NCBI GenBank assembly: GCA_049513715.1
Contig: JBEKVV010000003.1
Coordinates: forward strand, 128,001-192,000
Length of the DNA: 64,000 bases
Direction: 5' to 3'
DNA from: Candidatus Bathyarchaeia archaeon
Lineage (GTDB): Archaea; Thermoproteota; Bathyarchaeia; 40CM-2-53-6
Shown one piece after another: positions 1 through 64,000 of the stretch. The number at the start of each line of letters is the position of its first letter. Positions within the stretch are counted from its first letter, which is position 1. The notes under the pieces are model-generated. The model was not told the origin of the DNA. It did no database searches and saw only the letters and a program-made list of their open reading frames with translations. Position numbers and translations under genes: made by a program.

Positions 1-129
1 AAGCCGCATTCTACATCTACGCCTTTCGTAGCTGATCCCTTCCCCATTGCAGATTAGTTGTTTAGGCTACTACAGCGCAAAACCCAGCGGCGTCCATGTC
101 TCGGAGAGCGCGTTGCCGTGGCGTTTTAG

Positions 130-609
130 TCAAGTATCAGCGAAAGCTTCGTTGATCGAATCCGTTCCTTCTGTGCTTTTTTCCGCGTCCTCCGTGGCCT
201 CTGCCGTATCTTCGGCTTCTGTTTTGGTTTCACGCTCGCGCCCGGTTATCGCGTAAGATTCTAGTAGTGCCTGGGACGCGAAAAGGTTCACTAAAGTGTT
301 GGTGCTTGCTTCGCCGCTGAGGCGGCCGGCCCTTCCCTGCAGGTGACGCCATTTTACTCGCGTATTGCCGCTTTTGGAGTTGTAGATTATGCCGAGGACA
401 TTCGATGCGCGGGTGAACCTGATTTCTCGTATTTGGCTGACAGTTTCTTTATCCTCAGCCTCGACGTACATAGTCCCCTTATCGGACGCCCGTTCCGGGT
501 AAATTGTCTCATCCTCATCCAATTCCAGCGGAATGTAGGATTGACAAGTGCTCATGATCATAAACCGCCGAAACCTGTCGAGGTCGCAGACTGAATCTAT
601 AGCCACCAC
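130..609 (-). CDS. hypothetical protein with acidic C-terminal tail
   Basis: 159-aa ORF, protein-like composition, divergent from the Zn-finger/EF-1beta genes. Confidence 0.7.
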   Translation of the reverse strand: MVAIDSVCDLDRFRRFMIMSTCQSYIPLELDEDETIYPERASDKGTMYVEAEDKETVSQIREIRFTRASNVLGIIYNSKSGNTRVKWRHLQGRAGRLSGEASTNTLVNLFASQALLESYAITGRERETKTEAEDTAEATEDAEKSTEGTDSINEAFADT

Positions 610-763
610 TACATCTCACCAGAAGAAGGATTGATGGTTCCTGAGTCTTAGCAGGCTCCTGTTTGAATTTGCCGGTACGACAAAGAGCATCGCCGACGGG
701 CAATGGGCAGCAATCAATTTATAACCTTCAGAAGTGTGGGTGTGGAACCCGAAGGCCCCAAAC

Positions 764-967
764 TTGAGTGCAACAACAACCACGAGTAGCGAGAAAGTCA
801 TCCGTATGCCTACATGCTCGTGGTGCGCGCGCACAATTCTACCCGGCGAAGGCGCGGTCAAATTCCCTTGCCCAAGCTGCGGAGAAGTCACCATTTGGCG
901 ATGCGAGAAATGCCGCATGTTCGGCCGCCCCTACAAATGCGTCAAGTGCGGACACATGGGCCCATAA
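764..967 (+). CDS. small zinc-finger protein (HVO_2753/DUF1610-like)
   Basis: Four CxxC motifs (CSWC, CPSC, CEKC, CVKC) ending in GP; typical position upstream of archaeal EF-1beta; start uncertain (TTG 764). Confidence 0.85.
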   Translation: MSATTTTSSEKVIRMPTCSWCARTILPGEGAVKFPCPSCGEVTIWRCEKCRMFGRPYKCVKCGHMGP

Positions 968-990
968 AACAAACAAGCGGTTGGGAACTA

Positions 991-1260
991 TTGGCGAAGG
1001 TACTCGCGTCCATCAAGATATTCCCCGACGACGCAAACATCGACCTCAACGCTTTGAAGGCAAGGATACAGGAATCGCTACCTGCCGGATTCAGCGCCCA
1101 GAAGTTTGAGGAGGAACCCGTTGCCTTCGGCCTAGTAGCGCTAATTGCACTCTTCGTCATACCCGAGGATGCAGCAGGCCAAATGGAGCGGCTGGAAGAG
1201 GCCCTCAAGGGCGTCGAGAGAGTAAGTCAGATTGAGGTCCTGAGGGTAGGACGATTCTGA
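991..1260 (+). CDS. ef1b: translation elongation factor 1-beta
   Basis: EEEPVAFGLVAL motif; 89 aa from TTG at 991 inside ORF 814..1260. Confidence 0.92.
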   Translation: MAKVLASIKIFPDDANIDLNALKARIQESLPAGFSAQKFEEEPVAFGLVALIALFVIPEDAAGQMERLEEALKGVERVSQIEVLRVGRF

Positions 1261-1271
1261 ACGGTTCCGTC

Positions 1272-1318
1272 GTTACCTGAAGTAACATTTAAATCCACCA
1301 TTTGTTACTGTTGGTAAC
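1272..1318. promoter_or_regulatory. two GTTAC-N5-GTAAC palindromes flanking a TTTAAAT box
   Basis: GTTACctgaaGTAAC 1272-1286 and GTTACtgttgGTAAC 1304-1318, upstream of cdc48. Confidence 0.45.
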
Positions 1319-1481
1319 AATCGTGGTGGACCGGAAACATCATGAACAATTCCGAAAGCTACGCATCAATCCAAACAGTCGGGCAACGCGTGGTTTGCAT
1401 GGACAAAAGGAATTTTAATGGCACACATCAAGGACTCATCGGAACAAAACGTGCCACCTCATTACTAGGGAGAGTATAATC

Positions 1482-3662
1482 ATGTCCAGTCACGAATCTT
1501 CTCTAAGAGTTGCTGATGCAAGGCAACGAGATGTCGGACACGGGAAAGTCCGAATCGACAACGAAACCATGCAGAAACTCGCAATTACAGCAGGAGATTT
1601 CGTTGAAATTCACGGCAAGAAGATGACAGTTGCCGTTGCATGGCCCGCCTACGCTGAAGACCAAGGACAAGAAATCATCAGAATGGACGGGCTCATAAGG
1701 AGGAACGCAGGCGTAGCACTGAACGAATTCGTCAGCGTAAGGAAAGCTGACGTAAAGGAGGCGCAGGCGATCGTTTTCGCGCCAACTGATGTTCGCCTTA
1801 GTGTGGATGAGGAGTTTGTCAGTTTCGTAAAGCGACGCTTCATGGACATGCCCTTCATCGAAGGCGACATGACTCTACTCTCGATCTTCGGAAGCGCCGT
1901 CCCACTCACGGTCACTCGTACACGCCCTCACGGCCCAGTAAAGATCACAGAAACCGCACATGTTCAAGTCCTAAGCGAGCCAACCCCAGAAAAGAAAGGC
2001 ATCCCGATAGTAACTTACGAAGACATTGGTGGCCTGCACGAGGAGATTCAGCGCATCCGAGAAATGGTGGAATTGCCTCTAAGGCACCCCGAGCTCTTCC
2101 AACGCTTGGGAATCGAACCACCGAGGGGAGTGTTCTTGTACGGGCCGCCGGGTTGCGGTAAGACTCTTCTTGCAAAAGCAGTTGCGAACGAGTCCGACGC
2201 GAACTTCTACGTAATCTCAGGCCCCGAGATCATGTCAAAGTTCTACGGCGAATCAGAAGCTAGGCTCCGTGAGATATTCCAGAAGGCTCAGGAAACATCA
2301 CCGAGCATCATATTCATCGACGAAATGGACGCCATAGCGCCCAAGCGTGAGGAAGTTACGGGCGAAGTCGAGCGAAGAGTCGTCGCCCAGCTCCTATCAC
2401 TAATGGACGGAATGGGTTCACGCGGCAACATTATCGTAATCGGCGCGACCAACCGACCAAACGCAATCGACCCCGCACTGAGAAGGCCGGGAAGATTCGA
2501 CAGGGAAATCGAAATTGGAGTTCCCGACAAAGCGGGGCGGTACGAAGTTCTGCAGATTCACACGAGGAACATGCCGCTTGCAGAGGACGTGGAGCTGAAG
2601 CGATTGTCGGATGTAACGCATGGTTACACTGGAGCAGACACCGCCTCACTATGCCGGGAAGCGGCAATGAAATCGCTCAGGCGGTACATTCCAGAAATCA
2701 ACCTTGAGGAAGAACGCATCCCGCCCGAAACGCTCGAGAAGATGGTTGTGAAGATGGACGATTTCCTCTACGCCTACCGGGAAATCACGCCCACAGCCAT
2801 GAGAGAAGTATACGTCGAGATCCCGCAGGTTAAATGGGACGAAGTTGGAGGCCTCAAGCAAGTCAAACAGCAGCTCATGGAATCTGTTGAGTGGCCACTG
2901 AAGAAACCCGAGATCTTCAAGAAAATGGGCATCAAGCCCCCCAGAGGAATCCTCCTATACGGCCCGCCCGGATGCGGAAAGACACTACTAGCCAGAGCTG
3001 TAGCCACAGAAAGCGAAGCAAACTTCATTTCAATAAAAGGCCCCGAAATATTCTCGAAATGGGTAGGGGAATCCGAGAAAGCAATACGCGAAATATTCCG
3101 CAAAGGCCGAACAGCCGCACCAGCCATAATATTCTTCGATGAACTGGACGCAATAGTACCCAGACGTGGCCTAGGCTATGGGGACTCAGGAGCAAGCGAA
3201 CGAGTCATCAGCCAACTACTCACAGAGATCGATGGAATCGAATCACTTCAGAATGTGCTCGTCATAGCGGCAACGAACCGGCCCGATATGCTGGACCCAG
3301 CGGTTATGCGGCCTGGGAGATTTGACAGGTTGATTTACGTTCCGTCGCCAGACATTGAATCCCTCAAGGAAATCTTCTCGATTCACACACGCTCCATGCC
3401 ACTTTCCAGAGACGTGGTGCTGGAAGACGTTGCGAGGAAGGCCCCGGGCTATTCAGGTGCCGACATTGAAGCCATAGTCCGCGAAGCCGCCATGAATGCA
3501 CTTAGAGAGAACATAGAGGCCACTGAGGTTTCACGGCGAGACTTTGATGTGGCTATGGAGAGGGTTGGGCCGAGCGTTACACCCGATGACGACGCTTCGT
3601 ACCAGAAATTCTCAAAGCGGCTGAGAAGAGAGCGAGCTGCCGCCATCACACCCGTAGCATGA
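1482..3662 (+). CDS. cdc48: CDC48/VCP family AAA+ ATPase
   Basis: N domain plus two AAA modules (GPPGCGKT twice, RPGRFDR twice). Confidence 0.97.
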
Positions 3663-3691
3663 AACTAATTCTAACTGGAAGGCAATGCTGA

Positions 3692-3934
3692 ATGGACAAG
3701 GTATGGGGCCCCCGCCCACTCCAACTTTCCGTCGTAGACCTCATACAACGAAAAGGCCCACTCACCGATGACGAACTGCTTCGAGAGATCCGGAACCTAA
3801 AAGATGACATGAGTTTCAGAGAACTGAACGGCATTCTTCTCAAACTGGAAGTTAGTGGCATCGTACGAGTTTCACGGCAAATGAAAGGTAAGCGCCGTGT
3901 GGAACTTGTAGAGCAACCGCAACGCAGTACTTAA
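3692..3934 (+). CDS. small winged-helix-like hypothetical protein
   Basis: 80 aa, co-oriented after cdc48, wHTH-like LLKLEVSGIVRV. Confidence 0.75.
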   Translation: MDKVWGPRPLQLSVVDLIQRKGPLTDDELLREIRNLKDDMSFRELNGILLKLEVSGIVRVSRQMKGKRRVELVEQPQRST

Positions 3935-3998
3935 CACATCGAACACCAGTCCTCCACAGTAGCCAAACTATAGTGCTTCCCAGCAGGAAGCATGCACT

Positions 3999-5246
3999 AT
4001 GCCGCATGAACAAGTCGACTTGGCCGTTGTTGGATGTGGGGTGAGTGGAGCGGCTGCCGCACTGGCAGCAGCGCAACGGGGCATTTCGGTGTCGATTTTG
4101 GAAGAGCATTCGAAAGTTGGGGAACCCACACACTGCTCTGGCCACGTTGGAATCTTGGCCTTCAAGCAATTCGCCCCCAAAATGCCGCGAAGAATCATTG
4201 AAAATGAAATCAAAGGCGCTGTACTGTACCCGCCAAACGAAAAGCCCATCACCCTCAAGAGAACCACTCCGGTAACATGGGTCTTGAACAGGGCCGAACT
4301 CGACAAGCACCTCGCCCGCGTGGCAACCGAAGCAGGCGCTCGGCTCCGTATGAATTCACGCGTCGAAACTTTCAAGCGGCTGGACAAAGGGTTTCAAGTC
4401 AGAATTACAGGTGCCAAACCCGCAGAACTTACATGCAAAATAATCATTGACGCAAGCGGATTCGGAGGGTCTGTCTCGAAGTATGCTGGTTTATCACAGG
4501 CAGGGCCTCGAATGCTGGTCAATTCAGCTCAGTTTAGTGTTGACAACGTTTCAGATGTGGACGAAGACTTCGTGGAACTCTACTTCGGCCAGCAGTATGC
4601 TCCTGGATTCTTTGGTTGGATAATTCCACGACGAGATGGATCTGCTAAAGTAGGCATAGCCGCTGGACCACGAGCAAACGCGCGTCAATGTTTCGAAAGA
4701 TTCGTTAGCAGACACCCAGTCGTTTCTAAGAAACTGAAGCACGCCCGCCGATTAACGAAAACCATGTTCCACCCCATACCGGTAGATGGAGCAACCCGTC
4801 GCACGTACGCTGAGGGCATTCTCTCCGTTGGAGATTCAGCCTCCCAAGTGAAACCAACCACCGGAGGAGGCATAGTATTTGGTCTTGCCTGTGGCCGAAT
4901 CGCCGGGGCTACGGCTGCCAACGCAGTGATGACCGACAATACCTCTGCTCTGTCCCTTAGCACATATGAGAAATCCTGGCGACAGCTGATCGGGTTCGAT
5001 CTGAAGGCAATGTCGTGGCTTCGACGCCTGCTCTACAGGTTGCCTGACCAGCACCTCGACAGAATCTTCAAAGTATCCAACGAGTTAAGGGTTGACGAAA
5101 TCCTGAACAGGACCGCGGACATTGATTTCCAAGGCAGAACTCTGGCCTCTCTGGCGCGTGACCCGAGGTTGTTCATCACCCTCCTATCGGCGTCTATTCT
5201 CTCGGCCCCGTCATTACTTAGAACGGAAGCACAGGCGCCCAGATGA
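3999..5246 (+). CDS. geranylgeranyl reductase family flavoprotein
   Basis: GxGxxG FAD motif, WIIP, GDSASQVKPTTGGGI. Confidence 0.92.
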   Translation: MPHEQVDLAVVGCGVSGAAAALAAAQRGISVSILEEHSKVGEPTHCSGHVGILAFKQFAPKMPRRIIENEIKGAVLYPPNEKPITLKRTTPVTWVLNRAELDKHLARVATEAGARLRMNSRVETFKRLDKGFQVRITGAKPAELTCKIIIDASGFGGSVSKYAGLSQAGPRMLVNSAQFSVDNVSDVDEDFVELYFGQQYAPGFFGWIIPRRDGSAKVGIAAGPRANARQCFERFVSRHPVVSKKLKHARRLTKTMFHPIPVDGATRRTYAEGILSVGDSASQVKPTTGGGIVFGLACGRIAGATAANAVMTDNTSALSLSTYEKSWRQLIGFDLKAMSWLRRLLYRLPDQHLDRIFKVSNELRVDEILNRTADIDFQGRTLASLARDPRLFITLLSASILSAPSLLRTEAQAPR

Positions 5247-5357
5247 TTACCTTATATTATACCGAACTGGAGACGCAATAATTTAATTACTAAACAGAAC
5301 TATTTTCGTACGTGGGATATTTGTTCGGGCTTTTTGGCGTGAGGCATACCGAGTGCG

Positions 5358-5561
5358 GTGACACCTACGACATGCAGTCTTTGTAGACACAAGGCCGGGA
5401 AGCAGATCGACAAGATGATCAAGTCTGGAGTGCCTTACAGGAAGATAAAGTCCAAATTCCGCATAAAAAGCATCTCGATGATATCTTACCACAAAGGAAC
5501 ATGTCTTGGTTTGATTCCACCGAGGAGACGCAGCGCATACCCTCGGGAAGTTCCGTGGTAG
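5358..5561 (+). CDS. small basic CxxC/HTH-like protein
   Basis: CSLCRH...IDKMIKSGVPYRKIKSKF...ISYHK, resembles small Zn/HTH proteins of mobile elements. Confidence 0.5.
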   Translation: MTPTTCSLCRHKAGKQIDKMIKSGVPYRKIKSKFRIKSISMISYHKGTCLGLIPPRRRSAYPREVPW

Positions 5562-5578
5562 CTAATGGAATCAAGGAC

Positions 5579-6556
5579 CTAGGTTTTGCTGAGCTGTTTC
5601 ACCGCATCGTTCAAAGCAGGTATTATTTGGTATAGGTCTGCCACTACACCGTAATCGCTGAACTCGAAGATTGGAGCCTTCGGGTCATTGTTGACCGCTA
5701 CGATTATTCTACTATTTCTGATTCCTGTGAGATGCTGAATTTGGCCTGAGATTCCGAAGGCAAAGTACAATTTCGGGCTGACCTTCTGGCCTGAAAGGCC
5801 TACGTATTGCTCCTCCGGCAACCAACGCAAATCCTCCGCTATGGGCCTAGAACATCCAATTACTCCCCCAACCATCTGAGCAAACTGTTCCAACATGGCC
5901 ATATCCTCCTTCTTCCTGACCCCCCGCCCAAATGAAACAATGATTGGCGCGTCAGCGAGTTTAACTCCCTTCGCAGTTTTCGGCCTACTCTCAACCAACT
6001 TTGTGGTTGATGGCTTCACATTAGGCTCGACTCTCACGACCTCCCCCTTTCGCGTGGAGTCTGCAGCGAGTGGAACGAAAAGTCCCCTGGGTACCGTAGC
6101 TACTTGCGGTGTCGACCTGCAGATCTGCGTCTCAACGAGATTACCGCCCAAGGTGATTCTGTCCATCAATAGGAATTTCTTCTCAGCGTCGACTTCCAAG
6201 CGAGTTACTTCAGTCACGCAACCAGTCTTCAACCGCTCAGACAAGCGCGGGGCAAACTCTAGCCCATTCCTGGTGGCACCTATGAGGAGTATGTCTGGTT
6301 TCTGTTCAGCCGCCAGATTCGCCATTGCGTCAGTGTATGTATCCACGTTGAAGACATCCAGCGCCGGGTTGTTCAGCACGAACACTTTGTCAGCACCATG
6401 CTGAACGTAGCCCTGAGGATCCTGTCCTGAGCCAATGGAAACCGCTACCAGTTGCGTACCTAACTGATTTGCTAATGCTCTCCCCTTCCCGAGCAACTCG
6501 AAAGCCAGCTGTGATACCTCCGAGAATACCCAGACCCCTCCGTGTTCTTGTGACAT
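5579..6556 (-). CDS. etfA: electron transfer flavoprotein alpha subunit
   Basis: GCSRP, VGLSGQKVSPKLY, GISGQIQH, VNNDPKAPIF. Confidence 0.95.
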   Translation of the reverse strand: MSQEHGGVWVFSEVSQLAFELLGKGRALANQLGTQLVAVSIGSGQDPQGYVQHGADKVFVLNNPALDVFNVDTYTDAMANLAAEQKPDILLIGATRNGLEFAPRLSERLKTGCVTEVTRLEVDAEKKFLLMDRITLGGNLVETQICRSTPQVATVPRGLFVPLAADSTRKGEVVRVEPNVKPSTTKLVESRPKTAKGVKLADAPIIVSFGRGVRKKEDMAMLEQFAQMVGGVIGCSRPIAEDLRWLPEEQYVGLSGQKVSPKLYFAFGISGQIQHLTGIRNSRIIVAVNNDPKAPIFEFSDYGVVADLYQIIPALNDAVKQLSKT

Positions 6557-6558
6557 AC

Positions 6559-7353
6559 CTAACTCGCCTTGAGAACCCCTTCCTGAATGAGAGCCTTCAC
6601 GAGCTTAGGAGCAATCTCCCTCGCCTCACCTTGAAACATTACTCGCTTTCTGTCCCCAACTGAAACTGTGCCCCTTAGGACTTCCACCAGAGCCCCATTG
6701 AATCCAAGCTCCTCCGCGCTTAGGTGCAAGTCTTCGGAAGTCCATGTTTTCATGGGTTTCTTGGAAGCAGCCATGATCGCCATGAGCGTTGGGAGGCGTG
6801 GTTCGTTGATCTCCCTCACAACAGAAACCAAGCAGGGTAGCTTTCCCTCCACTACTTGCCGCTCGTTCTCTAGGTCCCTCTCAGCCGTAATCTTTGTTCC
6901 TTCCACGGTGATCTTGGAGGCGTAAGTGATCTGCGGCAGATTGCATATTTCCGCCAACCTTGGGCCGACCTGGAAGGCGAACAAGTCCTCAGAGTACGCG
7001 CCGCACAGGATCAGGTCGTAATCCAAGATGTTCGTGACTGCTGCCGCCAAGACGTTTGCCACGGCGTGCGCGTCGGAGCCCTCGAACAACGGATCGCTTA
7101 GCAGGTACCCTTCGTCAGCCCCCATGGCCAAAGCTTCTCTAAGCGCCTCCTTGGCGTCAGGCGAACCCATAGTAATAACGGTGATTTTGCCGCCATGCTT
7201 CTCCTTTATCCTGACTGCTTCTTCAATGGCGTTCTTGTCGGATTCGCTGATGACCCTTGGAACGCCTTGGGTGACTATGGTCTTGGTTGACTTGTCGACC
7301 CTTAGTCCTTCAGTCTGAAGAACATGCTTCGCGAGCACTATGACGTGTAGCAT
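6559..7353 (-). CDS. etfB: electron transfer flavoprotein beta subunit
   Basis: ALAMGAD, INEPRLP; adjacent to etfA. Confidence 0.95.
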   Translation of the reverse strand: MLHVIVLAKHVLQTEGLRVDKSTKTIVTQGVPRVISESDKNAIEEAVRIKEKHGGKITVITMGSPDAKEALREALAMGADEGYLLSDPLFEGSDAHAVANVLAAAVTNILDYDLILCGAYSEDLFAFQVGPRLAEICNLPQITYASKITVEGTKITAERDLENERQVVEGKLPCLVSVVREINEPRLPTLMAIMAASKKPMKTWTSEDLHLSAEELGFNGALVEVLRGTVSVGDRKRVMFQGEAREIAPKLVKALIQEGVLKAS

Positions 7354-7495
7354 CGATCATCACAGCCCAATCACCCTCAACAAAACGTCTGGACTTAAGA
7401 ATTGCGAAGCAACCTGATTAACAAGGCCGTCATGTTGAGTCGCCTAAATTTTCGGCTTCGGTCTCGGCAAGAAGTATGCGAAGTTTGGAGCGGGG

Positions 7496-8698
7496 CTATT
7501 CCCATTTTTCCCAAGGGACGAATTCTCTACCCAGCAATTGCAGTGCTATGACGATTTTCTGGGCACTTCTAGTGCCTTCGGCGATGACCGCCTGCCTGAC
7601 TACTCGGAAGACTTGTTGAACATCGTATTCCGTGGTTGTTCCAAGCCCCCCATACCATTCGAGGACATCGCTTACAGCCTTAACGCAGTGCTCGGACGCC
7701 ACAAGTTTCGCCGTGGACGCGCCCATCATCGCGTCGAAGAACGAGGCTTTCCCTTTGTGGTACTGGTCGATGAGCCATGCAGCCCGATAGCAGAGCCACT
7801 TGGCCGCTTGAACGTTCGAGTAGTCTTCTGCAAGTTCAAATTGAATGCCTTCATGGGCGCCGATGGGTCGACCGAACGCTTTCCTTTGTCTTATGTATTC
7901 GATCCCTTTTTCAAGAGAAACTTCGGCTGCTGCGACGATGCTCATGGTCGTTGGAACTCGCGCGTGAACAAATGATTCGTAGGTCATCTGGTATCCGGCT
8001 CCCTCGAACCCGACGAGGTAACGTTCTGGGACCCGTGTGTTCTCATACCTGATTCCGCCGATGTCTATTCCCATTCCGGTGTAGTTGGAAGTGGTAATTC
8101 CGTTTGAACTGGACGGAATGTAGAGCAGGCTCATGCCTTTACTTCCCAACTCTGGTCGCGTCTTGACTGAGGTGATGTATCCTCCTCCGTACTTCACAAC
8201 CTCTGGGACGCAGCTGAGACAGATCTTCTCCCCATTGACCACGTACTCTCCGTCGGTTTTCTTCGCCGTTGTGGTTATGGCCGTGAAGTCCGTTCCGCAA
8301 CTTGGCTCAGTGGAGTGTAACGGCGTCACCCAACCATCCTTCACGATTCTTGGAAGAATCTCATCTTTCAACTCTGCATTGCCATAGACTGAGAGCAGGC
8401 GCGCGCATGAAGCACCGTACCATGCGGCCAGGCCCGCGAAGCCGGTGGCGTCACCGCGCGTCAATTCCTCGACTGCGATGATGAAGGTAACGTAATCAGA
8501 ATTCGCACCACCATACTCCGAAGGAAGTAGCAGACCGAAGAAGCCGGCGTCTGTGAGGGCTTTGTGCACTTCCGGCGTGAGAATCCTAGCCTGAGTTAAT
8601 TCCTTGGCTCTCGGTGCAACTGCTTTGCTCATCAGTTCTCGAATACTTCTTCGGAAGAGTTCTTGCTCTTCCGTGAAAGTGAATTCTAATGGCATCAC
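7496..8698 (-). CDS. acyl-CoA dehydrogenase family protein
   Basis: TEPSCGTD, VNGEK, RKAFGRPI, GGLG, IAEGT. Confidence 0.93.
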   Translation of the reverse strand: MMPLEFTFTEEQELFRRSIRELMSKAVAPRAKELTQARILTPEVHKALTDAGFFGLLLPSEYGGANSDYVTFIIAVEELTRGDATGFAGLAAWYGASCARLLSVYGNAELKDEILPRIVKDGWVTPLHSTEPSCGTDFTAITTTAKKTDGEYVVNGEKICLSCVPEVVKYGGGYITSVKTRPELGSKGMSLLYIPSSSNGITTSNYTGMGIDIGGIRYENTRVPERYLVGFEGAGYQMTYESFVHARVPTTMSIVAAAEVSLEKGIEYIRQRKAFGRPIGAHEGIQFELAEDYSNVQAAKWLCYRAAWLIDQYHKGKASFFDAMMGASTAKLVASEHCVKAVSDVLEWYGGLGTTTEYDVQQVFRVVRQAVIAEGTRSAQKIVIALQLLGREFVPWEKWE

Positions 8699-8875
8699 AT
8701 AACCTCCTTACTTCATTTTTTTCCTTTGAACTCGGGTTTTCTTTTTGACATGAATGCTGAGACGCAGAAATGAGAAATTGAAGGTGGACTAATATACGGT
8801 ATGGTTCTAATGCGCGTTCGATCCTCAGATGCAACCAGCAATTGAGGAACCGTAGGATGTGGAGCTGGGCACCTC

Positions 8876-9304
8876 TTGTTCGAGATTCCATCTTTCATCG
8901 CTGGGCTCATCGCTTTCCTCTTCGTCTTTCTGCTGATGGGGATGTTGTTCTTTGTTCTCAGAGAGGAGAGAGACAAGACGATGCCGTCGTTGAACACTCT
9001 TGAACCTACTGACTTGGTGAGATTAGAGAATCCTCTTTCATCCGTTGATGCTCCATTCGTTGCGATCATTACGCTGGTAACTCTGGAAGTCGCACTGGAA
9101 GTATTGATAGTTGTCAGCGCCCTTCAAGGAATAGGATCGATTGCTATGGGGACCATGCTCGCGGTCGCAACATTCCTTGCAGCAGCCATCTTGGCAGTCT
9201 ACAGAAGCGCCTTCATGAGCGATGCGTTCACGAGAAAACCTCGGTTGGAGACGGTGGCCGCGCGCCAGCTCGAGAAAGCTCGTCAGAGTGATGAGCATGA
9301 GTGA
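8876..9304 (+). CDS. membrane protein (about 3 TM), first gene of Rieske/cytb operon
   Basis: Hydrophobic segments; overlaps Rieske start; no CxxCH. Confidence 0.75.
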   Translation: MFEIPSFIAGLIAFLFVFLLMGMLFFVLREERDKTMPSLNTLEPTDLVRLENPLSSVDAPFVAIITLVTLEVALEVLIVVSALQGIGSIAMGTMLAVATFLAAAILAVYRSAFMSDAFTRKPRLETVAARQLEKARQSDEHE

Positions 9305-9935
9305 GAAGATCGCTCCCGATTCTGGAAAGAAAGCGCGGCATTCGGTTAGCAGACGTCACTTTATCCAGATGATGGTTGCCGTAGGTTCCTTGGGAACCGT
9401 CGCCTCCTTTCTAACACTTCTTACGTCTCTCCTACCAGGCTCAGGAACTGGTGAGCAACAGGGCGAAGTTGACAACACCTTCCGGTACGGTCCAGAAAAG
9501 GGAACTTGGTATTCCGACAAGTCAGGGACTGAGGTGAAGGTGGAGGATTTCGATCAGGTCGGAAAGGGTGCGGGAGTCCTTTGGCGCGGTAATATCCCGG
9601 CGATTCTCATCCGCGTTGATGAAAGTAAGCTTCGGGGCGCAACATCGAACAGCGGATTGATTGCCTTTTCGAGCACCTGCACGCATCTCTGCTGCATAGC
9701 CACGTGGCACCTAGACCGACCAAGCGAGGACGTCCTCTTCTGCAGATGCCATGACGGCATCTTCGATCCGTATGATATTGTAAAAGACATCATGCCGAAT
9801 GGTGTCGAGTATAAAGGAGCGAGAGTAGTCGGTGGACCACCGCCGAGAGCTGCGCCGATCATCCCTGTTGAAATAAAGGATGGAAAAGTCGCCGGCGTTC
9901 CCTCGAATCTAGAGACCTATGCGTACTGTGGGTGA
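9291..9935 (+). CDS. petA: Rieske 2Fe-2S subunit of a Rieske/cytochrome b complex
   Basis: Tat-like SRRHF plus TM helix; CTHLCC and CRCHDG boxes; GPPPR; start 9291 or 9297. Confidence 0.9.
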   Translation: MSMSEKIAPDSGKKARHSVSRRHFIQMMVAVGSLGTVASFLTLLTSLLPGSGTGEQQGEVDNTFRYGPEKGTWYSDKSGTEVKVEDFDQVGKGAGVLWRGNIPAILIRVDESKLRGATSNSGLIAFSSTCTHLCCIATWHLDRPSEDVLFCRCHDGIFDPYDIVKDIMPNGVEYKGARVVGGPPPRAAPIIPVEIKDGKVAGVPSNLETYAYCG

Positions 9936-11281
9936 ATCACACAATGACCACACGCGGAAAGAGAGTCTACGAATGGCTCGACAGGCGCCTTCTCATCTCT
10001 CCGCTCATTGCGAAAACTCAAAGAACAATCAACTTTGCGTTACCGAGCACGCTCACAAGACAGAATAGATCACGAGTCTTCTGGTTCATTTATCCCTACT
10101 ATTATGCAGGAGCTATCACAGCATTTCTCGCTATCCTGCAAGGAATCACAGGACTCCTTCTCGCCTTCAACTACGTTCCATCCGCCGTCGGCGCCCCAGG
10201 AACACCAACACAGGCCTACTTGAGCGTCCAAAACATCATGAGAACCGTTCCGCTCGGAGCCTTGATCAGAGGAATGCACCAGTGGGGCGCCAACCTTCTA
10301 GTCGCCGCCGTAACCGTCCACGCGTTCTGGGCGTTTTTCCGCAGCCCGTACAGAGTCGGCCGCGAACTGACTTGGTTCCTAGGCGTTTTCAGCCTGGGCT
10401 TGGCACTTGCGTACTCGTTCTCAGGTTATCTCCTTCCGTGGGACCAGTTGGGCTACTGGGCCGCAACTATAAGCATCCAGATAATAAGAGCAATCCCACT
10501 CTTGGGGGACTTCCTAGCTCAGATCCTCTTGGGCGGAACAGGATTATCGGCGACCACACTGACAAGAATCTACTTCTACCACGTGAGTCTCCTCCCTGTT
10601 GTCGCCCTTGTTCTTGTCGGGGCGCATATGCTACTAGTCATCCTTCAGGGAGTGTCGGAACCTGAAGAAGCATGGAAGACCAGAAGCGAAAAGCAAGCAG
10701 CTCCCCTCTTCGGTCCATTGTTTCCACAACAGATTGCTCCAGTCTTGTTAGTCTCTCTGGTTACGCTAGGGATAGTTCTGCTATTGAGTGCATTCGCCGT
10801 CCAATTTCCGGGCGACCCGGCGAACAAGTTCCTGACGCCGCAATTCATAGTTCCAGAGTGGTACTTCCTGTGGGCATATGGACTACTCAAATGGGTAGGA
10901 TGGATCTACGACATGGTACATTTTGCACCTCCATCCGCAGTCTTCGGCGTCGATCTCCTAAGCGCGAAGGTGGTTGGGATCCTATTCGCCGCGGTATTGT
11001 TCCTCGTCCTTCTACTCCTACCCATAATTGACCGTGGCAAAGAAATCCGGGCGCTTCGGAGACCACTGAAGACAGCCATAGGCGTGTGGGCGATCGGATT
11101 TCTGGCCACCCTGACGCTCTATGCCTTGAATGAGATTCTATCAGTAGATCTTTCTATTCCAATCGATACGCTGAATCTGATTCTCGGATCCATCGTAATC
11201 ACTGTACCCCTCGTCGTAGCCGCACCCGTCTACTTGATGCTCCACCAACATGTGGCGAGGGGGCTTCATAGGAGGGAATGA
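9932..11281 (+). CDS. petB: cytochrome b, fused form
   Basis: RGMHQW...VH, SGYLLPWDQ, YH...AH, PEWY motif; GTGA overlap with Rieske stop. Confidence 0.93.
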   Translation: MNHTMTTRGKRVYEWLDRRLLISPLIAKTQRTINFALPSTLTRQNRSRVFWFIYPYYYAGAITAFLAILQGITGLLLAFNYVPSAVGAPGTPTQAYLSVQNIMRTVPLGALIRGMHQWGANLLVAAVTVHAFWAFFRSPYRVGRELTWFLGVFSLGLALAYSFSGYLLPWDQLGYWAATISIQIIRAIPLLGDFLAQILLGGTGLSATTLTRIYFYHVSLLPVVALVLVGAHMLLVILQGVSEPEEAWKTRSEKQAAPLFGPLFPQQIAPVLLVSLVTLGIVLLLSAFAVQFPGDPANKFLTPQFIVPEWYFLWAYGLLKWVGWIYDMVHFAPPSAVFGVDLLSAKVVGILFAAVLFLVLLLLPIIDRGKEIRALRRPLKTAIGVWAIGFLATLTLYALNEILSVDLSIPIDTLNLILGSIVITVPLVVAAPVYLMLHQHVARGLHRRE

Positions 11282-11282
11282 A

Positions 11283-13193
11283 ATGGATCTCATCAGAAAT
11301 ATCTTTCAGTTTGTTCCTCTGCCCTTCGTTATTGCTTGGTGGATAATTGCAGCAGTCACAGTCTACCTGTTCTTTGTCGGCCTCAGAAGACACGTGCGTG
11401 CTTGGATGAAAGGAAGACCTGAGAAGGTCTCGGGTACTCGGCTTTCTAGGTTAGGTAGATTCGTCTCGCTTGGTCTTGGGCAGTCAAAGGTTCTCAACAA
11501 GAAGTACAACGGAATCAACCATTTGTTGATCTCGATAATCGGCTTCCTGTTGCTCCTCGGAATGTTCTTCCCAGTTCTCGAAACAATCGTAGGCTACGTC
11601 GCCTTACTCTTTGGGGTTGGATTGGTACTGCTGGAATTCAGGCGCCTCAAAACCACCGAGCCGAAGCTTGAGACCGCCTGGGAGGACTCGTTCGTATACG
11701 GCGTAATTGTCGCGATGGCAGTTTCAGGGTTCCTCATGATGGGTGTCAATACTTGGGCTTGGAGGTCTCCGGTAGGCAGCCTGCTCTCTCCACTCTTTGG
11801 TTCACTGGGGCCGAAGGCGCTTGTTGAAGTCTACCCGAGCCTATGGTTGCTTCACTCTGCGCTTGTCTTCTCACTCATTGCCTACATACCAAACTCACGC
11901 CTGATACACCTAATCACTTCTCCCCTCAACATCTACTACACGCCAACGGCCGTGAAAGGCGAGTTATCAACGCCCTTCGATCTGAAGCAGATGATGGAGA
12001 CGGGAAACTTCGATGTCAAGATCGGAGCCACCGAAATTGATGACTTTACTTGGCGCCAGAAGCTCAGCTTCGACTCATGCACCCTGTGCAAACGCTGCAC
12101 AGACGCCTGCCCAGCAACAACCGCCGGAACGAAACTATCACCCATGCACCTCATACTCAAACTAAAGAATCATGAATTAGCTCTCGACACCGATCGACAT
12201 CTCCATGGAGATGTAATAGATGCAGAAGAGCTTTGGGCGTGTACTACTTGTCGTGCGTGCGTGCAGGAATGCCCTGTCCTCATTCAACACGTCGAGGCCA
12301 TCTATGATATGCGTAGGCATCTAATGGCTGAAGGAAAGGTGGACCGAAAAAAAAGAGACCTCATCACTTACCTCTCGACCGCCGGCAACCCATACGGGCT
12401 CCCCAGCTCAGACCGAATGAAATGGGCAGACGGGCTGGACGTCAAGCTGTGGGGCGAAGAACCTGACCAAGAAATCCTGTACTGGGTTGGATGCGCAGGA
12501 TCATACGACATGAGGAACCAAATGGTTTCACGCGCCTTCGTCAAAATCATGAGAACAGCAGGCGTGAGATTCGGTGTCCTAGGAAACGAGGAAAAATGCA
12601 ACTGTGAAGTTGCCCGCCGAGTCGGAGAGGAGGGAAGATTCCAGCAAGCAGCGACGGAATTGATAGAGCTGATGAACAAGCGCGGTGTGAAGAAGATTGT
12701 CACCCAATGTCCACACTGCTTCAACACTTTCAAGAACGAGTATCCGAGATTCGGCGCAGAGTTCGAAGTCGTGCACCACACGCAACTCATATCGAAACTG
12801 ATACGCGATGGGAGGCTGAGGCTCAAGGAAGGAAAGGGGCAGAGCATTGCATTCCATGATCCTTGCTACTTGGGCAGATACAACGAAGAGTACGAAGCTC
12901 CGCGCGAAACAATTCGAACCATCTCGGCCGGAAAACTGGTGGAATTGCCTAGATGTCGTGCGAAGAGTTTCTGTTGCGGCGGCGGAGGTGGAAACACGTG
13001 GTATACCGTGGAAGCCGAGAAGAAACCTAGCGTGATAAGGATCGAGGAGGCGCGTAAGGTAGGCCCTAGCATCCTTGCAGCAGCATGTCCGTATTGCATC
13101 TCCATGTTCGAGGACGCCTCAAAGGCCCTAGGAACATCGGAGAGCATGCCAATCAAAGATATAGCCGAGTTAGTCGTTGAAGCATTAGAGTAA
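11283..13193 (+). CDS. membrane-bound Fe-S oxidoreductase (FadF/HdrF/ETF:quinone oxidoreductase-like)
   Basis: N-terminal TM domain with His residues, two CxxCxxCxxxCP motifs, two CCG-type domains (FHDPCYLGR, CCGGGGG, ACPYC). Confidence 0.9.
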   Translation: MDLIRNIFQFVPLPFVIAWWIIAAVTVYLFFVGLRRHVRAWMKGRPEKVSGTRLSRLGRFVSLGLGQSKVLNKKYNGINHLLISIIGFLLLLGMFFPVLETIVGYVALLFGVGLVLLEFRRLKTTEPKLETAWEDSFVYGVIVAMAVSGFLMMGVNTWAWRSPVGSLLSPLFGSLGPKALVEVYPSLWLLHSALVFSLIAYIPNSRLIHLITSPLNIYYTPTAVKGELSTPFDLKQMMETGNFDVKIGATEIDDFTWRQKLSFDSCTLCKRCTDACPATTAGTKLSPMHLILKLKNHELALDTDRHLHGDVIDAEELWACTTCRACVQECPVLIQHVEAIYDMRRHLMAEGKVDRKKRDLITYLSTAGNPYGLPSSDRMKWADGLDVKLWGEEPDQEILYWVGCAGSYDMRNQMVSRAFVKIMRTAGVRFGVLGNEEKCNCEVARRVGEEGRFQQAATELIELMNKRGVKKIVTQCPHCFNTFKNEYPRFGAEFEVVHHTQLISKLIRDGRLRLKEGKGQSIAFHDPCYLGRYNEEYEAPRETIRTISAGKLVELPRCRAKSFCCGGGGGNTWYTVEAEKKPSVIRIEEARKVGPSILAAACPYCISMFEDASKALGTSESMPIKDIAELVVEALE

Positions 13194-13212
13194 TTGTAAT
13201 CGAACAGGCCGA

Positions 13213-14259
13213 GTGATGTTGAAGAACATTAAGGTAGTCCAATATGGCTTGGGGCCGATCGGACTCGGAATCGTTGACGTCCTTCTAGCTAGACCGTGGG
13301 TTCAGTTGGTCGGCGCAATAGACATCGACAAGAAAAAAGTTGGAAAAGATGTGGGCCAACTCCTTGAGAACCCTAAGAACACAGGAGTGATCGTTAGCGA
13401 TAAGGCGAGTGACGTACTGAAACGTACATCTCCCCACGTTGTGACACACGCCACTTCCTCATACATGAAGACAGTACACCCTCAAGTTTCGGAACTCGTC
13501 CGTTATGGCGTGAATGTTGTTTCAACAGCTGAAGAGCTCTCGTATCCTTTTGTCAAGTACCCAGATTTGGCCAAAGAACTAGACGACCGCGCCAAGGAGA
13601 AGAAAGTGGTCGTGCTTGGGACGGGAGTGAATCCTGGCTTTCTGCTTGACACTCTGGTAGTAGTCATGAGCGGAGTATGCCAGAAAGTCAATTCGATTCG
13701 GGCTGAGCGAGTAGTAGACGCGTCTAGACGAAGGCTGCCACTTCAAAGGAAGATTGGAGCAGGACTGACCCCCGCAGAGTTCGAAAAGAAGGTCGCAGAA
13801 GGATCGATAAAACACGTAGGCTTGCCAGAATCTGTGGGTCTCATTGCCCTAGCAATGGGATGGAAAGTAGGCGAAATCCAAGAGAGAATCACCCCAATAG
13901 TTGCCGAGAAAGATGTGAGCAGTGAGTTCTTGAAAGTTCCAGCTGGCGCTGTCGCAGGTGTACGGCAGGTCGCGAAAGGAATCCTAGCCGGTTTCGAATT
14001 AGTTGTGCTTGATTTGAGAATGTACTTGGGCGCCCAGAATCCGCATGATTCGATTTTGATAGATGGTCTTCCACCTGTCGATATGACGATTCGGGGAGGA
14101 GTTCATGGAGATATCGCAACGCCTGCGACCATCGTCAACTCGCTTCCGAAGATTGAGCGTTTGGAACCAGGCTTGCGAACGATGGTTGACCTCCCACCTA
14201 TCGCACCTTGCCTGAATTTCCCTGAAAGCGACCGGTCAGTTATGCTCAAGACATTCTAG
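13213..14259 (+). CDS. NAD(P)H-dependent amine dehydrogenase (2,4-diaminopentanoate dehydrogenase/DapB-like)
   Basis: GLGPIG Rossmann motif, STAEEL, GTGVNPGF, GDIAT. Confidence 0.85.
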   Translation: MMLKNIKVVQYGLGPIGLGIVDVLLARPWVQLVGAIDIDKKKVGKDVGQLLENPKNTGVIVSDKASDVLKRTSPHVVTHATSSYMKTVHPQVSELVRYGVNVVSTAEELSYPFVKYPDLAKELDDRAKEKKVVVLGTGVNPGFLLDTLVVVMSGVCQKVNSIRAERVVDASRRRLPLQRKIGAGLTPAEFEKKVAEGSIKHVGLPESVGLIALAMGWKVGEIQERITPIVAEKDVSSEFLKVPAGAVAGVRQVAKGILAGFELVVLDLRMYLGAQNPHDSILIDGLPPVDMTIRGGVHGDIATPATIVNSLPKIERLEPGLRTMVDLPPIAPCLNFPESDRSVMLKTF

Positions 14260-14410
14260 TGTCTCTCAAGCTTTATCTTGAATTGGATGACTCTGGGCGC
14301 AGTCGCTCACTTAGATGATTGGCTGCCTCCGTCTATTTTCGGCGTGACTGAGTGTGGGTAATCTTAGGTGGACCGGAATGTTACTTGCAGCTTGAGAAGG
14401 TGCTCCGCCC

Positions 14411-15718
14411 CTAACCTTTGACAGATTGTTCAATGGTTGATGTCAGGTGCTCTATGTCGGCGCCTGTGTGCGCATAACTAATTGAGGCGTGAAGGTTGTC
14501 GGGCAGTATCATCAGTATTCCGTTTTCAAGCAGGCTGGCAAACAGTTTCTTGGATAGTTTCTCATCGCTAGTTGCATAGCACGATGTGTCCAGGATTGGC
14601 TTTTTCGCTGTTGTATGAATGCCTACGAGTGATTTGATTCCGGTTGCTTGAGCTGAGACTTTGTTCTCCTCGAAGATACGGTTCAAGTCATTCCGGCATT
14701 TGTCTCCTAGCTTGCCGATGTGGTCGTAGACCGGCGAGTGCTCGAGAGTGTTGATTGTGGCTAACCCAGCCGCGAGTGTAATTGCATTGCCTGCGAAGGT
14801 TCCACCGTGATAGGCGTAGTCTAATCCCGAGAACTTGGTGTGGTCCATTCGCTCCACTACTTCCCGACGACCGCAAACGGCACCGATTGGGAAACCTCCG
14901 CCGATTATTTTTCCTAAGACGGTTACATCCGGCTTGACTCCAAAGTATCCTTGCGCCCCACCCAATCCAAGCCTGAAACCTGTGATCACCTCATCGAAAA
15001 CCAGCAAGGCACCTGTATCGTCGCAGTATTCGCGCAATCCCTTGAGGAACTCCTTTTGTGCGGGTATCATGCCACCCGCTCCGAGAACGGGTTCCAGGAT
15101 TACGCATGCCAACTTTTCCCCTTTTACTCGTTCAAGGAAACCAGTCAGGTCATTGTAGGGCACGACGGTCGTATCCTGCTGGGACGATGACGTGATGCCC
15201 CCCGAAGGGGGTTTGTCAAATGGCGGTTTCATCGCTACATGCAATGGATCGTAAGCGCCGTGCCAGCAACCTTCAAACTTCGCGATCATAGAGCGCTTCG
15301 TGAATGTTCTTGCCAAACGAATTGCGAAGAAATCCGCTTCACTCCCGGAACTAGTGTAACGAACAAGCTCTGCACTGGGGACATGCTTGCAGAGAGATTC
15401 AGCGTGCGTCACCTCCAATTCATGTACGAGGCCGAAATGCCAGCCGCTCTCAGCTTGAGTCTTCACAGCTTGCATTACTACAGGGTGTGCATGACCCAGA
15501 ATCATTGCGAAATGAGTACACCAGTAATCCGTGTACGAGTTACCATCAATGTCGGTCAGTTTGGCGCCTTTGGCTTCTTTGACGAAGAACGGGTACGGCT
15601 CGAAATATCTGTTCTTGTAGGAAACTCCTGCGGGCTCAACTTTCCTAGCGCGCTGGAACATTGCCCGAGACCTTGGAGTGCGCTTTGAGTATTGCGACTC
15701 AACGAGAGAAGGCTTCAA
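14411..15718 (-). CDS. class III aminotransferase (glutamate-1-semialdehyde aminomutase-like)
   Basis: FDEVITGFR, LGKIIGGGFP, GGTFAGN. Confidence 0.9.
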   Translation of the reverse strand: MKPSLVESQYSKRTPRSRAMFQRARKVEPAGVSYKNRYFEPYPFFVKEAKGAKLTDIDGNSYTDYWCTHFAMILGHAHPVVMQAVKTQAESGWHFGLVHELEVTHAESLCKHVPSAELVRYTSSGSEADFFAIRLARTFTKRSMIAKFEGCWHGAYDPLHVAMKPPFDKPPSGGITSSSQQDTTVVPYNDLTGFLERVKGEKLACVILEPVLGAGGMIPAQKEFLKGLREYCDDTGALLVFDEVITGFRLGLGGAQGYFGVKPDVTVLGKIIGGGFPIGAVCGRREVVERMDHTKFSGLDYAYHGGTFAGNAITLAAGLATINTLEHSPVYDHIGKLGDKCRNDLNRIFEENKVSAQATGIKSLVGIHTTAKKPILDTSCYATSDEKLSKKLFASLLENGILMILPDNLHASISYAHTGADIEHLTSTIEQSVKG

Positions 15719-16038
15719 GAAACATCCATAGCTTGTTTGCGAGCTTGGAAATTTCAGGTTTTCTGCTGACGCCTAACCTTGCTAGGACTCTGTCATAAAG
15801 ACCATGTGGATGCAGCGCGAGTTTGCAAGTACATCAACGAAATATCAAAATCCAGACGCTTCGTCATGCAGCTCGATGACGCTTGGCATATGCATCGACT
15901 TACATCAGGTGTTCATATTGCGGGCAGACGATACCGCGTGAGTCACCCTACTGCCCTTATTGTCAACACAAGTTTCTGTTGAAAGGACTTGGGCTGTAAT
16001 CGGTAATAACCCTGGTAAGTGTGTTTTCGCGCAAACTG

Positions 16039-17256
16039 TTAAGCTAGGACAAAACCGTCGACGATGCTGATGTATCTGAGCGTGCCTTTTCTCGTCATCC
16101 GCGTTAGGGTTTCATCGACCTCTTCAATCCTGTAACCATCCTTCACTGCCAACGCCACCAGATCACGCTTGTCGTAAGTGTAACCAGGGGTCTGAAAGGA
16201 CTTGAGCAGCAGCTCTTGGCAGCGCGCAAGTCTGCTCTCATCCAGTTCTTGAGATTCACGCTTTTTTGGTGGCCTCTTAGCTTCAAGTGACCGGGCCGGA
16301 ATCTTGAACCGCTTGGAAACCATCTGCGCGAACACGCCGCTAGCTCCATAGAAGGTTAGTACGGCTTTTGGTCTCGCTTCTTGCACGAATTCGAGAAGCT
16401 GATTGAGGTCTGCTTGATCGCTCAATCGGAAGAACGCGGACTCTTCGCTGGCAATCTTTGGTCGCGAGCTTGAAACGTAGGCTGTCCTGAAGTTCCCATA
16501 ACGAGAGGTGTCGAAACGCCTCGGGACAATCACAATGCACCCTGACTTCTCAATCATCTTCGCAGCCTCTTCAGTTGAAGCGTCCAGATACTGAAGCCCA
16601 ACCCCGCTACTTTCGTATGCTCGGTTGATTCGCGCTATTCGGGGATGGACTATCACGGGCATCTTTGTCCACGTATTGAATATCCTCACAAGTTCCTGCG
16701 CATTGCCGATGGCATCTGTTTCGAAGGACGGAACTCTGTTGTCCTCGACACATTCCAGAGCCCACTTCACAATCTCAGCGACCACTGATTGGCGGTCGGC
16801 TGTGGAGGTAGGAGCTGTAGCATAGGGTGCTTCCAAGACGAGTAGGTCACAGGGAGCAACATCGGCCGCACGAAGGAGTAGCGTGTCTTGGAAGTTGAGG
16901 TGGCTGGCATATACGACGGTTCCCTCAGGAGTGATTATCTCATATTGTACGCTCCCTAGCACATGTCCCGCATTGTGCGCCTCGACTTCAACTGCTCCAA
17001 GCTTTGCGCGTCTGCCGACACGAATTTCTTGCCAGTTTCCGACTTTTTTCTTGCTGTCAGATTCATAGATCTCCTTAGTTTCTTTCGTGGAGTATTTCTT
17101 CTGAATAGGAAAGGCGAATCCTAGCGCGTGATCGTAGTGTACATGGGAAATGAACACGTCGTCTACGATGGTATCACTTTCATTGGGATCGAAGAGCAGT
17201 TTGGTTTCATCCCAACGGACGAATACTCCGTTAGACCATCTGACAAGAGGCTTCAG
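16039..17256 (-). CDS. MBL-fold beta-CASP-like nuclease with C-terminal wHTH-like domain
   Basis: SHVHYDH, AGHVLGS; frame stays open upstream of 17157 to a CTG at 17256 preceded by GAGGT. Confidence 0.8.
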   Translation of the reverse strand: MKPLVRWSNGVFVRWDETKLLFDPNESDTIVDDVFISHVHYDHALGFAFPIQKKYSTKETKEIYESDSKKKVGNWQEIRVGRRAKLGAVEVEAHNAGHVLGSVQYEIITPEGTVVYASHLNFQDTLLLRAADVAPCDLLVLEAPYATAPTSTADRQSVVAEIVKWALECVEDNRVPSFETDAIGNAQELVRIFNTWTKMPVIVHPRIARINRAYESSGVGLQYLDASTEEAAKMIEKSGCIVIVPRRFDTSRYGNFRTAYVSSSRPKIASEESAFFRLSDQADLNQLLEFVQEARPKAVLTFYGASGVFAQMVSKRFKIPARSLEAKRPPKKRESQELDESRLARCQELLLKSFQTPGYTYDKRDLVALAVKDGYRIEEVDETLTRMTRKGTLRYISIVDGFVLA

Positions 17257-17312
17257 CTCGACAACCTCAATGGGGCATTTCAGCTCAGGGTTTGATTACT
17301 TCCTAACAAGAC

Positions 17313-17534
17313 CTATGGGCAGAATTCTCGTCGCCATCCATTCTTCGCGAAGTATGCTCCACATTGCTTGTCGCGCTGAGTACCTCTGCGAATATTGCAG
17401 TCCTTGGTGAAAACCGACTTTTCCAGCACTCTTTGGGAAGCGTTGTTGTTGGGATGCGTTTCGGCTTGGATCCGAACGACGTCCTTGGTGAGGAATAGGT
17501 AATCGATCTCAGATTCTGTCAAACGAAGACCCAT
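17313..17534 (-). pseudogene. RimJ/RimL GNAT acetyltransferase C-terminal fragment
   Basis: RIQAETHPNNNASQRVLEK; SILREEW continues in another frame; N-terminus missing. Confidence 0.75.
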
Positions 17535-17634
17535 CCGCGGCGATCTGAATCGTCATTACTTAACATACAATCCTTGTGTATTCTCTAAATGCGCCTAATG
17601 TTATTATTTCTGGTGCAAGCTGAGCATATCTGAT

Positions 17635-18735
17635 TTGCGTGGACACATGCACCAAGTCTTCGAAGACATCTGGAAAATCTATCCTGAAAATATGCTCAAG
17701 AACCGCACGTGGCATTGGTGGTGGTGGATTCACTTTTTCGAGAATCCGGACGCCCCCGAATTCCCTAGGCAGCTCATGATCCTTTGGGGATCCAGGAATT
17801 GCAGAAAAGTTCGCGTGAACGATTATCGTTGGGAACCAACAATCCCAATGCAGATCGACGGGAAACGCACTGCGTTTGAATCAATAGTCGCCTCCTGGTA
17901 TTATGATGGAAAAAGAATGCACGATCCTCTTGTCCTCGATCATGGGAAGACTGAAACTGAACGAGATGACCACTCTGGAAAAATCAGAATGGTAGGTAAC
18001 AAAGGAGTCTACTCATACGGTGGAAGCAGCGCGGATTTCTGGCTGAACGTGGACACGGACAGTGTCGTAATAGAGCTGTCAATGAAGGTGTGGAAAGACG
18101 TTATGGCGGAACTGGTGGCCACTGGAAGGAACTTCATTGGAAACATGGGATATTCAATGCTCAAATACAGAGGCCTGTCGTCATCGGGAAGGATCCGAGT
18201 CGGCGAAACCGAGACCTCCGTTACGGGTAGATCGTATTTCCAGAAAGTGCGAATATCCTCGATAACCCCCTGCTGGTACTGGGGCACAGTACAGTGGGAC
18301 AATGGTGCTTACTTGCAGTACTTCTTGCCGCACATCGGGATACCAATGCTTAGGCGGTCAAGATCCCACGAGAGTTCGATGGACTGGGGTGAAAAAATGG
18401 TTTCAAAGACTCTCAACTTCTACGATCCCGAGGAGGGGAAGGAGCATTTCATGGAAGACATTAAGATAACCAAGCGCTACGCGAATGACCTGCCCATATT
18501 CAATGTGAGCGCATCCTCTGGTCAAAATGAGATCAGCATAGAGATGGAAACATACGCGAGATGTTGCTGGAACATATCGCAACCCTTGATATGGCCGATC
18601 TGGTCAGGGATATTCTACAACGAGTACCCCGCTAAGGTCAGGAATTTCAAATTCAAAAGCAATACTCGCAACGCAAGCAATGACGACTTTGGCAAGAGCT
18701 ATTGCAACTGCGAGCACACGTGGGGTACGGTTTAG
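17635..18735 (+). CDS. Trp/Tyr-rich hypothetical protein, possibly tocopherol cyclase/AttH-like beta-barrel
   Basis: 366-aa ORF with WHWWWW, WYWG, EHTWG. Confidence 0.7.
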   Translation: MRGHMHQVFEDIWKIYPENMLKNRTWHWWWWIHFFENPDAPEFPRQLMILWGSRNCRKVRVNDYRWEPTIPMQIDGKRTAFESIVASWYYDGKRMHDPLVLDHGKTETERDDHSGKIRMVGNKGVYSYGGSSADFWLNVDTDSVVIELSMKVWKDVMAELVATGRNFIGNMGYSMLKYRGLSSSGRIRVGETETSVTGRSYFQKVRISSITPCWYWGTVQWDNGAYLQYFLPHIGIPMLRRSRSHESSMDWGEKMVSKTLNFYDPEEGKEHFMEDIKITKRYANDLPIFNVSASSGQNEISIEMETYARCCWNISQPLIWPIWSGIFYNEYPAKVRNFKFKSNTRNASNDDFGKSYCNCEHTWGTV

Positions 18736-19222
18736 GGCATCTGTGTTTGCGTAAGCCTGACTCGTACACTATAACACCCGTCATAACTCCAACGGATTCA
18801 AATGTGCCCACGCGTAGTGCAACATGAGCTACTCCTACACGCCCAATCGGTGCAGCAATGAGAAGAAGAGGGAAGCAGCCGCAGCCCATAAACCGTCCCA
18901 GCTGGGCCTAATCCATCTTAACGACAATCCCTGCTTAGACCACTCAGAACGATAGACACGTCCGGTTGCACTGCGCTTCTGCTTCGGTCATGATAGCAGT
19001 TGCCGAATGTGCCAGTTACGGTAACTGGAGATGTTCTGTCGTTTGGTTCCCCGTCGCTTGTGGGGGCAGTTGAGGTGACGCCGTTGTTTGGTGGTTTTCT
19101 GTCGGTTCTAAGGTTCATCGCAGCTTTCAGCTTCGTAACCCTCGACGTCGGAAGATCACTTGGCTTATGGCGACTCAGGCTGCTCTTGTTGGGGGGTTAC
19201 CGTGACGAAAGCGGTTTGAAGG

Positions 19223-20170
19223 TTACTTCTCTCGGGCAGCTATGGTGATTTCTTTCTGTTCATCCAAGAACGTGAGGGCGTCCATTGCTGCCTTGCAGCC
19301 TTCTCCGGCGGCTGTTACGGCTTGGCGGTACCTGTGATCGTGCACATCTCCGGCCACGAAGACTCCGTCCGCGCTTGACTGGGAATGGTTCTTGACGAGG
19401 ACGTAGCCTTTCTCGTCGAGTTGAATTTGGCCTTCAAAGACCTTTGTGTTCGGTTGGAAACCGATAGCAACGAAGATTCCGTCGCATGGAATCACAGACA
19501 GTTCGCCGGTTTTCAGGTTCTTCACCTTGATACCTTCAACCTTCTCCTTTCCTAGGACTTCGTCAATCGCTGAATCCCAGATGAATTTGATTTTCTTGTT
19601 CGCGAAGGCTCTGCTTTGCATGATTTTGCTTGCGCGCAGTGTATCGCGCCTGTGAATCACAGTTACCTCCGCGGCGTATTTTGTGAGGAAGAGGGCTTCT
19701 TCTAGAGCGGTGTCACCGCCCCCAATAACAACAACCCGTTTCTCTCTGAAGAAGTATCCATCGCACGTTGCGCAACTTGAGACTCCCCTTCCCCTGAGTC
19801 GCTTCTCAGTTGGGAGGTCAAGCCATTTTGCGGAGGAGCCTGTGGCGATTACTACCGCACTCGCGGTATACGTCTGCTTTCCAGCTGAGACATGCATGGG
19901 TCTTCGCTTGAAATCTACGGACTCCAAATCTTCATCGACAATTTCTGCACCGAACCGTTCCGCCTGTTTTCGCATTTCCTGCATTAGATCAGGTCCTTGA
20001 ATTCCGTTAGAGAATCCGGGGAAGTTTTCGACACCGCTCGTGAGCATGAGTTGCCCGCCCGATAGACGACCTGCGATTACGAGCGTCTTCACCAATGCGC
20101 GGCCCGCATAGATGGCGGCAGTCAAACCCGCCGGTCCAGAACCAATGATTATGATATCGTAGTCAGCCAT
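19223..20170 (-). CDS. trxB: thioredoxin-disulfide reductase
   Basis: GSGPAG, CATCDG, GGGDTA, YRQAVTAAG. Confidence 0.96.
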   Translation of the reverse strand: MADYDIIIIGSGPAGLTAAIYAGRALVKTLVIAGRLSGGQLMLTSGVENFPGFSNGIQGPDLMQEMRKQAERFGAEIVDEDLESVDFKRRPMHVSAGKQTYTASAVVIATGSSAKWLDLPTEKRLRGRGVSSCATCDGYFFREKRVVVIGGGDTALEEALFLTKYAAEVTVIHRRDTLRASKIMQSRAFANKKIKFIWDSAIDEVLGKEKVEGIKVKNLKTGELSVIPCDGIFVAIGFQPNTKVFEGQIQLDEKGYVLVKNHSQSSADGVFVAGDVHDHRYRQAVTAAGEGCKAAMDALTFLDEQKEITIAAREK

Positions 20171-20262
20171 GCTTCTCGCGCACTCGCCCTGCTCGATTGA
20201 TTATAAGCCGAACCCTTAAGCTATCGAACGTAAACATTCGTGTTCGTTTTCCACCTTAATAC

Positions 20263-20760
20263 TCAAGGTTCTCCCGCGTACTCCCCTTTCTTGACGACAC
20301 TTTCAGAGCCACCGATGAATATGACAATAGTATTAGAGAGTTTGTTGAACAGGCGTTGCCTTCTTTCATGGCAGGGTTTCCAAAGCCACCCAACCAGACA
20401 GTCAAGGGGAACGAGGAGGGATTTGCCGATGCTCTGAATCGCAGACGCCTTCAGGCTCACACTTCCGCCTTGGAGATTAGCCAGTCTCACGTTGAGTAGA
20501 AGTTGACCGATGGATCTTCCAAAGTACCATTCCGAGAGCGTCCAGTAAAGGAAGAAAATCAGAATGGAGAGAGGGGACCAAATCGATATGTCGAAACCTG
20601 GCAGCCGCGGAAGCAATATTGCTGGAAGAAGTTGTGTTTCTAGGTCCTCGAGCCTGAAATACGCCAGCATTATGTTGATGATCAGGTAATCGATGAACCA
20701 TGCGATGATTCGGCGACCCCAATTCGCAAGGACGATCTTGTTCGGCGCGGTTTTCTTCAT
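20263..20760 (-). CDS. RDD family membrane protein
   Basis: RRIIAWFIDY...GRSIG...RQRLF. Confidence 0.85.
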   Translation of the reverse strand: MKKTAPNKIVLANWGRRIIAWFIDYLIINIMLAYFRLEDLETQLLPAILLPRLPGFDISIWSPLSILIFFLYWTLSEWYFGRSIGQLLLNVRLANLQGGSVSLKASAIQSIGKSLLVPLDCLVGWLWKPCHERRQRLFNKLSNTIVIFIGGSESVVKKGEYAGEP

Positions 20761-20885
20761 TTCTGAATCAACCGTGTAACCCAGCTCGTCCTAACGTTAC
20801 ATTTCGCAACCACTGTAGAATAGCACGTAAGAATCGAATCGAACACGTCGCTAGATTCTGATTGCTACAGCTAACATTCCCGCGT

Positions 20886-21956
20886 TCATTTTCTGCTACG
20901 AGCGGGACGACCGCCCATGGTCATAGCCATCACGGCCTTTTGCACGTGCAATCTGTCCTCTGCCTGTTCGAAGTACAAGGAGTAATCCGCGTTGTCTATC
21001 ACGTCGTCCGTAACTTCTTGGCCTCGGTCTGCGGGGCCGCAATGCATGTACTTGCCTTTGCTGGTCAAGTCCATCATTTCTTGCGTGCAAATCCAGTCTT
21101 TGAATTTGTCCTGGTACGTGGTAGCGCCGGTCTTGTCGAGTTCTGCGCTGTGCGGGGGGAAGTAGTTCTTCGGAGACCACGCTTTCGGGTAGACTACGTC
21201 TGCCCCTTCAAAGGCCTCTTTCATATCGTTGACGACGCGGAATCCTCCACCGTATTTGTCCGCGTTCGCTTTCGCTGCGTCGAGCACAACATCTTCAAGT
21301 TCAAACCCCTGAGGGTGCGCGAGAACAACATCCATTCCCAAATGAGTCCCAATCAGGACCTCGCTTTGGGGAACGGCGAGTGGTTTGAGGCCCCCTGAGT
21401 ATGCGTACGAAACGACAAGTTTCTTTCCAGCCAGCTTTGGTATCGCGGCCCTCATGGCCTGGGCATCGGCTAGGGCTTGGAATGGATGGTACATGTCATC
21501 CTCCATGTTTAGGACCGGAATGGTGGCGTGCTTTGCGAACTCTTTGACGACCTTGTGGCCTCTGCCAATGTTCCATTTGGCAGCGTCGCCGTAGATCCTG
21601 ATTGCAATAGCATCACCGTACCGACTTAGCACTCTGCTTACGTCGGATATGGCTTCAGTCTGGTATGCCACCATATCTTCTGGGAGGGCCGGAGTGTAGA
21701 CGTCTTGTGGGCTGAGAAAGTGCGCATGGCCCCCGAGCTGGTACATGCCAGCTTCGAACGAGTTGCGCGTCCTCAGCGACCGGTTGTAAAAGAACATGAA
21801 CAGAGTCTTACCAGGAAGGTAATGGTGCGGTTTACGCGCCCGGAACATTTTCCTTAAGACGTCAGCCGCGTTCAGAACCTTCTTGATCTCCTCTTGCGAG
21901 AAATCGTTTGTATCTAGGAAATGCTTTCCTTTCAGATCGCCAACGAATGATGCCAA
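20886..21956 (-). CDS. carbamoyltransferase, AOTCase/YgeW-like
   Basis: SLRTR, HPFQ, YAYSGGLKPLAVPQS, HCGP. Confidence 0.85.
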   Translation of the reverse strand: MASFVGDLKGKHFLDTNDFSQEEIKKVLNAADVLRKMFRARKPHHYLPGKTLFMFFYNRSLRTRNSFEAGMYQLGGHAHFLSPQDVYTPALPEDMVAYQTEAISDVSRVLSRYGDAIAIRIYGDAAKWNIGRGHKVVKEFAKHATIPVLNMEDDMYHPFQALADAQAMRAAIPKLAGKKLVVSYAYSGGLKPLAVPQSEVLIGTHLGMDVVLAHPQGFELEDVVLDAAKANADKYGGGFRVVNDMKEAFEGADVVYPKAWSPKNYFPPHSAELDKTGATTYQDKFKDWICTQEMMDLTSKGKYMHCGPADRGQEVTDDVIDNADYSLYFEQAEDRLHVQKAVMAMTMGGRPARSRK

Positions 21957-21992
21957 AATGAATCCCTCGGTTTGTCACGGTCACTATTCGAA

Positions 21993-22955
21993 TTAAGCTT
22001 TTAGCACCACGACGTGCGTTCCAGTTCTACCTTCTAGGGCCTCCGTGAGGCTTTCGAGTTTGGCGATTATCGCTCTCTCTCCACCGCTTTCAACGAATCT
22101 GATGGCGGCCTCGATTTTCGGTGCCATGCTGCCTTCTTTGAAATGGCCCTCTTTGAGGTAGTTCCTCAGTTTCCCGGAGGTGATTTCATGAATCATTTCT
22201 TGTTGAGGAGTTCCGTAGTTGATGTAAGCTCCATCTATGTCAGTTAGAATCACGAAAATGTTGGCTCCAATCAAAGTGGCCAAACGTTGCCCTCCCAAGT
22301 CTTTGTCAATGACTGCTTCTACGCCGACAGCGAGGTCGTTCTCTTCTATTATTGGGATTCCTCCGCCACCGGTTGATATAACTACGAACCCGGCATCGAC
22401 GAGTGCCTTGATTGCCGATCGCTCTGCGATGACTTTAGGGTCGGGTGATGGGACTACTCGCCGGTAACCGCGGCCGGCATCCTCCTTGATAACCAAGTTC
22501 GGTTTTTCTTGCCTCAGCTTGGCAGCTTCATCTTTCGAGTAGAATGGGCCAATTGGTTTTGTTGGGTTCTGGAACGCAGAGTCATGTTTGTCGACAATGA
22601 CTCGCGTTACTACAGCCACAACATATTTGTCGATTCCGCGGGTTTTTAATTCGTTCCTCAGCGCCTGCTCAATCATATAGCCAATGAACCCTTGTGTCTC
22701 TGCCCCGCAAGCATCCAGAGGAAAGGCTGGCACTATTGCTTTTGCTGCTTCATGCCTGAGAAGCGTTGCGCCGACCTGCGGCCCATTGCCATGAGTTAGG
22801 ACTACTTTGTAGCCCTGCTCGATTAGGTCAGCAATCTTTGGGACAGTACCCTTTGTGTTTTGGTATTGTTCCTCGAACGTGCCCTTCTGACCACGTTGAA
22901 GGAGTGCGTTGCCGCCCAGTGCGATTACGACGAGCTTCTCTGCCAACTCTCTCAC
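21993..22955 (-). CDS. arcC: carbamate kinase
   Basis: ALGGNA, THGNGPQVG, PTKPIGP, RRVVPSP, EAVIDKD, GSMAPK. Confidence 0.95.
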   Translation of the reverse strand: MRELAEKLVVIALGGNALLQRGQKGTFEEQYQNTKGTVPKIADLIEQGYKVVLTHGNGPQVGATLLRHEAAKAIVPAFPLDACGAETQGFIGYMIEQALRNELKTRGIDKYVVAVVTRVIVDKHDSAFQNPTKPIGPFYSKDEAAKLRQEKPNLVIKEDAGRGYRRVVPSPDPKVIAERSAIKALVDAGFVVISTGGGGIPIIEENDLAVGVEAVIDKDLGGQRLATLIGANIFVILTDIDGAYINYGTPQQEMIHEITSGKLRNYLKEGHFKEGSMAPKIEAAIRFVESGGERAIIAKLESLTEALEGRTGTHVVVLKA

Positions 22956-23076
22956 ACCAATAACTCGAAGTGCAGACAGTTGCCAGTTCTAGGCCTTATG
23001 AACTTGTCACATTTAGATTAGCAACGCCTATTTACAACATAAAATCGTCCAACAGGAAAGACTGGAGCTCAACTGA

Positions 23077-24090
23077 TTGCCCAAAGCTGACTTGTCAGGA
23101 AAGGATCTGATCACCACACAAGACTGGTCGATCGAAGAACTCGACGCCACCCTCAAAATGGCGCGAAAGCTGAAGGCCGATTATCACCGAGGACGAGTTC
23201 CACACCTTCTCAGTGACAAGACGTTCTTCATGCTCTTCTACGCCCCTTCAACAAGAACACGGGCTGCCTTTGAGGCCGGTATGACATACCTTGGGGGGCA
23301 TGCCCAGTACATTGATGTCTCAACAACTCGTCTAGGATCCGGGGAGGCTGCGAAGGATGTTGCGAAAATGTACGAGAAATATGGACACGGCCTAGGCGTC
23401 CGAATTCTGGATTCAGCAATCGATTACGTTTACGGTGCAGGCATCTCCGTTGTGCGGGAGTACGCGGCGCACTCCGAAATTCCTGTCATAAACATGGCCT
23501 GCTGCACATACCACCCTACCCAAGGCCTGGCCGACCTGATGACGACTCAAGAAGCCTTGGGGAGAGTGAAGGGAAAGAAGTACGTGATAATGTGGGGGTA
23601 CTCTACGAGCTTCCGCGGCCGGTGCAGCATACAAGAAGAAGCCCTTATCCTCCCACGCTACGGGATGCATGTGGTTCTTGCACATCCACCAGGTTTCGAG
23701 ATCGATCCCAAGATTGTTGAGGTTGCGAAGTCGAACGCCAAAGCAGCGGGGTCCGAATTTGAAATCACAAATGACCTCGACTCAGCCCTTGAAGGAGCGC
23801 ACGCGGTGTTCCCGAGAAACTGGGCATCCAACGAGTTGCTGAGGGTTGGTGCAAGGAAGTTTGGAAAAGAAAAGGAGCTCGAGTTGCACGAGAAATATCG
23901 TAACTGGACCTTAACCCAGGAGCTCTTGGACAAGACGGATGGTAAATCAGTTGTCACACACGTACTACCGGTTCTTCGGGGCGAAGAAGCAACGGACGAG
24001 GTAATGGACGGACCGCATTCAGTCATTTATCCACAAGCTGAGAACGGGATGTACACCAAAATGGCTGTGCTGGCCTTGACGATGAGCTGA
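23077..24090 (+). CDS. ornithine carbamoyltransferase-family protein, non-canonical
   Basis: STRTR, HPTQ, HVLP, QAEN. Confidence 0.85.
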   Translation: MPKADLSGKDLITTQDWSIEELDATLKMARKLKADYHRGRVPHLLSDKTFFMLFYAPSTRTRAAFEAGMTYLGGHAQYIDVSTTRLGSGEAAKDVAKMYEKYGHGLGVRILDSAIDYVYGAGISVVREYAAHSEIPVINMACCTYHPTQGLADLMTTQEALGRVKGKKYVIMWGYSTSFRGRCSIQEEALILPRYGMHVVLAHPPGFEIDPKIVEVAKSNAKAAGSEFEITNDLDSALEGAHAVFPRNWASNELLRVGARKFGKEKELELHEKYRNWTLTQELLDKTDGKSVVTHVLPVLRGEEATDEVMDGPHSVIYPQAENGMYTKMAVLALTMS

Positions 24091-24147
24091 ATCGCTTATC
24101 GCGCTTCGGTATCCTGTTGACAAGCTCTCCAGGCAACAGGTGCGTTC

Positions 24148-25620
24148 CTATGTTTCCAATCGCGAGATTCTCTTGACCTTAGCAGCGTACACGGCATTTG
24201 TTGCTGTTAACGCTGAAACTCCCATGACTAATACGCCTACGATGTAAATCCAATAAGCTAACCCACCGGTTGAAGGATCGATGAAGGCCCATAAAGAGGA
24301 ACCGAGGGTCGCGACGATAAGGCCAACGCCAGCCACCCAACCGCAGACACGTCTCAGCGTACCACTGACCGTATAGCAGTCAACGGCTAGAAGTACCAAA
24401 GCAAAAGCAGCTAGCGTAAAGATACCGAACATCGGATTGATGTTTGTGAACACGTCGTGGTTCGCAGCCATTGTTGAACCGAAAACATCCTCATGGAACT
24501 CGATGTAATACCCTTCAAATACGCTATTGATGACGGCCACTATCCATGTGCCCAGCAGAGTCAGCCTGACACTGTCCTTCCAGGACCTCCTTCCGTTGAG
24601 CTTGGCCAACGCCAAGGGAATCAGCGCGATCATGGCTCCGAGAGCCGTGATCGTCATGACCGTATCGTCACCCGCCATTCCATTCACACCGTCAGGTCCA
24701 CTCGGAAAAATCGTAGGAGGAGAAAACGCGACGACAGCTTCTAGTACGAGGACAATCGATATCGCGATTATGCCGATTGAGGTTACCCACAAGCCAAGCC
24801 TGGCCACGTTCTTGCTTAGGCCTTTCGAGTCTAGAACCTTGAAACGCTGCGCGACCAAAGCAACAACTCCCGTCATGATTGCAATCCCCATCTCATGCGA
24901 ATGAGAACCAACCAACGCACCAAGAAAAGTCTCCAAATCCCCGAACAACGGCACAAAACCTGAAAAGACGCCTGCTCCGAAAATCATTATCCAGAGATTA
25001 ACGAATCCAATCATACCTGCAACGAAAGCCGAACCTACAGACATCAACGCTAGCCAGTATGCTGCACCTGCCTTCGAATATAGTGAGAGCTCTTTTCTAT
25101 TCGGAACCATCCTGAGAACATATTGCGGCCACATCCGAGGTGGCAACGCTTTCATTTTCGGCTTGTAGGTTCCAGCTTGCTTTCGCGGCAAAATTACAAG
25201 TTGGACGAAGAGAGCCCCGCCCACGTCACCGATCAATATGAATGCTACAACAAACAACCCCAAGGGGATGTCCGTTACAGCCGCATCCAAAATGGGACTC
25301 AGGTAGAAGATGCCGCCAACAGCAGCAAAGAGAACAGCCGCGAAAGCTCTATACGCCATTGGAAAGTCAATCGGGGGTTCATACTTTTGGAGGTTGAAGA
25401 TCGAAATAACCAGATATGTTGCGAGAGCTGCGATTCCAATCCCTATCGAATGAAAATAGAGTACACCGTAATAGGTGTCCAGGCCAGCAGGGAGACCCAA
25501 GAAGACGTAAAGCCCAGCCATCACCACGATGATGAGGGTGGTCGCCGAAGTCATTGCTTTCAGCGTCAACATGTAAGTGTGAGTATAGGTAACCTCGCCT
25601 ACTTCCTCAACAGCCGTCAT
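24148..25620 (-). CDS. polytopic membrane protein of unknown function
   Basis: 490 aa, about 11-12 hydrophobic segments, His in or near TM helices. Confidence 0.8.
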   Translation of the reverse strand: MTAVEEVGEVTYTHTYMLTLKAMTSATTLIIVVMAGLYVFLGLPAGLDTYYGVLYFHSIGIGIAALATYLVISIFNLQKYEPPIDFPMAYRAFAAVLFAAVGGIFYLSPILDAAVTDIPLGLFVVAFILIGDVGGALFVQLVILPRKQAGTYKPKMKALPPRMWPQYVLRMVPNRKELSLYSKAGAAYWLALMSVGSAFVAGMIGFVNLWIMIFGAGVFSGFVPLFGDLETFLGALVGSHSHEMGIAIMTGVVALVAQRFKVLDSKGLSKNVARLGLWVTSIGIIAISIVLVLEAVVAFSPPTIFPSGPDGVNGMAGDDTVMTITALGAMIALIPLALAKLNGRRSWKDSVRLTLLGTWIVAVINSVFEGYYIEFHEDVFGSTMAANHDVFTNINPMFGIFTLAAFALVLLAVDCYTVSGTLRRVCGWVAGVGLIVATLGSSLWAFIDPSTGGLAYWIYIVGVLVMGVSALTATNAVYAAKVKRISRLET

Positions 25621-25917
25621 TCAGAATCACGAATTCGCTACGATTTGTAATGACTTAACATGTTCGATTATAGAATATAGATTATTCACAACCGCCAAGG
25701 AATAATGTAATGTCCTCTCACGAAGGGGTGACATCCCACCGGCCGTGGCTGACGCAATAGTCTACTCTACCGCCGGAGCCTACTCAGCTCGATTGATCAC
25801 AAGCGACAAGAACTTGAAACAACTTCCGAGCGTGTAATTCAGTGAGTGCCATCCAGGAATGCCATGCAGAATAACACCGACAGTTGTTCCTCTCAATTGA
25901 ACCCACGATATTGGGGA

Positions 25918-25938
25918 GTTCAAATCCCACCCCCGGCG
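25918..25938 (+). repeat. tRNA 3'-end remnant (Ser-like), att scar
   Basis: GTTCAAATCCCACCCCCGGCG = T loop, T stem 3' strand, acceptor strand CCCCGGC and G discriminator. Confidence 0.55.
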
Positions 25939-25941
25939 CTT

Positions 25942-26367
25942 TCAGCTCCTCACCTTAAGTTTGATACTTTTTCCGTCGACTGAAACCTCGTAGCTTCGCT
26001 GATCGTACGTCTTGATCTCCGCCAGAATCTTCGCTGAATGTTCGATCAGTTTTAGGAAAGATTGAGGGAGTTTGTCCATGTCCGGGACGCTCCCGCCGAG
26101 TCTTGGTTCTGACTGCTTTTTTCCAGTGGTCACGTCGAACTGTGCACCATGCAGTGGACACGTGACAATGTTTCCTCTGAGGCCGCCACTAGAGAGCCGG
26201 GCGCTCGTGTGGCCGCATCTGTCATCGATCGCGTAGAACTTTCCGTCAACGTTCGCGATGGCAATTTCCCCGTCGTTCACCTCAACATGTTTCATTGTGC
26301 CTACGGGAATTTCATCAACATTGGCAACTTCTAGCCAACCCGAGGAGTCTGATTCATGCATTGTCAA
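25942..26367 (-). CDS. Rieske-type ferredoxin
   Basis: CGH...CPLHGAQFD. Confidence 0.9.
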   Translation of the reverse strand: MTMHESDSSGWLEVANVDEIPVGTMKHVEVNDGEIAIANVDGKFYAIDDRCGHTSARLSSGGLRGNIVTCPLHGAQFDVTTGKKQSEPRLGGSVPDMDKLPQSFLKLIEHSAKILAEIKTYDQRSYEVSVDGKSIKLKVRS

Positions 26368-26445
26368 TTTCTATCACGCCCCCTGACAAGAGCAGTTAGC
26401 TATATATACTTGGTAGTAAATGCCAACTAACTAGGTAACTAGCAC

Positions 26446-26832
26446 TTGACTAAGTCACCTCAATGCAGCGAGGCAGACTCTGATGTCCATGCTGCGTGGA
26501 ATGATCTTCTGAAGGCTTGGACTTTGCCGGTGATTCATGCGTTGGGACTTGGAGACCCCGCTAGGTTTAACGAGCTAAAGAAAAGGCTCGGGGCGATAAG
26601 CGCCACAAGCCTGACGGAACGACTGAAGGAGCTTGAACAGCGAGGAATAGTACAGAGAAGAGTGTACCCGGAATCTCCTCCAAGAGTCGAGTATTCACTT
26701 ACCAAGAAAGGGCGGGAGTTGCATGTGCTTCTACTCCAACTCGCCGCCTGGGTGCTTAGATGGAACAAGAAACCTGCCATAATCAGTGAATCAATAAAGC
26801 ATCAAAAAACCCCATTGCTGCAATCAAGCTGA
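26446..26832 (+). CDS. HxlR family transcriptional regulator
   Basis: RFNELK, LTERLKELE, PPRVEYSLT; divergent from the ferredoxin. Confidence 0.92.
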   Translation: MTKSPQCSEADSDVHAAWNDLLKAWTLPVIHALGLGDPARFNELKKRLGAISATSLTERLKELEQRGIVQRRVYPESPPRVEYSLTKKGRELHVLLLQLAAWVLRWNKKPAIISESIKHQKTPLLQSS

Positions 26833-27059
26833 CCGCATCTAACCTGACAACATAGACGCCTGCGATTCTTTGTGCAGGTCTGGTGCTGCGCACACGCATA
26901 AGAAAACTTCTCTCCAAACTATTTCGACCGACAAAGCGAGGATGAGGGAACTCAGCTAGCTTCTCTCAAGTTCACCATAAACCAATGTGCTGGGCACTTT
27001 GTTATGGCGGTTAAGGTCTCGACCCGATCTCAATGTACCCACTAACACGTGGGTTCGAG

Positions 27060-27677
27060 CTAGGAGTGCAAGTTTCTAGTTCCGTTTCTTGTCTTGTAGA
27101 AAGCGTGTACTGCGTCAGCAACTTGAACAGGCAATGCGCTCGTGAGTCTTCCGAGGGTTCTGATGATGTCTTGATATTGCAGAGCCTCAGCTACAGTAAA
27201 ACCTCCTCCACTGTATGGTTTAGGCGGTAGATCAAACCCGAGAACTCCTAGAGCATGCCATGAAGTATTGTCGAGAATTCCGTAAGTTTCTGGCCAGGTC
27301 AACGTTAGCACTGCGCATGCGAGGACAGGGCCAAATCCTGGTATTCTGCACAATGCGCCGACGCGGTCTTCATTATCGGGCTGCATCAAGGCGATGCCTA
27401 GTTGCTTCTCTATTTCAACTGAGCCCTGTTCGATTCTTCTCCGCAACGGTTGAAGCTTCTTCCATCGTATGATGGAATTCACATCAGTCTTGGTCCAGAA
27501 CCTCTTGCCTTCTTTTACTTGAGTTCCGACCTTGAAGAGATGCTCACTCAATGAAGTACGTTCGACTGCCTCAAGCTCTCTATATAGGCAGACTAATGCG
27601 TCGAAGTCTCGGACAAAATCAACTAAAACTGGGCCATAACTCCCTAGATCAATTCCAGATACTTGCGGCGGTTCCAC
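27060..27677 (-). CDS. hypothetical protein with helix-hairpin-helix-like motif
   Basis: LCRIPGFGPVLACAVL...YGILD. Confidence 0.7.
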   Translation of the reverse strand: MEPPQVSGIDLGSYGPVLVDFVRDFDALVCLYRELEAVERTSLSEHLFKVGTQVKEGKRFWTKTDVNSIIRWKKLQPLRRRIEQGSVEIEKQLGIALMQPDNEDRVGALCRIPGFGPVLACAVLTLTWPETYGILDNTSWHALGVLGFDLPPKPYSGGGFTVAEALQYQDIIRTLGRLTSALPVQVADAVHAFYKTRNGTRNLHS

Positions 27678-27694
27678 GCTCTGTCACTCCTAGC

Positions 27695-28906
27695 TCAACG
27701 TTTCATAGCTTTTTCGAACAATGGTATGGCGGCAGTCATGGTTAGGAACGTGTAAACTATGAGGATGAGCAGGTCAGGCGTGATGACGGCTAAGCTCGCG
27801 TTGAGGATTATCACCTTGCGAAGGGCATCTGCTGCGTAGTAAAGTGGTAAAGCTTTTCCTATCAGTTGCAGCCATCCCGGGAGTTGGTCGATTGGGAATA
27901 GAATTCCGCTGATGAACATCATCGGAAATTGGAGAATCATTGTCATCATTTGGGCGGTTTCTTGGTCGGGAGCTATAGCAGTCATGATTATGCCTACGCC
28001 AACGAAACTTGCTGTTCCGAGCAACAAAACGACGCACATGATGATTGGGCTGCCGTATATCTGCACGCCGAAAAGCAGCATGGATAGTCCAAGGATGAGG
28101 AAGCCTTGAATTAGTCCGCGTACGGTTTGCGCACCCACTTTGCCAAGTATTATTGATATGTGAGGAATGGGTGAAGCAAGTAAACCGTCCATTGTTCCTT
28201 GTTCTTTTTCGCGGGATATTGCGGTTGCGACTCCTTGGAGGGAGCCAGTGATTACAGTCAGTGCCATGAAACCTGGTGCTAGGAATTGGAACGAGGATGA
28301 GACGCCGCTGATGAGAGGTATGTTGGTGACGGAGATGGGTTGCATGATGAATGTAGGGTTGATTTTGCCGTCGCTCATGTTGTTGATGTTTTGCGTGGAC
28401 ATGCTTGACCCAATAATGTTGAAGACGGCTGAGATTTCGGATTGAACGACGGAGGCGGTTGTCGGGTTCGTTTCGTCGACGGTCACTTGGACGGTTGCGG
28501 GCTGTCCTGCGGCTAGGGCGTCGCTGAAGCCTTGCGGTATGACTATGATGCCTTTGAGGTTTCCTTCCACAAGTTGGTTGCGGGCTGTCTGGTAGCTGGC
28601 GCTATCAGAAATCTTGAAGAGACGTTGCTGTGTGGAGATTTGAATGAATTGGGCGGCAATTAGGCTAGCCGTCTGACCATCATCCATCTGTACTAATGAT
28701 ACTGGGAGGTTGGGGAATGCGGTGCCTATGCTGCCTGTGGTTGGATTTGATTTTGGTACTGGCGGATAAATGTTGCCGAACATGCCCATCAATAGGAGGG
28801 GAAATAGAATGAAGAAGAACAGCAACATTTTGGACCGCCACAAGTCCAGAAGGTCGCGCTTCGCTATTCCAAGCGCGATTGGTATCAGCTTAGGTCGGCC
28901 TCGCAT
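27695..28906 (-). CDS. ABC-2 type exporter permease
   Basis: REKEQGT, SGILFP, LPLYYA. Confidence 0.92.
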   Translation of the reverse strand: MRGRPKLIPIALGIAKRDLLDLWRSKMLLFFFILFPLLLMGMFGNIYPPVPKSNPTTGSIGTAFPNLPVSLVQMDDGQTASLIAAQFIQISTQQRLFKISDSASYQTARNQLVEGNLKGIIVIPQGFSDALAAGQPATVQVTVDETNPTTASVVQSEISAVFNIIGSSMSTQNINNMSDGKINPTFIMQPISVTNIPLISGVSSSFQFLAPGFMALTVITGSLQGVATAISREKEQGTMDGLLASPIPHISIILGKVGAQTVRGLIQGFLILGLSMLLFGVQIYGSPIIMCVVLLLGTASFVGVGIIMTAIAPDQETAQMMTMILQFPMMFISGILFPIDQLPGWLQLIGKALPLYYAADALRKVIILNASLAVITPDLLILIVYTFLTMTAAIPLFEKAMKR

Positions 28907-28909
28907 TGT

Positions 28910-29725
28910 TTACGCCCTCCCCATTGGAGACCTGAGTGCAATGCGTGCGGTCGCTGAATCTCTTAGCTCACGTCCGGTAAGAGTTAGAAAGACGTCAAGC
29001 AAGCTTTCTGAAGTGTATTTGGTCTTAAGTGCTTGAGGTGAATCAACCGCCATAATTTTACCATTGTCGATGATGCAGACACGGTCGGAAAGTTCGTCAG
29101 CCTCTTCCATTATGTGCGTTGTAAGGAGAATTGTGTGCCCGCGTTGTCTCAAGTCCTTAACCAAATCCCTGACGAAACGTGTGCTCTGCGGGTCCAGTGC
29201 GGTCGTAGGTTCATCCAAAAACAGTATGTCTGGATCGTGTAGGATTGCACGTATCACGTTCACCCTCTGCCTCATACCACTTGAGAAACCTCCCACAAGC
29301 TTGTCCTTGAACGGCGTTAGCTTAACCATTTCAAGCAGCTCCTCCGACTTGCGCCGAAGTTCGCTCTTCTCCATCCCGTACAGGCTACCGAAAAATTCCA
29401 GGTTTTCCAGCGCAGTCAAACGAGGATACATAATCATCTTCTCGGAAACTAACCCAATCCTTTCTCTAACTTCGTTCGCTTGGTGAACCACATCGAAGCC
29501 TGCAATGCTAGCTGTCCCTTCAGATGGAGTGAGAAGTGTGCAGAGCATTCGGATGATTGTGCTCTTACCAGCACCGTTTGGCCCCAAGAGACCGTAGATT
29601 TCTCCAGTTTGAATGCTGAGGTCAACGTGGTCGACCGCAGTGAAATTGTTGAATCGTTTTGTTAGACGATGCGTCTCAATTGCTTGGTCTGACAACGAAG
29701 AGACTGACATTTCTTCATCACTCAT
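28910..29725 (-). CDS. ABC exporter ATP-binding protein (DrrA-like)
   Basis: GPNGAGKS, FSSGM, LDEP, TTH. Confidence 0.95.
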   Translation of the reverse strand: MSDEEMSVSSLSDQAIETHRLTKRFNNFTAVDHVDLSIQTGEIYGLLGPNGAGKSTIIRMLCTLLTPSEGTASIAGFDVVHQANEVRERIGLVSEKMIMYPRLTALENLEFFGSLYGMEKSELRRKSEELLEMVKLTPFKDKLVGGFSSGMRQRVNVIRAILHDPDILFLDEPTTALDPQSTRFVRDLVKDLRQRGHTILLTTHIMEEADELSDRVCIIDNGKIMAVDSPQALKTKYTSESLLDVFLTLTGRELRDSATARIALRSPMGRA

Positions 29726-30968
29726 ACTTCAACGCGTTTATCACATTCATTTTTGATGCTCTCCAAGCAGGATAAAGACCAGCCACAATAGCGATAACAA
29801 CTGGGAAGAACAAGCTAAACAGAATCAGTTCTGGGCTAAAGACGGGGCTAGAAGCAAATGACGTTGAACTCGCACCTCTGGCTCCACCCCCAGCCCCGAA
29901 CCCACCTCCGCCACCGCCGAAGAGGCCACCTCCTATCACGAACGATAATATGTAACCAGCCGCCGTACCGAGTAAGCCGCCGATTAATCCGATGATGATG
30001 TTTTCGGAAAGAAACATGGCAAGTATTTGGTCTCGTCTGAAACCTAGTGCTTTCAGGATTCCGATTTCTCTTGTTCGCTCCATTACTGCAACGTAAGTTG
30101 TGTTAGCAACCATTATTGCTGCAACGAATAATGACACGGCTCCTATGCTTCCGAGAAATATCGTTAATTGTCCGGTGATTGCTGATATGCTGCTTGCAAT
30201 TGAGCCCGCACTTATTACTGAAATATCGGTGCCGTACATGCCTTGAATTTCCGATTGAACGGTTGCAACGTTATCTGCTGAGTCAACGATCACGTAGATT
30301 GCGCTGAAATTTTGAATTTTCATCAATATTTGTGCGGCTTGTAGCGACACGAATATGTTGTTGTCAACGTTACTGAATAGGGCGGAGCCATATGCCGCGA
30401 GGATACCTTTCACTAGGAAACTGAGGCTTGAGCTGCTTGAGCCTATTTTCATGGAAACAACTTGATTCAACCCAACCAATCCTTGACCTGATGTTGGATA
30501 AGCGATGTTGTATCCGATTGCGGCAGAAGTAGACTCGTATGAGTCTGGGAACTGCCCCTCTTCAAGCGCTAACCCTTTGAATATTACTGGGAGCGCCCTT
30601 GAATCAATTCCAATGAGTGTTCCTGAAACTGATTGACCTCCCACGCTCACGGTGGCTGGTCTACTGTAGTATGGGTAGACCTGTGTGACATATGGAAGAT
30701 TACCTAACCGTGGAATATCTTGAATGGAAAGCGCAAAAGACGAGGAACTTCCTGAAAGGAAATTTGAGCCTCCAGCACGAACTATGAGAACGTTTGCGCC
30801 AATCTTTTCCACTTGAGCTTTTATGCCAACACTTAATCCGCTTGAACTTGCAATTAAAGCCATGATTACGGCTGAACCAATCATTATTCCAATAACGGTC
30901 ATAGCGCTTCGGGCTTTTCGGTCAAGTAGAGCTTTAACCGCTAATTTGAGTAAATCATTTACTCGCAT
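29718..30968 (-). CDS. MacB/FtsX family ABC permease
   Basis: ERTREIGILKALG, YPAWRAS, ALKYE. Confidence 0.93.
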   Translation of the reverse strand: MRVNDLLKLAVKALLDRKARSAMTVIGIMIGSAVIMALIASSSGLSVGIKAQVEKIGANVLIVRAGGSNFLSGSSSSFALSIQDIPRLGNLPYVTQVYPYYSRPATVSVGGQSVSGTLIGIDSRALPVIFKGLALEEGQFPDSYESTSAAIGYNIAYPTSGQGLVGLNQVVSMKIGSSSSSLSFLVKGILAAYGSALFSNVDNNIFVSLQAAQILMKIQNFSAIYVIVDSADNVATVQSEIQGMYGTDISVISAGSIASSISAITGQLTIFLGSIGAVSLFVAAIMVANTTYVAVMERTREIGILKALGFRRDQILAMFLSENIIIGLIGGLLGTAAGYILSFVIGGGLFGGGGGGFGAGGGARGASSTSFASSPVFSPELILFSLFFPVVIAIVAGLYPAWRASKMNVINALKYE

Positions 30969-30990
30969 GGGGTCTCACATTTCATATTTT

Positions 30991-31110
30991 CTAGCGTCTC
31001 ATTGCCTTTTCAAACAACGCTATGGGCGGCAGTTATGGTCAGGAACGTGTAGACCTTGAGTATGAGCACGTCGGGCATGATGACGGCCAAGGTGGCGTTG
31101 AGGATTACCA
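30991..31110 (-). pseudogene. fragment paralogous to the 3' end of ABC-2 permease 27695..28906
   Basis: Encodes ILNATLAVIMPDVLILKVYTFLTITAA / LFEKAMRR* with a frameshift; aligns by eye to about 27695-27812. Confidence 0.8.
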
Positions 31111-31154
31111 AGATTGATTCAGAGCTGAGCGAAGTCATTGTGTCCTCTTCCATA

Positions 31155-31224
31155 TATCGATACGATACTATCTCATCGATATTGAGTTATATTAAAATAA
31201 TCCGCTTGGTATATCGATCCGATA
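31155..31224. promoter_or_regulatory. probable PadR operators and TATA box
   Basis: TATCG-N3-CGATA at 31155-31167 and 31212-31224, imperfect copy 31169-31181, TTATATTAAA between them. Confidence 0.6.
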
Positions 31225-31234
31225 GTGATGGTCA

Positions 31235-31630
31235 ATGGCGAAGGGATTCCAGACGGGCCCTTACGAGGTAATGTTCTTTCTGGCGTTGAAGGATGGACCA
31301 GCCTACGGGTATGAACTAGCTACACGGTTTAGGAAGATGACTAGAGGTCACATTAGGTTTAGTTTTGGTACGATCTACCCTTTTCTACGTCGCATGGAGC
31401 GGAGAGGAATAATCAAATCGACTCGAAAGGAAAGGTTGGGCAGAGTATACTACGCACTAACTCCGAAAGGCCGAACAGCTCAAGAAAGGGTCTTCAAGCA
31501 AATGAAGAAGTCGCAGAAGGAATGGGAGGAGAAGTTGCTCGGCATACTAGCGATGCACGCGGAAGTGTTTGGACGAAGATCGCTTCACGACCTGTTGGAA
31601 CGTGGAAAGCTCTTGGCAAAGCCGTCATGA
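31235..31630 (+). CDS. PadR family transcriptional regulator
   Basis: YGYEL, GTIYPFLRRME, YYALTPKG. Confidence 0.92.
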   Translation: MAKGFQTGPYEVMFFLALKDGPAYGYELATRFRKMTRGHIRFSFGTIYPFLRRMERRGIIKSTRKERLGRVYYALTPKGRTAQERVFKQMKKSQKEWEEKLLGILAMHAEVFGRRSLHDLLERGKLLAKPS

Positions 31631-31649
31631 TAGGGGGTCTGGTGAAAGC

Positions 31650-31832
31650 ATGAAACGGCGCGCCTTCTCAATAGTTGGAGCAATAATCGCTCTGTTTGGT
31701 TTGGTATGGTTCCTACAAGGAGTCGGTGTTCTTCCTGGCAGTGTCATGAGCGGTTCACAATTCTGGGAAGTAGCCGGTGCAGTAACTTTCATCGTAGGAC
31801 TCGTAATCATCACTTATTGTTTGAGGCCTTGA
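31650..31832 (+). CDS. small two-TM membrane protein
   Basis: GLVWFLQGVGVLPGSVMSGSQFW; GGTGA upstream of ATG 31650. Confidence 0.8.
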   Translation: MKRRAFSIVGAIIALFGLVWFLQGVGVLPGSVMSGSQFWEVAGAVTFIVGLVIITYCLRP

Positions 31833-32071
31833 TTGAATCCTGCATAATGTGCGTGCGAATCGCTTCGGCATCCGAGATAGGTCTACACCATACGTCGGTG
31901 GTACAGGTTTGACTACTACCGACCATAACATTCAGTGTAAGACATGCATTAAGTGAAGCGTGAGTGTAGTTGCCCGACGAGAAGAACCCGTTCAACCATC
32001 AGGATCCTGTGTTCGCGGAGTCAAGCACCACTTCATGATCCTGTGGTTTGCGAAGGCCGTTGAAAAGGTCT

Positions 32072-32114
32072 TTAGTCCCACAAATCGTGGGTTCCTATCC
32101 CACCGGCCCCACCA
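32072..32114 (+). repeat. third, degenerate copy of the att repeat
   Basis: 32087-32114 matches the 28-bp att at 26/28 positions; preceded by TTAGTCCCAC as at 53329. Confidence 0.8.
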
Positions 32115-32225
32115 CATGTGGCGATACGGCCGGGGCTCATGGCAGCTTCGGAACTTGAGATCTATTTCTACCCTTCCTCTTCCTTCCTCTTGCAGGGCGT
32201 CCTCGAACTCTATGATAACGAGTAG

Positions 32226-33032
32226 TTACACGGCGACCCTTGGATACAATCGTGCTGCGACGGCCACATTTACCGCTACTGCAATCAACAGGAACGCGAA
32301 GTCGAATGCCAGCCCATAGACGTTGGGGCCGTCGATGATCATTAGTGCTCTTAATGCGTCCACTTCATATGTCAGAGGGTTGATTTGCGATATCGATTGT
32401 AGCCATCCAGGCATTATCGATATCGGATAGATTGCGTTGCTCGCGAAGAAGAGCGGCATCGTAAGTATTTGACCGATACCCATGAACCGTTCCCTCGTCT
32501 TCACCAGACATGCAATAATCAACGAGAATGTCGAGAAAAGGGCCGAACCAAGAATGACGACCACCAAAACCCCGATGAGCGAGAGAATGTCCCAATTCAG
32601 ATGCACGCCCAACGCGAGAGCCAACAAGTAAACAATGACGGCTTGAGCCAACCCTCGCTCACCTGCTGACAACGCCTTGCCTAACACGAGAGCTGAACGA
32701 GGCGCTGGGCTAGCCAAGAACTTGTGAATGATCCCTAAGTCACGCTCCCAAATCACCGCGATGCCGTAGAATATCGCGATGAAGAGAACGCTTTGAGCAA
32801 GTATCCCTGGTGCCATGAAATCTATGTAGGGCAATTTTCCAGTAGGTATTGCTCTTACGGTAGTCATTACTTCACCAAATATCAGAAGCCACAGCGCCGG
32901 TTGAACTGCGCGGGTAATCAGCTCAGTGAAATCGTGATGAAGTTTGCGCGCCTCAAGTTCAGCGATTGTAAGCGTGTCCCCGACAAAGTTGTTTAGAATT
33001 GTAAGATAGCTGCCAAACCTCATGTATTGCAA
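32226..33032 (-). CDS. ABC-2 exporter permease (DrrB-like)
   Basis: FMAPGILAQSVLF, WERDLG, NPLTYEVDALR. Confidence 0.93.
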   Translation of the reverse strand: MQYMRFGSYLTILNNFVGDTLTIAELEARKLHHDFTELITRAVQPALWLLIFGEVMTTVRAIPTGKLPYIDFMAPGILAQSVLFIAIFYGIAVIWERDLGIIHKFLASPAPRSALVLGKALSAGERGLAQAVIVYLLALALGVHLNWDILSLIGVLVVVILGSALFSTFSLIIACLVKTRERFMGIGQILTMPLFFASNAIYPISIMPGWLQSISQINPLTYEVDALRALMIIDGPNVYGLAFDFAFLLIAVAVNVAVAARLYPRVAV

Positions 33033-33033
33033 T

Positions 33034-33876
33034 TCAACCGACCCTCCTTACAACGCGCCTCGTCCTCGAAACCTCTCGATAACCTCCTCCAGACTCGACC
33101 TCGTAGCCCGAATAGTATGCGAACACGTCATCAAGCGTCGCGCCGTTTCCAACCGATTCCTTAAGTTGAGCCGGCGTTCCGACCGCGGCCATCTTACCCA
33201 AGTGCATAATCCCTACCCGGCTACAAAATTGATCAGCCTCATCCATGTAATGGGTGGTTAGGAATATGGTAGTTCCATAGTCAGATCGAAGCCGTTGAAC
33301 GTGCTCCCAAACCGCCTTCCTAGCTACCGGATCCAATCCAATGGTCGGTTCATCTAGGAAGAGAATACGGGGCCTATGCAACATAGCCTGCGCAATTTCG
33401 AGCCGCCGAATCATGCCTCCAGAATAATTACGAACCAGCTTATCGGACACTGCGGACAAACCCATAAAATCCAAAGCATCGCGAATGCGGCTGTCACGCT
33501 CCCTTCTAGAAATATGATACAGTTTAGCAAAGATCAGCAGGTTCTCATAGCCCGTCAGCCCCCCGTCGGCTGAAAGTAGCTGTGGCACGTACCCGATCAC
33601 TCGTCTGACTTGCGATGCCTGATGAATTATGTCGAAACCAGCCACGAAGGCGTCTCCAGAAGTTGGCGGCAGCAAGGTCGTTAACATCTTGATTACCGTC
33701 GTCTTTCCGGCTCCGTTGGGCCCTACCAAGCCGAACACCTCGCCAGTCTCTACGGAAATGGTTAGTTGATCCACAGCGGTTAAGGCACTAAACCGCCTGG
33801 TTAGCAACTTTGTTTCGAGAACGAATCCTGCCTGACCTTCTTGTCGGCTGATAGATTCGACTTTAAGAGATGGCAC
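33034..33876 (-). CDS. ABC exporter ATP-binding protein (DrrA-like)
   Basis: GPNGAGKT, YSGGM, LDEP, TTHYMDEA. Confidence 0.95.
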   Translation of the reverse strand: MPSLKVESISRQEGQAGFVLETKLLTRRFSALTAVDQLTISVETGEVFGLVGPNGAGKTTVIKMLTTLLPPTSGDAFVAGFDIIHQASQVRRVIGYVPQLLSADGGLTGYENLLIFAKLYHISRRERDSRIRDALDFMGLSAVSDKLVRNYSGGMIRRLEIAQAMLHRPRILFLDEPTIGLDPVARKAVWEHVQRLRSDYGTTIFLTTHYMDEADQFCSRVGIMHLGKMAAVGTPAQLKESVGNGATLDDVFAYYSGYEVESGGGYREVSRTRRVVRRVG

Positions 33877-34334
33877 TAGTCAACCGCCTTCCTGAAAATC
33901 CGTTTCAGCACTTGCATAGCTTCAATCACGGTCGCACGTTCAGTTGCTGAAAGCTGTCCAATTTTCTCCTCTAGGTAACTCGCAGCGGCCTCATGCGCCA
34001 CCCGGAGCGTTGCGCGTCCGCGTTCCGTTAATGTAAGCGTCATACGCCGGCGGTCTTCTGGATGAGTTTGGCGAATCACTAAACCCTTCATCACAATACT
34101 GTCTACTAGTGCGGACATCGAGGGCAACGTGAGACCGATATGTTCAGCGACGTCAGATAATGACGTTCCCTCATGTCGGTTCAAGTAGGCGAGAGTGCGA
34201 AACTGAGGAACAGACACTTCTTTAGCGCCATGCTTTCGCAGCTGGGCTCGAATTGCACGCATTGCCAACGGCACAACGTCCAGAACCTCGCGGCCACACG
34301 CGCCAATTGACGTTTGAATCGTATTGGCACCCAT
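33876..34334 (-). CDS. MarR family transcriptional regulator
   Basis: VPQFRTL, DRRRMTLTLTERG; TTAG-N5-CTAA palindrome upstream at 34356-34368. Confidence 0.93.
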   Translation of the reverse strand: MGANTIQTSIGACGREVLDVVPLAMRAIRAQLRKHGAKEVSVPQFRTLAYLNRHEGTSLSDVAEHIGLTLPSMSALVDSIVMKGLVIRQTHPEDRRRMTLTLTERGRATLRVAHEAAASYLEEKIGQLSATERATVIEAMQVLKRIFRKAVD

Positions 34335-34463
34335 GATATTTCGCTTTTCGAATGATTAGGGAAGCTAAGTATTTAATGCTCATCCCTAGGTACGCATTGC
34401 AGTAATTTGGGCCGCGCGTTAATTCCAGTCGTTGACGAGGGAATCCACACAGGACAGGAGGTA

Positions 34464-34612
34464 ATGAGTAACGAACCTGGTGCAGTTCAACTTTTCAGGT
34501 GCCCATCTTGCATGAAAACTTGCTACTACCTATGCGATTATTGCAGGCGATGCCCAGATGTTGCGATTGCAGCGCCAATACGGACCCTGCCCTAACTCAA
34601 GGAGGAGACTGA
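34464..34612 (+). pseudogene. small Cys-rich peptide, apparently frameshifted
   Basis: GGAGGT then ATG; CPSCMKTCYYLCDYCRRCP continues as CCDC in the shifted frame. Confidence 0.4.
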
Positions 34613-34724
34613 AGCAATGCAACTCATCTACAAAGACGAACTCGGCGTTTTGTCTTGCGACAATCGAGTTTCTGTCAGTGTATACTTTCCTAGTTCATTA
34701 GATTAGATTTTGTGAGGAATAGAT

Positions 34725-35192
34725 TTGGAACCCCATGTCGAACCTGAATTCAAGCGTCTACTAGTGGCTGTTGACGGTTCAGATAACGCGGCTCGAGCAG
34801 CAAAGGTTGCTGTGACTTTGGCTGAGAAGTTCGGAGCGGAGTTGATCGTTTGTCATGTTATTCCAACACCAAGCTACCCGCTCGCGCAAGCTGGCATGGT
34901 CGGCCCCGCAACGATACTAGGTGATTACTTCGCCGCTGCTCGCAAAGATGCAAAGAAGGTGGTTGACGAAGCTGTGAGGCTTGCAGAAATGGGGGGTGTG
35001 AAAGCGATCGGTGTAATACGCGACAACGTGTTCTCGGTCGTGGAAGCTATAGTGAACCTTGCAGAGGACAGGAATGTCGATCTAATCGTAATCGGGACTC
35101 GAGGCCTGACCGGTTTTAGAAGACTATTGATCGGAAGCGTCTCGTCAGGAGTAGTCGGCCACGCCCACTGTTCAGTATTCCTAGTTAGGTGA
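34725..35192 (+). CDS. universal stress protein
   Basis: LVAVDGS, IVIGTRG, IGSVS, AHCSV. Confidence 0.95.
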   Translation: MEPHVEPEFKRLLVAVDGSDNAARAAKVAVTLAEKFGAELIVCHVIPTPSYPLAQAGMVGPATILGDYFAAARKDAKKVVDEAVRLAEMGGVKAIGVIRDNVFSVVEAIVNLAEDRNVDLIVIGTRGLTGFRRLLIGSVSSGVVGHAHCSVFLVR

Positions 35193-35207
35193 GGAGGAGC
35201 AGTAATC

Positions 35208-35387
35208 TTGGCTAGCATAGGAAACACTATCGGAGTCGAATCAATATCCCCGGTGCTTGGCTATGCGATTGAGACGCATGGTCTAACAAAGCGATTCAAT
35301 AGTTTCACTGCGGTAGACCATGTGAACCTCAACCTGCCCAGCCACTTCAAGATAACCGAAAGTAGAAATGTCACCTATACTGCGTAA
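35208..35387 (+). pseudogene. truncated ABC ATPase N-terminus
   Basis: GAGGAGG then TTG; AIETHGLTKRFNSFTAVDHVNL closely matches the start of 28910..29725 and stops before Walker A. Confidence 0.75.
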
Positions 35388-35413
35388 CAATGCTCTTCTG
35401 CTGGCGTACCTCA

Positions 35414-36853
35414 ATGGATTACAAGTGGAAGGCTTTCTCGGTAACGTCCGTCGGTTCCTTGATGTCGGCGGTTGACAGCACAATCGTTCTTCTGGCGCTG
35501 CTTCCCATTGCTGAAGAGATCCGCTCGGATTATGTAACGATGGTCTGGGTCGTGATTGCGTACATTCTGGCCAACACGGCTCTAGTTCTAAGTCTCGGCC
35601 GTTTGGCGGACATGTATGGAAGAAAACGAATGTACAATGTTGGTTTCGTGGTTTTCATAGTGGGGTCAGCGCTCTGCGGTTTCGCAGCCAGTGGGCTGAC
35701 ACTGGTAGGGTTTAGGGCGGTGCAGGGCGTAGGCGCCGCACTACTTGCGGCAAACTCCTTCGCTATTCTGTCCGAAGCCTTCCCTAGGGATGAGAGGGGA
35801 AGAGCGTTCGGAGCGAGCTCTATTGTGTGGGGTTCAGGGACGATTCTGGGAATAGTTCTCGGTGGTCTAATTATCACCTACACAAGCTGGCGTATCATTT
35901 TCCTGATCAATGTCCCAATAGGAGCGTTCGGGACGCTTTGGGCGTACCGAACGTTGAGGGAAGCCAAAAATGGTGCAGGGAAGCAGTCTTTCGACCTCCC
36001 AGCAACCACGGCATTCACGGTAGGGCTGCTTGCTCTGCTGCTTGGGGTTAGTTGGGGGCTTGTCTACTCGTGGGCGGACCCAATAACGATCGTTTCGATC
36101 ACCGCTTCGCCGTTCTTCTTCTCATTCTTTGTTTACTGGGAGATAAGACACAGCAGGGATCCGGTGATAGATTTCTCACTCTTCAAGAACAGAGTTTTCG
36201 CACTGTCCATTGTCACGGCCATGCTTCAGTCTCTGGCGTTGTTCAGCGTCAACTTTCTGTTGATCTTCTACCTTGAAGGCATAGCTGGGCTTTCCGTACT
36301 CACCGCATCTTACCTGATAATTCCGATGGCCATTGTATCCTCCGTTGTGGGGCCTTTCGCTGGTTTACTTTCCGACAGGTTTGGTGCGAGGGTCATAGCT
36401 TCGATGGGGTTGGTTATCCAGATGGCGGTCTTATTCCTGTTGAGTCGACTAACGGCTACCACCACATTGTTGCAGGTTGGGATGATTGAAGGGTTCTACG
36501 GCCTAGGTGGCGGTTTATTCTGGCCTGCAAATACGAGTGCGATAATGGCTTCCTCGCCTCCGGCAAGGTACGGGGTGACTTCCGGTATTATGAACACTTT
36601 CAGGAACACGGGCATGGTGATGAGCTTCGTGCTATCGCTCACAGCTGTCACAGGCGTCATTCCAGCGTACATAGTCTACCAGCTCTTCATAGGGAACTTC
36701 TCTGGAACATTGGCGCCGAACTTCGCAGCCGCATACCTTTCAGGCCAAAGCTTCGCGTTCGAACTGTCCGCAATACTGTTGATATTGGCGACAGTCTTCT
36801 CATTAGTTAGGGGCAAGGAGACGAGGCAAGTTGCATCAGCCACTGAGGTCTAA
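35414..36853 (+). CDS. DHA2 (EmrB/QacA) family MFS transporter
   Basis: DSTIV, GRLADMYGRK, WRIIFLINVPIG. Confidence 0.93.
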   Translation: MDYKWKAFSVTSVGSLMSAVDSTIVLLALLPIAEEIRSDYVTMVWVVIAYILANTALVLSLGRLADMYGRKRMYNVGFVVFIVGSALCGFAASGLTLVGFRAVQGVGAALLAANSFAILSEAFPRDERGRAFGASSIVWGSGTILGIVLGGLIITYTSWRIIFLINVPIGAFGTLWAYRTLREAKNGAGKQSFDLPATTAFTVGLLALLLGVSWGLVYSWADPITIVSITASPFFFSFFVYWEIRHSRDPVIDFSLFKNRVFALSIVTAMLQSLALFSVNFLLIFYLEGIAGLSVLTASYLIIPMAIVSSVVGPFAGLLSDRFGARVIASMGLVIQMAVLFLLSRLTATTTLLQVGMIEGFYGLGGGLFWPANTSAIMASSPPARYGVTSGIMNTFRNTGMVMSFVLSLTAVTGVIPAYIVYQLFIGNFSGTLAPNFAAAYLSGQSFAFELSAILLILATVFSLVRGKETRQVASATEV

Positions 36854-36856
36854 GTC

Positions 36857-37558
36857 ATGGAGCTTGGGCGAAACATCCACCTGATACCTGAGATAAGGGG
36901 AGCAAACACCTACGCGGTCTTAGGAGAGACTCAAGCCGGAGGTGAAGGTCATTTGACATTGATTGATACGGGTATGCCAGGGAACGCCCCCAGGATAATT
37001 GAGTTTCTCAAGTCGCTTGGCAAGGAGCAGATAGGCAGTTTAACCATTATTCTCACCCACCCAGACATAGACCATTCTGGAAGCGTTGCAGAACTCAAAG
37101 AGAAGCTAGGAAACGTGAAGGTAGCAATTCACGAAGCCGATGCTCCACGCCTCACCGGAGAAAAACCCCTCAAAGAAGTACGAGGGCTCGTCGGCCTGCT
37201 GTTCAAGGCAATGTCTCCGTTCATGAAGTTCAAGCCTGTGAAGCCAGATGTTCTACTCAAAGATGGAGAACAGGTAGACGGGCTAAGCGTGATCCATACT
37301 CCCGGCCACACGCAAGGTAGCATATGCCTGTACGGTGAAAGATTGAAGGCCATGTTCGCAGGCGACGCTCTTAGAACCGACAAAAACAGAAGGCCCAAGC
37401 TTCCTTCAGCGACCATGACGCTCAACATTGCCGAGGCGAAGAATTCCATAAGAAAGATTGCGTCCTATGAATTCGAACTCTTGCTTCCAGGCCACGGCCC
37501 GCCCATTCTTACGGACGCCTCCAAGAAGGTTAAGGAATTAGTCGCAAGCCTAGGTTAG
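36857..37558 (+). CDS. MBL-fold metallo-hydrolase
   Basis: THPDIDHSG, TPGHT, GD, PGHG. Confidence 0.92.
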   Translation: MELGRNIHLIPEIRGANTYAVLGETQAGGEGHLTLIDTGMPGNAPRIIEFLKSLGKEQIGSLTIILTHPDIDHSGSVAELKEKLGNVKVAIHEADAPRLTGEKPLKEVRGLVGLLFKAMSPFMKFKPVKPDVLLKDGEQVDGLSVIHTPGHTQGSICLYGERLKAMFAGDALRTDKNRRPKLPSATMTLNIAEAKNSIRKIASYEFELLLPGHGPPILTDASKKVKELVASLG

Positions 37559-37596
37559 GAATATCCGGCAAACAACATGCTGGCTTAGGAACGGCA

Positions 37597-37893
37597 CTAT
37601 TGGTTTTGCTTGCGAGTTCCCTTTGGCACGTAATCGAAGAATCTTTCGACTGTGTTGCCCGAAGTCCATTCTGTGCGGATCCTGGTTCTTTTCTCCACTC
37701 TGCGCATCTCTGACAATAGCATGCGATTGAGGGCTCGCGCGCTTTCTCCTTCGAGGTCTGCTTCAACTTCGAATCCGTTCTCGATCGATTTGATTGCTCC
37801 CTTACCACTAATGAGCCTCTCAAGGATTGGCCGGATGCCGGATGGATTATCACTGCTTATACGTGCCGATAGCCTGAACTTCTTATGAGTCAT
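37597..37893 (-). CDS. hypothetical protein
   Basis: 98-aa ATG-started ORF, protein-like composition. Confidence 0.7.
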   Translation of the reverse strand: MTHKKFRLSARISSDNPSGIRPILERLISGKGAIKSIENGFEVEADLEGESARALNRMLLSEMRRVEKRTRIRTEWTSGNTVERFFDYVPKGTRKQNQ

Positions 37894-38033
37894 TATGGTT
37901 CTTTCCGTTTCGCACTTTTCGAATACACGGCTAGGCAGTCGTTCCTCTCTCGTACAGCTGGAAGTTTGAACTCATTAATGGTTCGCAGCGTCTCTGGGCG
38001 ATAAGAATAGGATTGTCAGCGAACCTGTGAGGG

Positions 38034-38082
38034 GATCCCGTGGCGTGGGCCTTCGTGGGTTCAAATCCCACCGGCCCCACCA
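38034..38082 (+). pseudogene. orphan 3' half of a class II (Leu-like) tRNA, contains attL
   Basis: GA TCCCG, variable arm TGGCGTGGGCCTTC, T arm GTGGG-TTCAAAT-CCCAC, CGGCCCC-A-CCA; no matching 5' half seen nearby. Confidence 0.65.
38055..38082 (+). repeat. attL, 28-bp direct repeat
   Basis: GTGGGTTCAAATCCCACCGGCCCCACCA, identical to 53344-53371. Confidence 0.92.
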
Positions 38083-38141
38083 CTTATGGGACTATGACAA
38101 ACCATATTTAACCACGCCCTGCCCTTTCCATTCGAAAGCCC

Positions 38142-39554
38142 TTGCCTTACAAGAGTCTTGAGAGCTTCCTGACCAAGACTGACGATCCTTGTGTCAAGGA
38201 ATGGATATTGAGCCTTAGAGAGGGCTCAAAGACCTACGTGCCATACGTTCTGGATTTTGTCGAATGGGGCAAGGCTCACAAGCATTGGAAATCGCCCAGC
38301 GATGATTTGCTTCCCCGCTGGAAACGACTGCGAAAGAGCAAGAATGAGGATGCCCAGAACGACTTTCTTTCAATAATACATGACTACGTTAGTGACAAGA
38401 GTGACAGGCATGGCAAGTTAACTGGCAACGTTGACCGCCAGAACTGTTGGGCGGCAATCTGCAACTTCTTCAGACACAAACACAAGTACAAGAAAATCGG
38501 CAAGCAGCCACTGCCCGATCTAGACCCGGAAGATGAAGACCGGCTATTCAGGATAAGCGAAGGGGACAAACTGAGAGCGCAGTTCATTGGTTCTATGAAT
38601 GTGGACGAGGCAAACCTCATCATCGAAAACGCCCCAATGCCCTACCGAGCAGTCTTTGTGGTTATGCTTCAAGCCGGATTCGGTGGAGCTGAATTCCAGA
38701 TATTCAATGAAACCGCTTGGCGTGAGATCGTGAAAGACACTGCAAACCCGAAGGAATTCCCGAAGGAACTCCGTCCAGGTTCCCTCGCCAAGGTGCAGAT
38801 TCTACGCAGTAAGACAAGCCGAAGGCAAGCCCAGACGTACTACACCTATCTGACTGACGATGCGAAGAAATTGATCAGTGAGTGGCTTAGAATGCGCCCC
38901 GTCTGCGACCTACCTCACCTATTCATAATCAAGCAGAAAGGGAGAAGAAAGACTGGGACATACGCTCCAGTTACTACGCCACTTATCGAGAATACAATGA
39001 CGGCACTTGCCAAGAGGTTCAACATGTTGAGACCGCAGGAATTGCAGATTCACCGCTATCACATAACGCCGCACAAGCTCCGCAAAGTCTTCGAAGGACT
39101 CTGTCTGACTAGCGGCGTTGACGAGTGGGCGGTTGACTTCTTCCTCGGTCACAAACCCAGTCGCTACAATGAAGTGCCCTGGACAACTCCGAAAAAGATG
39201 GAAGAAGAGTATCAGAGAGCCGTACCTACGCTGAATATTCTCTCAAGTCCTAACAGGGCGAGAAGCAAACAGGATATGATGCGTGTTGCACAAACGGAAT
39301 TCAAGAAGCTGGTACTTTCTGAGAGGTTTCCGGGAAGAGAGATTACGCAAGATGATGTTGAGGGCAAGAGTATGGATGAGATTTTCAGGATGACTCGGGA
39401 GCACTCCCGGGGTCGTGAAAGGCATGCAGACAAGGTGAGAAAGCAGAAGGTCGTGTCTATGAAGGCACTTGCCAAGTGGGTTGACAGCGGCTGGGAGTTT
39501 GTGCAGAAAGTGTCCGATAAGCAGGTGATTATTCGGTCTCCGCCATCCGCTTAG
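38142..39554 (+). CDS. tyrosine recombinase/integrase
   Basis: RSKT, HKLRK (HxxR), FLGH and downstream Y; 60 bp from attL. Confidence 0.9.
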   Translation: MPYKSLESFLTKTDDPCVKEWILSLREGSKTYVPYVLDFVEWGKAHKHWKSPSDDLLPRWKRLRKSKNEDAQNDFLSIIHDYVSDKSDRHGKLTGNVDRQNCWAAICNFFRHKHKYKKIGKQPLPDLDPEDEDRLFRISEGDKLRAQFIGSMNVDEANLIIENAPMPYRAVFVVMLQAGFGGAEFQIFNETAWREIVKDTANPKEFPKELRPGSLAKVQILRSKTSRRQAQTYYTYLTDDAKKLISEWLRMRPVCDLPHLFIIKQKGRRKTGTYAPVTTPLIENTMTALAKRFNMLRPQELQIHRYHITPHKLRKVFEGLCLTSGVDEWAVDFFLGHKPSRYNEVPWTTPKKMEEEYQRAVPTLNILSSPNRARSKQDMMRVAQTEFKKLVLSERFPGREITQDDVEGKSMDEIFRMTREHSRGRERHADKVRKQKVVSMKALAKWVDSGWEFVQKVSDKQVIIRSPPSA

Positions 39555-39996
39555 CCTTTGCATCGAGCATCCTGCCGTAAGCATCGAGCATGACATCATA
39601 CTCCCATGTTGCAACCGTTTCACGCTTGTCTGACGAAATTGTATCCTTTAATTCGTTATCAATGGGAATCCAATCCCTAGCCCACTCTTGGAGCTTCTTG
39701 AGATTCGTTGTTTCCTCACGCACGACAGGTCGCACCTTTCGTTTCTGTCGCTTCTTTCTGAGAGGTTGCACACGAGTTCTGTGTTTGAGTTGTGATCTTG
39801 CAATTGCCTCTAACGCCTTCTTACGTAGAAGCTCACTGACCTTCTCTGAGGGCACTAATGCCAAGTCTCCCAGCCCAGCGATTTGCGCCGCCGTGTAGCC
39901 CGCCGTTTCAAAGAAGACAAGTCTGCCCGAACGCAACAGTTCGTTCGCTCTTTCCTTTCCGGTCTTGGAAACCTTGTCCTCTGACAATGCTAACAC
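39529..39996 (-). CDS. hypothetical protein
   Basis: 155-aa ORF convergent with the integrase; basic patch RKKRQKRK. Confidence 0.6.
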   Translation of the reverse strand: MLALSEDKVSKTGKERANELLRSGRLVFFETAGYTAAQIAGLGDLALVPSEKVSELLRKKALEAIARSQLKHRTRVQPLRKKRQKRKVRPVVREETTNLKKLQEWARDWIPIDNELKDTISSDKRETVATWEYDVMLDAYGRMLDAKAKRMAETE

Positions 39997-40168
39997 AACC
40001 GTTATTCGTTGTTGGTTTCTTATTTCTGTTGCAGGGCGGTAGTTCTAGCATATACTCACTCCAAGTCCGAAGGGATTTTCATGTTTGCATCAAGCAAATC
40101 CATTCTGAAACGACACATTTTGAGCCGTTTTGCTAATCCACAGACGACGGGTTTCCTCAAAACCGAAT

Positions 40169-40350
40169 CTAACCCTCTGAGTAAAGAGCATGCCAAGTAC
40201 GATGCTCTGCCATGTCAACCAACAGCCCACTGTAGGACTGGGCGGTTATAACTCGACCACATTTCGGGCAAGTCAGTCTGAAAAGCCGTTGACCTTTTCA
40301 TTTACAATGATGTCCGCTTCTGGCATGCCTTCTGCTTCGTGATTGGTCAT
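40169..40350 (-). pseudogene. small C2H2-like zinc-finger ORF, disrupted
   Basis: FRLTCPKCGRVITAQSYSGLLVDMAEHRTWH; upstream ATGs after GAGGAG are out of frame or cut off by a TGA. Confidence 0.4.
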
Positions 40351-40444
40351 CCATGCTCTCCTCGAAATTGCTGGTGATTCGCAAAACGCTTTACTTCGCA
40401 AAGGCTAAGGGATTCGTGCATTAACACTGTCCTGCCGATAATCC

Positions 40445-41608
40445 TTGGAAAGTCCGATACGTAAATTCAGCTATGGACGTGTGACCTTAAGGTACGGCGG
40501 TTCGCTTCCTCGACCGCAGATCATGTGGGACGGACTTGATTTGGTCAATGCGCTGCGGACACCCGTTCCTACCGATGAGCTAGTGCATGATGTGTGTGAA
40601 TTACTTTGTATTCTACTCAAGTCCGACAAGCACTATTGGCATGCCACATTGAACCGATTCTTCGAGGCATTCACACCCACCTGGAAGTCCCTAGTTAGAG
40701 AAGGCAAGATCAGTGACGCCGCTTCAATGTGGATTCACGTTTTGAGTTCTGTGCGGGCGTGGGAAAATCGCTCCGGTAATCTCATCCACAAAGGAACCCC
40801 CTATTACTTTCTCGGAGCGACATACCTTTACGGGTACGATTTCGATCGTGGTCTTCGATACATCTTTGACGCATTCGAGGAAGATAAAAGAGCAACTTCG
40901 GGCGATCCAACGTTGTACAAAGCGATGCCTGCATACAAGGTTGCATCGCTCATCGATCAACCTGACAACTATCTGTATCCAGAACTTGTCCTGCCTGCAC
41001 GAATTCGTATTGACGGATTTCTGAAAGAATATCGTTCTCGCTCAGGTTCCACCATGCAAATGGCAGATTTTGAGAGTAAGTTTCTGAGCAATTCAGTGTT
41101 CGAGATTCAAAAATTCTTCTTTGTATACTCATTGCTTGAAACAATCAAACATGAAGCGACGTGGGAACCCGGCTCCGTACGAAATGAATTCTCGGAAATG
41201 AGAAATCGAGATTTGCTATTCGATCTCTGCATAGTGGTTGACGAAATCCTGAGGGTCAGATTCCCCCCTGCAACATTCATTTCTGCAGGAGTCTTCAACT
41301 TGTGCAGGAGCAAAGGCTGGGTCACTTTGGATAGTAATTCTACTCAGCTCAATCAGAATTTGAACCCGAAGGTGGCTGAATTTCCTCCTACTCCGACACC
41401 AAGGCCAGATGTGGTTGTACCAACACTACTCGACAGGACAATGACCTATCGTGGAGCGCATCTTTCGCAGGAAATGTCGTGGATGCTACTTGCATGGCAC
41501 CTAAGGAACTATGCAGCACACGATCTCAGCCCTCAAGGTGTACTCGTTAAGAGGCATAATGAAATAACTCAAGCGCTGATGAATGCTCTGTTTACAGCAA
41601 TAGAGTGA
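40445..41608 (+). CDS. hypothetical protein with C-terminal HEPN-like RxxxxH motif
   Basis: LRNYAAH near the C-terminus; TPR-like YYFLGATY segment. Confidence 0.75.
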   Translation: MESPIRKFSYGRVTLRYGGSLPRPQIMWDGLDLVNALRTPVPTDELVHDVCELLCILLKSDKHYWHATLNRFFEAFTPTWKSLVREGKISDAASMWIHVLSSVRAWENRSGNLIHKGTPYYFLGATYLYGYDFDRGLRYIFDAFEEDKRATSGDPTLYKAMPAYKVASLIDQPDNYLYPELVLPARIRIDGFLKEYRSRSGSTMQMADFESKFLSNSVFEIQKFFFVYSLLETIKHEATWEPGSVRNEFSEMRNRDLLFDLCIVVDEILRVRFPPATFISAGVFNLCRSKGWVTLDSNSTQLNQNLNPKVAEFPPTPTPRPDVVVPTLLDRTMTYRGAHLSQEMSWMLLAWHLRNYAAHDLSPQGVLVKRHNEITQALMNALFTAIE

Positions 41609-41649
41609 ATTTCTCTTGGTAGAATAGCTTTGACGGAGGGTATCTCCTC

Positions 41650-42393
41650 TTGTCGCTGATGATACGCCGTCTAGTTTTTGGTATCCTTGTGGCACTAATC
41701 CTTTTATTTTTTGCTTGGTTGACCTATGCATTTTTGGCTGTAATTCAGACTAGCGCTGACCGCATTAACTTGGGAGTTTTTCTTGCCACTGCAGGCGCCT
41801 TGATTGCTTCCGTAGCGTTCAGTTTCTGGGACTCGTATCTGGAAAGACCAGAATTGAAAATCCTCTTCGACTCAGACGCTGATCATTATACACCTCAACT
41901 TACAATTTTCTCTCAAGAACAATCGACCGACGGCAAGATTACAATTAGTCAACAGGAAAACCGATTTCTGAGAGTGAGGATTCATAATGCTGGCTCTCGA
42001 ACTGCAAAGAGATGCTTCGGACAGCTTGAGCTGATTGAAAGATCAGAAGGAACTCACACTTTATCCAAAGTTGAGAAAACTCTCTATTGGGCTGAAGTCC
42101 CACAGTTTCCAAGCATTCCTCCGAAAGCGAAATTTCCGCTCAATGTTGCTTACTCACGAAAAGGACTAGTTATCCCATTTGAGGGCGGTTGCGATAAGAA
42201 TGTCAGAGCGTGGATTTTCACTAAGGAAGCATTCATGAACCCGAAAATTAGGATGCAGGACGCCATGTGCCTCGGTGAGTACAAAGTGAAAATAACAATC
42301 TTTTCGGACAACACGAAGCCGAAAGAGGAAAGGTTCGTTATACACGTACCCGAAAAATGGGATGCCCTGTCAATGACTCACGTAGATTGTTAG
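41650..42393 (+). CDS. hypothetical protein, two N-terminal TM helices plus beta-rich domain
   Basis: Hydrophobic N-terminus; RVRIHNAGSRTAKRC. Confidence 0.75.
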   Translation: MSLMIRRLVFGILVALILLFFAWLTYAFLAVIQTSADRINLGVFLATAGALIASVAFSFWDSYLERPELKILFDSDADHYTPQLTIFSQEQSTDGKITISQQENRFLRVRIHNAGSRTAKRCFGQLELIERSEGTHTLSKVEKTLYWAEVPQFPSIPPKAKFPLNVAYSRKGLVIPFEGGCDKNVRAWIFTKEAFMNPKIRMQDAMCLGEYKVKITIFSDNTKPKEERFVIHVPEKWDALSMTHVDC

Positions 42394-42634
42394 TGTGAAG
42401 ATGTGAAAATCTCTTCTCTGCGACTGGAAAAACGAGAGCCGCAAGGTGCATTGAAAAGTGGAAATCGAAGAGCAGCAAGAAAGCGAATACGAGGCATCAA
42501 GGCGATATTTTGAAGCATAAACCGGTGTGGTTTTCGATTTGCGTTATGGCAGGGTTCATATTCTCTTTCGTTTGGCAGGCTTATGTGACAACAGATGCGA
42601 TAGTTAGACCATTGTGTCTACTGGGCGGGGTACA

Positions 42635-42784
42635 ATGAGTTATTCGGACGAGGTCGTAAACGACGTGTACGACAAGAACGGTGGGTATTGCTCTTACTGC
42701 CGCAGGAAAATTCATTTCCGAAATTACGGTGGAGGCGATGCTGTTGGTGGCTTCCCCACTACTTTACGACCGGTCGATCTTTAG
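42635..42784 (+). pseudogene. truncated HNH endonuclease N-terminus
   Basis: MSYSDEVVNDVYDKNGGYCSYCRRKIHFRNYG, then no DH/N/CxxC core; stops after 49 aa. Confidence 0.55.
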
Positions 42785-42893
42785 GGTCTATACGATTCTT
42801 CGCTGGGTCGCTCATTTGTTGCGCTGAGTCTCCTCAGCATTCTCATGGAATACGTCGTTCGTGGCACAATCAGGCTGGTGTCGGGATAGGCTA

Positions 42894-45800
42894 TCAGGAC
42901 TTCCAATGTTCACGTATGTATTCCGCAGCTTCTTGCACGTTCAGTGGTTTGCATGTATTTCCCACTCTGATGTAGAATTCAGGTGTTTTTTGTTCGTTCC
43001 GACAGTAAACAGCGTGACCGCTGGGATCGACCTTTATTCCCAGAACGGTTTTTCCATTCAGTTCAGCCCATGACAGGTGAATGTTCATGCTGTCTTGAGC
43101 ATTCATCGGGCGCTGATTTCCAAATAAGCTCATGAGTTTCTGTTCGTATCCGTCCTTGTCAGGTCTCTTAGATAGACAAGGAAAGTCTTTCTCTAAACCG
43201 AGGATTTCACCGTTATCTGCGACTCCAATTATCAAGGTGCCTCCTCTGGAGTTCATAAATGCACTGAGGTCTTTTGCCACGGCAAACTCAAGTGATTGAT
43301 TGACCTTGTTGAGTTTGTAATCCCACATTAGCGAAGATTTGAATTCTGTAGATTCCCCTTCGCCTCTCTTGATTACGTCCTCAATTCGTGCCTCACGTGG
43401 TGTTCGCAGTATTGTTTGGGTTGTCCGGCGAACGATGACTCTGTCTCTTAGGCTTCTCATTGTTGGAATTAGTGCTTCGAATGAGCCGCTACCTTGCTCG
43501 TAAACCTTGTCGGTAATCATGAGGTACTCCCATTTGAGGGGTTGCTTGACTCCTTGGGGTAGTTCAAGGTTGTTTGCGCTCTTCGCCCATGTGTAAGCTG
43601 CTAGGGCTTTCGTGCCTACGTTTTCATTGTCGAGGTCTTTCTCTGCTTTCGTTTCGATAAGGTACATCGCTTCTTTCGTCTTCACGAGGAAGTCGATCTC
43701 GTAGTTCCTTAGTATGCTGAATTCGTCTCGATAGGGAATTTTGAGTGCATGCTTCTTGTCGAGCTTGGCATAGGCGATTACGTCAACCGAATTCTCTAGT
43801 GTGCGTGTCATGAAGTTTCTCTCGAAGCCTCCGCCTTTCGCTGCCACAGCCTGTTTCGGGTAGATGCATTTCCATGTGTCTACTGCTGTTTTCTCTCTAA
43901 TGTGAATTTGTGCGACCGAAGAGAGTGGTTGCCATTGACCGGTCTTTGTGTAGCGTATTTGTCCCATCAATTTGATTAGTCGATTCCGGACTTCCTTCAC
44001 AATGTGATCGAACACCAATGGATCGTTAAGCACCGGGTAGTTTTCTGCGAGGCTGAAATCAATGTCTTTACCAAACAGTTGGTAGGAAACGTATCTGTCT
44101 AAGACTTCAGTGATTTCGGCTAAATGCCCGGTCAGCAGTGCCGATTTTCCTTCCTGCGCAATAGTCTTAGTTGCGTTTGCCAAGAAATAATTGTAGTCAA
44201 AATACCGATTTTCCAGCTTCCACGTTTTCACATGTTTGCCTGTATCCATCTGCGTCTCCGTAACGAACAGCTTGCTTCTTGAACTACGGAAGGTCTCGAA
44301 GTCATCCAATAAGGGGAAGGGGGGAAGTGTCTCAATCCCGATCTCCTCAATGTCAGGGAACTTCCCCTGTTCAAATATCTGAATTGGCCAGTACAAGTCA
44401 AGTTCAGGAATTCTTGACGGAATCGCATCAACGGCGATTACAGAACCTGTTACTGACCCCGTAGTTCCGGTGCCGATGATATATCCCTGCTCTTTCAGAC
44501 GTTCGTAGAAGGCTCGGAACCTCGGATGTTCAACAATGAAGAGAAAATCGTATGATGAATTCGGTTGCCTGTTACCCTTTATTGCCTCTAGCGCTTCGAC
44601 CTTCTCCTGCCAAATTGCTTCATTCTCATATTTCGGAAACATGAGCCGTAGCCCTCTGCCAACGATTTGCTCCAGTAGCAGGTCAGCTTCTGCAGCACGC
44701 AGAACAACTATGACGCAGATGTTCTTCCTGTCGAAACCCTCTCGAAGCATGAGGACGGATACAACTACGTTTAGAGAGTCGTTGTTGTAGTCTATTTTAT
44801 TGAGCCTTAGACGTGCCTCCTCCAGCTCCTTGTCGCCAAGCCCTGTATGAATTCTCATAACCTTTGTTTGATCATAGGGTTTGTTTTCTGGAGTAAAGAG
44901 GGTCTCCATGTGACGTGCAACAAGGTTAGCTACCTCCGTTTCTTCGCAGAGGATTAGCATCACGGGTTTCTTCTCAATTTGTTTCTCATGGAACTCGGTC
45001 GCTATCTGTTCAAGCTTTGTTTTCCCAATCAGGAGTAGAGTCTTTTGACCTGGCGAGAGACCTATCAACTCCCCAACTCTCTTACCTGATTCGGGCGGTT
45101 TACGTGCCGCCTTCCATTCTTGCCCAGACAACATGCGTAGTTCGATTGTTTCGCCGCCAATCGGTTGTTTTTCCACGAGAAAGAGCTGTTTAACCAGCAT
45201 CTGGCGGCTCGCCAATTTCAGATCGTAGTCGTAAACTATGTGCGAGAAGTAGCGTTTCTGCGTGCCTGACCCGAAAAATGGCGTGGCGGAGTAGTCGATT
45301 TGCATGAATAGCTTGCGTTTCACACCGTATCGTTCTATCATTCGTTTATTGAGTAAAGTGATAAATCTGCGCCAAACAAGCTCTATGTCCCCTTTCCCCG
45401 TTACGGATGCCGAGTGGACATGATGCGCCTCATCGTTCATTATGACAATATCAGGGTGTTCTGTTAAGAAGTCGAGAAGAAATTCTCCCCTTGGTTGTTC
45501 TTCAATCTCTTCCCCCGTGATTTGTTCCCAAAGAGACTCCTTGTCTGTCTTCAGTTGAAACTGCTGCCAGTTCGTAATGAAAACAAAGGCACCGTCCGGA
45601 GATAATCGGTTGGCTCTCACGTCAATTGGTTCGAGTAGCTCGAAATTGAAGTCTGTTCTCCATTCGGGTGGTACAAACAGCCCTCGGTTGACATCCGCCT
45701 TCTGTATGTCTCGCAGACCACTAGTCGGATCAACCGAACCCTCGAAAGCATCGAAAATGCGATTCAGAACCTCATGTCCAGGAGTAACGATCATGAAACG

Positions 45801-46271
45801 GTTCGAGTACCAGTCTTCTGAAGTCCCACTCGCTGCCGGGGGTTTCTCGTTTCTTAGCACGTTGAAGTATTGCCAAACGACTAGTGCGATGAGCACCCAT
45901 GTCTTTCCAGTTCCAGTTGCCATCTTGAGACAGTCTTTGATGAATGGCGAGGCTTCAACTTCGTCCGAGAATGCTTTGCTCCAGTTCAGCGCATCTGGCG
46001 CCACCCGTTGATACAGCTCTTTCAACGTGCGAGCCTGAAGTATCTCATGACAGTAAATAATAGTCTCAATAGCACGACGTTGGCAAGCAAAGAATTTCTC
46101 AGACGCTTCTTCTGGTCTGTCAAACCAATAGTGAAGCAAGTTGTATGTTGTCTGTGTCACTCCATGCCATCCTTCGTCACTCCAAGCCTTCACTTCTCCG
46201 CTTTCACCGTCTTCTCCGTTAAGGCGAGCCGCCAACAGAAGCTGCTCGAAAAGGAGTACCTCCCGAGGCAT
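42894..46271 (-). CDS. res: type III restriction enzyme Res subunit with C-terminal Schlafen/AlbA_2 domain
   Basis: KMATGTGKT, DEAHH, SATP, LREGFD, IDFLV...IETK, then EGESTEFKSS...AFMNSRGGTLIIGV...FYIRVG; ATG 46271 after GAGGTGA. Confidence 0.9.
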   Translation of the reverse strand: MPREVLLFEQLLLAARLNGEDGESGEVKAWSDEGWHGVTQTTYNLLHYWFDRPEEASEKFFACQRRAIETIIYCHEILQARTLKELYQRVAPDALNWSKAFSDEVEASPFIKDCLKMATGTGKTWVLIALVVWQYFNVLRNEKPPAASGTSEDWYSNRFMIVTPGHEVLNRIFDAFEGSVDPTSGLRDIQKADVNRGLFVPPEWRTDFNFELLEPIDVRANRLSPDGAFVFITNWQQFQLKTDKESLWEQITGEEIEEQPRGEFLLDFLTEHPDIVIMNDEAHHVHSASVTGKGDIELVWRRFITLLNKRMIERYGVKRKLFMQIDYSATPFFGSGTQKRYFSHIVYDYDLKLASRQMLVKQLFLVEKQPIGGETIELRMLSGQEWKAARKPPESGKRVGELIGLSPGQKTLLLIGKTKLEQIATEFHEKQIEKKPVMLILCEETEVANLVARHMETLFTPENKPYDQTKVMRIHTGLGDKELEEARLRLNKIDYNNDSLNVVVSVLMLREGFDRKNICVIVVLRAAEADLLLEQIVGRGLRLMFPKYENEAIWQEKVEALEAIKGNRQPNSSYDFLFIVEHPRFRAFYERLKEQGYIIGTGTTGSVTGSVIAVDAIPSRIPELDLYWPIQIFEQGKFPDIEEIGIETLPPFPLLDDFETFRSSRSKLFVTETQMDTGKHVKTWKLENRYFDYNYFLANATKTIAQEGKSALLTGHLAEITEVLDRYVSYQLFGKDIDFSLAENYPVLNDPLVFDHIVKEVRNRLIKLMGQIRYTKTGQWQPLSSVAQIHIREKTAVDTWKCIYPKQAVAAKGGGFERNFMTRTLENSVDVIAYAKLDKKHALKIPYRDEFSILRNYEIDFLVKTKEAMYLIETKAEKDLDNENVGTKALAAYTWAKSANNLELPQGVKQPLKWEYLMITDKVYEQGSGSFEALIPTMRSLRDRVIVRRTTQTILRTPREARIEDVIKRGEGESTEFKSSLMWDYKLNKVNQSLEFAVAKDLSAFMNSRGGTLIIGVADNGEILGLEKDFPCLSKRPDKDGYEQKLMSLFGNQRPMNAQDSMNIHLSWAELNGKTVLGIKVDPSGHAVYCRNEQKTPEFYIRVGNTCKPLNVQEAAEYIREHWKS

Positions 46272-46276
46272 ATTAT

Positions 46277-48373
46277 TCACCTCAAGTCGGCTGAGCATGT
46301 CGCTGTGGCATCATTTCCGAAAATGTCAACAGCACGTATCGCAATTGTATATTTCTTGCCCGTGGATAAGTTATGCGCCGTACTTAGAGGGACTTCCTTG
46401 ATTGCCTTTCCAAACCCCCTGAATGCTTGCCAAGATGACTTGAACGTGAAGCCGTCATAATCCCAATCGATCGCCCAATAGTCCAAGAGAGCTGCGAAGT
46501 TCTTCTTCACAACTTCTTGAACTTCCTCTCTAGACTTCTCATCTTCGACTGGTAAATCGTATAGAATGTATCTTTCAATTCCGACGCTTACGGTTGCTTG
46601 TCCTTTCGAACGTTCTACTTTCGGTTTGGATAACTTTAGAAACGGCTTATCGTGGAAGGTCACTTTACCTGCTAAAGAGTCGATATCTTCTGTGCTACTA
46701 TGCGTTTTCAAATACTCGTAAACTTCTGGTGGTATTGTTCGGTTAGAAATCTCAACTCTCATCTTCCGCAGGATTGGGCGTAGGACGGTCGCAAGGATTT
46801 CCTCATAATTATATTCATAGTCCCAGCCTAGAATTACTAGGCGCTGATAACCTGTTCCGTCTAGGGTCTCCGCCAAGTGAGCAAGTTCCTCGGTCTTCTT
46901 TGCCGTTACCGCTCTGTCTGGGTATCCGACATAAACGAGTTCATTGACGCCATCATCAGCTTTCTTCGTTCCAAGTTCCGGAAAATCCTTACGAGGCATC
47001 GCGCCGTAGAGTTTCAATACAATATGCTGCATTTCAAAGATTCTGCCGCCCGAGAGATAGATCATGTGTCTTTGATAGTTGCCTATGTTCTCAAGCAGGA
47101 ACGGACGGGAGTCCAAAGTGACTAGTCTATTTCTTGAGATTTGAATTGCGGTCTTGGAGAAATCGCATCCGATCCATCGGCGTCCGAGTCGTTCTGCCAC
47201 TGCAGTGGTCGTTCCCGATCCAAGGAAGAAGTCCGCTACCAAGTCCCCGGGGTTTGAGGACGTGCTGATTATTCGTTCAAGCAACTTCTCGGGTTTCTGC
47301 GTATCAAAATCCAGTCTCTCAATGGCCATTGGGTTGACAATGGGTATGTCCGTCCAGATGTTTTGAATCATTTGCCCCTCATATTTATCCAGGTAAATCT
47401 TCCGATAGATGCGTCCACTGTTGGCTTGTGGCATCACTAGTTCATTGTTCTTGAACATCTCTTCCATTCTTTCTTTGGAGTACAACCATCCTTTGGGCGG
47501 AGGATGAACGCCATGGAATTCATAAATCAGATTACGCCTAAGCAGCGGGTTCACTAAGGGAGATTTTCTATATTTGCCTCTGCCATCTCCATCGTCGAAC
47601 ACGAATCTCTCCGCAATGTATTGCTGAGTATTCGGATCATCTTTTGAGTACAGAGGATTGAATACACGCTGATCTGACTTTGAATACAGAAATATCGCAT
47701 CGTTCGTTATGCCGAACCGATCGGTTTCCCAAGCTTGTGTTCCCTTTCGTTGCCAAACAATTTCATTGACGAAATTATCTCTCCCAAAAATCTCATCCAT
47801 GATAATTTTGACGTAATGCCCGACATGCCAATCAATGTGCAGATAGATGGAACCGTGCTGCGACAGAAGTTTCTTCATCAAATGCAATCTGGGATAAAGC
47901 ATGTCCAGATAAGAATCAATTCCACCCTCCCAGTAGTCCTTGTAAGCGAGCCGCTCGATGACCGATGGGGACATGGTCACTTCCTCGCCGTTCATTTTCA
48001 CAGTGTAGTAGTAGTTTTCTCCAGTCCAGAACGGCGGGTCGATGTAGATTAGGTCAATTTTCCCTTCATATCCTGATGCCAGCAACGCTTGCATGGTGAG
48101 CAAGTTGTCCCCCCAAATGAGCCTATTCATTTTCGTACGATTAATCTCAACCTTAGATATGTTAGCGAAAAAAGTCGAAATTCTTTGTTGGTCTCTGTTC
48201 GGGTTTGGCAGAACTATTTCGGCAGTCTGGAATTCTATGTCTTTAGGGTTAGGTGCCCGCTTAGGCTTGGTGTCCCAGACCAATCTTGCTGAATCTTTTT
48301 TTCTCTTCTCCGGGAGCTGTTCTAGGTTTATGCTGGCTGCCGTCAAATCACGTCCGCTTTCTTGAGTTTTCAT
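46277..48373 (-). CDS. mod: type III R-M DNA methyltransferase (Mod)
   Basis: IYIDPPF, TQKPEKLL, DFFLGSGTT (beta-class motif order); directly upstream of res. Confidence 0.93.
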   Translation of the reverse strand: MKTQESGRDLTAASINLEQLPEKRKKDSARLVWDTKPKRAPNPKDIEFQTAEIVLPNPNRDQQRISTFFANISKVEINRTKMNRLIWGDNLLTMQALLASGYEGKIDLIYIDPPFWTGENYYYTVKMNGEEVTMSPSVIERLAYKDYWEGGIDSYLDMLYPRLHLMKKLLSQHGSIYLHIDWHVGHYVKIIMDEIFGRDNFVNEIVWQRKGTQAWETDRFGITNDAIFLYSKSDQRVFNPLYSKDDPNTQQYIAERFVFDDGDGRGKYRKSPLVNPLLRRNLIYEFHGVHPPPKGWLYSKERMEEMFKNNELVMPQANSGRIYRKIYLDKYEGQMIQNIWTDIPIVNPMAIERLDFDTQKPEKLLERIISTSSNPGDLVADFFLGSGTTTAVAERLGRRWIGCDFSKTAIQISRNRLVTLDSRPFLLENIGNYQRHMIYLSGGRIFEMQHIVLKLYGAMPRKDFPELGTKKADDGVNELVYVGYPDRAVTAKKTEELAHLAETLDGTGYQRLVILGWDYEYNYEEILATVLRPILRKMRVEISNRTIPPEVYEYLKTHSSTEDIDSLAGKVTFHDKPFLKLSKPKVERSKGQATVSVGIERYILYDLPVEDEKSREEVQEVVKKNFAALLDYWAIDWDYDGFTFKSSWQAFRGFGKAIKEVPLSTAHNLSTGKKYTIAIRAVDIFGNDATATCSADLR

Positions 48374-48618
48374 GCTGATTCATCAGGCAATTACATATCT
48401 GCGCAGGTTGGAGAATAGGGTTTGTGGTTCGATACAACGGGATGTATCTGAATTTCGAATAGCCCCGACATTTGTCCGATCGCCGCCAAAAAAGGCGGGG
48501 GCTGTAGAATCATACGCAGGCAACCTTTGTAGACAGCCTAGGATATTCAGAGCAGATTGCAAGGTCTCAAGTGAGCGCATGATGAAGAAAGAAGGCTTCC
48601 AAAGAGTAAGTGAGGAAA

Positions 48619-48861
48619 ATGTCGAGAAATCCCAATAGGGCAGCTCGTAAAGATTTTCTAGTTGAGAAGGAAAAAATCGAAAATTTGCAGGTTCAGGTGG
48701 CGAATATGCTTGAGTATGTGAGGATTGAAGTGAAAGCCGCAGAAGACGAGTACAACTTTAGTCCGGACAAGGGAGTTGCCAGATACATGAGAGCGCTTGG
48801 TAGACTTGAGGGAATTCAACAAGTCAACAAAATAATTGTCAAGTTTTTCGGTGATAAATGA
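48619..48861 (+). CDS. small helical hypothetical protein
   Basis: GTGAGG then ATG; 80 aa. Confidence 0.6.
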   Translation: MSRNPNRAARKDFLVEKEKIENLQVQVANMLEYVRIEVKAAEDEYNFSPDKGVARYMRALGRLEGIQQVNKIIVKFFGDK

Positions 48862-49020
48862 CCACAATCAACTAGGTTGTCCGTGGGGGCGGCATGTGTC
48901 GGAATGCGTAACTTCCAGTACATCTATGTAATTTGGAGTCTTTCGGAGTATTCACAAGTACATTTGAGTCAGCCAAGTACCAAAGTTTACTTGAGGATCA
49001 TTGGAGTAGTTTTGATCGTC

Positions 49021-49345
49021 AAACCGGGCGGACGGGCGGGGTTAGGGGAAGGAGTAGCGAAAGCGACCGAGCCGGGGAAGTCTAAGCGATTCACACGAAA
49101 GCGAAAAACGGTGTAAACGAAAGCAAAGGGGACGGGTCGAAAGTGCTTGCGTGTAAAGTAAAGACACCGTTGCTTAAAGTGAGGAAAGAGCGAGTCACGA
49201 CAATGAGAAATGGGGTAAAGTGAAAAAGGAAAATCAAGCCAGGAGGGGGCAAAACACACGAACCGAAAGCGAACGTAAAGAGAGGAAAAAAGCGGGGGGC
49301 GATAAAGCAACCGAGAGGGTAGTAGTGAATAGAAGAATGTGACCC
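49021..49345. repeat. purine-rich tract with CGAAAGY repeats, candidate ori/oriT
   Basis: CGAAAGY at 49058, 49096, 49118, 49138, 49264; strong strand asymmetry. Confidence 0.5.
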
Positions 49346-50578
49346 TCACTTTTCGCCCTCAATAGTGGGGATGGAGACAACGACTATGTCTATGTATGCT
49401 GAAAGCCAAGAAGGTAACTGATTTTTCAACTCTGTTAGGATCGGTTCGGATTCCTTCGAGCAAACCATCTTTACACGTTCGATGTCGTAGCTGAATGGAG
49501 TGATCATGTTTGCTTGTACTTGTTCTGGATGTGCTCGCACCTCTTCGTCTGTCTCTATGTTCACGGCGTTGCATCCGAACCATTTGAACGAGTCGCTGCT
49601 TGCTCTGTCGAATATGGCTCCGTCAAATCTGTTTAGACCAGGCTGTTGTTGAATGGATAGGTAGAGTTGTGGTCGTGGATGTTGGAATGTCTGGAGGAAA
49701 AATGCTAACTCCATTGCTACGTGCATCATGCCTGTGTTGTCGGTGGATGTTGGAAAGAAAATCTGTCGTGCGAATGGAGTCAGTTGATGTGTGGGTGGAG
49801 GGTGACCACGGTGCCCCTCCCACTCTTTTTGTGTGAGCTGGGTTTGCGAAACGTAACCTGATCTGGTCAGTTTCTTTAGAACGTCTCGAACATCTGTGCT
49901 CTTGAAGCGCTGTATTCGTCCTCGAATGTCTGTGATCGTTGCTTGCCCGATTGTCTGGTTGAGGGAATAGATACCGCCTAAGACATCCCACGTGTCAGGT
50001 ACTAGGTCTTTTTGGTCATTAGTCAGTAGATCGAACGTTCTACTTGCGAGATTTGAGTTCTTCTTGATTTGATCTGCTTTTTGGATTAGCACTTGGATGT
50101 CCAGCGAGAACTTTCTTCCCTCGAATGTGTCGGATTGCTGAAGAGCCGGGGTCGTCGGTATTGGTTGGCTTCGCTTTTGTGATTCTTCTAATGCCGCTAC
50201 TCTGTCTGCAATTTTCTTGACTTCGAGATTGGTATCTTGTTTGAGTACGTTGAGATCGCCCTTAACGTTCTCGGATAGGAGCCACAGCGTGAAGTTGGAA
50301 TCCTGTTTCATCTTGCCATGTGCTTCTCTGTTTGCTTTAATGAATTCGTCTAAGCTGTATTGCAGGTTTTGTTGTTCGTCTTGGTGGAGTTTCTGCTTAC
50401 CTTCGAGTGTCATTAGCGCATTTTGTGTTGCTGCTTCGGCTTTGGTGCGTTCACTCAGTGATTTCTCAATAGCTTCCGTCTCAGCGTCGAAGAGGCATTC
50501 GAGTTCGTGGACTCTCCGTTCTAGTTCCTTGTCTCTGCCCAAAAACTGGCTGAGCTTTTCATTTTTCGTAACTATCAC
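49346..50578 (-). CDS. coiled-coil + wHTH + PD-(D/E)XK-like protein (Replic_Relax-like)
   Basis: LKKLTRSGYV...HQLTPFA, MMH, RFDGAIF...AVNIET. Confidence 0.6.
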   Translation of the reverse strand: MIVTKNEKLSQFLGRDKELERRVHELECLFDAETEAIEKSLSERTKAEAATQNALMTLEGKQKLHQDEQQNLQYSLDEFIKANREAHGKMKQDSNFTLWLLSENVKGDLNVLKQDTNLEVKKIADRVAALEESQKRSQPIPTTPALQQSDTFEGRKFSLDIQVLIQKADQIKKNSNLASRTFDLLTNDQKDLVPDTWDVLGGIYSLNQTIGQATITDIRGRIQRFKSTDVRDVLKKLTRSGYVSQTQLTQKEWEGHRGHPPPTHQLTPFARQIFFPTSTDNTGMMHVAMELAFFLQTFQHPRPQLYLSIQQQPGLNRFDGAIFDRASSDSFKWFGCNAVNIETDEEVRAHPEQVQANMITPFSYDIERVKMVCSKESEPILTELKNQLPSWLSAYIDIVVVSIPTIEGEK

Positions 50579-50723
50579 CCCCTTTTATAGACACTATATA
50601 GGATTTGCTAAAGCTTTATAAAGGCGCGGTTATCCCCGAAAAACGGCGAGAAATTCCCAGTAACAGCACAAATCTTCCTTTAACTCGTAGATCCAGGGTG
50701 CAGTACAGGGACGAAGCCACTGC

Positions 50724-51119
50724 ATGAGTGCCGATGCGGAAGTCGAGTTTCTCCAAGGCTTGCTTGAGGAGTATAAGCTGAAAGTTCCTGAATGGAGGAG
50801 TTATTGTGTGGGGCTATACCGCTCCAACGAGGAGAGAAGCGTTGTCCTCCAACATCACTTGGGATGGTATCATTATACGGGAGAACAGGACGAATTTGAG
50901 AGTGAAAGAGTCAAGCAATGTACTAAGCACATTCAACATTTTATCGCTAGGGTCAGAGAAAAGGGGTTCCTGGTCTCACAACGGAAGAGACATTCATCTC
51001 TTGGACGGGGCGGATGGTATGACTTCTGGAAGATTTCCTTGCAAAAAGACATCGAATTCAAACTTCTTCACAAAGACGCTTTAAGCGACGGGCTGTCGAA
51101 ATATCTCAAATCGGCATAA
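50724..51119 (+). CDS. hypothetical protein
   Basis: 131-aa ATG ORF; palindromic CTTTATAAAG at 50614-50623 in the divergent intergenic region. Confidence 0.6.
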   Translation: MSADAEVEFLQGLLEEYKLKVPEWRSYCVGLYRSNEERSVVLQHHLGWYHYTGEQDEFESERVKQCTKHIQHFIARVREKGFLVSQRKRHSSLGRGGWYDFWKISLQKDIEFKLLHKDALSDGLSKYLKSA

Positions 51120-51126
51120 CATGATG

Positions 51127-51963
51127 CTACTTCATGAACCAGTCTTCGTCAATTCTCGAAATCAGCTCCAATGCAGCTCTGAAAGCCTGTTTACCTTCTT
51201 GCGGACTTGCGGAGTATTTGCGGTGGACGATCTTATCTCGAAACTCCTTGGTTGTACTATGCCAAGCTGAATGTTCTCTCGGAAATTGTGCTGATAGAGT
51301 TTGACCGATAGCTTCTCGATACCACGTCGATACTTTTTCGTCTATCGTCCGTCTCTGAACCCACTCAACAGTCTCGGGTTTCATCTGGAGTCTGTTCACA
51401 AGGAAATCGTCAATAAACAATTCAAAAGCCATTTCAGCACTGACGATTTGCATGGTCGGATCATTTTGAAGTTCATAACCCTTCGAGTCAGCGAGTGATT
51501 GTTTCCAGGAAGCGGCTTGATGACCTATGGATTCGCCAAATGCGAGCCAACTCACGTCAACTGCAGTGAGGAATGTTGGTTCGTTATTGATACCGGTCGA
51601 GCTGAGAATTTGGAAACCCTTCGATGTAGTTCCACAGGGTTCTACGTATATCAGATGTTTTTGAGGTGTAAGGAACACCCTGAAAACTTTCTCAGGAATC
51701 GTGTTATATTCGACGTTTGCGACCTGCCCGACCCGAATTTCAACTGTTCCCGAATCGAACCAAGAACTTCTGATGATGTATTGAGCGAAGATGTTTTCCG
51801 AATAAAAATGATTCAGAATTCCCTCAGATACGCTGAGTTGGTGTTGACATTGGTGGCAGGTAAGCACCTCATTTCGGATCGGAACCGGGAAAGCGTTTGA
51901 GTCAATATCCCAGTTGCGGCTACAATTACCACATTCCACGAACAATCGAAGACCTTGAGGCAA
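51127..51963 (-). CDS. Zn-ribbon + HEPN-like protein
   Basis: CGNC...CHQC at the N-terminus; AFELFI...FRDKIVH at the C-terminus. Confidence 0.75.
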   Translation of the reverse strand: MPQGLRLFVECGNCSRNWDIDSNAFPVPIRNEVLTCHQCQHQLSVSEGILNHFYSENIFAQYIIRSSWFDSGTVEIRVGQVANVEYNTIPEKVFRVFLTPQKHLIYVEPCGTTSKGFQILSSTGINNEPTFLTAVDVSWLAFGESIGHQAASWKQSLADSKGYELQNDPTMQIVSAEMAFELFIDDFLVNRLQMKPETVEWVQRRTIDEKVSTWYREAIGQTLSAQFPREHSAWHSTTKEFRDKIVHRKYSASPQEGKQAFRAALELISRIDEDWFMK

Positions 51964-52255
51964 GGTTCTTTCCCAAGAGTGGGTGGATTACTCACTATGA
52001 TTTCGCTTTTTCGCAGTGCGCCAAGCTTCTACTTGCTTTGCCCGAAAGTTCGAAGAGGTTATCTCCGATTTCGATTTGACAGCAATTCAAGAACAGTTTG
52101 CGATCAGTCACCAGGGAAAAAGTGACAGAATTCTCACAAAACCGTAACGCCGTAGCACCAGGCGCATAAGAGATAATCTGCCACTTTTTCAAATGACACT
52201 CCGAGGGCCAAGAGTCTCTAAATATGAGATTCTCAGACTCTCCTTTGGTAGTTTT

Positions 52256-53314
52256 ATGATTGTTTTCTTGGGAGCAGGTGCTTCGGCTCCATTCGACTTC
52301 CCGACGATGCCTAAACTAGTACATATACTGTGGAACCATCTTTCTGGCAACGATAAAACCCTCTTCAAGCTTCTATGCGCCTCCAAGAATAGTGGAGATA
52401 CAGAAAATGTTCTGATGACGATCGAGCAAATCAGTTCTATAGCAAACAGTCCAATTGCTGCAATATTCAAACCGTATCAATTACCCCCAAGGATAGGCAG
52501 ATTAGCTCTGCCAAGATTGAACTTCGAAACACTGGTACAGAGTCTTAGAAGCCTTCGTGAGCACATGTACGATGAAATCTTTGAGGTTTACCAGACGAAA
52601 CCTATGACTCGATTGAATTTCGAGCTTTACTCGGAGTTGTTCTCGATCATAGGAAAAAAAGCAGAGAGTAAAGGTCACTTGGTGTTTACAACAAACTACG
52701 ACACGATTATTGAAGACTTCTGTGCGGCAACCCAACGGTACGAACTTAGAGATGGATTTGAGCATGACACCACTAGCGGTAGACACCTTTGGAGTGATCT
52801 ATCATTCGACCGACCAGTATCTTATGCTCCCAAGCCCACGATCAAGTTGTTCAAGGTGCATGGATCGTTAGGCTGGAAGGAGAGCATTCCCTATGGTATA
52901 GAAAAAGTAACACTTGAAAAAAGGGTCGAGTCCAGTCCGACTAGTGTGCACACTAGAGACTTGATCATTTACCCAGGTAGTAAGAATCCCCCTGATCGGC
53001 ATCCCTTTACTTACTTGTATGATCGTTTTGAAACAGAAATGAAAACTGCTGATCAGTGCGTGGTGATTGGTTACTCGTTCAGAGACGACTACCTGAATAG
53101 GGTTTTCAGGAATTTCATTTTCTCTCAGCAGAAAAGAAAGAGGCTATACGTAATTAGCAAGACATCGGAAGAAACGCTGTGGAAAAACCTTCTGGGGCTC
53201 AAGCGCAAAGCTGCTTTGAAGCACTATGTTTTCAGTAAGATGGTTATCCCTATTCCCTGCCACTTTGGAGAGAACGGCTGGTCTAAGGAAATCACGGCGA
53301 AACTACAGGAATAG
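52256..53314 (+). CDS. SIR2-like (SIR2_2) domain protein
   Basis: FLGAGAS, FTTNYD, KVHGS, IGYSFRD. Confidence 0.88.
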   Translation: MIVFLGAGASAPFDFPTMPKLVHILWNHLSGNDKTLFKLLCASKNSGDTENVLMTIEQISSIANSPIAAIFKPYQLPPRIGRLALPRLNFETLVQSLRSLREHMYDEIFEVYQTKPMTRLNFELYSELFSIIGKKAESKGHLVFTTNYDTIIEDFCAATQRYELRDGFEHDTTSGRHLWSDLSFDRPVSYAPKPTIKLFKVHGSLGWKESIPYGIEKVTLEKRVESSPTSVHTRDLIIYPGSKNPPDRHPFTYLYDRFETEMKTADQCVVIGYSFRDDYLNRVFRNFIFSQQKRKRLYVISKTSEETLWKNLLGLKRKAALKHYVFSKMVIPIPCHFGENGWSKEITAKLQE

Positions 53315-53343
53315 CGTTTTTTTGGCTATTAGTCCCACGATTT

Positions 53344-53371
53344 GTGGGTTCAAATCCCACCGGCCCCACCA
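53344..53371 (+). repeat. attR, 28-bp direct repeat
   Basis: Identical to 38055-38082. Confidence 0.92.
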
Positions 53372-53633
53372 TATCATGGGTTTAACAGCCCGATTTTGAG
53401 GGCGTTCTTCTCATTTTAACCGTATTCGAAGGCTCCCTGAGTCAAGGCATACGAAGAATTTACTCAGAGTAACTGAGAATGATAAGGATGACTAGAGAGG
53501 GTAACGTCAAGATGACGGTTGCTAGAGCGAATTTTTCTCCCTGTAAATTATCGGTTGCTAACCAACTATTTTGGTTCTGTTAAGACTTCGCGTGATGTTT
53601 TTTCTGTTAAGCATCGGGTGGAGCTACCACACA

Positions 53634-53867
53634 CTAACGGACGACATTGAGCACGCCGTATCTCCACAGGACGAACCAAATGTTAATCAGGAGCGGTATC
53701 AGCGTAACAACAATGACACAGAACGTCAGTACGCCATAGCCGAATTTGACCGTGTAAAATTTCGTTATCTTCACGTGGTTTATTGATATCAGGTAAAATA
53801 TGATTGCGTCGGTAAGACCGATGATGATGATTGCGCGAAGAGTCAAATCATAAAGTAACGAAAACAT
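53634..53867 (-). CDS. small membrane protein
   Basis: Two hydrophobic segments; GGAGGTGA upstream. Confidence 0.6.
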   Translation of the reverse strand: MFSLLYDLTLRAIIIIGLTDAIIFYLISINHVKITKFYTVKFGYGVLTFCVIVVTLIPLLINIWFVLWRYGVLNVVR

Positions 53868-53947
53868 TCAACTCACCTCCTCTGACCATCATGAAAAGGA
53901 TTTCTCATATCAAGCACCAATACACAATCGCCTTCATACAATACCAC

Positions 53948-54226
53948 TCATTTATTCGAGTTCTCTGTTTTCCGAGAAACCACCGCCCAAAAATCCCAAA
54001 CCCAAAATCGCTGATTGTCCGTTCTTCGCAGGTATCTCCACCAGAACTCCAAATTCACTGTAAGAACGAAGAGGGTAAGGGCGGTTATCAAAGCGACCGT
54101 TTCAAAGAAATTAGCCACGAAGGTTTGCATATCGCGTGAAACAGCGTAGAATGCAACAGCGTTTATGAGAGTAACTACGGAAATTACTCGCAGGAACAGA
54201 TGTTCTTTGCTCGTTAATCCTTTCAA
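53948..54226 (-). CDS. small membrane protein
   Basis: Two hydrophobic segments. Confidence 0.55.
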   Translation of the reverse strand: MKGLTSKEHLFLRVISVVTLINAVAFYAVSRDMQTFVANFFETVALITALTLFVLTVNLEFWWRYLRRTDNQRFWVWDFWAVVSRKTENSNK

Positions 54227-54497
54227 CTTTCACGCACCTACCCGATAGGTACACACACATAAAGTAACGAAAGTCCCATTCAACCCTCCTCCTCTCGTTT
54301 CGGCTTTGATGGATTCGATTGACGAGGCTTGACAAAGATAACTATTTACCCACCTTGAGCCCGCATCTTCCATTCCAGTCGGTAATCACCCGTCAACTTA
54401 ACAGAACCACTATTTTTCTGTTAACTGAGAATGCATGTGCCAACCAATTCGTAGGCTAGCTAGCGGGTTCTATGCGATGATCGAACCATTTGTCAAG

Positions 54498-54695
54498 ATG
54501 GATGCTACGAACAAAAAACTTCTGGCACTTCTCGTTGGGCTCATGATTTTTGGCGTAATAGCGATACACATTCAACTGAACGAAACTGTGGCAACTGGAG
54601 CATTCATCGGTACGCTCTTAGCAGGTTCACGATTTCTTGTAAAACCTCGCGTTCAAGTCAAGGAAAACAAGGATACCCACTGCACAATTGGCTAA
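54498..54695 (+). CDS. small membrane protein
   Basis: Two hydrophobic segments from MDATNKK. Confidence 0.45.
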   Translation: MDATNKKLLALLVGLMIFGVIAIHIQLNETVATGAFIGTLLAGSRFLVKPRVQVKENKDTHCTIG

Positions 54696-55196
54696 AAGCA
54701 ATGTAAAGAAATTAGGGTTCGAAGCGATCACATGAAGCATTGGTTCTATTGGGGTAATTGTTGTTGAATTGGTAGCCGCAATATTGGTCACTGCCAAACC
54801 TATTCCGCCTAACATCACTTCAGTTATTACTGAACTAACAATTGGGCTAATTATTATCCCGAGCAGAAATACCGCATAACCTATGCCTTTACCCTTGAAA
54901 AGGTCTGCCTCTTGTCCCCAAGGAATTTTCAGCCACCCTCCTCCACCTCTAACGAAGAGTGTGGTGAGAACTACATCAGCAACTACCCAACCGACTGAGG
55001 CAGAGTAAATGTAGTTCCAGATTGGAAACCATTCCCATCCGATGAAAGTAAGTGCAGCTACAGAACAAATTACGGTTGCAATGGCGTTATCCAGAATCTC
55101 ATGTACAATACCAGTTACAGAAATTGCCAAAGAACTCACTTGGCAGAGGACTCCAATGCGTGATGTGTAGTATTTGGTTAGGGCTTCGTATATCAT
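54627..55196 (-). CDS. membrane protein
   Basis: About five hydrophobic segments; probable start MIYEAL at 55196. Confidence 0.6.
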   Translation of the reverse strand: MIYEALTKYYTSRIGVLCQVSSLAISVTGIVHEILDNAIATVICSVAALTFIGWEWFPIWNYIYSASVGWVVADVVLTTLFVRGGGGWLKIPWGQEADLFKGKGIGYAVFLLGIIISPIVSSVITEVMLGGIGLAVTNIAATNSTTITPIEPMLHVIASNPNFFTLLLANCAVGILVFLDLNARFYKKS

Positions 55197-55324
55197 GGCG
55201 TCAGCAAAATGGTAGCGCGGATCAGCACTTTTACCGGCTGTCTCTTGTGGGTATTTGTTCCCGAAAATAACCCTGTTCTTTTTGGCCAGATTCTGTCCGT
55301 ACCTCTCGTGGCAAATGCGACCAG

Positions 55325-56593
55325 TCAACTGGTTGTCTTCAGTATCTTTTCCAGTTCATCCATTGAAGCGTTAATTGTTGGTATCTCAACCATACCGCGC
55401 ATTGCAGTGCTGGGATCTTTCAGGCCGCTTCCAGTGATCTCCACAACAACGCTGTCCGACCGGTCTAGTTCTCCCTGTAAGACTATTTTCATTAGGCCAG
55501 CGAGTGATGTTACGCCTGACGGTTCTGCGAAGACTCCTTCGTTCTTGGCGAGAATTCGTTGCGCTTCTAGTATCTCTTCGTTTGACACTGCCACCGCTGT
55601 TCCATGTGACTCTCTGATGGCTTTCAAGGCTGCGTCTCCGTCCCATGGAAACGGGTCCATGAGGCCCGTCGCCACTGAGTCAGGCCTCTCCCATGCAACA
55701 ATCTTCATTGGGTCCACGCCTTGCTCGTAGGCGCGTATTACTGGTGCGCAACCGGTCGATTGCACAGCGACCATTCTCGGCTTTGTTCGAATGAAGTCAA
55801 GTTCTTTGAAGTCCAAGTAGCCCTTCCAATTGCCTGCCAAAGCTCCGCCCGCTCCTACGGGCACGAAAACCCAATCAGGCGAATTCCAAGCCAAGCCCTC
55901 GACAATCTCGTAGGACATGGTCTTGGGCCCTTCGGCTTGGTATGGGTTTAGCGGGCCGAAGCTTGGGCACGGGTACCAGCCGTACTTGTCACACACGGCC
56001 TTGAGCATCTTCACCGTCGGGTCTTCCCCGGCCTCAAGCCCGCGAACCTTCACAACCTGAGCACCATACATTGTCAGTTGTGCCAGTTTGCCCGCACTCG
56101 CCATTTCCGGGACGAAGGTTAGGCACTTTAAACCTGCTTTGGCAGAATACGCCGACAAGGCTGCAGCTGCGTTGCCACTCGACGCTGAGACGACGGTATC
56201 ATAGCCTAACTCCACCGCCTTTGACACTCCAACTGTCATCGGCCTATCCTTGAAGGATGATGTGGGGTTCCGGGTGTCGTCGAGTAACCAGAGCCTTTCC
56301 AAACCTAGTGCTTTGCCCAGCCTCTTAGCCGGTAAGAGAGGTGTGCCACCTTCGCCGAGGCTGACAATGTATTTCGGGCCGTTCACGGGCAATAGTTCTC
56401 GGTACCTCCATAGGCCCTTGTCGCGTTTGGAAAGCTCGGCTTGATTAATCGCCTCTCGAACGGCTTCGTAGTCGTAGTAGATGTCTAGCCGCCCGTCATC
56501 GCGATTCGTACACCGAATTGGGCCAGAGCTGAAATCATATTCCTTTCCGCAACGCGCGCATCTGATCTTCTTCACGAAGGAGCTAGATTGCAT
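55325..56593 (-). CDS. thrC: threonine synthase-like PLP enzyme
   Basis: N-terminal CxxC, SLGEGGTPL, NPTSSFKDR, SSGNAA, TGSGLKD. Confidence 0.88.
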   Translation of the reverse strand: MQSSSFVKKIRCARCGKEYDFSSGPIRCTNRDDGRLDIYYDYEAVREAINQAELSKRDKGLWRYRELLPVNGPKYIVSLGEGGTPLLPAKRLGKALGLERLWLLDDTRNPTSSFKDRPMTVGVSKAVELGYDTVVSASSGNAAAALSAYSAKAGLKCLTFVPEMASAGKLAQLTMYGAQVVKVRGLEAGEDPTVKMLKAVCDKYGWYPCPSFGPLNPYQAEGPKTMSYEIVEGLAWNSPDWVFVPVGAGGALAGNWKGYLDFKELDFIRTKPRMVAVQSTGCAPVIRAYEQGVDPMKIVAWERPDSVATGLMDPFPWDGDAALKAIRESHGTAVAVSNEEILEAQRILAKNEGVFAEPSGVTSLAGLMKIVLQGELDRSDSVVVEITGSGLKDPSTAMRGMVEIPTINASMDELEKILKTTS

Positions 56594-56653
56594 TGTGCGA
56601 TTCCACGGGCTCCATGTCTACGGCAAGTGTCAAAGCTCTACTGCGCAGGGATT

Positions 56654-57706
56654 TCACTCGACTATTTCCCAACGTGACTGATACTTGTCCAGCTGTTCAA
56701 CCGTATACTCGTCCAGCGGGTGTTCCCTCTGCGGAACATCGACATGCTTGACTTCCCCGCAGAGTTCTGTTGAGAAGTATCGTTGGCCGGTATCGTTGAC
56801 CATTGTGACGATCGTCTGGTAATCTGGATGCTTTCGAGCGGCCTTGATTGCGGCTGCCACATTACAACCAGAGGAGATTCCGCAGAAGATTCCCTCCTCC
56901 TTCGCGAGCCTCTTCGCCATGGCTATGGCCTCGTCGGAGGTTGTCGTTATTATGCCGGTCAATTGGCTGAGCTCTAAGTTGCGTGGTACGAAACCGTCAC
57001 CGATGCCCTCGATTTTATGCGTCCCCCATTTGCGGTGTGCTAGGATCGGTGCCTCAGATGGCTCAACAGCGTAGAGTGCGATCTTCTTGTTCTTCTCTTT
57101 CAAGAACCTGCCAACACCCGTCAACGTTCCCCCAGTACCCTGGGACGCGAGGAAGCAATCGACCTTGCCCTGACTTTGCTCCCAAATCTCGGGTCCCGTG
57201 GTTTTGTAGTGGGCGGCGATGTTATCTTGGTTGCCAAATTGGCCTGGCTCCCAATATTTCCCCGGGTTTGTTCGTTTCAGTTCAGCTATTTTCTCCAAGC
57301 ACAAGTCAACGTCACTTTCGCCACCGGGCGTTGTGACTACTTGGGCTCCGTAGGAGCGAATGATTTTCACGCGTTCCTGGCTCATGCCCGCGGGCATCAC
57401 CACAGTGACCTTGTAACCCAACGTTGTTCCCACGAACGAGCAAGCGATGCCAGCATTGCCTGTTGACGCCTCCAAGATCTCCATATCAGGCTTGAGGTCG
57501 CCTCGCTCAATCGCTCTCGTGATCATCTCACGGTAGATGCGGTCCTTCAGGCTGCCTGTTGGGTTCATGTACTCGAGTTTGACAAGAATCCGAGCCTTAA
57601 CGCCCTCTGTCTTGGGGATATTTCTGAGCTTGACGAGTGGGGTTCTGCCTATGGTTTCGAATATGCCATCGGCTACGTTTCGCGAATTAGCCCATTCAAT
57701 CATCAT
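56654..57706 (-). CDS. cysteine synthase family PLP enzyme
   Basis: NPTGSLKDR, STGNAG, GTGGT, IEGIG, GISSG; start uncertain. Confidence 0.9.
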   Translation of the reverse strand: MMIEWANSRNVADGIFETIGRTPLVKLRNIPKTEGVKARILVKLEYMNPTGSLKDRIYREMITRAIERGDLKPDMEILEASTGNAGIACSFVGTTLGYKVTVVMPAGMSQERVKIIRSYGAQVVTTPGGESDVDLCLEKIAELKRTNPGKYWEPGQFGNQDNIAAHYKTTGPEIWEQSQGKVDCFLASQGTGGTLTGVGRFLKEKNKKIALYAVEPSEAPILAHRKWGTHKIEGIGDGFVPRNLELSQLTGIITTTSDEAIAMAKRLAKEEGIFCGISSGCNVAAAIKAARKHPDYQTIVTMVNDTGQRYFSTELCGEVKHVDVPQREHPLDEYTVEQLDKYQSRWEIVE

Positions 57707-57764
57707 AAGACAACTGCCGGCCACACAATATGTTCCACGCAATCTTGAAGGTTACTAAACAAGT

Positions 57765-59156
57765 TCACATGACCTTCCATTTGGGCTGGATTTCGATTCC
57801 CGCTCTCTTGAGGAGTTTTGATCCTCGTTCTACGGCATTGCTCAAAACACGGTCTTCATCCAATGTCTTGACCACGCGGTTTTGCATCACAACATTGCCA
57901 TCAATAACAACGGTGTCCACATCGGAGCCTTCGGCCGCATAAACCAGATGCGAAACAGGGTCGAAGACAGGTGTCAGATGCGGTTTCCGCATGGCCACCA
58001 GGATCAGGTCCGCTTTCTTGCCCACTTCCAATGAGCCTATCTCGTTATGCATGCCCAACGCTTTCGCTCCGTTGATGGTCGCCATCTCCAACATAGATTC
58101 GGCGTCCGCGGCCAAGGGATCCATCAATCGGACTTTCTGGAGTAGGGACGCGGTTTTCATTTCCCTTATCATGTCGTAGCAGTTATTGCTTGGCCCGCCG
58201 TCGCAACCCAAACCTACATTCACTCCTGCTCGTCTCATCTCGACCACCGGGGCCATTCCGGACGCAATCTTCGTGTTCGAGGATGGGCAGTGTGCAATGC
58301 TTGCGCCTTTCTTGGCGAATATCTTCCATTCTGGCTCCGTCATCCAGACCCCGTGCGCAAAGACTATTGTTGAGTCCAGTAATCCGACCTCATCAACGAA
58401 TTCTCCAGGCAGCTTTCCAAACTCCCGGCGGCAGTATCGCGCATCCTCCTGAACCTCGTTCAGGTGCATTGTGATTCCAGTCCCTAACCTGCGGGCACCT
58501 TCACCAATTTGCTGATACAGTTCTCGGCTGCAGCCACCGAGTGAACGCGCTCCGTACCACACCTTGATTCTTCCGCCAGCGTGGCCGTTCCACTTTTTGA
58601 AATGCCCCTCAACTTGTCGAAGGCAGGTCTCGCCGTCTTCAACCATGCCGGGATGCATTATGCTCGTTTTGCTTCCGTAGCTCGGTAACCCCATCACCGT
58701 TTTGCCGAGTATACCGCGCATTCCAGCTTGCTCCACGGTTTCAGCGATTCCATCAAGGCCGTACCGTTCGTGTAGCAGGCTTTCAAGAAAGGATGTTGTG
58801 CCTGATTTTATCATTTCAAGCATACAAAGCTCCGCACTAGCTCTGCCGTCGTCAGCCTCGAAGTTACCCTGAAGCGGCCACACGAACTTCTGTAGCCAAT
58901 CAATAAGCGACGTATCATCCGCACAACCACGAATCAACGCCTGCGCGAGATGAACATGAGTATCGATTAAACCAGGCAGAATGACCATCCCCCCGGCGTT
59001 CATTTCAAATTCTGCTTTCGCGCCGTTCCTTACTTCTCGTGATTTTCCCACTTTCACGATTCTTGATCCTTCAATCAGGACAGCGCCATCACCTATTACG
59101 CGACGGTTTGCGTCCATGGTGAGTAGTGTTCCGCCGTAAATCAGAATAGAATTCAC
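57765..59156 (-). CDS. amidohydrolase (SsnA/MtaD/Atz-Trz family deaminase)
   Basis: DTHVH, HLNE, AHG, HCPSSN, GCDG. Confidence 0.92.
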   Translation of the reverse strand: MNSILIYGGTLLTMDANRRVIGDGAVLIEGSRIVKVGKSREVRNGAKAEFEMNAGGMVILPGLIDTHVHLAQALIRGCADDTSLIDWLQKFVWPLQGNFEADDGRASAELCMLEMIKSGTTSFLESLLHERYGLDGIAETVEQAGMRGILGKTVMGLPSYGSKTSIMHPGMVEDGETCLRQVEGHFKKWNGHAGGRIKVWYGARSLGGCSRELYQQIGEGARRLGTGITMHLNEVQEDARYCRREFGKLPGEFVDEVGLLDSTIVFAHGVWMTEPEWKIFAKKGASIAHCPSSNTKIASGMAPVVEMRRAGVNVGLGCDGGPSNNCYDMIREMKTASLLQKVRLMDPLAADAESMLEMATINGAKALGMHNEIGSLEVGKKADLILVAMRKPHLTPVFDPVSHLVYAAEGSDVDTVVIDGNVVMQNRVVKTLDEDRVLSNAVERGSKLLKRAGIEIQPKWKVM

Positions 59157-59236
59157 AAGCCACCGACCCTGCTAGCCAAGTACATTGAGGGCTTTATTTG
59201 AACCTCAACACATCAAAGTTTGAAGGATGACTTCCC

Positions 59237-60055
59237 GTGGTAGACTTTCGATCCAAGTCCACAAGACTCCTACTTGCAGCCATTGCACTGATGATTCTGG
59301 CTGGGTCCACCCTCTATTCGGCAGGCCTGTTTTCGGGGTCCGCACACCCTAGACCTTTGCAGGTCGGGGACCGTTGGTTCTACAATGTCGTGTTCCCAGA
59401 TTCGAAGGGGTACAGATTGACTGAGACCGTGCAGGAGGAATTGCAGATCAATGGCACCGAGGTATTAGTTTTCTTTAATGACGATGACCAACATATTTCC
59501 ACGAACTACTTGTGGCTCACAATGGACTGGCATGAGACCAGAACCAGCAGGCCCAGCATCGGTAACTTAAATGCCAGCTCAATAACGATTTTTCAGCCGC
59601 CGATTGAACTCGTCCGCACCCCTCTGCATGTAGGCGACAAGTGGGAAGTCAACAGCACCAGTACCACGATGGCCGTGATCAATGGCGGCACTCAAGTGAG
59701 CGTTTCGCAGATTCGTGAAACGCGACAGACCGTGTCACAAGAACTTACTCGAACGCCGGTCGGGAACATTCAAACCTTCAAAATCACCGTGACCTACTCA
59801 AATTCCCCATACGAGACTTTGTGGTTCAGTAGCAGGCTAGGCCAAATTGTCTACGCCGAGTACTACAATCCACTTGGAGAAGCAGTAACCCAAACGTTGA
59901 CGGGTTACGACCTAAACGAAACTGGAAGCAATTTCAACTCAACTTACAATCCGACTTCAGTTCTAAAGGCATCTACCTCAACTGGGAACGCTCCGGAAGT
60001 TATATCTACAACAAATTCAGCCTTCACTATTGAGTTGAAAATTTCTTATGAGTGA
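59237..60055 (+). CDS. secreted or membrane-anchored hypothetical protein
   Basis: N-terminal hydrophobic helix, beta-rich body (PLHVGDKW, TPVGNIQTFKI). Confidence 0.75.
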   Translation: MVDFRSKSTRLLLAAIALMILAGSTLYSAGLFSGSAHPRPLQVGDRWFYNVVFPDSKGYRLTETVQEELQINGTEVLVFFNDDDQHISTNYLWLTMDWHETRTSRPSIGNLNASSITIFQPPIELVRTPLHVGDKWEVNSTSTTMAVINGGTQVSVSQIRETRQTVSQELTRTPVGNIQTFKITVTYSNSPYETLWFSSRLGQIVYAEYYNPLGEAVTQTLTGYDLNETGSNFNSTYNPTSVLKASTSTGNAPEVISTTNSAFTIELKISYE

Positions 60056-61238
60056 AACGCCAAAGAAAACCCCGAAGACAGTCATTGCAGGAGTCGTAAT
60101 AATCGTGCTGATAATTGCAGCCGGCGTTGCTTACTACTTCACCCAGACCTCGCCTAGCGGGCCGACCATGACAACAAACTCACAGTCCATGACATCTGCA
60201 GCACCCCTAAAAATCGCCATGATTCTGCCAGGAAGAATCGATGACCTTGCTTGGAATCAAGCAGGTTATACTTCGTTCGAGGAACTACTAACAGCACAAG
60301 GTCAGGGCATAAACACGTGCGGATGCTGGATACAGAACCATCAGGAGAAAGCGCAAATCGAGGCTGACATCGCAGACCTCGCAAGCAAAGGCTTCAACCT
60401 CATCATCGGCCACGGTTTCGAATTCCAAGTCCCAGCCCAAGAAGTCGCACCCAATTATCCAAACGTCAACTTCCTCGTCATCGGAGGATGGAACAACTCA
60501 CTACCCAACCTCGCAATCGCTGACGTCAGAACCGACCAGACCGGATATGTTCTAGGCTATCTTGCAGGCACGATGACCAAGACCGACAAGATCGGTTACA
60601 TCATGGGCGCAAGAGTAGCTGAACTAGCTCGCTTCGAACCCAACTTCGCCAAAGGCGCGCAAGATGCAAATCCAAAGATAATCTACACCTACGGCGCACT
60701 TCCAGGTGGAGGTAACGGCATACAACCAGGTGGAAGCATTAGCGTCGTTGCAGTCGGCGACTTCCACGATCTACAAGGAGCTAAAGCGGATGCTGAACTC
60801 ATGGCAAGCCAAGGCATCGACGTCATCGCAACAATGGGAGACGGCGTCGTGCTGGGCACTATCGAAGGCGCAATCGACAAGAATGTTTCATTGATCGGCA
60901 ACGGAGTTGACATAGCCAACAACCCACCCATAGGCGCAGAAAAACTCGTTCTCGGCAGCGGGTCCTGGAAATGGAACGCGGTCTTCACACAATGGCTCAG
61001 CGACGTAGCAGGCGGAAAGCGCAACGGCAAGTACTGGGCGGGCTTCGACAATGCCGGCTTAGAGGTAGAACTTAACGCAAACAATGTTCCCGCAGCTGTA
61101 GTGACAAAGATCCAGAGCATTGAAGCACAGGTGAAGAGCGGCCAAATCAAAACCGACCCACTGGGACCACTGGTCATCGGCTGGAGCAGCTTCATCATAG
61201 CCGCAGTCGTGTCCACACGGTTCCCCACATTCTTCTAG
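60048..61238 (+). CDS. BMP family ABC substrate-binding protein (nucleoside/purine)
   Basis: PGRIDDLAWNQ, IGHGFEF, GYVLGYLAG; N-terminal TM anchor and Thr/Ser linker. Confidence 0.9.
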   Translation: MSETPKKTPKTVIAGVVIIVLIIAAGVAYYFTQTSPSGPTMTTNSQSMTSAAPLKIAMILPGRIDDLAWNQAGYTSFEELLTAQGQGINTCGCWIQNHQEKAQIEADIADLASKGFNLIIGHGFEFQVPAQEVAPNYPNVNFLVIGGWNNSLPNLAIADVRTDQTGYVLGYLAGTMTKTDKIGYIMGARVAELARFEPNFAKGAQDANPKIIYTYGALPGGGNGIQPGGSISVVAVGDFHDLQGAKADAELMASQGIDVIATMGDGVVLGTIEGAIDKNVSLIGNGVDIANNPPIGAEKLVLGSGSWKWNAVFTQWLSDVAGGKRNGKYWAGFDNAGLEVELNANNVPAAVVTKIQSIEAQVKSGQIKTDPLGPLVIGWSSFIIAAVVSTRFPTFF

Positions 61239-61239
61239 A

Positions 61240-62859
61240 ATGAGCCCTCGCTTGAGGACTCCTCTCCTTTTTTTGCTGACCTTAACGAGATGTTCGAAGG
61301 TCTCCAAAACGCAAGAAACGAATCCAGTCGTTGAAATGCGCGGAATCGTGAAGAGATTCCCAGGCGTTCTCGCAAATGATCACGTAGATTTCGATTTACT
61401 GGCTGGGGAAATACATGGCCTACTGGGCGAGAACGGGGCCGGCAAGACCACTCTAATGAATATTTTATACGGTTTCTATCATGCCGACGAAGGAACAATA
61501 CGAGTCTTTGGCAAGCTTGTGTCTCTCCGATCACCATCAGACGCGATAAAATCAGGAATAGGGATGGTGCATCAACAGCTAAAGCTTGTAAGTGACATGA
61601 CCGTCGCCGAAAACGTTGTTCTCGGCCTAAAGTCATCGAAACGATTCCTAACAGACCTTAGTGTGGCCGAGAAAAGAATCAAGGAATTGGGAGAACGCAA
61701 CGGTCTATATGTCGACCCGCGAGCTCAGATCTGGCAGCTATCTATAGGGGAAAAACAGCGGGTTGAAATTCTCAAATCCCTATACCGCGAAGCAAGAATT
61801 CTCATTCTTGATGAACCCACTTCAGTTCTTGCACCAAGTGACGTGAAAGGCTTCTTCGAAGCACTCCGCAAGCTGAGACAAAGCGGCATCTCCATCGTAC
61901 TAATCACGCACAAACTGGACGAGGTTATGGAAATCACTCACCAAGTCACTGTTCTACGCAAAGGGAAGAAGATAGCCACACAACCCACCAGCTCAGTTGA
62001 TCAGCGAAAACTCGCGCAGTTGATGATTGGGGAAGAAATACCAGCCGCCGCTGCCAAAACGCAAACCTCTGCCGGCGAAATTCTCATTCAAATTCAACAC
62101 CTACGAGTCTTTGACGACCGCGGCTTAGAAGCAGTCAGAGACCTAAGCCTCGACCTTCGAAAAGGCGAAATCCTCGGCATAGCTGGCGTTTCAGGCAACG
62201 GGCAAAGAGAACTAGTTCAAACAATCATAGGACTTAGAAAGTCCTCGTCCGGTGCCATAAAATTAGACGGAAAAGACATCACCGGCAAATCCCCGCGGAA
62301 CATCATCAGCTCTGGCGTCGCATACGTCCCAGAAAACAGAAACGAAGACGGCTGCATACCTGACTTTGGCATAGACGAGAACCTCATCTTGAAGGACTTC
62401 GACAAGCCGCCCATATGCAACATGATCTCAACCCGTATCCCCACACTCCTTAACGAGAAAGAAATTCGAAACAGAGCAAAGACCGCAATCAAAGACTTCG
62501 GAATCAAAGCGTTGGGGCCAACCTCAAAGGCAAGATCACTTTCAGGCGGGAATTTGCAGCGACTCGTCCTGGCCCGTGAACTGGCTGGCGAGCCGCGGCT
62601 AATTGTGATTTCTCAACCTACGAGAGGCCTTGACGTGGCAGCTACGGAGTATGTGAGGAGTCTTCTGGTTCAGCAACGAAACAGGGGGGCCGCAGTGTTG
62701 CTTGTTGACGAGGACCTAGCTGAATTGGTCTCAATCTGTGACAGGCTCGCCGTAATGTACAAAGGAGAAATTGTTGGCCTGCTCAGGCCGGACCAGTTCA
62801 AACCTGAGGAAATCGGGCTGATGATGACCGGTGTGAAGAAGATGGCTATTGAGGCGTAG
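61240..62859 (+). CDS. nucleoside ABC transporter ATP-binding protein
   Basis: GENGAGKT, LDEPT, GVSGNGQ, LSGGN, QPTRGLD; true start probably further downstream. Confidence 0.93.
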   Translation: MSPRLRTPLLFLLTLTRCSKVSKTQETNPVVEMRGIVKRFPGVLANDHVDFDLLAGEIHGLLGENGAGKTTLMNILYGFYHADEGTIRVFGKLVSLRSPSDAIKSGIGMVHQQLKLVSDMTVAENVVLGLKSSKRFLTDLSVAEKRIKELGERNGLYVDPRAQIWQLSIGEKQRVEILKSLYREARILILDEPTSVLAPSDVKGFFEALRKLRQSGISIVLITHKLDEVMEITHQVTVLRKGKKIATQPTSSVDQRKLAQLMIGEEIPAAAAKTQTSAGEILIQIQHLRVFDDRGLEAVRDLSLDLRKGEILGIAGVSGNGQRELVQTIIGLRKSSSGAIKLDGKDITGKSPRNIISSGVAYVPENRNEDGCIPDFGIDENLILKDFDKPPICNMISTRIPTLLNEKEIRNRAKTAIKDFGIKALGPTSKARSLSGGNLQRLVLARELAGEPRLIVISQPTRGLDVAATEYVRSLLVQQRNRGAAVLLVDEDLAELVSICDRLAVMYKGEIVGLLRPDQFKPEEIGLMMTGVKKMAIEA

Positions 62860-62861
62860 GA

Positions 62862-63929
62862 ATGTCTAAACTAAAGATTACGCCGAAGCTCGAGGTTTCT
62901 CGTCGAGCGGTACTAATAGTTACGCTCCTAGCCTACGTTGCGTCCCCGTTGGTTATCCTTGCGGTTCTCGCTGCAGCCGGCAGAAGCCCACTGGTTGCAT
63001 TGGACGCTCTCTATCGTGGAACCATCGGCACCGTACCTGGCTTCGCGGAATCACTTGTTCAAGCGACACCGCTGATGTTGCTCGCAGTGGGGCTGGTGAT
63101 TGCTTTCAGAGCCAAGGTTTGGAACATAGGAGCAGAAGGGCAACAGATCTTCGGAGCAATCGTCGTAACTTGGCTCGTTCTCCCTATCCTCAAGGACCCG
63201 TGGCCGGGCTACCTGGTGATTCCTATCGCCCTACTTCTTTCTTGCGTCGGTGGAGGCCTATTTGCGGCCGTGCCCGCAATCATGAAATCGAAGCTTGGAA
63301 TCAATGAAGTAATCACTACTATCATGATGAATTACGTGGCCATTGATGCGTTGAACTGGGTTGTGCGCGGCCCTTTTCAAGACAAGTCTATTCCCGGCAG
63401 CTATCCGGAATCGCCCGTCTTTCCTGAGCAATACTCCTTACCCATTATTCTGACCCATTCATCCGTAACGATAGGGATAGTCATCTCAATCGTCGTGTGC
63501 GTTCTGATGTTCTATGTCCTGTTCAAAACACCACTGGGGTACAGCATCAGAGCAGTGGGGCTCAACCGCTCAGCGGCCAGAACAAGCGGAATCTCGGTAG
63601 ACCGCGTTGTCAACTCAGCTATGATTCTCAGCGGAGCCCTATGCGGATTGGGTGGAGGAGTCTACATCCTCGGAGTCGCACATGAACTGGTCCCCGGCCA
63701 AGCAACAGGAATCGGTTACACGGCAGTCGTCGTCTCTCTCTTGGGGAACGTGCACCCGTTGGGAGTTATCTTTGCCTCGCTCTTCTTCGGCGCACTGATC
63801 TCAGGCATGTCCTCTGTGGAACGTGCGCTCCAAATACCTGAAACCCTCTCGCTCCTATCGCAAGGAATAATCATAGTCCTAATTCTGATCATTCAAATCT
63901 TCGCGAGGTACGAAATCAAGAGGAAGTAA
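62862..63929 (+). CDS. nucleoside ABC transporter permease
   Basis: WNIGAEGQ, NEVITTIMMNY. Confidence 0.93.
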   Translation: MSKLKITPKLEVSRRAVLIVTLLAYVASPLVILAVLAAAGRSPLVALDALYRGTIGTVPGFAESLVQATPLMLLAVGLVIAFRAKVWNIGAEGQQIFGAIVVTWLVLPILKDPWPGYLVIPIALLLSCVGGGLFAAVPAIMKSKLGINEVITTIMMNYVAIDALNWVVRGPFQDKSIPGSYPESPVFPEQYSLPIILTHSSVTIGIVISIVVCVLMFYVLFKTPLGYSIRAVGLNRSAARTSGISVDRVVNSAMILSGALCGLGGGVYILGVAHELVPGQATGIGYTAVVVSLLGNVHPLGVIFASLFFGALISGMSSVERALQIPETLSLLSQGIIIVLILIIQIFARYEIKRK

Positions 63930-63931
63930 GC

Positions 63932-64000
63932 ATGGCAGCAGTCATTGACGCGGCCTCAATTGCCAGTTTCATAGCGGGAGTACTGGAACTCAGTGCACCC
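63932..64000 (+). CDS. second ABC permease, partial at window edge
   Basis: ATG 2 bp after the preceding stop, hydrophobic start, expected operon position. Confidence 0.65.
   Translation, partial: MAAVIDAASIASFIAGVLELSAP

Follow-up and report, generated by a model that had tools for sequence, protein, structure and literature searches.

Gene content of the locus and its host

In the 64-kb stretch of DNA that was analysed (hereafter the window), an earlier note had placed an acyl-CoA dehydrogenase (ACAD), etfB and etfA on the minus strand, facing plus-strand genes for a membrane protein, a Rieske protein, cytochrome b, an EMO-type oxidoreductase and an amine dehydrogenase. All eight genes were located where it had put them:

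5579..6556, minus strand: etfA, ETF alpha subunit, 325 aa (PF01012 and PF00766), partner of the module
6559..7353, minus strand: etfB, 264 aa (PF01012), probably non-bifurcating
7496..8698, minus strand: ACAD, 400 aa (PF00441, PF02771 and PF02770), with no NCBIfam equivalog above cut-off
8699..8875: divergent intergenic region, 177 nt, in which the promoters are presumed to lie
8876..9304, plus strand: DUF7318-like membrane protein, 142 aa (PF24002), with three hydrophobic helices
9297..9935, plus strand: Tat-type Rieske [2Fe-2S] protein, 212 aa, with an SRRHF Tat motif, CTHLCC and CRCH boxes and an extra Cys pair
9932..11281, plus strand: cytochrome b, 449 aa (PF00033 and PF00032), with PEWY at residues 308-311
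11283..13193, plus strand: EtfD/EMO-type membrane Fe-S oxidoreductase (hereafter EMO), 636 aa, NarI-like/Fer4/two CCG domains (PF02665)
13213..14259, plus strand: 2,4-diaminopentanoate-dehydrogenase-like protein of the amine dehydrogenase family (PF19328; NF040740 below its cut-off)

The junctions between successive plus-strand genes measure -8, -4, +1 and +19 nt. A promoter and terminator scan of the locus gave results at chance level, the sigma-70 model used being the wrong promoter type for archaea. In line with the description of the block as one without cytochrome c, no c-type cytochrome gene was found within it and the cytochrome c maturation family PF01578 was not found genome-wide.

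The suspected bathyarchaeal origin of the DNA was supported, as the best 11 cytochrome b loci all belonged to Bathyarchaeia or Bathyarchaeota, with shared flanks and Cdc48 proteins that were 85-93% identical where fully covered. Within the host's family, haem-copper enzymes were encoded by 51 of 58 genomes and CdhC by 3 of 58, a pattern as described for the order Houtuarculales (PMC10321748, PMC11619403), to which the host may belong. Respiration, which had been regarded as unexpected for this group, is no surprise: oxidase-bearing lineages of Bathyarchaeia have already been described (PMC10321748, PMC11619403), the host genome contains four Rieske/cytochrome b sets, and the locus adds little on this point.

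A four-gene unit is conserved and linked to etfB

The conserved unit consists of four genes, coding for the DUF7318 membrane protein, the Rieske protein, cytochrome b and the EtfD/EMO homologue. Cytochrome b was followed by EMO in 49/49 informative loci and this adjacency is therefore beyond chance, the relatives behind these counts being kin rather than independent samples, with genomes that are 69-95% complete. The order of the core was kept in two orientations and in two genera, which refutes for these four genes a chance adjacency of unrelated neighbours, an explanation that we consider extremely unlikely and that holds for the ACAD and amine dehydrogenase genes, chance or recent neighbours of the block. 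Thus, of the gene order proposed earlier, the core stood, while the two outer genes proved variable. The amine dehydrogenase gene was rejected as the fifth gene of a plus-strand operon, since it comes next after EMO in no more than 7/37 informative loci; it lies divergently upstream in 13 of 64 loci, is divergent from the native EMO gene in relatives within the genus, and is an incidental neighbour. ACAD was likewise rejected as a fixed part (close homologue in 3/89 loci) and is a recent local insertion, plausible as an electron donor. At the equivalent place in one related locus (L156) an ACAD stands in a beta-oxidation cluster, and genus g5 carries three to five ACADs per genome in 5/5 genomes checked. 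The link to ETF was constant: etfB flanks the block in 37/37 loci, directly after EMO in 29 and on the opposite flank in the remaining eight.

A native-type EMO was encoded by 19/21 genus relatives without the module and by 0/12 genomes with it, indicating that the module replaces the stand-alone native EMO. Both occur together in a single locus (L168), where the module is inverted between native EMO and etfB. Comparison of the trees, the root of which rests on a long branch, indicated that the module genes were passed between genera as one unit and etfB was not. The window etfB groups with the etfB of stand-alone-EMO loci and by this placement is part of the native EMO-etfB-etfA operon found throughout the genus. 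Eight orphan Rieske copies were present among the relatives. In a sample of the phylum the Rieske profile matched 0/400 other genomes, a result that does not imply absence, and cluster look-ups named few distant homologues.

The window EtfB carries SDPLFEGSDAHA and GAYSEDLFAFQVG where the bifurcating CarD has SDRAFGGADTWA and GRQAIDGDTAQVG, positions that we take to be the second FAD/NADH motifs of bifurcating ETFs; they are replaced relative to CarD and to other solved bifurcating EtfBs, and the protein is probably non-bifurcating. The FixCX genes typical of bifurcating ETFs of the Fix/Car type adjoin other ETF sets of the host genome, not the window etfBA.

The Rieske protein and cytochrome b

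Among 120 Rieske homologues, the CTHLCC box was present in all and CRCHDGxF in 115. The cluster ligands C129, H131, C150 and H153 and the disulfide pair C134/C152 were invariant in 11/11 sequences (numbering counted from base 9294). The twin-arginine motif is present and TatC is encoded in the genome. By its sequence and the class potentials given in PMC3509893, the protein is assigned to the low-potential 'GF' class.

Cytochrome b is a single chain that comprises both the b6 and the subunit IV part, and its haem b ligands H116, H130, H217 and H232 and the PEWY Qo motif were invariant in 29/29 aligned sequences. At the Qi side, R. sphaeroides K251, D252 and H217 align with P270, V271 and I237 of the window protein; P270 and V271 were found in 29/29 sequences, and position 237 was aliphatic. 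According to PMC5001787, losing both K251 and D252 disables that Qi proton path in R. sphaeroides. The canonical Qi residues are thus lost, and a noncanonical Qi site is possible. The haem-ci Cys is absent as well, Tyr58 standing in place of Cys35 of cytochrome b6. Neither the window block nor the blocks of its relatives encode a subunit that could serve as outer-face acceptor, such as cytochrome c1/f, a cupredoxin or an equivalent protein. In two relatives (L012 and L013), subunit IV is fused directly to an HdrD-like Fe-S domain; PF00032 and PF02754 occurred together in 18/89 matches, the L012 and L013 fusions adjoin HdrA/MvhD, and a six-haem cytochrome c is encoded upstream in another locus (L231).

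The EMO protein has a remodelled membrane domain

The identification of the fourth protein as an EtfD/EMO homologue held, as it matched M. smegmatis EtfD (PDB 9OJN; PMC13083937) at E=1e-95, 9OJN also being the best Foldseek match. The two share a NarI-like anchor, two cubane clusters (motifs C266/269/272/276 and C320/323/326/330, invariant in EMO), two CCG domains, the proximal haem His pair and the His of the non-cubane cluster (H478, equivalent to H583 of EtfD). This His closes the Hdr substrate site, so that the window EMO resembles EtfD/EMO and not HdrDE, in which the non-cubane substrate site is open. The residues H80, M94, H191 and H209 were invariant, and the proximal haem b pair H80/H209 was present in 38/38 and 76/76 EMO sequences, H209 aligning with EtfD H241. 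The conservation of M94 need not mean haem ligation, because the whole stretch around it, including L90, F95 and F96, is invariant. The window EMO differs from M. smegmatis EtfD in its shorter His spacing (111, as opposed to 145 between His78 and His223), in its distal cluster (C-N-C instead of C-T-G) and in its gene context, beside a Rieske/cytochrome b core that it is predicted to bind.

Counted from the first membrane His, the following two lie at +111/+129 in 25/25 module-linked EMOs and at +139-141/+157-159 in 13/13 stand-alone ones; the linked-type architecture was also found in 76/76 sequences of a larger set. The linked EMOs are about 30 membrane residues shorter between the first and the distal His and lack the EGIRL motif (25/25), whereas the stand-alone EMOs of related DNA (13/13) keep EGIRL, with its Glu 46 residues before the distal His, and a Thr at +14. 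Shortening and linkage to the module coincided without exception in the sets examined. By His spacing, the missing residues match the distal twin-heme/quinone site of the stand-alone EMOs. The features of twin-heme (reverse redox loop) EMOs, namely the helix II-III cover, the Ca-binding Glu and the distal site, were absent from the window EMO. It shares domain order, three membrane His and an ETF partner with S. aciditrophicus EMO (bioRxiv 10.64898/2026.08.18.745454), the twin-heme hallmarks of which are matched by the host genus's stand-alone EMOs (EGIRL Glu = E187); mapped in the same way by His spacing, the window protein has neither the helix II-III cover nor the E187 Glu, and carries Met at the A101 position. 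The single-chain EMO model was weak (pLDDT 64.5, pTM 0.47) and was used for helix limits only.

The DUF7318 protein as a predicted adaptor

PF24002 (DUF7318) was detected in 48/50 aligned homologues of the 142-aa protein, a family presumably linked with the haloarchaeal halocyanin-Rieske/cytochrome b cluster. The helices span residues 6-35, 58-84 and 88-113 and contain the conserved intramembrane acids D58, E71 and D/E75. A fold search with its model returned generic helical hairpins only (Z at most 8.8), and all ESM Atlas matches lay below 0.9.

The earlier proposal that the proteins form a single physical complex passed narrowly in a co-fold, which scored 0.67 compared with 0.46 for the best control (one unrelated control). 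The margin of +0.21 just exceeds the mark of +0.20, which was reached by 116/157 solved complexes and 2/215 mismatched pairs in a calibration that the three-chain job does not resemble. Between runs, 93% or more of the contacts recurred, the pLDDT of the partner was at least 74, and the score fell to 0.00 upon replacing cytochrome b. In the model, DUF7318 lies between the chains and forms the EMO interface, and only cytochrome b residue 288 contacts EMO. The prediction gives narrow support to a docking of EMO on the complex through a DUF7318 adaptor. Direct transfer from haem bH to EMO may be too far, because DUF7318 separates the chains.

Electron acceptors and quinone in the host genome

Searches of the host genome for CuA oxidase (COX2), NirK and NosZ, as for cytochrome c maturation, found none. 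The one haem-copper enzyme found there carries Asp in place of the first CuB His, lacks the Tyr and is gNOR-like at the active site, for which reason it was rejected as a B-family oxidase of an aerobic chain. Cupredoxin-like proteins are encoded. Among the four Rieske/cytochrome b sets, the two with Ser at the key Rieske position have an outer-face partner in the operon, and each of the two low-potential sets adjoins a dehydrogenase that faces the cytoplasm: EMO for the set described here, and Sdh, in 13/15 loci, for the other. The other cytochromes b of the genome also have noncanonical Qi regions. A high-potential Rieske set, cupredoxin and CyoE are retained, although no oxygen-reducing haem-copper oxidase was found in the genome; the assembly may therefore have missed oxidase genes. 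In genus g5, in which the module occurs in 10/10 genomes, an HPEVY-type oxidase was found in 1/10, NirK in 0/10 and a cupredoxin in 6/10, and three genomes (G027, G032 and G033) carry the module with no PF13473 or PF00127 cupredoxin. The search for a terminal acceptor, on which the proposed respiratory chain depends, thus went against it: neither the host genome nor most relatives with the module yielded an enzyme that could accept Rieske-side electrons. The quinone pathway fared partly better. MenA-like and MenG genes are present, and ring synthesis was not found: E. coli MenC, MenD and MenF had no match at E 0.01, MenB, MenE and MenH matched general family members only, and futalosine MqnA/D occurred in 2/105 genomes of the order. 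Of the chain proposed earlier, from ETF through EMO and quinone to a Q cycle and oxidase, the ETF link and the identity of EMO stood, and the plain Q-cycle and oxidase part is doubtful, the Qi residues being replaced.

Possible modes of electron transfer

The gene block, the cofactor ligands, the loss of the distal site and of the Qi residues and the replacement of the native EMO are all read from sequence. The interpretation that we favour, tentatively, is a four-subunit ETF:quinone oxidoreductase in which EMO has a direct electronic connection to the core of Rieske protein and cytochrome b. Such a complex would take over from the stand-alone twin-heme-type EMO that it replaces and, in a reaction coupled to the proton motive force, would transfer electrons between a membrane quinone and the ETF/acyl-CoA pool, which at about -10 mV has the higher potential of the two. 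As in EtfD/EMO, ETF would dock on the chain of Fe-S clusters, and the chemistry of the quinone would be shifted to the outer-face Qo site of cytochrome b. The membrane domain of EMO would trade electrons with the core without an intermediary. It would substitute for the absent cytochrome c, possibly by way of a single distal haem that has H191 and M94 as ligands and has been exposed by the loop deletion, for the exit from haem bH that was lost with Qi, or for both. With EMO at the end of both arms, the complex would need no outside acceptor, and its charge balance would equal that of a twin-heme EMO, with one charge per electron and protons taken up or released outside. The likely direction would be acyl-CoA oxidation into the quinone pool; the reverse could serve enoyl-CoA reduction. 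In favour of this reading are the invariant block with its ETF flank, the coincidence of EMO shortening with linkage, the replacement of the native EMO, the co-fold, the lost Qi residues, the lack of an acceptor side, the pairing of both low-potential Rieske/cytochrome b sets with a cytoplasm-facing dehydrogenase, and the IV-HdrD fusions of relatives. Rather more doubtful is the specific design of a self-contained complex III, in which EMO is the Rieske's partner, one His/Met haem (for the twin-heme quinone site) takes the place of cytochrome c1, and Qo confurcates two ETF-derived electrons onto low-potential quinone by means of the proton motive force. Direct wiring has to contend with the slim co-fold margin and the position of DUF7318 between cytochrome b and EMO, with M. 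smegmatis EtfD, which retains the distal His without a haem (bioRxiv 10.64898/2026.08.18.745454), with the Qi regions of the genome's other cytochromes b, and with the chance that oxidase genes are missing from the assembly.

Close behind ranks a series wiring of the same complex, the main idea of the earlier note, which we regard as possible: ETF would reduce a single-haem EMO like that of M. smegmatis, EMO an inner-face quinone, and the adjacent Qo site would oxidise the quinol at once, pulling the uphill step. The Rieske protein would then pass electrons on, either to a cupredoxin encoded elsewhere or to an acceptor outside the cell such as humic quinones or Fe(III), and the EMO quinone site might double as Qi. 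EtfD sets a precedent, with one haem b and menaquinone beside it (PMC13083937); the proximal pair H80/H209 is kept, the co-fold would fit a shared quinone space equally well, the genome has cupredoxin-like proteins, and both the beta-oxidation genes moved beside the module in L156 and the ACAD numbers of genus g5 agree with it. However, the host and most g5 genomes have no cupredoxin-using oxidase, NirK or NosZ, three genomes have the module without the cupredoxins searched for, and the canonical Qi residues are lost. Operons often group enzymes of one pathway that make no contact. It is unlikely, even so, that EMO and Rieske/cytochrome b are separate, co-regulated enzymes sharing only the quinone pool, the EMO deletion being an independent single-haem move: the scant contact between cytochrome b and EMO in the model and the orphan Rieske copies, which indicate that parts can move alone, would fit, but deletion and linkage coincide without exception, the co-fold passes and depends on cytochrome b, and the module moved between genera as a unit without etfB. 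An open Q cycle of the anammox type (PMC12954380, PMC5600118), in which quinol is oxidised at Qo, an external acceptor of high potential takes the Rieske electron and the other, low-potential electron runs from haem bH through EMO to ETF for cytoplasmic reduction, is quite improbable. It would account for the lost Qi residues and has parallels in the IV-HdrD fusions beside HdrA/MvhD and the six-haem cytochrome c of L231; against it, the window Rieske is predicted to be low-potential, compared with +303/+335 mV for the anammox proteins (PMC12954380), no outside acceptor was found, and the ETF looks non-bifurcating and therefore needs no low-potential electrons.

Comparison with known systems and implications

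The anammox complexes Kuste4569-74 and Kustd1480-85 (PMC12954380, PMC5600118) likewise combine Rieske/cytochrome b with a large cytoplasmic Fe-S enzyme in one operon and a proposed non-standard exit from the low-potential chain. Their partner is a cytoplasmic NAD(P) oxidoreductase, in contrast to the membrane-anchored EMO, and the module has none of their multihaem c subunits, haem ci or high-potential Rieskes. In the haloarchaeal cluster (PMC3509893), cytochrome c and the haem-ci Cys are likewise missing and eight helices are present; cytochrome b is split, as in L012 and L013 and unlike the fused window protein, and the operon contains halocyanin and a high-potential SY Rieske, whereas the window has a GF Rieske, EMO, ETF and no halocyanin. 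The mitochondrial ETFDH-complex III metabolon (PMC10896730) embodies the same idea of an ETF-oxidising enzyme associated with complex III, but ETFDH is a flavoprotein unrelated to EMO and that complex III is canonical, with cytochrome c1.

In the literature searched, in which subscription papers were thinly covered, no description of a Rieske/cytochrome b-EMO-ETF operon was found. The window complex III without cytochrome c appears to carry a remodelled ETF oxidoreductase as its own subunit. To our knowledge, the described Rieske/cytochrome b complexes all hand one electron to an outer-face carrier. Direct wiring could be a new way of connecting complex III, and with a cytoplasm-facing ETF oxidoreductase as partner it would represent a new use of Qo, coupling near-zero-millivolt donors to a low-potential quinone. 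If the self-contained design is true, it would recur in the Sdh-linked low-potential Rieske/b6 set of the same genomes, and the IV-HdrD fusions would add a third example. The module offers concrete targets for the membrane electron carrier of Bathyarchaeia, and the climb of acyl-CoA electrons into a menaquinone-type pool becomes approachable with two enzyme designs from one locus. The genus itself provides a natural comparison, with the twin-heme-type EMO alone, the module alone, and both.

The gene block and its host

All eight genes that the earlier note placed in this cluster were confirmed at their coordinates:

Minus strand: etfA, etfB and an acyl-CoA dehydrogenase (ACAD) gene
Across the gap, window 8876–13193, plus strand (the module): 142-aa membrane protein, Tat-type Rieske protein, PEWY cytochrome b and NarI-like/Fer4/CCG protein (the ETF:quinone oxidoreductase, EMO)
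Following the module: amine-dehydrogenase-family gene

The divergent gap between ACAD and the 142-aa protein spans 177 nt, and the junctions along the rightward row, from the 142-aa protein to the amine dehydrogenase, are −8, −4, +1 and +19 nt. The window genome (2.79 Mb, 11 contigs; given completeness 99.4%, contamination 8.79%) is that of a Bathyarchaeon: the best 11 cytochrome b loci (74–80% identity) are all titled Bathyarchaeia/Bathyarchaeota, cdc48 and a geranylgeranyl reductase gene flank the module in the window and in several of these loci, and Cdc48 homologues with full coverage are 85–93% identical to the window protein. Haem-copper enzymes occur in 51 of the 58 other genomes of the host family and CdhC in 3/58, which sets the host apart from Wood-Ljungdahl acetogens; this profile fits the oxidase-bearing Houtuarculales lineages described in passages of PMC10321748, PMC11619403 and the review PMC12694404. 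Respiration is therefore not the surprise for this group that the earlier note took it to be, as sections of the first two papers already report such lineages.

Conservation and origin of the module

Gene order was tallied over 89 loci (L001–L011 and L153–L230); the distant L231 was left out, as was L152, which duplicates the window. Some loci represent one piece of DNA entered in two collections and are thus non-independent. The small protein precedes Rieske in 75/83 informative loci and cytochrome b follows it in 69/77, the eight exceptions to Rieske gene order being orphan Rieske copies, and EMO follows cytochrome b in 49/49. The next gene, in 37 informative loci, is etfB (29), amine dehydrogenase (7) or a second EMO (1); the eight loci without etfB here carry it on the opposite flank of the block. 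Thus, the Rieske–cytochrome b–EMO order and the ETF link proposed for the cluster are kept, but the amine dehydrogenase is found in few loci and a close ACAD homologue in only 3/89. Among 105 genomes of the order, the module cytochrome b was found in 10/10 genomes of g5 (another genus of the host family), the window genome and 1/22 other genomes of the window genus; any cytochrome b occurs in 52/58 family genomes versus 1/46 others of the order. The linked EMO reading frame of one genome (G029) is split in two. The orphan copies of the module Rieske (68–69% identity; L183, L185, L186, L190, L192, L194, L195 and L200) lie among transporter and metal-related genes, and that of L192 has Ser in place of one cluster-ligand Cys.

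In relatives from the window genus that lack the module, EMO stands alone (approx. 50% identity to the linked EMO), in the native order amine dehydrogenase (divergent), EMO, etfB, etfA. Among the 21 module-less genus genomes, 16 have this native type at full length and three as split or partial copies; it was found in 0/12 module genomes. Locus L168 carries both types, with the module inverted between native EMO and etfB; loss of the native EMO from such an arrangement would give the window layout and would align the amine dehydrogenase with the module by accident. ACAD would have arrived later than the module; at L156 it is accompanied by a whole beta-oxidation cluster. Compared with g5-type loci, the module proteins of the window show 69–76% identity (medians), whereas EtfB, EtfA, amine dehydrogenase and reductase show only 48–62%. 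In agreement with this, a long branch divides window-type from g5-type EtfB, and the linked EMO shows no such division (subsets of 43 and 30 rows); both patterns fit transfer of the block between genera as a unit.

The nearest kin outside the family, L012 (titled Geothermarchaeales) and L013 (titled Bathyarchaeia), share the small protein or the Rieske type with the module; their b6 is split, and a subunit IV–HdrD-like Fe-S fusion is followed by HdrA. L231 has an additional six-haem cytochrome c upstream. Across L012:123–9561, L013 and L231 the order reads multihaem c, DUF7318, Rieske, b6, IV–HdrD fusion, FrhB-like/HdrA/MvhD/HdrD. PF00032 and PF02754 occur together in 18/89 fusion matches, giving 18 protein clusters with the IV–CCG fusion. 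The clade has thus coupled cytochrome b repeatedly to an Fe-S wire of the CCG kind; the window version has lost both cytochrome c and the fused domain and has acquired one EMO. Both halves of the module belong to known families, and our literature searches found no description of a Rieske/cytochrome b–EMO–ETF operon.

The EMO subunit

The window EMO matches Mycobacterium smegmatis EtfD (9OJN, E = 1e-95; also the top Foldseek match), and its cubane cysteines, CCG cysteines and H478 are invariant. H478 corresponds to EtfD H583, which according to part of PMC13083937 renders the cluster non-catalytic. In the Syntrophus aciditrophicus EMO, as described in portions of bioRxiv 10.64898/2026.08.18.745454, His 87, 233 and 251 serve as ligands, and the distal twin haem is covered by the helix II–III region, faced by A101 and accompanied by a cation that E187 holds. 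In all 13 aligned stand-alone EMOs the His spacings are 139–141 and 157–159, the glutamate of EGIRL is kept and position +14 is Thr, whereas all 25 aligned linked EMOs show spacings of 111 and 129, lack EGIRL and have Met at that position; H80, M94, H191 and H209 are kept in 76/76 near-full-length homologues (from 80 matches). In the EMO model, helices II and III are joined with nearly no loop. The linked EMO therefore appears to have lost the twin-heme/quinone site, its distal position holding either no haem, as in EtfD, or one predicted His191/Met94 haem. What is new here is the membrane domain; all EtfD/EMO family features tested were present except the twin-heme site.

The Rieske/cytochrome b core

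The Rieske cluster ligands and disulfide are intact, and Gly and Phe occupy the Ser and Tyr positions in 115/120 homologues, a class for which part of PMC3509893 gives 120–160 mV. An extra Cys in CTHLCC co-occurs with a C-terminal Cys in 120/120 homologues, and the pair probably forms a second disulfide. The four His and PEWY are kept in 29/29 cytochrome b sequences. In alignments, Rhodobacter sphaeroides K251, D252 and H217 correspond to P270, V271 and I237 of the window cytochrome b, and b6 Cys35 to Tyr58; removal of both K251 and D252 makes the proton path fail (portions of PMC5001787). The Qi Lys/Asp pair is also missing in the closest seven fusion kin, and Arg-Asp is kept in the six more distant ones with a readable motif. 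Two other cytochromes b of the window genome likewise deviate from the canonical Qi pattern, which cautions against over-reading the residue loss. With Rieske, haem and Qo features retained but Qi and acceptor features absent, the core is only partly complex III-like and not a canonical bc1/b6f.

Predicted contacts and electron wiring

The 142-aa protein is DUF7318-like, judged on homologues (48/50), with conserved intramembrane acids. Co-folding of cytochrome b 5–442, DUF7318-like protein 1–135 and EMO 1–375 gave EMO a score of 0.67 (best control 0.46), a narrow pass (+0.21 vs required +0.20) in a job type unlike the calibration set, where 116/157 solved complexes and 2/215 mismatched pairs reached the mark. 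At least 93% of contacts recurred between runs, and partner pLDDT was 74 or higher. EMO helices I and V pack against DUF7318 helices 54–112, cytochrome b contributes residue 288 only, and the score fell to 0.00 with cytochrome b replaced. The proposed physical complex thus gains support for EMO binding, but by a thin margin that falls short of demonstration.

The acyl-CoA/ETF potential (approx. −10 mV) lies above those of menaquinone (approx. −70 mV) and methylmenaquinone (−156 mV; parts of PMC12954380 and bioRxiv 10.64898/2026.08.18.745454), so the electron step to quinone is uphill. In a twin-heme EMO this would cost one charge per electron. The module, whose whole electron wiring we infer, has replaced such an EMO: that site lost, Qo kept, Qi lost and no visible outer acceptor. 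If EMO were wired directly to the core and quinone turnover took place at Qo, all these features would be explained, and this is our tentative preference. Nearly as likely, though still doubtful, is a series arrangement with an acceptor encoded elsewhere or environmental. That EMO and Rieske/cytochrome b are separate enzymes is unlikely, and has to be set beside both the single cytochrome b contact and the zero score with cytochrome b replaced. Anammox-type bifurcation (portions of PMC12954380 and PMC5600118) is less probable again, and chance adjacency, to be set against the constant position of EMO, is very improbable.

Acceptors and quinones in the window genome

The genome holds four Rieske/cytochrome b sets (letters give residues at the two key Rieske positions):

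Set A: the window locus
Set B: SY Rieske; adjoins cupredoxin and CyoE
Set C: SF Rieske; adjoins an EB_dh haem protein
Set D: GF Rieske, split b6 with haem-ci Cys; adjoins sdhCDAB

Set B has no oxidase to go with it, a caution that some genes may be missing from the assembly. Of 15 split-type matches fetched, 13 have sdh genes downstream, all 13 with Gly or Ala plus Phe at the key positions; the remaining two have SF and belong to a different type. Set D (L241:1648–7001, contig C3, approx. 110 kb from the module) runs low-potential Rieske/b6/subunit IV (haem-ci Cys), small membrane ORF, sdhCDAB, as in 13/15 loci, with two His in each Sdh anchor; by sequence, it is a complex III–complex II operon without outer acceptor. 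Also present are three further ETF sets, TatC, NrfD-type genes and, named by sequence rather than family scan, Nuo-like and Mvh/Hdr-like genes. A cluster at L088:7052–12031 (NrfD-type membrane subunit, Tat-type Fe-S protein, two cupredoxin-like proteins, no c-type cytochromes) looks alternative-complex-III-like, and a DoxD-family membrane protein lies beside Rieske proteins at L084:1473–4688 and L086:7604–9037.

The search for a terminal oxidase or reductase succeeded in part: a cytochrome bd-like oxidase is present, but the sole haem-copper enzyme has WWGLDMIADGNV versus GHPEVY in oxygen reductases, the pattern of the NO-reductase-like type (gNOR), and no PF01578, COX2, NirK or NosZ was found in the window genome. 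Part of PMC11214002 suggests that gNOR may oxidise quinol. This enzyme (L082:7961–10183) has a cupredoxin subunit without CuA, and the type recurs in 6/8 relatives' loci read; NO reductases may thus inflate counts of 'cytochrome c oxidase' in the family. In the g5 genomes (69–95% complete), haem-copper enzymes above cut-off occur in 3/10, bd in 2/10, cupredoxins in 6/10 and NirK in 0/10; of five haem-copper loci read, four are gNOR-like and one is HPEVY-type with in-frame stops. One genome of the genus (G051) has 22 molybdopterin-oxidoreductase matches versus 0–3 in the others.

Menaquinone synthesis was likewise only partly recovered, with MenG above cut-off and two MenA-like genes but ring synthesis by neither known route; the ring may come from naphthoate salvage or an unknown route. 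According to portions of PMC11697101, the Bathyarchaeia studied there lack any known route to quinones. The MenA-like type is present in 53/58 family genomes and adjoins the module in 28/79 loci.

Other features of the window

With names given by sequence appearance in both regions described here, a carbamate-kinase-like gene adjoins two carbamoyltransferase-like genes at 20886–24090. The stretch 38142–54000 begins at an integrase-like gene, contains restriction-modification-like genes, is lower in GC (43–47% from 40 kb) and is probably an integrated element.
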